In this document: piece after piece, positions 1 to 33,688 of the stretch
Layout: each line of letters begins with the position of its first letter
How positions within the stretch are numbered: position 1 is the first letter of the stretch
Assembly: GCA_013151565.1 (NCBI GenBank)
Contig: JAADIB010000055.1
Coordinates: forward strand, 1 to 33,688
Origin: Chlorobiota bacterium
GTDB taxonomy: Bacteria > Bacteroidota > Ignavibacteria > Ignavibacteriales > Melioribacteraceae
DNA: 33,688 nt
Direction of reading: 5' to 3'
Notes under the pieces: model-generated
The model's input: only the letters and a program-made list of their open reading frames with translations
Told to the model about the DNA's origin: nothing
The model's database searches: none
Made by a program: the position numbers and the translations under genes

Positions 1-186
1 CGCACCGGTAATGATACAAGGTGAATCCGGCACAGGGAAAGAAATGATAGCCAATGCAATACAGAAAACCAGCAACAGATCGAATGAACCTTTTGTAAAA
101 GTTAACTGTGCAGTCTTTCCTTCTAACTTACTTGCAAGCGAACTTTTCGGTCATGTAAAAGGCGCTTTTACGGATGCGATAAAAGA
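1..186 (+). pseudogene. Fragment of a second sigma-54 activator AAA+ domain (Walker A to GAFTGA-loop region). Arm A of an inverted duplication; open at the window's left edge.
   Basis: Frame 2 reads [61 protein letters not shown]. The reverse complement aligns to 408-593 with 10 mismatches in 186 nt. After nt 186 the frame runs into the antisense of the minus-strand gene and becomes nonsense (track ORF 11..328). Confidence 0.6.
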
Positions 187-1063
187 GGTCTTCGCGCAAT
201 GCACCGTTCTTCAAGGCGTTATTGATATCAACATTTGTTGCTGCTATCACTCGTATATCTACTTGTCTGGTAATGGATTCACCAACACGCTCGAACGAAC
301 CTTCCTGCAGTACGCGAAGGAGTTGTAACTGCATCTGCTGTGGCATCTCGGCTACTTCATCCAGAAATATCGTTCCTTTATCCGCAAGTTCAAATCTTCC
401 GGGGCGATCTTTTATCGCATCTGTAAAAGCGCCTTTTACATGACCGAACAACTCGCTTGCAAGTAAATTAGAAGGGAAGACTGCACAGTTAACTTTTACA
501 AATGGTTCACTCGATCTGTTGCTGGTTTTCTGTATTGCATTGGCTATCATTTCTTTTCCTGTGCCGGATTCACCTTGTATCATTACCGGAGCGCTCGAAT
601 CGGATATTTCTCTTATCAGTTCGAATATTTCCTGCATTTGTTTACTATGCCCAATAACACCATGAAAATTTGTCTCCTCCGCTAAACATTCTTTCAATCC
701 GGCTAGCTCTGAGATATCTCTGAATGAGATTATACCACCTGTAGGATCGCCACTATCATTATAAAGAACTGCAGAGTTCATTCGGATTGGCTTTTTAGGA
801 CCTTTCTTCGTATGTATGAAAGATTCAAAATCGTAAATTGTATTTTTAGATTTTAATGCCAGTGCGATTGGACAATCAGTAAAACAAAGTTTAGAGCGGA
901 AGATATGTTTGCAGAATCTTCCTAGAACCTCATCGCGATCAAAACCGGTTATCTTTTCGGCGGCTTTGTTAAAGAAGTTTATTTTAAAATTCTTGTCAAC
1001 AGTGAAAACTCCTTCACCGATAGATTCTAATATGTGATCTTTAAGATTATCGTTAATTGACAT
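128..1063 (-). CDS. PAS-domain sigma-54-dependent transcriptional activator (bEBP), 3'-truncated. Authentic sequence runs only to about nt 173-187; the rest of the AAA+ domain and the HTH are missing.
   Basis: N-terminal PAS-like region with a Cys-rich stretch ([15 protein letters not shown]). Walker A GESGTGKE, loop GAFTDA, Walker B GTIFLDEV, then RVIAATN and REDLFYRI. The tail [14 protein letters not shown] is antisense of repeat arm A. Confidence 0.8.
408..593. repeat. Arm B of the inverted duplication, lying inside the minus-strand sigma-54 activator gene.
   Basis: Position i in 1-186 pairs with position 594-i. There are 10 substitutions, and only one changes the encoded residue (Ser vs Asn). 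Confidence 0.8.
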
Positions 1064-1269
1064 AGTAAAAGAAAAAATGAAAAGATTTGTTTCAAAGATA
1101 AATGATTTTTAATAAAAAGGTAATGGAAAAAGAAAATATTTGTAAATTATTGATCAATGATTTTTAAAAAGACAACTAATCTAAAAAAATAATTATTTTT
1201 GGAATGAATATAGTATATTTACAAAAGAAACATTTTATCTTATTATAGATAGTCTAATAAAGGCTGATT

Positions 1270-2142
1270 TTGACTAATAGAGTTCATACGATATACATTT
1301 CATTATTAATTATAATCATTTTCATTACCTTAGCTGTAATTGTTTCCATAGGGTATGATTATTACACAACACCTCTAACTGAAAGATTTTTCCATGAAGA
1401 TTATAGATTGCTTAAACCTAGCGGAAGTATAGGACATGGTTATGGAATTATTGGAACACTCTTGTTATTGATAGGAGTAGCAAGCTATGTTATAAGAAAA
1501 AGAGTGAAACGGTTTGCCCGATTGGGATTATTGAAGCATTGGCTTGAATTTCACATTTTCCTATGCACACTTGGTCCACTTCTTATATTATTTCATACAG
1601 CATTCAAATTCGGGGGAATCGTATCAATAAGCTTTTGGAGTATGGTAGCAGTTGTGCTCAGCGGAATAATTGGGCGATATATTTATCTTCAAATGCCGCG
1701 TTCTATTGACGGTGTTGAATTAAGTTTTGAAGAAAGCAGAGAGTTAAATTATGATCTCAGTCACCAATTACGACAAAAATATAATTTGGATGATTCTATT
1801 ATTAATAGGCTCGATAACTATTCAGGTAACGAAAGCCAGGCGATAAATATATTGAGTTTACTTCCTATTATGATCAAAGGTTTTTGGGAGGATAGAAGCG
1901 CTCTCAATGAAATTACAATCAGCTTAAAGAATAGTAATGTCCCTCGTAAAAATATTAAAGAAGTAAAAAAAATGTGTAAAGCCAAATTGAAATTAAACCG
2001 CCGATTATCGCTCTTAAAAACGACTCAAAGATTATTCAGCTATTGGCATATTATTCATTTCCCATTCGCAATTTTAATGCTTGTAATTATGGTTGTCCAT
2101 GTTGGTATCACATTAGCATTTGGTTCTAGGTGGATTTTTTAA
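1270..2142 (+). CDS. Polytopic membrane protein, predicted di-haem b-type transmembrane electron carrier (ferric-reductase/DUF4405-like idea). TTG start.
   Basis: About 5 TM helices. Two helices with the same predicted in-to-out orientation each carry an H-x13-H pair (HIFLCTLGPLLILFH and HFPFAILMLVIMVVH). The Lys/Arg-rich loops preceding both helices fit cytoplasmic placement. Only a 3-nt gap to the next gene. Confidence 0.55.
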   Translation: MTNRVHTIYISLLIIIIFITLAVIVSIGYDYYTTPLTERFFHEDYRLLKPSGSIGHGYGIIGTLLLLIGVASYVIRKRVKRFARLGLLKHWLEFHIFLCTLGPLLILFHTAFKFGGIVSISFWSMVAVVLSGIIGRYIYLQMPRSIDGVELSFEESRELNYDLSHQLRQKYNLDDSIINRLDNYSGNESQAINILSLLPIMIKGFWEDRSALNEITISLKNSNVPRKNIKEVKKMCKAKLKLNRRLSLLKTTQRLFSYWHIIHFPFAILMLVIMVVHVGITLAFGSRWIF

Positions 2143-2145
2143 GCA

Positions 2146-3474
2146 ATGGAAGTATTACTTGAAAATATAGTGATCTATGGATTTGTCGGGGTTCTTTTTG
2201 TTTTTATTTTTTACATGTATATACATAAACAGAAAAAGGAATCTAAAATTGTTGAGGAAAAGATCAAGAAAGCAAAAAAGATGGGGACTCATGAACCCGT
2301 TTCACTGCATCCGGTCGTTGATGTTAACTTGTGCATCAAAAGCGGGGCATGCATCAGAGCTTGTCCCGAAAAGGATGTGCTAGGCATACGGAATGGTAAG
2401 GCAACAACGATAAATGCTTCGCGCTGTGTTGGGCATAGCGCTTGTTTTATTGCCTGCCCCGTAGGCGCTATTTCCCTGCATATTGGAACTGAACAAAGAG
2501 GCGTTCAGCTTCCTCATGTTAATCCGAATTTTGAAACGAGCATACCTGGAATTTTTATTGCCGGTGAAATTGGCGGGATGGGGTTGATCAAAAATGCAGT
2601 TGAACAAGGAAAACAGGCTGTTGATAATTTAACAAAGACTTTGGATAAAAGTGGGAAAGCAGATTATGATCTAATTATTGTAGGTTCTGGTCCGGCGGGA
2701 ATCTCGGCATCGCTGCAAGCGAAGAAAAATGGATTAAGATTTTTAACGCTGGAACAAGATTCCCTAGGTGGAACAGTTTTTACTTTTCCCCGTGCAAAAA
2801 TTGTAATGACCTCACCAATGGATCTGCCGTTGTATGGAAAACTTAAGTTGGTTGAGACATCAAAATCAGAATTGCTCGACATATGGTTAAAAGTCTTAGA
2901 ATTAAATAATATATCCGTGAGTGAAAATGAGAAAGTAAATGAAATTCAGAAGTTTAATAATACATTCAAAGTTATTTCTACTAAGAATGAATACACTACA
3001 AAAAAGGTTATCTTAGCTATCGGCAGAAGGGGCACACCGAGAAAATTAGGCGTACCCGGCGAAGGAAAAGAAAAAGTTGCATATCGTTTACTCGAGCCGG
3101 AACTGATCCATAATAAAAATATACTGGTTGTTGGCGGCGGCGATTCTGCTGTTGAAGCTGCAATGATACTTTCGGACGAGGATAATAATGTCACTCTTTC
3201 TTACAGAAACGGAAGTTTCAACAGAATCAAACCAAAGAATCTGGAAAGGATTAGTGATAGAATTGAAAACAACTCGATCAATATGCTATATAATTCTACT
3301 GTAACAAGAATATTGGACGATTCTGTAGAACTGAAAATAAATAATGAGGAAACAATAAACGTAGAGAATGAACTTGTTTATATTTTTATTGGAGGTGAAA
3401 TTCCGACAAAATTTCTTGAACATGTTGGAATTAAAATAACCATGAAGCATGGTGAAGCAATGTTGAAAAATTAA
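2146..3474 (+). CDS. Membrane-anchored ferredoxin-domain / FAD- and NAD(P)H-binding oxidoreductase (thioredoxin-reductase-fold, FNR-like, no redox-active CxxC).
   Basis: N-terminal TM helix followed by a Lys-rich segment. Two ferredoxin-type motifs (CIKSGACIRACP, CVGHSACFIACP). Dinucleotide motifs DLIIVGSGPAG and ILVVGGGDSAVEAA, plus an ILAIGRRGTPRKLGVPGE-type motif. No Cys in the flavoprotein part. Confidence 0.85.
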   Translation: MEVLLENIVIYGFVGVLFVFIFYMYIHKQKKESKIVEEKIKKAKKMGTHEPVSLHPVVDVNLCIKSGACIRACPEKDVLGIRNGKATTINASRCVGHSACFIACPVGAISLHIGTEQRGVQLPHVNPNFETSIPGIFIAGEIGGMGLIKNAVEQGKQAVDNLTKTLDKSGKADYDLIIVGSGPAGISASLQAKKNGLRFLTLEQDSLGGTVFTFPRAKIVMTSPMDLPLYGKLKLVETSKSELLDIWLKVLELNNISVSENEKVNEIQKFNNTFKVISTKNEYTTKKVILAIGRRGTPRKLGVPGEGKEKVAYRLLEPELIHNKNILVVGGGDSAVEAAMILSDEDNNVTLSYRNGSFNRIKPKNLERISDRIENNSINMLYNSTVTRILDDSVELKINNEETINVENELVYIFIGGEIPTKFLEHVGIKITMKHGEAMLKN

Positions 3475-3493
3475 TTATGGAATTATTCTTGGT

Positions 3494-5071
3494 TTGATTT
3501 TTAGAATTTTAAAAATATTATTCTTTTTAAGTTTTATGAATATATGGGCACAGATCTCGCCAGGAGATCTCACATCTGCACACAAATCATTGGAGGGAAT
3601 AAGCCACTGCACCAAATGTCATATTTTAGGAGACAAAGTAGAAAATAAAAAATGCTTGGATTGTCATACTGAAATAAACCAACTGATAAATTCTAATAAG
3701 GGATATCATTCGTCATCAGAAGTTAAGAATAAAGAATGTGTAAAATGTCATGGAGAACATTTCGGCAGAGATTTTACAATTATAAGATTCAATAAAAAAA
3801 TATTCGATCATACTTTAACAGGCTTTACACTAAAAGGAAAGCATAAAAAAATCAAATGTGAATCATGTCATCAATCGAAATTTATTGAATCAAAGAAATT
3901 AAAAGATAGAAAAAACACTTACTTGGGTCTGCACCAGAATTGCCAAAGCTGTCATGAGGATTATCATCAAGGGACTTTGAAAAATTCAAATTGCCAAAGC
4001 TGCCACAACACAGAGAAGTGGAGACCAACTGCCGGATTTAATCATGCTGAAACCAAGTTCAAATTAACCGGGGCTCACAAAAATATAAAATGTGAACAGT
4101 GCCATAAAATAGACAAGAGGAATGGCAAAGAATTTCAGAACTTCAGGATTGCGAAGTTTGGTCAATGTATCGACTGTCATAAAGATATTCACTTGGGAAA
4201 ATTTGGAGACAATTGTACGCAGTGTCATACAACACAATCATTTAAATCTATAAAAAACGATAAGAAGTTTGATCATTCAAAAACCGGATTCATTTTAAAA
4301 GATGCTCACAACAATTTGAAATGCAACCAGTGTCATATTAAAGGTGTTTCGGTAAAGTTGAAATCTAAAAACTGCTATGATTGTCATACAGATTACCATA
4401 AAGGTGAATTTACAAAAAACGGCATTCAGCAGGATTGTTCAGTCTGCCATACTGAGAGCAGTTTTACTCCTTCGCATTTCACATTGGATGAGCATTCAAA
4501 AACAAAGTTCGCACTTCTTGGCGGACACCTTGCTGTACCCTGCGGCAAATGTCATCTAAACGATTCTAAGTGGACATTTACTTTTAAAAATACTGAATGC
4601 ATCACTTGCCACGAAAATATTCATGGGGATTTGATCTTAAAATATAGTGATGAAAAAGGACTTTGTGTGAAATGTCATAATTCTGGTTCTTGGGATCAAG
4701 TTAATTTTGATCACGATAAAACAGAATTTAAATTGATAGAGAAGCACGAAAAAGTAAAATGTAGTAATTGTCATTTTATTGATAATCAACAATCATTTAT
4801 TTTTAGTAAATTATCTCACGATTGTAAAACTTGTCATAAAGATCAGCATAATGGTCAGTTTGAAGCAGACTACTTGAATGATTGTTCCAAATGTCATTCA
4901 CCAAATGATTGGAGTGCTGTAAATTTTGATCATGATCAAGCAAGGTTCAAACTTGATGGTTCGCATAAAAACTTATCATGTAATAAGTGTCATAAAGAAG
5001 AAATTATTAACGGCAATAAAATTGTAAAATATAAATTTAAAGATATAACATGCAAAAGCTGTCACTTGTAG
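3494..5071 (+). CDS. Secreted multihaem cytochrome c, 20 CxxCH motifs, built from tandem c7/c3-like trihaem modules. TTG start.
   Basis: Signal peptide MIFRILKILFFLSFMNIWAQ. 20 CxxCH motifs. Recurring unit CxxCH-D-x-H-x-G ... CxxCH ... W ... FDH-x-x-T-x-F-x-L-x-G-x-H ... CxxCH. Confidence 0.9.
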   Translation: MIFRILKILFFLSFMNIWAQISPGDLTSAHKSLEGISHCTKCHILGDKVENKKCLDCHTEINQLINSNKGYHSSSEVKNKECVKCHGEHFGRDFTIIRFNKKIFDHTLTGFTLKGKHKKIKCESCHQSKFIESKKLKDRKNTYLGLHQNCQSCHEDYHQGTLKNSNCQSCHNTEKWRPTAGFNHAETKFKLTGAHKNIKCEQCHKIDKRNGKEFQNFRIAKFGQCIDCHKDIHLGKFGDNCTQCHTTQSFKSIKNDKKFDHSKTGFILKDAHNNLKCNQCHIKGVSVKLKSKNCYDCHTDYHKGEFTKNGIQQDCSVCHTESSFTPSHFTLDEHSKTKFALLGGHLAVPCGKCHLNDSKWTFTFKNTECITCHENIHGDLILKYSDEKGLCVKCHNSGSWDQVNFDHDKTEFKLIEKHEKVKCSNCHFIDNQQSFIFSKLSHDCKTCHKDQHNGQFEADYLNDCSKCHSPNDWSAVNFDHDQARFKLDGSHKNLSCNKCHKEEIINGNKIVKYKFKDITCKSCHL

Positions 5072-6111
5072 TATTACTGTTTATTAGTGCTATTCAATTG
5101 TTTGGGCAAGATTCTCCTCACGGAAAGGATTTTGAACTTGACTGTTTACTCTGTCACACAACAGAAAGTTGGAAGATTGATAAGAACAAAATTAAATTTG
5201 ATCACAGCTCAACAAAGTTTAAATTATTTGGGCAGCATATAGATGTAAATTGTTCATCATGTCATACTGATCTTAAATTTAAGAACACATCTACCGATTG
5301 TGAAAGTTGTCATACAGATGTGCATGAAAATTCTGTCGGTTTTGATTGTGCAAACTGCCATACAACAACTAGCTGGATTGTAAGCGATATTTTACGAATT
5401 CATAGAATGAGCAGATTCCCGCTTCTCGGCTCACACCAAACATCGGACTGCAGTGAATGTCATGTATCTAATTCACTATTGAATTTTCAACCTCTGGGTG
5501 TTGAATGTAGTGATTGTCATATGGACAATTATCTGTCTGCAAAAAATCCAGATCATGTCAGTGCAAATTATTCCACGGATTGTACCGAATGTCATAACCA
5601 GAGTTATCCCTCTTGGATAGGAGCAGGGATTGTGCATGATTTCTTCCCTCTTACCGGTGGACATGCAATTACAGATTGTTATGAATGTCATAGTCAAGAT
5701 GGCTTTGCTGGGTTATCACCGGATTGTTACAGTTGTCATCAAAATAACTATAATGAAACAACAAATCCTTCACATACTACTCTTGGCTTCTCTCATGATT
5801 GCCAATTGTGTCATACTATTGACGGGTGGATACCGGCAACATTCGATCATGATAATAAGTTCTTCCCCATCTATTCTGGCAGCCATAGAGAAGCATGGAG
5901 CAATTGTTCAGATTGTCATACTAACGGAAACGACTATACTGTTTTTTCATGCCTTACTTGTCATGAACATAATCAAGCGGATACTGATAATAAGCATAGA
6001 GAAGTTGGTGGATATGTTTATGAAAGTAATGCGTGTTATTCATGTCATCCAAGTGGAGGCGGAGATGATGCGGCAAAAAGGTTTTTTAAGATGGAAAAAA
6101 TAATGAAGTAA
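5050..6111 (+). CDS. Secreted multihaem cytochrome c, 13 CxxCH motifs.
   Basis: Signal peptide MQKLSLVVLLFISAIQLFGQ. 13 CxxCH motifs. Overlaps the upstream gene by 22 nt and the downstream gene by 1 nt (TAATG). Confidence 0.9.
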   Translation: MQKLSLVVLLFISAIQLFGQDSPHGKDFELDCLLCHTTESWKIDKNKIKFDHSSTKFKLFGQHIDVNCSSCHTDLKFKNTSTDCESCHTDVHENSVGFDCANCHTTTSWIVSDILRIHRMSRFPLLGSHQTSDCSECHVSNSLLNFQPLGVECSDCHMDNYLSAKNPDHVSANYSTDCTECHNQSYPSWIGAGIVHDFFPLTGGHAITDCYECHSQDGFAGLSPDCYSCHQNNYNETTNPSHTTLGFSHDCQLCHTIDGWIPATFDHDNKFFPIYSGSHREAWSNCSDCHTNGNDYTVFSCLTCHEHNQADTDNKHREVGGYVYESNACYSCHPSGGGDDAAKRFFKMEKIMK

Positions 6112-7718
6112 TGAATAAAGTTCTAAATACCATATTATTCGCTTTAATTTTTATATCTAATGTTAAAACACAAACTAATCTTGAAACAATAATAGAGGGC
6201 AAGGTTACATATTTATCGTCACAGAATGTTTACGTAAAATTTGATAACACTGATAAAATTAAAGTTGGTGATACTTTATTCGTAAAACAGAAAAATGATT
6301 ATCTTCCTGCTGTTAAAATAGAATATCTTTCATCCAGATCAACCGCCGGTAAAAAGCTTGGTGATATAAATTTAAGGGTGGGCGATAGACTTTTATATTT
6401 CTATACTCCTACAGCATTAACACATGAACCGGAAATAATAGCGGCGCCAGCGATTTCAGAGCAGACAATCAAAAATGAAGTAAAGATAAAAAGTTCAAAA
6501 AGCAGAACAAGAAAAATTGGTAGAGTTGAGGGACGAGTTTCACTTTCGTCATATTCTAATTTTTCGTCTACTAAGGGAATTGATTTTGTAAGATGGCGTT
6601 ATACGTTTGCCGCGAGATCTCAAAATTTTAATTCATCAAGATTATCGTTCGATTCATATATTTCATTTAATTACAGGTCTACCGATTGGAATTATATCAA
6701 GAATAATATTAATGACGCACTTAAGATCTATTCATTAGCGCTGGGTTATGATATCGGGGACAATTTGAATCTAACTTTCGGGCGGAAGATAAACAGAAAT
6801 ATTACAAACATCGGCGCCATTGACGGACTGCAGCTTCAAGGCAAATTCGGAAAGTTCACATCCGGTGTTATAGTTGGTTCGCGGCCTGATTACAAAAACT
6901 ATAGTTTTAATTCTAATCTTTTTGAATTCGGCGGATTTATTAGTCATTCTGATATTGCCGGATATGGAGTGATGCAAAACTCATTTGCATTGTTTCAGCA
7001 AACCAATGATTTTAAAACTGACAGAAGGTTTTTCTATTTTCAGCACAACAGTAATTTTATTAAACAGATCAATTTCTTCTTCTCAACAGAAGTCGATCTC
7101 TATAAGAAAGAAAACGGGGTTTCGTCATCTGATTTCAGCTTAACGGGATTGTATGTTTCACTCAGATACAAGCCGATTAGAAAGTTAAGTCTTAGCGGTT
7201 CGTTCGACTCGAGAAAAAATGTTATCTACTATGAAACCTATAAAAATTATGCTGATAGTCTTTATGAAAATGCAACAAGACAAGGATTTAATTTTCGTAT
7301 CAATTTAAGACCGTGGAACAATTTATTCTTCCGTTTCGCCTACGGGTTCAGAACAAGAACAGGAGATGTCAAATCATCTCAGAATTTTTCTGGAAGCATT
7401 TCATATACCAGAGTACCTTTCATAAGAGGAACTGTCAGCCTTAATTACAATAACTTAGCAACTTCATATTTGAATGGGAATATTTTTAGTTTGAGTTACT
7501 CGAGAGATCTTCTTTCAGGAATATTATTTGCTACTCTGAATTTTAGAAAGGTATTGTATCAATTTTTAAATGGTCCCGATCTTGATCAGAATATTGTTAC
7601 CCTTGATGTAAATTGGCGGATAATACGATATCTATCGGCATCATTAGCTTACGAAGGAACCTTCGAAACAGAATTCAATTATGGTAGAGTTTATTTCAAT
7701 TTAACAAAAAGATTCTAA
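6111..7718 (+). CDS. Outer-membrane beta-barrel (porin-like) protein of a porin-cytochrome module, with a small N-terminal soluble domain.
   Basis: Signal peptide. No Cys. Alternating hydrophobic/aromatic beta-strand pattern, rich in Tyr/Asn/Ser/Phe. C-terminal ...YFNLTKRF with a terminal Phe typical of OMPs. Translationally coupled to the 13-haem gene. Confidence 0.75.
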   Translation: MNKVLNTILFALIFISNVKTQTNLETIIEGKVTYLSSQNVYVKFDNTDKIKVGDTLFVKQKNDYLPAVKIEYLSSRSTAGKKLGDINLRVGDRLLYFYTPTALTHEPEIIAAPAISEQTIKNEVKIKSSKSRTRKIGRVEGRVSLSSYSNFSSTKGIDFVRWRYTFAARSQNFNSSRLSFDSYISFNYRSTDWNYIKNNINDALKIYSLALGYDIGDNLNLTFGRKINRNITNIGAIDGLQLQGKFGKFTSGVIVGSRPDYKNYSFNSNLFEFGGFISHSDIAGYGVMQNSFALFQQTNDFKTDRRFFYFQHNSNFIKQINFFFSTEVDLYKKENGVSSSDFSLTGLYVSLRYKPIRKLSLSGSFDSRKNVIYYETYKNYADSLYENATRQGFNFRINLRPWNNLFFRFAYGFRTRTGDVKSSQNFSGSISYTRVPFIRGTVSLNYNNLATSYLNGNIFSLSYSRDLLSGILFATLNFRKVLYQFLNGPDLDQNIVTLDVNWRIIRYLSASLAYEGTFETEFNYGRVYFNLTKRF

Positions 7719-7740
7719 TTTATTTCAAAAAATATTTTCC

Positions 7741-9003
7741 TTAATTATTCAGACTTCTGATTTTCAAATACAACGCTAATGCAAGGAGAATAAGTATAAT
7801 TGTAGCTACACCATAACCAAGTCTGCGATTGAAGTATTCGTTAATTTCATTATCAGCTAATTTTATAGCCTCATAAGATGCAAGTATTCCCTCATTGGCT
7901 TTTGCAAAAACCTTTGAAGTATCAAAAGTATGGACTAAAGTTCTGGTTTCAATTAGATCCTGTTTTATATTTTTTAAAGAATATTCAATATCAATATTAT
8001 TCATTCCCTTAATATTTACTTCCGCAGATCTAACCTTTGTTGAATCATAAAGGAATGCTAATGTTTTTATTTTCTCATAGATCATTTTCGCTTCATTGTA
8101 ACCGTCCTCTCCTTCAGAATGACAGTCAGAACAAATCGGTGATTCATCAACATTAAGCATTTCATCATTCGGTTTATTGATCAAATGGTAACCGTGGCAT
8201 TCTTCGCAGGCTTTAATATCCATATCGGCAAATTCTTTAGCCATTTTAGAACCGTTGAAATATTTCATATTGTTTATATGACATGAACCGCAGACATGTG
8301 AAATTGATTCTACACCGGGAGGCTTTGCTCCGTGATTACCGTGACAGTCATTACAAGCCGGGGCGCCGATATCTTGCTTTTCTAATAAAGCAACTCCATG
8401 AACGCTTCTCGAATATTCTTTCAATTGGTTTGATTCCAAATTGTACTTATTCATCAGCTCAGTATTACCATGACATTTATTACAAGTTTTGGGAATATTA
8501 ATTGCATAAACGGTTGATCTGGTATCCGATGGAGGTAAAATTTCATGTGACGTATGGCAGTCTGTACATGTCGCAACATCCATATTCCCTATTTTTAATT
8601 GCTGACCGTGTTTGCTAACATAATATTGTGATTCCTGGTCAGTCGGAATTCTTGCCTGGTATAATTGCATTTCAGTAAGATTTGAATGACACCTCCCGCA
8701 AAATCTTGGTATTTCTTTTTTATTGGGAACACCAACAAAACCATTTTTTTTACTCATAGCTTTTTCTTCATCTATCTCTTTCGGATCACCGCCGTGGCAA
8801 CCGGCACATGAAAGTCCGTTCTGCCAATGAATGTCATTTTCAGAATAATGCTCCGGCATCATATCATTTTCAATATGACACTTTATACATTCATCTTGGT
8901 ACTTAGAAGAATTTTGAGAGCCATCGGTTGATTGACCCAAAAGAGTAATTGTAGAGAATAGTAAAACAAGCGAGCAAATTTTCAATAAATATTTCTTATT
9001 CAT
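7741..9003 (-). CDS. Nonahaem cytochrome c with a C-terminal transmembrane anchor; third gene of the Rieske/cytochrome b operon.
   Basis: Signal peptide, 9 CxxCH motifs, a helical C-terminal region, then TM helix GYGVATIILILLALALYL. Lies 12 nt downstream of the cytochrome b gene. Confidence 0.85.
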   Translation of the reverse strand: MNKKYLLKICSLVLLFSTITLLGQSTDGSQNSSKYQDECIKCHIENDMMPEHYSENDIHWQNGLSCAGCHGGDPKEIDEEKAMSKKNGFVGVPNKKEIPRFCGRCHSNLTEMQLYQARIPTDQESQYYVSKHGQQLKIGNMDVATCTDCHTSHEILPPSDTRSTVYAINIPKTCNKCHGNTELMNKYNLESNQLKEYSRSVHGVALLEKQDIGAPACNDCHGNHGAKPPGVESISHVCGSCHINNMKYFNGSKMAKEFADMDIKACEECHGYHLINKPNDEMLNVDESPICSDCHSEGEDGYNEAKMIYEKIKTLAFLYDSTKVRSAEVNIKGMNNIDIEYSLKNIKQDLIETRTLVHTFDTSKVFAKANEGILASYEAIKLADNEINEYFNRRLGYGVATIILILLALALYLKIRSLNN

Positions 9004-9015
9004 TTCATTATCCTG

Positions 9016-10095
9016 TTATAAGTATCCTTTAATTGTGAAAATAATCATATAGACAAGAAAGAAAACACCAATCCAGCGGATGATCTTGCTATTAAATTTT
9101 TTTCGTTTAGAAAATTTTACAAACGGAATTAACATCCACATCAAACCAGCAATCGCGAACGCAAAAATTCCAACGGCTTCTCCTTCAACAAATAAAATAT
9201 TTGCCGGTAGTAATTTTAAAGTTTCAAACATGAACATAAAATACCATTCCGGTTTTATTCCAATAGGAGCGGAAGCTAGAGCATTGGCTTTTGACCCCAA
9301 TTCCCACGGAAAGAACAAAGTAAGGCTAAGTAAAACTATCAAAACAATAATCCAGAGTAACGCATCCTGCAAAACAAAATTTGGGAAGAATGGAATATAT
9401 TTTTTCTGCTTCTCACTAAGTTTTTCAAATTCTTCCGGTTCACTCATCCCTTGTCTTTGAACAAAGAGAAGGTGTATAGTTAAAAGAGTTGTAAATATTG
9501 CGGGCAGAATAGCTACGTGGATTCCGAAAAATCTTGATAATGTTGCTCCGGTAACATCATCACCGCCTCTTAGAATAATTTTTAATGAATCACCCAGAAT
9601 TGGTACAACTCCTACAATGTCAGTTCCGACTTTTGTTGCGAAGAAAGCTAATTCATTCCAAGGTAATAAATATCCACTGAATCCGAATCCCATTGCTAAA
9701 AGAAGCAATACAAAACCGGTAACCCAAGTTAACTCACGTGGTTTTCTGAATGCATCGGTAAAAAACACACTGAACATATGTAGAAAAACAAAAAAGACCA
9801 TCATGTTAGCCGACCAGCTATGCAGGTTACGGATAAGCCATCCGAACTTCACCTTGGTTATTATGAATTGAACACTCTCATACGCATTTTCTTCACCGGG
9901 AATATAGTACATTAATAAAAGAAGTCCGGTAATGACTTGGGTTATAAATAGAAATAAACTGATCCCTCCCATGTAATACCAAATAGAATGGTCATGGACA
10001 GGTACCTTTTTATGCAGTATGAGATTTCTTATCGGAGTTAAATCAAATCTCTCGTCAAGCCATTTTTCGATTTTTGATGTTATATTATTATTCAT
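9016..10095 (-). CDS. Cytochrome b (fused b6-like N-terminal part plus subunit-IV-like C-terminal part) of a bc/b6f-type complex.
   Basis: Family motifs readable: WYYMGGISL, IRNLHSWSANMMV, GYLLPW, RFFGIHVAILP and the Qo-site PEWY (IKPEWYFMFMFE). About 8 TM helices. Confidence 0.9.
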   Translation of the reverse strand: MNNNITSKIEKWLDERFDLTPIRNLILHKKVPVHDHSIWYYMGGISLFLFITQVITGLLLLMYYIPGEENAYESVQFIITKVKFGWLIRNLHSWSANMMVFFVFLHMFSVFFTDAFRKPRELTWVTGFVLLLLAMGFGFSGYLLPWNELAFFATKVGTDIVGVVPILGDSLKIILRGGDDVTGATLSRFFGIHVAILPAIFTTLLTIHLLFVQRQGMSEPEEFEKLSEKQKKYIPFFPNFVLQDALLWIIVLIVLLSLTLFFPWELGSKANALASAPIGIKPEWYFMFMFETLKLLPANILFVEGEAVGIFAFAIAGLMWMLIPFVKFSKRKKFNSKIIRWIGVFFLVYMIIFTIKGYL

Positions 10096-10532
10096 GATAG
10101 CACGTCTTGCGAAGTTATTCTAATTTCATCATCAATTATATCAACAACATATTCCTCCAAAGGTCTAGGAGGGGGTCCTGATATATTTCTTCCGTGTAAG
10201 TCATAGATCCCATTGTGACACGCACAAAAGATCTGCTGGGTGTCATCTCTGAATTGAACAATACATTCTAGATGTGTACATGTAGCAGCCAAGGCTCCGA
10301 AATCACCCTCCACAGTTCGGAATAAAATTACCGGAGTTCTTCCAAATCTAACTATCTTAAATGTGTTATTCTTAAACGCAGCGGCAGAACCGGCTTTAAG
10401 TGAACTCACTTTAACCTCAGCAATTTTAGGGGGTATTAGGTAGGAAATGATCGGATAAACAATTGCCGAAATTGCTCCTAAACTTCCAATACCCAAAAGT
10501 GAATTCAGAAATTTTCTTCTATTTGTTCCCAT
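10092..10532 (-). CDS. Rieske [2Fe-2S] protein with a Tat signal.
   Basis: Twin-arginine NRRKFL followed by a TM helix. Cluster boxes CTHLEC and CACHNG. 4-nt overlap with the cytochrome b gene. Confidence 0.9.
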   Translation of the reverse strand: MGTNRRKFLNSLLGIGSLGAISAIVYPIISYLIPPKIAEVKVSSLKAGSAAAFKNNTFKIVRFGRTPVILFRTVEGDFGALAATCTHLECIVQFRDDTQQIFCACHNGIYDLHGRNISGPPPRPLEEYVVDIIDDEIRITSQDVLS

Positions 10533-10575
10533 TTGTATTCAACCAATTTGTTAGATAAATTTTCTTGTTATTTAT

Positions 10576-12219
10576 TTACTGCTCTTTGTTCTCAATTGTA
10601 TTTTTTGATTTTATTTTAGTGTAAACAATGGATATGATTATCAATACTAATCCAACTATAATAAATGATATTACTTTCATCTCATCTTCGGGATGCATAA
10701 TTCCTAAAACTATAGTATATAATATTGTTATTGCAAGAGTCAACATTGCCATCCATCTATATTTTTTATTCTTAAGAATAAGGCTGAAGGCATAATAAAG
10801 AAGCGCTATTGCCAGCCATGTTAAGCCTACATATTCAAGTGGTACTAATAAAAATGTTGAGTATGGAAGCAATATAAATGCAATTCCTAAGTATGCATTC
10901 CTTATAGCCTCGGTTTTAATTTCAAGTTTGTCTTTTTGAGAGTTCAATATCCTTGCACTTAAAAGAGCAACTACTCCGGCATTCATACAACTTAAAGCAT
11001 GGCTGCCTGAAAAGGACATGGTTGCAATTGCAATTATTGCATAAATAAAAAAGTTTGCAATGATGATGATCTTTGAGCGAAACCAGATAGCGGTTGTTAC
11101 AACCAGAATACTCTGCCAGCTTAACCAAATGAATAGTTCCGGGATTTCAAAGGAATTAATAATTGCGATACTTAGTGCACCGTATCCAAGTATGGCAAAG
11201 AAGAAAACAGAATATTTGTCTTGTCCTTTCTTCCAGCAAAGAGTAGATAATAATAAGAATAATATGGAAACTGTAATGAATGAAGTGGTTATCTCAGATC
11301 TAAACTGTGTAACTGTTATAATAGCAAATGAAAAAAGGAAACCGAAACTATTAAAAAAGCTACTTATAACTTTCTGCTTTTCATCTCTACATTCTATATC
11401 TCTAAAAATATTGCCGACTGCTATAGTTATTAGATATGACATTAGGAAAAAGACATTTACATAGGGTTCGCTAACTAATTCTATTTTATTACCTATGACT
11501 AATGGATTATTAATGAACCAAACAAAATGTGTTAAGTATGTAATAACTATACTGTAATAAAAAAGATACGCCCATTCATGTTTTATTTTCACGTATGAAG
11601 TTAGCGCTGTTAAGGATAGAATTGATATAAAGATTATATAAGGTTCGCCGGAAACTAATGATGCTATAAATCCTAACGTCAATCCGATATTGTACAAGTA
11701 TGTTGATTTTCTTTTAATTGCAATAGACAATAATGCAAGTGAAATTATTGCCAGAAAAATAAATTCCAGAATATTATTATCTATAACCGAAGGGTTACCC
11801 CAGTAATGAAGTCTTAGAGTGGAAAAAAACAAAAGTAGAAATCCACTGGCAAAGAGATATCGTGAAATTAGATTAAGAGAATTTTTCCAGAGTCTTGAGA
11901 AACCGAATAAAACAATTGAAATTACATAACCAAACAAACTAGGCATAAATTGGGGCAGTGTACGGAATGGAAGAGTTAAAATAAGTGCAATACCAAGAGC
12001 AAGCACAACTATACCGGCTTTAGCAAACCAAAATTGCCCGATTTCAAATTCTAAGGATTGTTTCTCTTCTTCTGTCTTTTTGCGAGTTTCTACTACAACT
12101 TCTTCATAGACGTTTTCATCTCTGGAAAGATTCAGGAATGATTCAATGCGACTTATTCGACCATTAAGATTCGATAAATCATCTAAGATTTGTCTAATAT
12201 TATCAGATGTTTGATCCAT
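10576..12219 (-). CDS. Large polytopic membrane protein, DUF2339-like (N-terminal coiled-coil/acidic segment followed by more than 12 TM helices).
   Basis: The first 60 or so residues are hydrophilic (LDDLSNLNGRISRIESFL...), then EFEIGQFWFAKAGIVVLALGI and continuous TM helices. Lies 43 nt upstream of the Rieske gene on the same strand. Family assignment is from memory of the architecture only. Confidence 0.5.
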   Translation of the reverse strand: MDQTSDNIRQILDDLSNLNGRISRIESFLNLSRDENVYEEVVVETRKKTEEEKQSLEFEIGQFWFAKAGIVVLALGIALILTLPFRTLPQFMPSLFGYVISIVLFGFSRLWKNSLNLISRYLFASGFLLLFFSTLRLHYWGNPSVIDNNILEFIFLAIISLALLSIAIKRKSTYLYNIGLTLGFIASLVSGEPYIIFISILSLTALTSYVKIKHEWAYLFYYSIVITYLTHFVWFINNPLVIGNKIELVSEPYVNVFFLMSYLITIAVGNIFRDIECRDEKQKVISSFFNSFGFLFSFAIITVTQFRSEITTSFITVSILFLLLSTLCWKKGQDKYSVFFFAILGYGALSIAIINSFEIPELFIWLSWQSILVVTTAIWFRSKIIIIANFFIYAIIAIATMSFSGSHALSCMNAGVVALLSARILNSQKDKLEIKTEAIRNAYLGIAFILLPYSTFLLVPLEYVGLTWLAIALLYYAFSLILKNKKYRWMAMLTLAITILYTIVLGIMHPEDEMKVISFIIVGLVLIIISIVYTKIKSKNTIENKEQ

Positions 12220-12402
12220 ATTACCTCACAAAGAAAATATCTTGTTAAAGTTATCTTGATCTAAATCATAATTACACGAAGATCTATAATCTTTTCGTGA
12301 ATACACATCGTTCTCTTAGCATCAAATAAGTTTATCTAAGCATTTAAGTAATTATTAAAATCAAGTACGAGTTTTAACAATAATAGTTTCTAATAATCTA
12401 TT

Positions 12403-13923
12403 TTACGGACCATCTCCTTCGTGACAATCGGAGCATAAGGATTCCTGCCAATCTGATTCTTCAACATCTCCTCCGGGATGAATAAAGACTAACGATTCAG
12501 TTATAGCCTCTTTTTGTAATTTCCCCGGTTCTCCCTGCGAATTTATTAAGTGACATAAATTACAATCTTTCGAAATCACCTTACCGCTTTCTGAAACATG
12601 ATTGTCATCATGACATCTAAAACATCCAAGTGATTTTATGTGACCAATATTAAAAGGATATTTATCCCATCTTACTTTCATTTCAGGAAAAATATTTTTG
12701 GAAAATTGTTCTTGAATAGATGAAATAGCTGTTTGTAAAAGATCATTTTTCTCTTCAATCACTTTAGGATAATTTTCAATATAAAAATACTCTATCGTTT
12801 TTCTAATTCCTGCTAATGCTGAATCTGTTGTTGAATAATCTTCACTACAAACTGATACAGCTATTGATTTTATTTCAGGTAACTCCCTAGAAATTTTACC
12901 GGCGGTAATTGCAGTGTTAATAAAAATTTCAGGTGGTTTATAATTATGCGAAGGTCTATTGTGACAGTCTATACAATCTATTTGTCTAATTTCTAAAGTA
13001 TCCAGTGCACCTTTATCCAATGGTTCGTCAGTCGATTCAAAGATTGTTATTTCCCCGGTGTTTTTATCAATCAATTTAACCCAAGGAATATTCTGTCTTC
13101 TATAATCTGTGGCAGCGTATTCAACTTTTACGTTAGAGTTTATATGCCAGTGAATTCCTTCTTGTAATCCGAGAGCATCGAATTTTGCTCCAACTTTCAT
13201 AATTAAGTTGATATCCCATTCACTATTTTCCACATCTCTTAAATAATGGCGCTCCATTCTAATGGAACGCGAGTAAAACTTCTGCGGCCAATGGCATCTT
13301 TCACAAGTTTCCCGAGCCGGGCGTAAATTATGTATTGGTGTTAAAATAGGTTTAGGCACATCTCCAATTATTGTTTTATAAACTTGTCTTAATCCTGAAA
13401 GTTTTGAACGCACATACCAATCAGCGCCTTCTCCTACATGACATTCAACGCATCTTACTCTTGCATGGGGCGAGGACTGGTAAGCAGTAAACTCCGGGAT
13501 CATAACAGTATGACAAGTTTTTCCACAGAATGAAACTGATTCAGTAAAATGAAAAGCTTCGTAACTTCCAACGGCAGAAATGAAAAGAAAAACTGCAGTA
13601 CCAATTATAAAAATAAAAGTTGCATTTCTATGTTCAGGTATATTTAAATCAACAAAAGGAAGTGGTCTCGAAACATATTCTTTTGCGCCTTGAGCTTTTA
13701 ACTGCTTTCTCTTGCGGATCATACCGATAGGGATTAAAATTAAACCTGCAATTAAAAATGCCGGTAAAATAATATATATAATTAAACCGAGATAGGAACC
13801 TCCTTGGTTAAATACAAGAGATATTGTAAGTAAAAATATTATCATTAGGAGAGTAATAACAGCGATGGTTGCGCCAACTAGGGAAGTCCAGTTTTTTGTT
13901 GATTCAGGTAATTTTAGTTTCAT
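12403..13923 (-). CDS. Inner-membrane NapC/NirT-family multihaem quinol dehydrogenase, ImcH-like architecture (3 TM helices plus 7 haem motifs).
   Basis: Three N-terminal TM helices separated by a short loop and a Lys/Arg-rich loop. NapC-like segment FCGKTCHTVMIPEFTAYQSSPHARVRCVECH. Six CxxCH motifs plus one CX3CH (CGKTCH). Confidence 0.8.
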   Translation of the reverse strand: MKLKLPESTKNWTSLVGATIAVITLLMIIFLLTISLVFNQGGSYLGLIIYIILPAFLIAGLILIPIGMIRKRKQLKAQGAKEYVSRPLPFVDLNIPEHRNATFIFIIGTAVFLFISAVGSYEAFHFTESVSFCGKTCHTVMIPEFTAYQSSPHARVRCVECHVGEGADWYVRSKLSGLRQVYKTIIGDVPKPILTPIHNLRPARETCERCHWPQKFYSRSIRMERHYLRDVENSEWDINLIMKVGAKFDALGLQEGIHWHINSNVKVEYAATDYRRQNIPWVKLIDKNTGEITIFESTDEPLDKGALDTLEIRQIDCIDCHNRPSHNYKPPEIFINTAITAGKISRELPEIKSIAVSVCSEDYSTTDSALAGIRKTIEYFYIENYPKVIEEKNDLLQTAISSIQEQFSKNIFPEMKVRWDKYPFNIGHIKSLGCFRCHDDNHVSESGKVISKDCNLCHLINSQGEPGKLQKEAITESLVFIHPGGDVEESDWQESLCSDCHEGDGP

Positions 13924-14067
13924 ATTTTCAATAATTAGTGTCGGAAAAAAGTTTCATAAATATATATAATTATTAAATGATAAAAAAGCATTTTAAGCTA
14001 TTAAATTTCAAAAAAATTCATAAATAGATGAATTAGCGAACAAAAACAATAAAATCTAAATTTTTTT

Positions 14068-14730
14068 TTACTTTTTATGGCACGTTAAACATAAAGCGCT
14101 ATTATCATTCGGTTTCCAAATAGAGAGTGACGGTTTACCGAAATGGCAACCGCTGCATCCCTGAGTATTCCTGCTAATATGTACATCGTGACAAGATGTA
14201 CATTGCATTTGACCATTACTTAAAAGATCCTCATCAATGGTTCCACCTAAACCTGACGGCTCTGACGATGGATCAGCTAATTGATCGTCGGCAGCAGCGA
14301 GCGCAGAGTTATAGGTGAAAGATATTGGATGATGAGAGCTTAAATCGGCACCAATATATCCGAATGGAAGGATAAACCTTGTACCACCGGTATTCCCACC
14401 AATATTATCAATAGCTACTGTTCCATCATGGCAACTTAAACACAATTTCGACTGTGCAGTTGGCTGCCCTATTGCAGCATCAATCGATGAGCTAGAATAC
14501 AGAGTGTATGAAGCTGTTGAAAGCTCATGATTCCAAAGCGGGGGAGCACTAGCAATTGCATTATGAGGAGTATGACACAATATACAAATCTCATTGTTCA
14601 TATATGAAGCTCCGCTAAAGTCATGATGACTGTTTTTAATCCCAGGATAAATCTCAAATCCGTTCCATAATATTACTGGAGATAAAAGTAGGAACAATAA
14701 TATCATTATTAATTTTTGTCTTAGTTTCAT
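14068..14730 (-). CDS. Small secreted pentahaem cytochrome c, paralogue family A (shared module with 20333-20944 and 23987-25678).
   Basis: Signal peptide. Motifs CILCH, CLSCH, CTSCH, CSGCH, CLTCH. Conserved blocks CxxCHTPH, PLWNHE, LCLSCHDGTVA, HPISF, QCTSCHDVH and the C-terminal LCLTCHKK. Confidence 0.9.
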   Translation of the reverse strand: MKLRQKLIMILLFLLLSPVILWNGFEIYPGIKNSHHDFSGASYMNNEICILCHTPHNAIASAPPLWNHELSTASYTLYSSSSIDAAIGQPTAQSKLCLSCHDGTVAIDNIGGNTGGTRFILPFGYIGADLSSHHPISFTYNSALAAADDQLADPSSEPSGLGGTIDEDLLSNGQMQCTSCHDVHISRNTQGCSGCHFGKPSLSIWKPNDNSALCLTCHKK

Positions 14731-14736
14731 AATTAT

Positions 14737-16032
14737 TTATCTAGTATATTTTAATTTTCCATGACATCCTGGCGCACAAGAACCGCCATTTTCTGTTGCT
14801 TTATAATTTAACGGCATTTGCCATTTACCAAATTGCACCTTATCAGCTATAATATGTGGATTGTTAGAACCGTGAATATTATGACACAAAGTACAATTTC
14901 TGCCTTTATTTTTAGAGATATGGAGATAGTGCAAATTAATGTTTCCATTCCTAAAATTTGTTGCTGAGGTTGTTTTTTCTAATTTTAGTGCATCACTTTC
15001 ATGACACTCAAAACAAAGACTAAAATTTTTCGGGTCGGCGCCTTTTACATAATTACCAAATGGAAATTTTGAATTCAGCAAATAAAAATTATTTGATGAA
15101 TGTGGAAAATGACAATCGGTACAATCCCCATCTGCTACTGCTTCATGTGGATATTTTGATTCTGTTACTATTTTATAGATGTTTGCTAGCGTTCTATCTT
15201 CGTCTTTATATTCTTTATTATGACATGAAAAACAAAGGTCTTTACCTTCTTTTAGTAATAATGTTTCAGTTTTCGAAGCATGGGGCGAATGGCATGAAGT
15301 ACAGCTTTTATCCTGGTTAATAATTTTATGGACAACTTTTGCACTCTTAAATTCTTCTCCCATATCATCGTGACATTCCAAGCAAAGATTTGGTATCGCT
15401 TCCTTTACAAGAAATTCATACTTTGAATCATGGGGATTGTGACATTCGGTGCAGCTCCCTTCGTATGCGCCATGAACGGTAGGGAGTTTTAACATCTCCT
15501 TATTACTTTCGTGACAGTTGAAACAGAGCTGTGGGGGTTCTTCTTTCAGTAAGGCTGTGTTTGCCGATTGATGCGGCTCATGGCAAACATTACATTGACC
15601 GCTTACTGCTGGACCATGCTTAACCATATTCTCTTTGTTAATAACATCGTGGCATTTAGCACATAACTCACCAACATTTCCCGACTTCAATAATGATGGA
15701 TTATTTGAACTATGCGGAGAGTGACAAGAAATGCATTCACCGCCGGCAAATGCTTCGTGTGTCATTAATTTTTCGTCAGGTTCATCGTGACAGTCAAAAC
15801 ATAATTCGCTTTTATCTTCAGTCAGTTTGAATTCATTTCCTTTCCCTTTAGGATGGTTTTGAGAAATTTGATCGTGGCATGATTCGCATCCATCCTCAAG
15901 TGCTGGATGGATATTTTTCGCTTTCATAAAAGTATCGTGACACCCAGCTGACAGGCAGTTTTGTTCGCTTTGTGCTTTCAGAGGATAAGCGATAATGGTC
16001 AATAGAATAACAAGAATAATTTGAAGTTTCAT
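14737..16032 (-). CDS. Periplasmic multihaem cytochrome c of paired-CxxCH type: 13 CxxCH plus an N-terminal CX4CH and a C-terminal CX3CH.
   Basis: Signal peptide ending LKAQ. Repeating unit LCxxCH ... H ... G-x-CxxCH-x-PH-S ... LL. Variant motifs CLSAGCH (15937-15957) and CAPGCH (14761-14778). Confidence 0.9.
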   Translation of the reverse strand: MKLQIILVILLTIIAYPLKAQSEQNCLSAGCHDTFMKAKNIHPALEDGCESCHDQISQNHPKGKGNEFKLTEDKSELCFDCHDEPDEKLMTHEAFAGGECISCHSPHSSNNPSLLKSGNVGELCAKCHDVINKENMVKHGPAVSGQCNVCHEPHQSANTALLKEEPPQLCFNCHESNKEMLKLPTVHGAYEGSCTECHNPHDSKYEFLVKEAIPNLCLECHDDMGEEFKSAKVVHKIINQDKSCTSCHSPHASKTETLLLKEGKDLCFSCHNKEYKDEDRTLANIYKIVTESKYPHEAVADGDCTDCHFPHSSNNFYLLNSKFPFGNYVKGADPKNFSLCFECHESDALKLEKTTSATNFRNGNINLHYLHISKNKGRNCTLCHNIHGSNNPHIIADKVQFGKWQMPLNYKATENGGSCAPGCHGKLKYTR

Positions 16033-16044
16033 TTGTATTCCTCG

Positions 16045-18051
16045 TTAGAAGTTTCGTTGTAATGATATATATCCGTTCATGTATTGTCTTGTTTCTTGTA
16101 TATATGTTCTATCGTAAAGTTCAACGCCAATGGCAATTTGTGTAGCACGAAAACTTAATTGGTACTCTGTTTTAAATTTAAGTAAGTTAAGATCAATACC
16201 AATACCTTCTTGGAATCTGTAGCTTCCTTCAACCAACAACTTAGACTGTCTGCTTAAGTAAAACATTATTCTCCCGACAACATCTGCGAAATTTTGTCTT
16301 TGAAATTGTTGTGTTAAATATAAAGTTTTATAATTTACTATTAATGAAAACAACGTAGTTTCCTCCAGCAAATAATCATATTGACCAAAATATCGCACGG
16401 ATTCGTAAGGTACTATGTTGCTCTTGAAAGAATTGAATTCCATGCCGGTTTTAAGCCCGGCATAGTTGAGTGTTAAAGATAAAATTCTCTGCGAAACCCA
16501 TTTCAATATTATATATCTAACATTTTCTACATTATTGTAATTAACTTCAACTCCGGAATAAGAAAACTGAATGAAGTTACTGAATAAATTTAACCCAATT
16601 GAGAAATGATGATTCGGCGAAGTAAATTTGTATGAATTATCTATCATAAAACTGTAATCGACAAGTACTATTCCGTTGTTTGGTATTTGCCCGCCTGGTA
16701 ATCTTCTGATCTCTAAAAATTCACTATGGTCAATTATCTCGTAGTCGAATCCTTCTTGAAATACAATTATGTTTTTCTCATCAGTAACTATAATTGTATT
16801 TCTAAATACATTTGGGTTATTAAGTAGTTCAATTTCACCATCAGTTAATTTATGAGATTCACTATATACCACATTCACATTTGTATTACTCTCGGTTGAT
16901 CTCTTGTACTGTGAATAACTGTACGATAATTCGAAATTTCCGAACGGAATATTTTTTGTATAATTAAAACCAACTTCAAACCGATTAGTTTTTTCATCAT
17001 ATAAATGCTGTTTATACTTAGTAAATTCAAAATTTATAAAAGTATTCAAACTGTTATATAATTGATTATTTAGTCCAAAATTTACCTTGTTGAGGTCTGA
17101 TGTAAACAGATTAACTTTCAAGTAATTATAATTATAACTGGCATTAAACTTAAAATTATAAGGAAGTTGCGTAAAGAGAGATTGATTAACATCGAATTTA
17201 TTTCTGTTATCATAACCGACTTGTTTGTTGTATAAGATAAGAGAATAGTACCGTACCGGAACAAACATTTCTAGCATGAATTTTGTGTTTAAATTGGCAT
17301 CAAATACTTTGTTTGCAATTATTAAATCATTAAATGAATATTTTCTGAAAAAATCGCCGTAACTCAAAGTTAATTTGTTATAGTAATTTTTACCGAATGA
17401 TTGTGTAATATCAGTTTTGAAATTGTGAATCTTGGAAGCATAAAATCGCTTTAGATCCAGTTCGTCCTGAAGCCAGTCATCATAATTATAATTGAAATTG
17501 AAGTTTGCAAAATAGCTTCTAAAATAAACAAAAGCCCCAACATTTTTTCTAAAATTTTCAATATTTGTTGCAAAATCTCTACGTACAAAAGAATGATCGT
17601 AGTTAAAATAAAAACTAGCGTTCAATGGTCTTTGCTTAAATAAATAAGTCCTAAAACCAACTTTCTCTGCCGTAGTAACAGCAGCTTGGTCGGGGGCTAC
17701 AATAAAATTATCATTTCGTGTACCTGGTCTGAATAATGCATTTAACTCTAATTCAAGAAAATTCGGATGCACTATACTGCTTTTAGTATCCAACGAAAAT
17801 GACCCGTTGAATTGAGAACTCTTTTGTACTTCATTAAATCCGGTTCTAAGTGTCGTGTTTAAGTAATAATAATTACTTTCCAAACCGATGTAACCACGGA
17901 TGTAGTTTAAGTTCCAAAATGAATATTCATTCTGACTACCAATACCGCGCGGATATATTTCTGTTGTAAATAACATCGTAGTAAAAAATAGCACGGCAAA
18001 GTAAATGCTGAAAATTATTTTTCGATATTTTGATGTATCCATTAAGGTCAT
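16045..18051 (-). CDS. Outer-membrane beta-barrel protein (668 aa) of the second porin-cytochrome module.
   Basis: N-terminal hydrophobic signal. No Cys. Extremely Tyr/Asn/Phe-rich with an alternating strand pattern. Ends ...GYISLQRNF. 4-nt overlap with the upstream lipoprotein cytochrome gene. Confidence 0.75.
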   Translation of the reverse strand: MTLMDTSKYRKIIFSIYFAVLFFTTMLFTTEIYPRGIGSQNEYSFWNLNYIRGYIGLESNYYYLNTTLRTGFNEVQKSSQFNGSFSLDTKSSIVHPNFLELELNALFRPGTRNDNFIVAPDQAAVTTAEKVGFRTYLFKQRPLNASFYFNYDHSFVRRDFATNIENFRKNVGAFVYFRSYFANFNFNYNYDDWLQDELDLKRFYASKIHNFKTDITQSFGKNYYNKLTLSYGDFFRKYSFNDLIIANKVFDANLNTKFMLEMFVPVRYYSLILYNKQVGYDNRNKFDVNQSLFTQLPYNFKFNASYNYNYLKVNLFTSDLNKVNFGLNNQLYNSLNTFINFEFTKYKQHLYDEKTNRFEVGFNYTKNIPFGNFELSYSYSQYKRSTESNTNVNVVYSESHKLTDGEIELLNNPNVFRNTIIVTDEKNIIVFQEGFDYEIIDHSEFLEIRRLPGGQIPNNGIVLVDYSFMIDNSYKFTSPNHHFSIGLNLFSNFIQFSYSGVEVNYNNVENVRYIILKWVSQRILSLTLNYAGLKTGMEFNSFKSNIVPYESVRYFGQYDYLLEETTLFSLIVNYKTLYLTQQFQRQNFADVVGRIMFYLSRQSKLLVEGSYRFQEGIGIDLNLLKFKTEYQLSFRATQIAIGVELYDRTYIQETRQYMNGYISLQRNF

Positions 18052-18617
18052 AATCGTAAAAAATATTGTTCATCATTACCATGCGGATCATGACAATTAA
18101 TGCAATTTTCACTTTCAATATCAGGATGATCTTCATTTGCTTTAATATCGTTTTCTGTATGACATTTAAAACATAATTTTTGTCCGGTTTCAAGAAGTAA
18201 GTTTTTGTTTTTACTTCGATGTGGATGATGGCATTTCGTACAGTAACCTGCGGCAACCGGACCGTGTATAAATTTTGCTTCTTTTTGAAAGTTGTCATGG
18301 CATTGATAACATAATTTGGGTTGTTTTTTTATAAGTTTGAAGCCTTGATCTACATTATGACAATCACTACACAATTTTGCACGATACGGACCATGAAATA
18401 CTAGCTTTGAATTTGCGCTCTTCAAAATGTCTTCCCTCATTTTAACTTTTGAAGAATCTAGATTGTTATTTTTAATCTCTATTTCTTGTTTATTAGGATT
18501 AGGTACCCCGTCAAAGAAGAAAGAAAGAATATCATAGTTTGAACTGCTGCATGCAGAAATTAAGAATGCAAGACCAATAAGCAATGCAGCAATTTTTCTA
18601 TTTAACGAAGTAGCCAT
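18048..18617 (-). CDS. Pentahaem lipoprotein cytochrome c.
   Basis: Lipobox LISAC. Five CxxCH motifs (CSDCH, CYQCH, CTKCH, CFKCH, CINCH) in the paired-CxxCH arrangement. Confidence 0.9.
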   Translation of the reverse strand: MATSLNRKIAALLIGLAFLISACSSSNYDILSFFFDGVPNPNKQEIEIKNNNLDSSKVKMREDILKSANSKLVFHGPYRAKLCSDCHNVDQGFKLIKKQPKLCYQCHDNFQKEAKFIHGPVAAGYCTKCHHPHRSKNKNLLLETGQKLCFKCHTENDIKANEDHPDIESENCINCHDPHGNDEQYFLRL

Positions 18618-18619
18618 TA

Positions 18620-19705
18620 TTATTTCTTATATTCTACATATCCGTAAACATTGATTTTATCTGGTCCATACTGGTTGGTCACAAAGATCAAATATTTCAA
18701 ATTAAAACGATCATCCACATATTTTTGAAAGTATTTAAGATTATCATAATCAATAATTACTTTTGCCGGCAGCCACATACCACCCGGACCATTGTATGTC
18801 CCTCCGAAGAACATTAATAAATTTCCCTTTTTATCAAAGATCTGAACATTCTCAAAACCAGCATCTACTACGTAAAGCTTGCCCTCTTTATCAACTGCAA
18901 TTCCTTTCGGTCTTACAAACTGACCGAGTCCTTTTCCGTAACTTCCCACACTATCAATAAATTCACCTTTGAGGGTGAATTCTTTTATTTTAAAAGCTCC
19001 GAAATCACTTACGTACAATATATTATTAGCGACACAGATATTGATAGGTGAATTAAGAAATCCGGGGTCTCCTTGTTGGTAATTTGAATCAGGAAGATTA
19101 TAAAGGTGATCATAATTACCGGTATCATAAACTTCAATTCTGTGTTTCAGCATGTTAGATACAAACAGTTTATTATCGTAGAAAAAAACATCAGTAGGTT
19201 TTAATTCTGCAGGGTTCCCAAAGCTATTTATATAATTTAGGTCATTATCAAAAACAACCACTTCTCTTCTTTCAGCATCAGCCACATAGATATTACCGTT
19301 GTTATCTATATCTACATTAATTGGCTTTTTAATTGTACCGAAACCTTTCGGTTGAAAATACTCAAAAGTATGTTCATTTAAATCAATGATTTCCAAACCT
19401 CCAAGTATTGTATCGCATATATAAATTTTTCCTTTATATATTTTTATACCATAAGGCTTTATTATCGGATTACCCCCTTCTTCACCAGCAACATATTCCA
19501 TAAAAGAAGATTGTTTCCCAGTAACATCAAGCGAGTTGCTGAATTTTGTTAGATATTGAATTCGTGCTGTATCTGGAGGAGCTGGATAAATAATAACCTC
19601 AGAGGTCTGCTTTGTGACATCCGTAGAACAACTAGTAAATAATAGTAGGAAGAGTATTAAAAAGCCGAAACATTTTACCATATGAGCAGTCATAAATTGA
19701 ACCAT
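18620..19705 (-). CDS. NHL-repeat beta-propeller lipoprotein. The true start is possibly the internal Met giving MVKCFGFLILFLLLFTSC.
   Basis: Lipobox FTSC. Repeated NHL-type blades, e.g. GQFVRPKGIAVDKEGKLYVVDAGFENVQIFDKKGN and PINVDIDNNGNIYVADAERREVVVFD. Confidence 0.85.
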   Translation of the reverse strand: MVQFMTAHMVKCFGFLILFLLLFTSCSTDVTKQTSEVIIYPAPPDTARIQYLTKFSNSLDVTGKQSSFMEYVAGEEGGNPIIKPYGIKIYKGKIYICDTILGGLEIIDLNEHTFEYFQPKGFGTIKKPINVDIDNNGNIYVADAERREVVVFDNDLNYINSFGNPAELKPTDVFFYDNKLFVSNMLKHRIEVYDTGNYDHLYNLPDSNYQQGDPGFLNSPINICVANNILYVSDFGAFKIKEFTLKGEFIDSVGSYGKGLGQFVRPKGIAVDKEGKLYVVDAGFENVQIFDKKGNLLMFFGGTYNGPGGMWLPAKVIIDYDNLKYFQKYVDDRFNLKYLIFVTNQYGPDKINVYGYVEYKK

Positions 19706-19788
19706 ACTTTTGTTAATAAAAGTGTAATTTGTCTATTATTAATCTATTGAATATTTAACAAATAAAAAAAAACCTTTTTTAATATCTG

Positions 19789-20177
19789 GAAACCCCCAAG
19801 GTTAACCAATTGATTGAGTAATACGATTATTGCAACATTTAATAAATTAACAGTCATATTATCGAAAAACCTTGTAGATTTTTATATTCAATCTTCACAT
19901 CCTACGTCATTCCTGCAATCTTTAAGCGGAATCCATTGCATAACCTCTACAAAAACAAAGTTTACGTCTTTGCGATCCGTCGGTAGGCAGAGAAGCAATC
20001 TACGAAAATGTGAGAGATTGCCGTACCTCGAAGAAAAGAAATTATGCAAAGCCTTTATAAAAATTAAGTTGCTAACAAAACCTCCAAGGTTTTTAGCAGC
20101 TGATCAATAAATCAAAACAAATAGATTATATTGAGATCAGTAATGCTTTTTAAATACTTAAAAACCTTGAGGGTTTT
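19789..20177. repeat. Four copies of a 17-nt hairpin motif, AAAACC-N5-GGTTTT, in alternating loop orientation within a 627-nt non-coding gap.
   Basis: Copies: 19789-19805 GAAACCCCCAAGGTTAA; 19866-19882 AAAACCTTGTAGATTTT; 20077-20093 AAAACCTCCAAGGTTTT; 20161-20177 AAAACCTTGAGGGTTTT. Copies 3 and 4 have perfect 6-bp stems. Confidence 0.4.
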
Positions 20178-20268
20178 AATTTCCAAAGTCTTAATCATTT
20201 ATAATAAATCAAAAATCATACCGTATTGAATATAAACTACAATTAGATTTTTAAAAACATTTAAACGG

Positions 20269-20312
20269 CAAAAAAAAACTTCTAAGCAACAAAAGGTTGC
20301 TTAGAAGTTTTT
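20269..20312 (-). terminator. Rho-independent terminator of the tetrahaem gene (bidirectional in form).
   Basis: Perfect 13-bp stem ACTTCTAAGCAAC / GTTGCTTAGAAGT (20278-20290 and 20296-20308) with a 5-nt loop. Flanked by A9 on one side and T4-5 on the other, giving a U9 tract on the minus-strand transcript. Lies 21 nt after the stop codon. Confidence 0.85.
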
Positions 20313-20332
20313 AAAAGATTATTCCTTACTTA

Positions 20333-20944
20333 TTATTTATTATGGCATGTTAAACATAATGCACTAGCTGCATTAGATTTAACTAATAAATCTGCTACAC
20401 CTGAACCATTATGAACATCATGGCATGATGCACATTGTAATTTATCACTAATCAACATATCTGCTTTTATTGTACTGCCTAAACCGGAATTTGTTGTTGT
20501 TGGATTAAATAAACCATCGTCAGTAGTTGCTAAAGATGCATCATAAATGAAAGAAACCGGGTGATCGTTACGTAGATCTGTACCGATTTTGTGATCTCCA
20601 GTAACAAATTCATTTCCGTTAGTTCTACCACCAAAGTTATCGACAGCTACAGTACCATCGTGGCAACTTAAGCATAGCTTAGATGAACCATTTGGTTGGG
20701 CAACTGTTGCATCAAGTGTGCCACTAGTGTAAGGAGTAAATGTAGCGGTTGTTACTTCGTGATTCCAAAGTGGAGCATCACTAACAGAAATATCAGCTTG
20801 ATGAGGTGTGTGACATGTTACGCAAATTTCACCGGTATTATTCCAGTTCTCCGTTGAAAAATCATGTGCTGATCCCGCAATGTTTTGCGCAAAGCTGGTA
20901 CCAGCAAAGAAGAACACAACCATAATTGCGATTAGCTTTTTCAT
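20333..20944 (-). CDS. Stand-alone secreted tetrahaem cytochrome c, paralogue family A.
   Basis: Signal peptide MKKLIAIMVVFFFAGTSFAQ. Motifs CVTCH, CLSCH, CASCH, CLTCH. SD AGGAG 7 nt upstream of the ATG. Own terminator and a 620-nt upstream regulatory gap. Confidence 0.9.
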   Translation of the reverse strand: MKKLIAIMVVFFFAGTSFAQNIAGSAHDFSTENWNNTGEICVTCHTPHQADISVSDAPLWNHEVTTATFTPYTSGTLDATVAQPNGSSKLCLSCHDGTVAVDNFGGRTNGNEFVTGDHKIGTDLRNDHPVSFIYDASLATTDDGLFNPTTTNSGLGSTIKADMLISDKLQCASCHDVHNGSGVADLLVKSNAASALCLTCHNK

Positions 20945-21103
20945 TTTTACTTCTCCTATTTTATTAAAGTTGTTTAATTAAAATAACCTTAAGTACTAGT
21001 TGTAATCCAAATAAAATGTATTGGTTACAAGAGTTATTTTATTTTCTAATACTATTATATATAAATATCTCCAGATAGAAAATACTCCATCAATGTCTAT
21101 TTT

Positions 21104-21148
21104 AAAGTACCCCAAAAGGGCTATATAGAAAGTACCCCAAAAGGGGTA
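21104..21148. promoter_or_regulatory. Tandem direct repeat AAAGTACCCCAAAAGGG (25-nt period). Each copy contains a NarL-type 7-2-7 inverted heptamer pair.
   Basis: Repeat copies at 21104-21120 and 21129-21145 are identical 17-mers. The second reads TACCCCA-AA-AGGGGTA (21133-21148) and the first TACCCCA-AA-AGGGCTA. The E. coli NarL heptamer consensus is TACYYMT. Confidence 0.45.
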
Positions 21149-21268
21149 TGATAAAAGTAGACAGAACCATTCAAAATAACATCTAAATTTCCGTTCATTT
21201 CATCATTTTTATTTACATTAATTTTAAGAACATTTGTTACGCGCTAATTACTTTACAGTTATAAATAA

Positions 21269-21284
21269 TGCAAATGAAATGCCA
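21269..21284 (-). promoter_or_regulatory. Candidate sigma-54 (-24/-12) promoter firing toward the tetrahaem gene.
   Basis: The minus strand reads TGGCATTTCATTTGCA, i.e. GG-N10-GC with TGGCA and TTGCA blocks. Lies about 325 nt upstream of the ATG at 20944. Confidence 0.5.
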
Positions 21285-21564
21285 AATTAATTTGTAAAAA
21301 TCAAATGTTTTGCGGTTTAATTGACAGCATTGTCGTATTAGAGTGAGACTATGTATCAAAATGTTCAAGAATAATAAAAACAGATTTCATTCTGTGATGC
21401 TTTTATACAGTATACCATTTAGAGGAATTTTATTTGATAGATAAAGATTCCGGCTGAAAAATTGCCAATGATATATATAATCTGGAACAACTTTAATTTT
21501 ACAGAAAAGATTCTTCCCGCAATATTCTAAAACACAAACATTTCTTAAAAGAAAAAGAATAGCT

Positions 21565-22218
21565 TTAGATGATCCCGTTAGAGATAGCGTAACTTACAAC
21601 CTCTGTGAAGTTTTTTACATTTAATTTTTTTATAATATTCTTACGGTGTTTTATAACCGTAAATTCGCTGATGAATAATTTTTCGGCTACTACTTTACTT
21701 GTGAGACCTTTTGATATAAGACCGACAATTTCAACTTCTCTTGGTGTAAGGGGGGGAGGTGAAACTTTACCAATACTATGCGATGTTAAGTTTCTACCGG
21801 AAACATAATGCAATATTTTTTCGGTTATCTCTTTATTCAAATACTCCTCACCTTCGGCTAATTTTCTTATAGCTTTAAGCAACTCGGAAATATCAGCGTC
21901 TTTATAGAGATATCCATCTGCTCCGCTGGAGATTGCATCAATGATGAATTTTTCATTGTCAATCATTGTAAGCATTAATATTCTAATTTCCTCTCTCAAT
22001 TCTTTTATTTTTTTCGCGGCTTCTATTCCATTTATCCCCGGCATGTTTATATCCATCACAACTACGTGGGGTTTTAGTTCTTCTACTTTTTTAATTGCTT
22101 CTTCGCCGTTGCTTGCTTCCCCTATCACAGTCATATCATCATGAGCATTGATTACAGATTTAATGCCTTCCCTAACCATTTTGTGGTCGTCAACAAGAAG
22201 TACTTTAATTTTTGCCAT
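21565..22218 (-). CDS. Two-component response regulator, NarL/LuxR (REC + GerE-type HTH) family.
   Basis: VLLVDDH ... DINMPGINGIE receiver motifs. C-terminal LTPREVEIVGLISKGLTSKVVAEKLFISEFTVIKHRKNI. 14-nt overlap with the kinase gene. Confidence 0.9.
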   Translation of the reverse strand: MAKIKVLLVDDHKMVREGIKSVINAHDDMTVIGEASNGEEAIKKVEELKPHVVVMDINMPGINGIEAAKKIKELREEIRILMLTMIDNEKFIIDAISSGADGYLYKDADISELLKAIRKLAEGEEYLNKEITEKILHYVSGRNLTSHSIGKVSPPPLTPREVEIVGLISKGLTSKVVAEKLFISEFTVIKHRKNIIKKLNVKNFTEVVSYAISNGII

Positions 22219-23953
22219 TAGTTTTCTCCTTTAAAGGAATCTGAAAATAAACTTTCGTCCCTTCATTGATTTTGGATTCGAATTCCAAAAAGCCATTTAA
22301 AATTTTAGCTCTCTCCTGTATAGATATCAATCCAAAACTTCTTAGACTATTGGTCTGCAGCTGATAATCATGAACATTGAATCCTATACCATTATCAGTT
22401 ATTATAGCAATAAATTTATCTTGTTGAAAGTGGAATTCAAGTTTTACTTCAGTGGCTTTCGAATGTTTTGTAATATTGTTGATTACCTCCTGACAAATTC
22501 TATAAATTGCTAATTCAGTATTTTTTCCCATCGGGGAATATTCTCCATAAACATTGATTGACGCTTTGTAACAACCGGTACTGGAACATTGATGAATCAT
22601 TGAATCGAGTGCAGCTATTAAACCGTAGTTCTCCAGTTCTGCTGGATGTAGGGAGTATATAATGTCTTTAATTTCTTTGTTGGTATTTAAAAGTAATTTG
22701 ATAGTCTTATCAATTTTCTCAGTTGTTTTAGGTGAACTATCTTTCAGTAGTTCAATATTCAATTTGATCAGCATTAACTTCTGACCAATTTGATCATGAA
22801 GTTCCTTTGAAATACGTTTTCTTTCATCTTCAATAAATGCAAACATTTTTTTAGAAACGATTCTCTGCAATTCAAGTTCTTTGTCTGTATCTAATCTTTG
22901 AATCTGGTCTGTGATATCTTCATAATTACAAACGATTTTTTCTGTATCACCATTTAAATTTTTAATATCATAAACAGTCAGTTGCAACACTTTATCTAAT
23001 TGTTCAAAGTAGATCGGGTCGGATTTAAAGAATCCTCCATCCTTTAAAATTCTTAATACATTATTACTTAATTCATCATCAAGCATGTTGGTTAGTTCTA
23101 ATAAATTATTAAGCAGAGAATCCTCTTTAAATAAATTTACCCAAGTATTGTTTATTTTTATAGTGTTTCCATTTTTATTAAATATTGCTTTAGCATACGG
23201 GGATTGTGAAATTATTGCTTCAAGTTCCAAATAGCTTAGATCAACTTCTTCTTTAAGTAATTTATTGCTTTCTTCTAATCTTTTAGTAGTCTCGATCAGT
23301 TTTTCTTCTACTTCTTTACGAGATGAAATATTTCTATTGGATACTCTATGCCCAATATATTTATCCCTAGTGTCAAATACAGATTGACATGAATGATCAA
23401 TCCACATGATTTGATTTTCTTTAGTTACTATCCTGAATTCAATGGATTCGACTTCATTTCCTGATAACGCCTTAGTTTCATGAGTAAGAAATAAGTCCTT
23501 ATCATCCTGATAAATAATCTTGTCAATTAATTCAGGATTATCATAAAACTCCTGTTGTGAATAACCCGTAATTATTTCACAGGAAGGCGAAATAAAATTT
23601 ATCTTTTTTTCATGAGATATCCAGTACTCCCAATCTTTTGTATAATTAGCAACCGTTTTGAAACGCAGTTCACTCTCAATTATTGACTGTTCATCAGAGA
23701 ATCGCTTCCTAAGAAAATAGTACAATATAGTACCAAAGAGCATGAAAGTTGCGATTATCATTATTTTATTAAAAAAGTAATGGGAGGATACCGGTGGGAT
23801 TATAAGAGCCCCTAATTCTTCATCAGAAAATATTAAATAGTTAATTAAGGAATCAAAAATTGAAATTATCAGTGAGATTAAAAATGAAAAAAGTAAAAAA
23901 TATCGAAGATCGAGGAACCTGCTTCTTTTATTTAATTTGTTCTTGCGATTCAT
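22205..23953 (-). CDS. Membrane sensor histidine kinase with PAS domains, HisKA_3 (NarX/DegS-type) dimerisation domain and HATPase.
   Basis: Two N-terminal TM helices and two PAS-like regions. H-box ELHDQIGQKLMLIKL, N-box INNITKHSKA, G-box ITDNGIGF. Confidence 0.9.
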   Translation of the reverse strand: MNRKNKLNKRSRFLDLRYFLLFSFLISLIISIFDSLINYLIFSDEELGALIIPPVSSHYFFNKIMIIATFMLFGTILYYFLRKRFSDEQSIIESELRFKTVANYTKDWEYWISHEKKINFISPSCEIITGYSQQEFYDNPELIDKIIYQDDKDLFLTHETKALSGNEVESIEFRIVTKENQIMWIDHSCQSVFDTRDKYIGHRVSNRNISSRKEVEEKLIETTKRLEESNKLLKEEVDLSYLELEAIISQSPYAKAIFNKNGNTIKINNTWVNLFKEDSLLNNLLELTNMLDDELSNNVLRILKDGGFFKSDPIYFEQLDKVLQLTVYDIKNLNGDTEKIVCNYEDITDQIQRLDTDKELELQRIVSKKMFAFIEDERKRISKELHDQIGQKLMLIKLNIELLKDSSPKTTEKIDKTIKLLLNTNKEIKDIIYSLHPAELENYGLIAALDSMIHQCSSTGCYKASINVYGEYSPMGKNTELAIYRICQEVINNITKHSKATEVKLEFHFQQDKFIAIITDNGIGFNVHDYQLQTNSLRSFGLISIQERAKILNGFLEFESKINEGTKVYFQIPLKEKTNGKN

Positions 23954-23986
23954 CTATAATTCTTCAATATCATTTTATTATTTATC

Positions 23987-25678
23987 TCAATAACTTTTAG
24001 GATTATGAGTTTCTCCGTGGCATTTTAAATAACAACTTCCTCTATAACTACCTCTGTCAACAAACTCTAAGCGCCCGTTTACTGATGATACTACTGATAT
24101 ATTAAAGTTAATCAAGTGAGTATTATTAGTGCTGTTTCCTTGTGAACTGCTTATTCCATGCGGGTCATGGCAGGAGTTACATGAAATATCTTCACCAACG
24201 ATATGTTTTCGATGCACTTTTCTAACAAAACGACTCATGCCATTAATTATCTGACTCCTATCATGGCACTGATAACACAATTCATAATTTTGGTATGATT
24301 CATTGGTCCCATCAACTCGTACATATTCAAATTTTAAAATCTGGGGATATATTGAACCATGTGGTCCTTTGGGAGAGCCAGTACCGTCACTTGCGTGACA
24401 ATCTGTACAGTAAATTATACTTGCCTCAGTAAGAGGTGAAATCAGACTTCTTACATTTGAATTTACACCTGCCGCTTCAATTGGATGATAAGAAGGATTA
24501 TTAACATCAAATTCAAGTCGGACGTTATCCTGTTCAATCTGTCTTGAAGTAGGGCTGCCAGGCTTATCAGGGCTATCGGCATGGCATTTATAACATAATT
24601 CGTATTGATATTGAATTGGATCAATACTATTTCCTACTGTATTAACACCTTTCACACCCCTTATCAGACCGGAAGCAAGGGGAGCAGAAGCTGCATCATC
24701 ATTAGCCTGATGAGGCTCATGGCAATCCTGACATTCTACATGCTTTGTTGTAACAGCACCGTTCTCAGTAGGGTCATGTAATTGATCGTATAAATAAACA
24801 TTATGCCTATATGGTTTTATTAACTGGCTCTGAATATTTTGAGATGCAACATTTCCATTGTGACAAACAATACAGTTGTCTTCATCCTTACTGTAATTTA
24901 ATAAGCGTGTAGTACCTGATGCGTTATGTGGGTTATGACAATTCTCACAAGCGTTTTCAGCTACGGTAGTATAAGATGATCGCGGCCAAGGATCAACCCC
25001 GCTTCCGTTCCAAGTAGCTGTAGAAATTTCATGACTTGAAGTATTCCAATTAGTTCTATCGTGACAAGCGATGCATAGGTTAGAGTATTTATTATCCTCG
25101 ACTAAAAAATTAGTGAAATCATTTTTATGCGGGTCATGACAGCTAATACATTGTAATTTCCCATTCTCTAAAGTTATACTTGGTGGAAGTGAAGATGGAT
25201 CGTGCAATTGTCCGTCACTTAAAGTCAATGCTGAATTATATATAAACGAAATAGGATGATCGTCAGAAAGATCTGTTGATAAGTTAGTCGGACCAATTGG
25301 CATAGTTGTCACACCGTTGTTAAATCCAATGTCAGAAGTTCTACTTAGAACAGAACCTAATGCGATTGTACCATCGTGACAGGAAAGACATAAGATTGAT
25401 GCACCATCCGGCTGCCCGATTGTAGCTTCGGAAGTTGAGCTATTATATAAAGTATAACTAACACCGGGATCACTTTTATTCCATAGTGGTGCCCTAGGAC
25501 TACTATTATGGGGAGTGTGGCAAAAAACGCATAATTCTGATTCGCTAGTAGCTTTAACATTTCCCGGTCCGGAAACCGAAAGATTATGTACAGTTGAAGC
25601 AAGATTCTGCCCTTGAATATTTGAACTAAAAATCAGTAAAACTGGTACAATATAAAATAAAATATTATTTTTTATCAT
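23987..25678 (-). CDS. Secreted multihaem cytochrome c (11 CxxCH plus a C-terminal CX3CH). The N-terminal roughly 170 aa is the family A module.
   Basis: Signal peptide. Conserved blocks CVFCHTPHNS, PLWNK, LCLSCHDGTIA, HPISFIY, QCISCHDPH, followed by 8 more CxxCH motifs and CYLKCHG (24017-24034) 10 residues from the C-terminus. Confidence 0.9.
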   Translation of the reverse strand: MIKNNILFYIVPVLLIFSSNIQGQNLASTVHNLSVSGPGNVKATSESELCVFCHTPHNSSPRAPLWNKSDPGVSYTLYNSSTSEATIGQPDGASILCLSCHDGTIALGSVLSRTSDIGFNNGVTTMPIGPTNLSTDLSDDHPISFIYNSALTLSDGQLHDPSSLPPSITLENGKLQCISCHDPHKNDFTNFLVEDNKYSNLCIACHDRTNWNTSSHEISTATWNGSGVDPWPRSSYTTVAENACENCHNPHNASGTTRLLNYSKDEDNCIVCHNGNVASQNIQSQLIKPYRHNVYLYDQLHDPTENGAVTTKHVECQDCHEPHQANDDAASAPLASGLIRGVKGVNTVGNSIDPIQYQYELCYKCHADSPDKPGSPTSRQIEQDNVRLEFDVNNPSYHPIEAAGVNSNVRSLISPLTEASIIYCTDCHASDGTGSPKGPHGSIYPQILKFEYVRVDGTNESYQNYELCYQCHDRSQIINGMSRFVRKVHRKHIVGEDISCNSCHDPHGISSSQGNSTNNTHLINFNISVVSSVNGRLEFVDRGSYRGSCYLKCHGETHNPKSY

Positions 25679-26645
25679 CTATCAACCTAAACACTTGAAT
25701 CCTTGAATTGTAAGAATCAGCTATATATATGTTATTATCTTTATCAATCATTATGCCAGTTGGTAGCCAAAATCTTGAATTAAGTTGTCCCATTCCACCA
25801 AAATTGTATAAAAAATTCCCTTCGGAATCAAATATCTGAACAGTATGAAATAGTGCATCAACTAAATAAATATGATTATATGAATCAACTGCAATTCCTT
25901 TTGGTCGGTTAAAGTATCCTGTTGCATCACCTGCTTCACCAAAAGATCTTAAATAATTACCATCCTTATTAAAAACCTGAATTCGAAAATTCATTGCATC
26001 AACAACAAGAAGGTTTTCATTCTTATCCAAAGTTAAAAACGTAGGAAAATTAAAATTACCTTCTTCTTCACCTCGCTCACCAATAGTTCTTAAAAAATTT
26101 CCCTTGTCATCAAAAACTACAACTCTATGATTTGCAGTTTCGCTAATATAAATAAGTCCCGAAATTTTATCATAAACAATCCCTGTTGGTTTTTCTAATT
26201 TTTGAGATAATGGAAAAGTATTAAGTTCTTCTTCTTCAATATCATAAACGAAAATTTTTGATAATTTCGAATCTGTGAAAAGTATTTTGTTTTTTTTAAA
26301 TTTGCAGACACCAACAAGCGAAGGAAAAACTTTATATTCATCATTTTGTACAACTTCAAAACCATCATTAGTTACAAGTAGGGGAGTGAATCTTCCTTGG
26401 TCAAGAACAAAGTATGAATCTTCATCATATTTTACCAGGTTAAAAGGTTTAACAAGCTTTTCTTCAGTTACGCCGGCAACTAAATTTAAAAATTGAGAAA
26501 ATATTCCTTCCTCGGTTTTAACATCTTTTTCCCTACTGAAGTTCTTTATCCATTCAACAGAAAAATGGTCTCCATCTTTATCCTGCGCTGATACAGTGAT
26601 GATGGATAGAATTAGATATATATTTAGTAATATTATTCGTTTCAT
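25665..26645 (-). CDS. NHL-repeat beta-propeller protein (secreted).
   Basis: Signal peptide. Blades such as FNRPKGIAVDSYNHIYLVDALFHTVQIFDSEGN and LPTGIMIDKDNNIYIADSYNSRIQVF. 14-nt overlap with the 12-motif cytochrome gene. Confidence 0.9.
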   Translation of the reverse strand: MKRIILLNIYLILSIITVSAQDKDGDHFSVEWIKNFSREKDVKTEEGIFSQFLNLVAGVTEEKLVKPFNLVKYDEDSYFVLDQGRFTPLLVTNDGFEVVQNDEYKVFPSLVGVCKFKKNKILFTDSKLSKIFVYDIEEEELNTFPLSQKLEKPTGIVYDKISGLIYISETANHRVVVFDDKGNFLRTIGERGEEEGNFNFPTFLTLDKNENLLVVDAMNFRIQVFNKDGNYLRSFGEAGDATGYFNRPKGIAVDSYNHIYLVDALFHTVQIFDSEGNFLYNFGGMGQLNSRFWLPTGIMIDKDNNIYIADSYNSRIQVFRLIDDKK

Positions 26646-26804
26646 TTTTAATTAAATATGAGACACTTATCTTGTTAAATAGTAATTTAATCGTTTTTTA
26701 ATTATAAAGCAATTGGATTTGAAATGATTTGACGGTAATCACAATAAGTCTGAAAAAATGCGTTAAATCTATTCAATATAACTTAAGTTAAATATTATTA
26801 AAAT

Positions 26805-26837
26805 AAAACCCAACCATAATATATTGGATTGGGTTTT
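26805..26837 (-). terminator. Rho-independent terminator after the lipoprotein cytochrome gene.
   Basis: AAAACCCAACCA ... TGGATTGGGTTTT hairpin with one bulge. The minus-strand transcript ends in UUUUAUUUU. Lies about 27 nt after the stop at 26864. Confidence 0.7.
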
Positions 26838-26863
26838 CTGATAAATTAGATAAAAGAAAAAAT

Positions 26864-27715
26864 CTAAAAATCTGCTTGTTTGTTTATGTGTTTTAGTTTA
26901 TCGATAATATTTCCTTCGGCATCAACAACTGTAGAATGACAAAAAGTACACTGCTCAATTGTCCATGTTCCGGAATGACCGGTTGGTCTCGGAGTCACTA
27001 AATTTCCTTCGGCATCAATTTCTCCATGACAAGTACCGCATGCTCCTTCTTTTCCCGTAGTACTATTCCAAAGCGGATTATAACTATTGCCTTGGATATC
27101 TCCAAATTTAAAAGCACCGTGGCAATACGTGTTTGTACATGTCAAATCACTATTGAACTCAGGTGTAACATCTAAACTATCCGGATGAGCAAATTCCCCA
27201 AATTCCATTTTAGCAGGCGGGGGGGCAATATGTTCATGAACAAAGAGATCATTCCCAACTGTTTCTTTTTTATGACATTCAAAGCACCCATAATTAACGC
27301 TAACACTAGTAGTATCGTAAACATGTGTGAAATGGGCGCCGACACCTCTGGCACTGACTTCAGAATTATCTTCAAGATCAACTGGCGGGGCAATATGCTC
27401 CGGATTTGCAAAATCGCCATGACAAGTGTTGCATGCTTCTGGTCCGGCGGGTTCTGTATGACATCCTAAACAACTTTGACCCGTCGTTCCTCCTTTGTAG
27501 TCGGCAGCATGACATTGTTGGCATTCACGTAAATTAAAACTCCAGTCGTTTTCTCTAAAAACAAATTTATGGAAATTTGGAGAAGATGCATCACCAAATC
27601 CTTCGGGATGAACACCAATGGTTGGAGGCGGCACAATATTATCATTTACTTCGCTGCAGCCAATTGATAAAAAAAGGGAGATGAAAACTATCCAAATTAT
27701 TGAGACTAATTTCAT
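26864..27715 (-). CDS. Lipoprotein multihaem cytochrome c (6 CxxCH + 1 CX4CH), resembling the Geobacter-type CxxxxCH...CxxCH domain.
   Basis: Lipobox LSIGC. Motifs CQQCH, CLGCH, CNTCH, CFECH, CTNTYCHG (27119-27139), CGTCHG, CTFCH. Confidence 0.85.
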   Translation of the reverse strand: MKLVSIIWIVFISLFLSIGCSEVNDNIVPPPTIGVHPEGFGDASSPNFHKFVFRENDWSFNLRECQQCHAADYKGGTTGQSCLGCHTEPAGPEACNTCHGDFANPEHIAPPVDLEDNSEVSARGVGAHFTHVYDTTSVSVNYGCFECHKKETVGNDLFVHEHIAPPPAKMEFGEFAHPDSLDVTPEFNSDLTCTNTYCHGAFKFGDIQGNSYNPLWNSTTGKEGACGTCHGEIDAEGNLVTPRPTGHSGTWTIEQCTFCHSTVVDAEGNIIDKLKHINKQADF

Positions 27716-27856
27716 TTTATACCTTCAAATTCACAGTGTTAATTTTGTATATACTCTTAATAATTTTTTATTATAAATTGCATCCTGAACATTAAATTTA
27801 GTATGAATACATTCGGTAATAAAAACTAAAACTTAATTCATTTTGTTCAGTATTCC

Positions 27857-29074
27857 TCAATTTACTTTACTGCCATGGCAATATCCGCAGAAACCTTGTC
27901 CTGGAATTTGCGAAAGCGCTCCGGCATCCGTATGACAGTTATAACAAACTGCTCCGAAATCTCCGTGCCAATCACCTTCTTCATTATGTAAGTATCCAGT
28001 AACATGTGTTTTAGGATTCGTTCCTTTTATGCCGTCACTATCGGTGTGGCACAATATACAATTCGGATCTGCGCCTTGTGTGTCATGGCATGCAGCACAA
28101 CTTTCAATATCTCTTCTGGCAATCTCGGCATGAACGCCGCCGCCGCTGCCGACACCCAATGTAGTAAAATTAGGCTGTGTATGTGATGCGGGAACAAATC
28201 CCTCTAATGCAAAATCACCCGAGCCTTCACTGTTATGACATTCTGCACAGAACGTTTCAGTCTGATGACATGTCGCACATTCTGATGTTTTCCCTCTAGC
28301 ATCAATTCCATGATTGTATTGGTAATTTAAATCATGCACTAGAGATATCTGCTGTACATTCGTATTATCAATCAGTCTATGAGGAGAATACGGTGTATAA
28401 AAATTATCAGCAGTATTGGTTTCGTCTATCATAATAGTTCCGACATGACAAGATTCGCAGAAGTTATTGTCATGACACATTACACAATTGGCGTCTGCTT
28501 CCAGAGACATTATTTTATGTTCTTTAGTAAAATTAACTTGCTTATGATTTTCGGGAATTAAATTTGCAGTTGAAACGTGGCACTGCTCACACACATTTGT
28601 CGCTTTTGTTGTATTATCATGACATTGATAACAATCACCCATTTGGGGGAATAATGTGGGTGATTCAAATGCATAATCAACTTTATCTAAACCTTTATGA
28701 CACGATGTACATTCCAACGATTGTTCATCTATGTGTAACTTATGATTGAAATAAATTGATGATTTAACTACCGGTATCGGTTCGTAAACATTTTCATAAT
28801 GGCAATCTTCACACGTATCATCATCCTCAACATCATGGCAATCACTGCATGCTTCCATTGTAGGAGTAAGTTTATCATTTAAGGATGTACTACTTTCCAC
28901 GGCAGTATGGCATGTTTCGCAATCGATATCATTTTCAATATGAGTTTTATGCGTGAATTTAATCAAACTTGCGTGTGATGAATCTTGAATTTCAGTATCA
29001 GACATGAATGCCGTAACGCTCAGATAAACAATTCCAGCAATAAAAAGCAATATGTAAAAGTATTTTGTTTTCAT
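27857..29074 (-). CDS. Multihaem cytochrome c with 14 CxxCH motifs (c3/c7-like units) and an N-terminal signal or signal-anchor.
   Basis: N-terminus MKTKYFYILLFIAGIVYLSVTAF. 14 CxxCH motifs. Recurrent F-x-H-x-x-H ... CxxCH units. Confidence 0.9.
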   Translation of the reverse strand: MKTKYFYILLFIAGIVYLSVTAFMSDTEIQDSSHASLIKFTHKTHIENDIDCETCHTAVESSTSLNDKLTPTMEACSDCHDVEDDDTCEDCHYENVYEPIPVVKSSIYFNHKLHIDEQSLECTSCHKGLDKVDYAFESPTLFPQMGDCYQCHDNTTKATNVCEQCHVSTANLIPENHKQVNFTKEHKIMSLEADANCVMCHDNNFCESCHVGTIMIDETNTADNFYTPYSPHRLIDNTNVQQISLVHDLNYQYNHGIDARGKTSECATCHQTETFCAECHNSEGSGDFALEGFVPASHTQPNFTTLGVGSGGGVHAEIARRDIESCAACHDTQGADPNCILCHTDSDGIKGTNPKTHVTGYLHNEEGDWHGDFGAVCYNCHTDAGALSQIPGQGFCGYCHGSKVN

Positions 29075-29084
29075 TTCAGCTCTA

Positions 29085-30353
29085 TTATATGTTCACGTTA
29101 AACCAGTAATTAAGTTTGAATAACAGCCGATAATCATTCTTATAGATTTTATTATTAAAGAACTGACCTTGTAGATCAAACGACAGCACCTTAAAGGGTC
29201 GAACATTAAAACCTGCGAGTAATGAAATAATTTTACTCGTCTCTGATTCAGCAGACAATTTGTAACTCGTATAACCCAGCCCGATAGATGGAGTCAGAAG
29301 TCCCTCAAAAAAGGTTCTGGCTGTGTATAATGAAATTGCATCCAACTCGCCGGCATATCCGAAAGTCTTTCTGTAACTTATACTGCCTAAGGTTGAATTC
29401 AAACCGATTGTGAATCTTTGAGAATTATCATCTTTGTAAATAACATCTCCGAATTTTCCAACAACAGTAAGGGAGGAATTGATTTTATATTCAGCACCGC
29501 CTTCAATCTCATGAGTATTTGCAAAATCAAAGACAGCAAAGATAGAGTTATATCTTATCTTAGGCGCCCGGTAATTATAGTATAAAGAGAAACCCCAATC
29601 TTTAACATTATCGTATCTTCCGCTGAATTCAACTCTTGATGTTGTACTGAAATTCAAATCATAATCATAGCGTGCATTGAGATTAAACACTTTTGGTGAT
29701 CTGTAGGAAATCTCACCGGATGCAAACTTATACTGGTTTGAATGATTCCGGATTAAATACTGTATCGGATTTAGATTTTCATCCAGCCTTATTGTTTCAT
29801 AACCGGCAAAGGTGTAGTTCTTATCAACATAGCTCAGTGCAAACCTAAAATTTTCAACAGCAGTTATATCTAACTTTCCACTGAAAATATAATTATTCTT
29901 CCAATCATTCGTGATTTCAAATTTCTGATAAGCCGGTACGTTACCGCCGTAGAATAGATGAAGGTTATATCCTTTGTACTTGAATTTTATGTCACCGCCG
30001 TCATAAGTACCGCTCGAAACATTATTAAACAGAGAGACCCTTCCGACCTTAAATGATAAAAAGTCAAAAAGATTTCTTCCTTCGAGATACAAATTATAAA
30101 AACGAACGCGCGGATCATTTACCAATTTTTGAGCGACATCAGCTTCATAATTCACTCTTGTCTTTATAGAGAATTTACCATAATTGGCGTTCAGCATTAA
30201 GGATTGGAATGTGCGAAGATATTGGTAGGATTCCGTTATGTCATGTCGTTCAAATGAATAAACCGATGAAGAAATCCTACCATTAAAATTTTGAGCTGCA
30301 ACAAAAGTTTGAAACAATAATATGACTACAATTACTAAAAACTTAGTTTTCAT
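29085..30353 (-). CDS. Outer-membrane beta-barrel protein (422 aa) of the third porin-cytochrome module.
   Basis: Signal peptide ending VAAQ. No Cys. Alternating aromatic/hydrophilic strands. C-terminal LLFKLNYWFNVNI. Flanked by cytochrome genes with 10-20 nt gaps. Confidence 0.7.
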   Translation of the reverse strand: MKTKFLVIVVILLFQTFVAAQNFNGRISSSVYSFERHDITESYQYLRTFQSLMLNANYGKFSIKTRVNYEADVAQKLVNDPRVRFYNLYLEGRNLFDFLSFKVGRVSLFNNVSSGTYDGGDIKFKYKGYNLHLFYGGNVPAYQKFEITNDWKNNYIFSGKLDITAVENFRFALSYVDKNYTFAGYETIRLDENLNPIQYLIRNHSNQYKFASGEISYRSPKVFNLNARYDYDLNFSTTSRVEFSGRYDNVKDWGFSLYYNYRAPKIRYNSIFAVFDFANTHEIEGGAEYKINSSLTVVGKFGDVIYKDDNSQRFTIGLNSTLGSISYRKTFGYAGELDAISLYTARTFFEGLLTPSIGLGYTSYKLSAESETSKIISLLAGFNVRPFKVLSFDLQGQFFNNKIYKNDYRLLFKLNYWFNVNI

Positions 30354-30373
30354 TTTCAGCCTAATAGATTACT

Positions 30374-30940
30374 TTATTTTTTCGGGATATTGTGAGCTAT
30401 CTCTTTCCACATTTTTTTAAAATCAAATTTCTTATAACTTGGACTTTTTTTATTGTGACAAGTCTCGCATTTTTTCTGGATCGTAGCTTTATCTTTAAAG
30501 TCTGTAAGTCCGGCGGCAACAGCTTTAGCATGATCTTTCATTATGCTTTTCTTTTTATATTTGCTGCCTGCACCGTGGCATGCTTCGCACTGAACGCCAT
30601 CTTCAATTTTGAATTTCTTCCCTTTTAATGAAGCGTCAACATTGGAAGCAACCGTATGACAGGAAAGGCACTCGGGTGTTTCAACTGCTTTTGTTTTAAA
30701 GCCTTTATCCTTTGCAATTTTATCCGCTTCGGCTGTCTGTAATGTTTTGTAAGCCTTTGCATGTTTGCTGCCTTTCCAAACTTTAAGTTGGTTACCTTTT
30801 GCATCTTTTTTATGACACATACCGCAAGTTTTTACACCGACAAAATGAGGACTATCTCCGGCTAAGACGATTGAATAATTAGAAAAAGTGAAAAAGAGTG
30901 TAATAACCGTTATTAGAGAAATGCCAAATAGTTTTTTCAT
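30374..30940 (-). CDS. Lys-rich periplasmic tetrahaem cytochrome c (cytochrome c554-like fold suspected).
   Basis: Signal peptide. Motifs CGMCH, CLSCH, CEACH, CETCH. Opening block FVGVKTCGMCHKK...WKGSKHAKAY. Confidence 0.85.
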   Translation of the reverse strand: MKKLFGISLITVITLFFTFSNYSIVLAGDSPHFVGVKTCGMCHKKDAKGNQLKVWKGSKHAKAYKTLQTAEADKIAKDKGFKTKAVETPECLSCHTVASNVDASLKGKKFKIEDGVQCEACHGAGSKYKKKSIMKDHAKAVAAGLTDFKDKATIQKKCETCHNKKSPSYKKFDFKKMWKEIAHNIPKK

Positions 30941-30987
30941 GCTGCCACCTGCTAATTTGTTATGTAATGTTTAATTAAAATAATTGT

Positions 30988-31003
30988 TGCAAATAAAATG
31001 CCA
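30988..31003 (-). promoter_or_regulatory. Candidate sigma-54 (-24/-12) promoter for the third porin-cytochrome operon.
   Basis: The minus strand reads TGGCATTTTATTTGCA (GG-N10-GC), 15/16 identical to the motif at 21269-21284. The -12 element lies about 48 nt upstream of the ATG at 30940. Confidence 0.6.
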
Positions 31004-31131
31004 ATTTTTAAGTAATTATTCAATAGTAAATTTATATATTATTATATATTCGTTTTAGTCTAAAAAAGATTAATTCTTATGAAAAAAAAATTAATCGAGT
31101 AAAAAATATTGATTGAAAAAACCAATTCCAG

Positions 31132-31167
31132 TGAAACACTTCGTCTTCTGCTGAAACAAATGAAACA
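31132..31167. promoter_or_regulatory. Three direct TGAAACA heptamers, a possible upstream activator site.
   Basis: TGAAACA at 31132-31138, 31152-31158 and 31161-31167. This is 130-180 nt upstream of the candidate sigma-54 promoter, within the divergent intergenic region shared with sdhC. Confidence 0.25.
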
Positions 31168-31378
31168 GAATTACTAAAAGATCGAATCGGGTAAAAACAT
31201 AAAAATCAGTTATTGTTATACAAAAAGCAAATAAAATATTTTGTATTTCATTCCTATTTAATTTAATTTGACAAACAGAATAATAACATCTTAATTCAGT
31301 TCATATAAATTAAATGAATTTACTATTATATAAACCTCTAAAACGATTACAGACTACTAAAAATAAAGGAGGAAATTA

Positions 31379-32059
31379 ATGGGTTGGCTTTCGAAAAGCT
31401 TAAGTTCTTCCATCGGAAAGAAATTTATTATGGCATTAACCGGACTGAGTTTAATACTCTTTTTGTCGGTTCACTTAGTCAATAATTCTTTTCTATTCTT
31501 CGGTAAGGAAGGGTTTAACACGTTGGTAGGCAGTCTGGATGCGGTTAAGCCGCTGGTAAGGGTTGCTGAAATCATTTTACTTTTACTTTTTGTATACCAT
31601 ATTTATAATGGCATTAAACTCTGGTGGGAAAATTGGCAGACAAAACCGAATATGTTTGCTCGGAATAAGTATGCTATTAATGCTTCAAAAGAGAATAGTA
31701 CATTTTACTCAAGAACAATGCCTTACACAGGTGCAATTATCCTAATTTTTCTTATTACTCATCTTTCTACTTTGTGGGTACAATATAATTTTGGTATGGG
31801 CGGAACTCACGAGTATTACGATGTAATAGTAGTATTGTTTTCTTCTATTGGTAATGTTATAATTTATGTTATTACCATGATAACATTAGGGTTTCATCTT
31901 AATCATGGATTTCAAAGTGCGTTTCAAACTTTCGGATGGGAACATAAGAAATACACTCCTCTGGTAAAAGCGATTGGAACATTGATATCACTTGTCTATG
32001 CGATCGGATTTTCTTCGATACCGATTTATTTTTATATTCTTTCAATGGGAGGTAACTAA
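31379..32059 (+). CDS. sdhC: Succinate dehydrogenase/fumarate reductase cytochrome b subunit (b558-type, 5-TM family).
   Basis: GGAGG SD 6 nt upstream. Five TM helices with conserved His residues ([28 protein letters not shown]). TAATG overlap with the flavoprotein gene. Confidence 0.8.
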
Positions 32060-33688
32060 TGGTTAAATTAGAATCAAAAGTGCCAGAAGGTAACATCTCA
32101 GAAAAATGGACTAACCATAAATTTCATATGAAACTGGTTAATCCTGCAAACAAAAGAAAATTTGATGTTATTGTTGTTGGTACCGGTTTAGCTGGTGCTG
32201 GTGCCGCTGCAACATTAGGTGAGTTAGGTTATAAGGTTAAATCTTTTACTTATCACGATTCCAGCAGAAGAGCTCATTCAATTGCCGCGCAGGGTGGAAT
32301 AAATGCTGCAAAGGATTATCAGAATGATGGTGATTCGGTTTATAGATTATTCTATGATACACTTAAGGGCGGTGACTTCCGCTCACGTGAAGCAAACACT
32401 TATAGATTAGCCGAAGTAAGCAATAATATAATTGATCAATGTGTAGCGCAAGGTGTTCCTTTCGCCCGTGAATACGGGGGCACACTTGCTAATCGTTCTT
32501 TCGGCGGCGCACAAGTTTCTAGAACTTTTTATGCGCGAGGAGAAACCGGACAGCAGTTATTGCTTGGGGCATATAGTTCGCTCAACAGACAAATAAAACT
32601 CGGTAACGTACAGATGTATCATCGCCGTGAAATGCTTGATCTTGTAATTGTTGATGGAGCGGCAAAAGGTATAACGGTAAGAAATCTGCTTACCGGCGAG
32701 ATTGAAAGTTACGCCGCTCAAGCGGTTGTCCTTGCAACAGGAGGGTACTCAAATGTATTCTTCTTATCAACAAGCGCTATGAACTCTAATGCAACCGCTG
32801 CATGGAGAGCGCATAAAAGAGGCGCTGCTTTTGCAAATCCTTGTTATACTCAGATACATCCTACTTGTCTGCCGGTTCATGGCGAAGGTCAATCAAAGCT
32901 GGTCTTGATGAGTGAGAGCTTGAGAAACGACGGCAGAATATGGGTTCCGAACAAACCGGGCGATAATAGACCTCCTTCGGAAATACCCGAAGATGAAAGA
33001 GATTATTACTTGGAAAGACGATATCCCTCATTTGGAAATTTAGCTCCCCGCGATATTTCGTCCAGAAGCGCAAAATATGCTTGTGACGAAGGGAAAGGAG
33101 TTGGAGGCGGACGTGCTGTGTATCTTGATCTTGCAGATGCAATAAAGAGGGACGGTGAAGATTCTATTCGGGAGAAGTATGGAAATCTGTTTGAAATGTA
33201 CGAGAACATCACCGGTGAAAATCCGTATAAAGTACCGATGCAGATATACCCTGCGCCTCACTACACAATGGGTGGTCTTTGGGTCGATTATAATTTGATG
33301 AGTACAATTAAGGGACTATTTGTTGCCGGTGAAGCTAACTTTTCAGATCACGGTGCAAACCGTCTAGGAGCAAGCGCTTTGATGCAAGGTCTGGCAGACG
33401 GTTATTTTATTGTTCCTTATTCAATAGGGAATTATTTCGGCAGTGAAAAACCGGATAAGGTTGATGTTAACAGGCAGGAGTTCAAAGACGCCGAAAAGTT
33501 AGTTGAAGAAAGTACTAATAAACTTCTATCAATTAATGGTAAGCAGACAGTTGATGAGATCCACAAAAGGCTAGGGCATTTGCTGATTGAAAAAGTCGGG
33601 ATGTCGCGTGACGAAGCCGGGCTTAAACAAGTTATTCATGATATAGAGAACTTGCGCGAGGAATTCTGGAATGATGTAAAAGTAGTTG
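32059..33688 (+). CDS. sdhA: Succinate dehydrogenase/fumarate reductase flavoprotein subunit, 5' partial (open at the window's right edge). Not in the supplied ORF track.
   Basis: My translation is open for 543 codons: [11 protein letters not shown]...[16 protein letters not shown]...[15 protein letters not shown] (covalent-FAD His region)...HPTC...[12 protein letters not shown]...[18 protein letters not shown]. Confidence 0.9.

Follow-up and report, generated by a model that had tools for sequence, protein, structure and literature searches.

By what route do electrons enter the porin-cytochrome locus at nt 1270–7718 of contig JAADIB010000055.1 (Chlorobiota bacterium, assembly GCA_013151565.1), and is its inner-membrane end supplied by the quinone pool or directly by a cytoplasmic dehydrogenase? 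The stretch of DNA analysed in the current study, referred to as the window, is 33,688 nt in length.

The locus and its relationship to PCC3

Five plus-strand genes, A to E, fill the region (Table 1), with gaps or overlaps of 3, 19, -22 and -1 nt in the ORF map. These spacings match exactly those given in an earlier note on this DNA, and the gene string which it described was confirmed as a whole by the ORFs, by their motifs and by recurrence of the set in relatives.

Table 1. Features of the five-gene locus and its upstream region, in window coordinates.
Feature	Position (nt)	Strand	Description
Intergenic region 5' of gene A	1064..1269	+	AT-rich; likely promoter region of the five-gene string
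Gene A	1270..2142	+	290 aa, 5 TM, inner-membrane; putative di-haem b electron carrier, PCC3-type 'IMP'
TM3 His pair, H95-x13-H109	1552..1596	+	both invariant (117 sequences)
TM5 His pair, H263-x13-H277	2056..2100	+	both invariant; orientation same as TM3
Gene B	2146..3474	+	442 aa; Fe-S and TrxR-like; putative NAD(P)H dehydrogenase feeding A
B N-terminal TM anchor, aa 8–26	2167..2223	+	predicted N-out, C-in
B ferredoxin-like domain, aa 56–110	2311..2475	+	2x4Fe-4S-type; Fer4_10, Fer4_6 and Fer4_21 matches
B flavoprotein part, aa 115–442	2488..3471	+	TrxR/YpdA-like; two dinucleotide-binding domains
Gene C	3494..5071	+	525 aa, 20 haem, Sec signal peptide; PCC3 'periplasmic' multihaem cytochrome
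Gene D	5050..6111	+	353 aa, 13 haem, signal peptide; PCC3 'extracellular' multihaem cytochrome
Gene E	6111..7718	+	535 aa; probable outer-membrane beta-barrel, conduit porin

The intergenic region separates gene A from a divergent gene for a sigma-54 activator. Its top sigma-70-like match (nt 1218–1246, 10/12) is a putative promoter by consensus match alone, and a motif scan of nt 1064–1269 gave no sigma-54 -24/-12 match. A transcript end between nt 3474 and 3494 would, according to the earlier note, have told against a single functional string, but this gap between genes B and C has no terminator-like site.

The cytochromes carry 20 (C) and 13 (D) CxxCH motifs, 33 in total, in agreement with the earlier count, at 26–27 aa per haem; with 44 His in C and 28 in D there are enough for bis-His ligation of every haem. 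C has a weak HmcA match, and scores 37.7 bits with the DmsE/MtrA decahaem family, the cut-off of which is 192 bits. Nearly every locus has a C homologue with 20 or 23 haems, while ORFs homologous to D are variable in size and carry 13 to 64 CxxCH in other loci. E has a signal peptide, no Cys, a terminal Phe and at least 13 alternating amphipathic segments, its hydrophobic runs after the signal never exceed 4 residues, and it is kept downstream of the cytochromes in related loci (20–62% identity). These features fit the outer-membrane beta-barrel proposed previously, although a family match is absent (no Pfam match even at E 10, and none in NCBIfam), and E is best described as a probable barrel. 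The cellular locations given for C, D and E are inferred.

A cluster of this type is already known. PCC3, described by He et al. (2017, Front Microbiol 8:1584, PMC5566968), comprises a porin, a pair of multihaem cytochromes of very large size and a 5-TM protein of ~300 aa; it came to light in bacteria that oxidise Fe(II), as a proposed route of electron uptake. The same study had already reported the two W-x3-H-x13-H motifs of the 5-TM protein, its SGxxG motif and its likeness to FRD/NOX proteins and cytochrome b, and put forward, as a proposal, that it is coupled to the quinone pool. Judged by the published description and motifs of PCC3 (reference loci Slit_0867–0870), genes A, C, D and E match this cluster. 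A has in common with the PCC3 protein its size of ~300 aa, its five TM helices, SGxxG on TM4 and W-x3-H-x13-H on both TM3 and TM5. The PCC3 periplasmic cytochromes have 21, 24 or 27 haems, compared with 20 in C and 20 or 23 in its relatives, and in both cases the second cytochrome differs widely in its number of haems (between 13 and 64 in the loci studied here), the residue-to-haem ratio is low and the barrel gene is large. PCC3 as described in Alpha-, Beta- and Gammaproteobacteria, by He et al. and in later work on Gallionellaceae and Sideroxydans, has four genes, none of them for a flavoprotein, and is accompanied by a quinone-pool model and presumed Fe(II) oxidation, whereas the loci examined here lie in five other phyla and have a conserved fifth gene, B, encoding an anchored Fe-S flavoprotein. 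B is apparently a new element relative to the described cluster. The earlier view that no described EET cluster has such an input is accordingly correct for the flavoprotein partner, which is missing from the description, and incorrect for the cluster type, which is published as PCC3 (PMC5566968).

More than 150 independent loci carry the set of five genes, so its arrangement is not due to chance. B adjoins A in 80/80 loci from species-representative genomes of Ignavibacteriota and Bacteroidota, and adjoins or lies close to it in 66/80 distant high-GC metagenome loci, the remaining 14 of which all end within 1.5 kb of A and are hence uninformative for B. It is also near A in a Marinimicrobia genome, in Gemmatimonadales and in Acidoferrales, so that the five phyla with the fifth gene are Ignavibacteriota, Bacteroidota, Gemmatimonadota, Marinimicrobia and Acidobacteriota. 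The A–B linkage survives rearrangement into at least seven gene orders across these phyla: ABCDE, B'ACDE (divergent), CDAB, ACDEB, DABC, ACEBD and CDE-x-AB. An apparent B-less clade, represented by short contigs, was rejected when long contigs placed B three genes downstream. No informative locus carried the A–B pair away from cytochrome genes, an arrangement that the earlier note had listed, with periplasmic flavoprotein domains and unconserved His residues, among the observations that would speak against its proposal; of those examined, none was encountered. The hosts are mostly organoheterotrophic lineages.

The inner-membrane pair

The start codon of gene A is TTG, which aligns with Met1 of its homologues. 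Residues W91, H95, H109, S131, G132, G135, W259, H263 and H277 are invariant in the family (117 homologues, 26–86% identity), and the four His, W91, W259 and SGxxG remain so in a second set of 16 sequences (19–50% identity). Conservation of the four His, a check recommended in the earlier note, thus holds in 117/117 homologues down to 26% identity. K+R counts in these homologues are 3.8 for the N-terminus, 5.8 for loop 2-3 and 23.4 for loop 4-5, compared with 2.7, 1.0 and 0.5 for the remaining loops. The predicted topology is N-in, C-out, and TM3 and TM5 therefore run in the same direction, bearing out the two same-orientation H-x13-H helices noted previously. One His of each pair is predicted to lie near each membrane face, H95 near the cytoplasmic and H109 near the periplasmic. 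Between TM4 and TM5 is an insert of ~120 aa (aa 139–258), which is helical, net-positive and on the cytoplasmic side.

Relatives of A gave sub-threshold profile matches to DUF4405 (65/117), Ni_hydr_CYTB (30/117) and Ferric_reduct (23/117), all three of them haem-b families of the membrane; the matches are weak yet recurrent, and no other family gave comparable ones. The protein of the window had no Ferric_reduct match in the profile search, and its confident AF2 model (pLDDT 83.9) matched no NOX, STEAP, cytochrome b or other solved haem protein in Foldseek. A is not a demonstrable member of the NOX/FRD family; the 'NOX/ferric-reductase-like' input of the earlier note survives as an analogy, but not as family membership by Pfam or Foldseek.

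Gene B encodes a protein in the order anchor, Fe-S domain, flavoprotein, so that the anchor holds the Fe-S domain at the bilayer. The anchor is followed by 20 residues of which nine are K or R. Among the homologues it is present in 118/121, with K+R of 0.3 before the helix and 7.0 after it, and a twin-arginine motif occurs in only 1/121, all of which supports the earlier prediction that the flavoprotein domains are cytoplasmic. The comparison with Fer4 and Pyr_redox models suggested at that time was also positive, the flavoprotein part matching Pyr_redox_3 at 8e-47 (aa 177–432) in addition to the ferredoxin-type matches of Table 1. The cluster motifs are atypical, C63-x2-S-x2-C69-x3-C73-P and C94-x2-H97-x2-C100-x3-C104-P. 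In the homologues (n=121), the second ligand position of motif 1 is S, C or T, and that of motif 2 is His in 120/121.

The nearest solved relatives of B are NADPH enzymes: YpdA/Bdr (7a7b, 5.6e-33), TrxR, and ferredoxin-NADP reductases of the TrxR type. Relative to E. coli TrxR we take B to be circularly permuted, the C-terminal FAD motif, TSIPGIFIAGE, having moved ahead of GxGxxG. The flavoprotein part has GGGDSA, a conserved S-Y-R-x3-F-x-R and no Cys. The Y-R...R residues suggest NADPH as substrate, a preference read from the same comparison with the E. coli enzyme. A role as a disulfide reductase was ruled out, as the flavoprotein part is devoid of Cys in half of the homologues.

Possible routes for the electrons

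The conservation of B suggests that cytoplasmic NAD(P)H, and not quinones, supplies electrons to the wire directly. In the path that we infer, including its donor, its outward direction, its independence of quinones, the contact between A and B and every cofactor, and to which we would give an even chance, A–E would form a PCC3-type trans-envelope conduit with a two-protein dehydrogenase, NOX-like by analogy, at its inner-membrane end. B would sit on the cytoplasmic face, held by its N-terminal helix, and its FAD domain, which is TrxR-like, would oxidise NAD(P)H. Electrons would pass through the two Fe-S clusters of B, the second of which keeps a His among its ligand positions, as is seen in clusters at inter-protein electron exit points, to the cytoplasm-side b haem of A (H95/H263), and then across the membrane to the periplasm-side b haem (H109/H277). 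From there they may flow to the 20-haem C, past barrel E, and out via the 13-haem D to an extracellular acceptor such as a metal oxide, humic substance, electrode or partner cell. As an electron moved outward and a proton released inside would dissipate the membrane potential, the module would serve as a redox-balancing electron sink and not as a coupling site. Against this reading, the strongest similarity of A, although sub-threshold, is to the quinone-reactive Ni_hydr_CYTB and DUF4405. Many hosts (Saprospiraceae, Gemmatimonadota) are aerobes without known mineral respiration.

The model of He et al. is the most serious competitor, and we consider it unlikely but far from negligible. A would then be a cytochrome b-type quinol oxidase or quinone reductase linking the menaquinone pool to the cytochromes, and B, no longer required as its direct donor, would be an accessory, such as an NAD(P)H:quinone-type dehydrogenase using the quinone site of A, or a protective or maintenance reductase. 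Such coupling has been proposed in print (PMC5566968), the matches of A relatives to Ni_hydr_CYTB and DUF4405 outnumber those to Ferric_reduct, and MsrQ, the closest functional precedent, binds ubiquinone (PMC12525009). Since the Proteobacterial PCC3 is described without a flavoprotein, A should, if that description is right, be able to work without an adjacent B. Nevertheless, all informative loci show B linked to A, through five phyla and seven gene orders, which is unexpected for a dispensable accessory, and the anchor of B and its membrane-tethered two-cluster relay are better suited to electron transfer between proteins than to the reduction of quinone. An NDH-2 enzyme works without either a membrane anchor or an Fe-S relay. 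The window also holds a second porin-cytochrome-like cluster (nt 12403–20944), of the classical Mtr/Pcc kind. The recognisable NapC/NirT-type quinol dehydrogenase belongs to this other cluster, and the role it holds there is occupied by A and B in the A–E cluster.

Inward flow, in which Fe(II) minerals, Fe(0), cathodes or partner cells outside would donate electrons that pass through A and B to NAD(P)+ or another cytoplasmic acceptor, appears improbable. PCC3 was discovered in Fe(II)-oxidisers and proposed for uptake, multihaem wires are reversible in principle, and in one of the Sideroxydans PCC3 copies the level of the inner-membrane component increased as cells became able to oxidise iron; yet the Sideroxydans PCC3 clusters were not induced by Fe(II), and in S. 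lithotrophicus ES-1 PCC3 was down-regulated on Fe(II). Going by standard potentials, Fe(II)/Fe(III) near 0 V could not reduce NAD(P)+ at -0.32 V, the membrane potential opposes inward electrons, no energy-coupling subunit is present, and the organoheterotrophy of most hosts also counts against uptake. The statement that the wire could equally run in reverse is for these ordinary donors thermodynamically unlikely.

We also place little credence in a use other than mineral respiration, in which NAD(P)H reducing power would be delivered to the periplasm or surface for repair or detoxification (cf. MsrPQ), for reduction of oxygen or a soluble oxidant, or for charge storage in the large cytochromes. 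The MsrQ-Fre precedent does serve periplasmic repair (PMC12525009), many hosts are activated-sludge aerobes, the giant Saprospiraceae cytochromes of activated sludge have been suggested to act as capacitors, and the second cytochrome ranges from 13 to 64 haems. Set against this, a dedicated barrel paired with a cytochrome at the surface is what marks out systems for extracellular electron exchange, and no conserved catalytic periplasmic enzyme was found in the cluster across the loci compared. That A and B happen to lie beside a cytochrome operon with which they have no relation or functional tie is scarcely credible given a co-location kept despite repeated rearrangement in more than 150 loci of at least five phyla.

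Comparison with known systems

The proposed NAD(P)H-fed pair resembles NOX/FRE/STEAP proteins (FRD domain, PF01794) in having two b haems, putative in A, stacked by His pairs of 13-residue spacing on TM3 and TM5, and in drawing cytoplasmic NAD(P)H electrons via a flavin. The five TM helices of A and the anchor of B together make six, arranged with the topology of NOX, in which the dehydrogenase likewise comes after the sixth helix. Unlike NOX, the pair is split into two polypeptides, A has the 120-aa cytoplasmic insert, and B is TrxR-type with two Fe-S clusters, whereas the NOX dehydrogenase is FNR-type and has none. The acceptor in NOX/FRE is O2 or an Fe(III) chelate, and for A–B it would be a multihaem cytochrome.

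The two-component, NOX-like MsrQ-Fre of E. coli is similar in that its NAD(P)H flavoenzyme is a cytoplasmic protein of its own and donates to a haem-b protein in the membrane, which hands electrons to a periplasmic partner. A quinone was at first assumed to be the donor of MsrQ, and was later excluded by redox measurements (PMC12525009). MsrQ has one haem and FMN, unlike the putative di-haem A; Fre, unlike B, is soluble, lacks Fe-S and is not encoded beside msrQ; and the electrons go to a molybdoenzyme instead of an extracellular wire.

The di-haem succinate:menaquinone reductases of the Bacillus/Wolinella type also lead from a cytoplasmic flavoprotein through Fe-S to two transmembrane b haems, but the proteins are unrelated, the substrate is succinate and the acceptor is menaquinone at the outer face. 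Tmc and Hmc of sulfate reducers are reminiscent of A–E: a multihaem cytochrome c in the periplasm, a cytochrome b in the membrane and an Fe-S protein in the cytoplasm are reported to make up a transmembrane electron path that can bypass free quinone. They are said to differ in having an HdrD-like cytoplasmic subunit (CCG domains) and no NAD(P)H flavoprotein, in lacking an outer-membrane barrel, and in an inward flow towards sulfate reduction. Like A–E, the Mtr/CymA system and Pcc (OmaB-OmbB-OmcB) with ImcH or CbcL follow an overall plan in which an input at the inner membrane is combined with multihaem cytochromes in the periplasm and at the surface and with an outer-membrane barrel, but their inputs are quinol dehydrogenases of the NapC/NirT, ImcH or CbcL types, in the place taken here by A and B.

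Gene string and genomic setting

Genes A to E lie on one strand, with 3, 19, -22 and -1 nt between successive ORFs, as described in an earlier note on this sequence. A transcript end between nt 3474 and 3494 would, according to that note, count against its reading; no terminator-like site was found in this 19-nt gap between B and C. The nearest relatives belong to uncultured Ignavibacteria, one of them from a hydrothermal-vent metagenome (86% identity) and another being MAG locus L001 (70%; L-numbers denote related loci in other genomes or metagenomes).

A gene for a sigma-54 activator (nt 128-1063, minus strand) is located upstream of A and is kept in the closest relatives only. It prompted the idea of sigma-54 control of A-E, which was rejected as no -24/-12 site occurs upstream of A. 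At the contig start, two 186-nt inverted-repeat arms (nt 1-186 and 408-593, 95% complementary) duplicate part of the activator sequence, so that this gene is missing the C-terminal HTH and runs into junk sequence at its end. The repeat looks like a fold-back assembly artefact at the contig end rather than biology.

Table. Coordinates of the main features in the window (nt, strand and description).
Feature	Position (nt)	Strand	Description
Gene A	1270-2142	+	290 aa
Gene B	2146-3474	+	442 aa
Ferredoxin domain of B	2311-2475	+	aa 56-110; both motifs without the usual second Cys
Gene C	3494-5071	+	525 aa
Gene D	5050-6111	+	353 aa
Gene E	6111-7718	+	535 aa
bc-type complex	7741-10532	-	Rieske, cytochrome b, cytochrome c; convergent, directly downstream of E
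Cytochrome c of bc-type complex	7741-9003	-	9 haems, C-terminal membrane anchor
Cytochrome b of bc-type complex	9016-10095	-
Rieske protein of bc-type complex	10092-10532	-
DUF2339 polytopic membrane protein	10576-12219	-	547 aa; between bc-type complex and second cytochrome cluster
Second porin-cytochrome-like cluster	12403-20944	-	classical; NapC/NirT-like protein, cytochromes, porin-like protein
LuxR-type two-component pair	21565-23953
Further multihaem cytochromes	23987-30940	-	11, 6, 14 and 4 CxxCH

The bc-type complex beyond E has few counterparts among the related loci (weak cross-matches of ~19-24% identity for its gene F, none for G and H), and so probably lies outside the five-gene module. 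The closest locus, L001, has a minus-strand ORF with 6 CxxCH downstream of E, which may be a counterpart. The second porin-cytochrome-like cluster encodes a 6-haem NapC/NirT-like protein (506 aa), cytochromes with 5, 13, 5 and 4 haems, an NHL beta-propeller and a porin-like protein of 668 aa that has no family match and ends in ...QRNF; a sigma-54-like -24/-12 site with 1 mismatch (nt 21270-21284, minus strand) is found just upstream of it. Two more porin-like proteins, of 326 and 422 aa and again matching no family, are encoded among the further cytochromes at nt 23987-30940 (minus strand), and another sigma-54-like site is present at nt 30989-31003 (minus strand). Judged from its ~110 CxxCH motifs, the 33.7-kb window is an island of extracellular-electron-transfer genes.

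Predicted properties of the five proteins

Protein A contains five hydrophobic helices, of which TM3 bears H95-x13-H109 and TM5 bears H263-x13-H277. Its family comprises more than 6,000 relatives in 90% clusters, or 3,517 representatives at 50% identity; nearly all of these representatives are 285-330 aa long, and homologues with a named source carry the label "hypothetical protein" almost without exception. A matched no Pfam or NCBIfam model. Residues that never vary among 117 sequences, with identities as low as 26%, include W91, H95, H109, S131, G132, G135, R136, W259, H260, H263 and H277. A harder set (19-50% identity) still has the four His of the pairs invariant and H260 nearly so, while H56 is lost. 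Charge counts over the 117 homologues indicate an N-in, C-out topology (K+R 5.8 and D+E 0 in loop 2-3; net +9.5 in the 120-residue loop 4-5), which would put one His of each pair near each membrane face, the placement expected of two haems stacked across the bilayer.

When the 117 members were scanned at lax thresholds, three haem-b membrane families, and no others to a comparable degree, recurred as sub-threshold matches, namely DUF4405 (65/117), Ni_hydr_CYTB (30/117) and Ferric_reduct (23/117; best E 0.004); the protein of the window itself gave no match to Ferric_reduct (PF01794). An AlphaFold (AF2) model of A from the 117 sequences (pLDDT 83.9, pTM 0.75) has helices as expected, and replaces a poor earlier model from 20 sequences (pLDDT 68.8), the Foldseek output of which was meaningless. 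Foldseek, a method weak on helical bundles with large inserts, returned no PDB match at E <= 0.001 for the newer model and no haem protein among the 50 matches listed. A profile search of A against PDB sequences, and hhalign of A against the cytochrome b encoded in the window, produced only noise. In our reading, A belongs to the wide range of di-haem cytochrome b proteins as a distant, unclassified member. Membership of the NOX/FRD group could not be demonstrated for it, and that label is best taken as an analogy.

Protein B begins with an N-terminal helix and a Lys-rich stretch, which are followed by a ferredoxin-type domain and a flavoprotein part of the Pyr_redox_3/Pyr_redox_2 type (Pyr_redox_3 at 8e-47). 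Its nearest families are YpdA, thioredoxin reductase (TrxR) and TrxR-type ferredoxin-NADP reductases (PDB 7a7b at 5.6e-33). In an alignment of the window protein with 120 homologues from the fetched loci (121 sequences), the anchor is present in 118, K+R averages 0.3 ahead of the anchor and 7.0 over the next 20 residues, and a twin arginine occurs in a single sequence. From these features the Fe-S and flavin domains should be cytoplasmic, and the domain order (anchor, Fe-S, flavin) would place the Fe-S domain at the membrane surface.

In the first Fe-S motif, C-x2-[S/C/T]-x2-C-x3-C-P, the usual second Cys is replaced or variable, and the second motif, C-x2-H-x2-C-x3-C-P, has His in 120/121. 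Candidate cluster types are [3Fe-4S], or a His- or Ser-ligated [4Fe-4S], and the potential at the exit may depend on the type. A His in such a position is a typical trait of clusters donating electrons to a partner protein, for instance the distal cluster in [NiFe] hydrogenases; that the His of motif 2 signals such a hand-over between proteins is a lead, not a result.

The FAD motif GxGxxG and the NAD(P)H motifs GGGDSA and S-Y-R-x3-F-x-R are conserved in the 121 homologues, and the resemblance of the last to the HRRxxxR 2'-phosphate site of TrxR would make NADPH the more likely nucleotide. B thus shares with the TrxR/YpdA family a flavoprotein fold of two dinucleotide-binding domains with FAD and NAD(P)H motifs, yet scores below the family cut-offs (178.6 vs 339.9 bits for TIGR04018, 105.1 vs 343 for TIGR01292). 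The redox-active CxxC of TrxR is missing, and the flavoprotein part is without any Cys in the window protein and in 58/121 sequences, a composition that excludes disulfide-reductase chemistry. The 'GD/GE' motif that forms the C-terminal FAD motif of TrxR (TSIPGIFIAGE) precedes the first GxGxxG in B (nt 2488-2640, aa 115-165), and B ends where TrxR would go back to the FAD domain. This makes B an apparently circularly permuted version of the TrxR fold that carries the ferredoxin domain at its new N-terminus.

Cytochrome C carries 20 CxxCH in 525 aa (26 aa per haem) and D carries 13; taken together they have one haem per 26-27 residues and enough His for bis-His ligation. Homologues of C have 20 or 23 haems, and those in the position of D have 13-64 CxxCH. 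Members with 60-64 CxxCH, compared with 13 in the window, occur in Saprospiraceae, Lewinellaceae and a Bacteroidales MAG (L010, L021, L028, L056, L065), and are probably the 'undescribed giant cytochromes' of activated-sludge Saprospiraceae (PMC11495043). No Pfam or NCBIfam family matched E, even at E 10. It has a signal peptide, no Cys, alternating amphipathic segments and a C-terminal Phe, its gene is kept in the cluster among related loci, and it looks like an outer-membrane barrel. The putative locations of C (periplasmic), D (extracellular) and E (outer membrane) are assigned by analogy only.

Conserved linkage and relation to PCC3

The linkage of A, B and the cytochromes is the strongest evidence in the analysis. 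Among 80 species-representative loci of Ignavibacteriota and Bacteroidota (Saprospiraceae, Lewinellaceae, Prolixibacteraceae, Lentimicrobiaceae, Cyclobacteriaceae and others), B comes after A in all 80, and wherever the contig allows these are joined by a C homologue of 20 or 23 haems, a D homologue of 13-64 haems and then E. A second scan with a six-sequence alignment yielded 80 more metagenome loci from distant high-GC relatives (GC 0.55-0.76); B is adjacent or close to A in 66 of these, and the other 14 are all cut no more than 1.5 kb from A on at least one side. Named matches in a related homologue search came from Gemmatimonadales, Acidoferrales and Marinimicrobia. The gene orders seen are ABCDE, divergent B'ACDE, CDAB, ACDEB and DABC, together with CDE-x-AB in an Acidoferrales contig and A-B-C-D-D-E in Marinimicrobia. 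Neither set, nor the long contigs, contained an informative locus in which A lacked B, C and D. Such persistence of co-location through repeated changes of order in several phyla is a classical signature of a functional unit.

Three loci seemed to lack B, A being directly followed by a 21-haem cytochrome (L163, L164, L166), but this is due to truncation of short contigs: on contigs of 95 kb and 550 kb the same clade has the order A-C-E-B-D, with B downstream of the barrel. A homologue entry of 418 aa (P0182), at first sight an A/B fusion, is a faulty gene call in which chimerism or a frameshift has combined fragments of A, a cytochrome and B, and was left out. A link to Prolixibacter corrosion was likewise dropped, as the literature ascribes that corrosion to nitrite. 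In many Ignavibacteria (L002, L003, L004, L009, L013, L023, L035, L051, L069) a gene for a TPR protein of ~200 aa lies between A and B. This protein, absent from the window, is N-terminally anchored with a conserved PxDxIH(K/N)G motif, and may be an assembly or cytochrome-maturation helper.

The porin-cytochrome cluster type PCC3, known from Fe(II) oxidisers and other Proteobacteria, was defined by He et al. 2017 (PMC5566968). It consists of a porin, two multihaem cytochromes, of which the extracellular one has a median of 34 haems and the periplasmic one a median of 21, and a hypothetical inner-membrane protein of ~300 aa. The last has five TM helices and bears SGxxG on TM4 and W-x3-H-x13-H on TM3 and TM5. 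Those authors compared this membrane protein with cytochrome b and with the FRD domain found in NOX/FRE, suggested that it holds two b haems, and depicted an exchange of electrons between it and the quinone pool (PMC5566968). Later work has kept the four-gene definition, with periplasmic members of 21/24/27 haems and extracellular ones of 10-35; the overall range for the extracellular cytochrome is 10-85.

Protein A matches this description in size (290 vs ~300 aa), in its five TM helices and in W91-x3-H95-x13-H109, S131-G132-x2-G135 and W259-x3-H263-x13-H277, all invariant in the 117 sequences. C fits the periplasmic cytochrome by its 20 haems (20 or 23 in relatives) and low residue-to-haem ratio, D fits the variable second cytochrome (13 haems here, 13-64 in homologous positions), and the probable counterpart of the porin gene is E, with its barrel-like sequence features and retention in the cluster. 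With A, C and D fitting point by point and E as the probable porin, the cluster is, by match to the published description, a PCC3-type conduit. The His-pair insight of the earlier note is consequently a rediscovery of what He et al. 2017 (PMC5566968) had reported, and the cluster type was also already published; its proposal of a flavoprotein-fed input, on the other hand, is well supported as a hypothesis.

B is outside the published PCC3 definition, and literature searches found no paper tying PCC3 to Bacteroidota, Ignavibacteria or a flavoprotein. Supplementary Table 6 of He et al. contains 'other redox proteins' of 412-805 aa, given without names, that neighbour related HX13H membrane proteins in clusters lacking a porin (PMC5566968), and these possibly anticipate B in part. 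The flavoprotein-fed, possibly quinone-independent input is a well-supported hypothesis and apparently undescribed.

Proposed electron path and comparison with known systems

The best-supported reading is a path from NAD(P)H to the outside with A and B as its input, for which we infer the cofactors, the donor and the independence from quinones. NAD(P)H would reduce the FAD of B, and electrons would pass to its two Fe-S clusters and then, through a presumed A-B contact, to the cytoplasm-side haem b of A (H95/H263) and on to the periplasm-side haem b (H109/H277). From there they would move to C, through E, to D and an outside acceptor. Published precedent for a two-protein version of a NOX-like design is provided by MsrQ-Fre of E. 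coli (PMC12525009). Since the second porin-cytochrome-like cluster of the window has its own NapC/NirT-type quinol dehydrogenase, each conduit appears to bring its own inner-membrane input, here A and B.

With NAD(P)H as donor, outward flow would run downhill and with the help of the membrane potential. Energy would thereby be dissipated and not conserved, as would fit a role in the redox balancing of organoheterotrophs. The opposite direction, in which Fe(II)-type donors reduce NAD(P)+, is unlikely because it would be uphill in both potential and charge, without a coupling subunit. If proteobacterial PCC3 proves to lack B genome-wide, A must have another partner, most simply quinones, and B would be an added input, not the input.

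PCC3 is among the most widespread predicted extracellular electron conduits and has never been characterised; its inner-membrane connection to metabolism and its flow direction are open points in the literature. The occurrence of the conserved, anchored B beside a predicted di-haem A provides a concrete, testable hypothesis for the former. That a widespread split NOX-like NAD(P)H dehydrogenase (B with the di-haem b protein A) feeds the PCC3 wire directly, bypassing the quinone pool, is proposed tentatively, as somewhat short of an even chance. If true, A and B would be the missing inner-membrane input of PCC3, and fermentative or facultative Bacteroidota, Ignavibacteriota, Gemmatimonadota, Acidobacteriota and Marinimicrobia would have a new way to dump reducing power on extracellular acceptors. 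The inputs to extracellular electron transfer would then extend beyond quinol dehydrogenases, the giant cytochromes of organoheterotrophs (Saprospiraceae, Ignavibacteria) would be explained, and annotation pipelines would gain a five-gene marker set in which A and E match no Pfam or NCBIfam family here.

Mtr/Pcc systems take their input from quinol dehydrogenases of the NapC/NirT, ImcH or CbcL kind. In comparison with them, C scores only 37.7 bits against TIGR03508 (MtrA/DmsE-type decahaem; cut-off 192.2), and a NapC/NirT-type quinol dehydrogenase is absent from nt 1270-7718, the one at nt 12403-13923 belonging to the neighbouring cluster. The Foldseek comparison of the A model with the PDB gave no fold match to solved structures of NOX, STEAP or cytochrome b. 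The His pairs of NOX/FRE/FRD proteins on TM3 and TM5 are present and conserved in A, where haem binding is predicted only. In NOX an FNR-type FAD/NAD(P)H dehydrogenase (PF08022/PF08030) is fused after TM6, whereas A ends after TM5 and B is a separate protein of TrxR/YpdA type with a ferredoxin domain; it has no FNR-type matches and is not homologous to the NOX dehydrogenase. There is nevertheless a parallel in layout, as the five helices of A and the anchor of B make six, with the dehydrogenase after the sixth.
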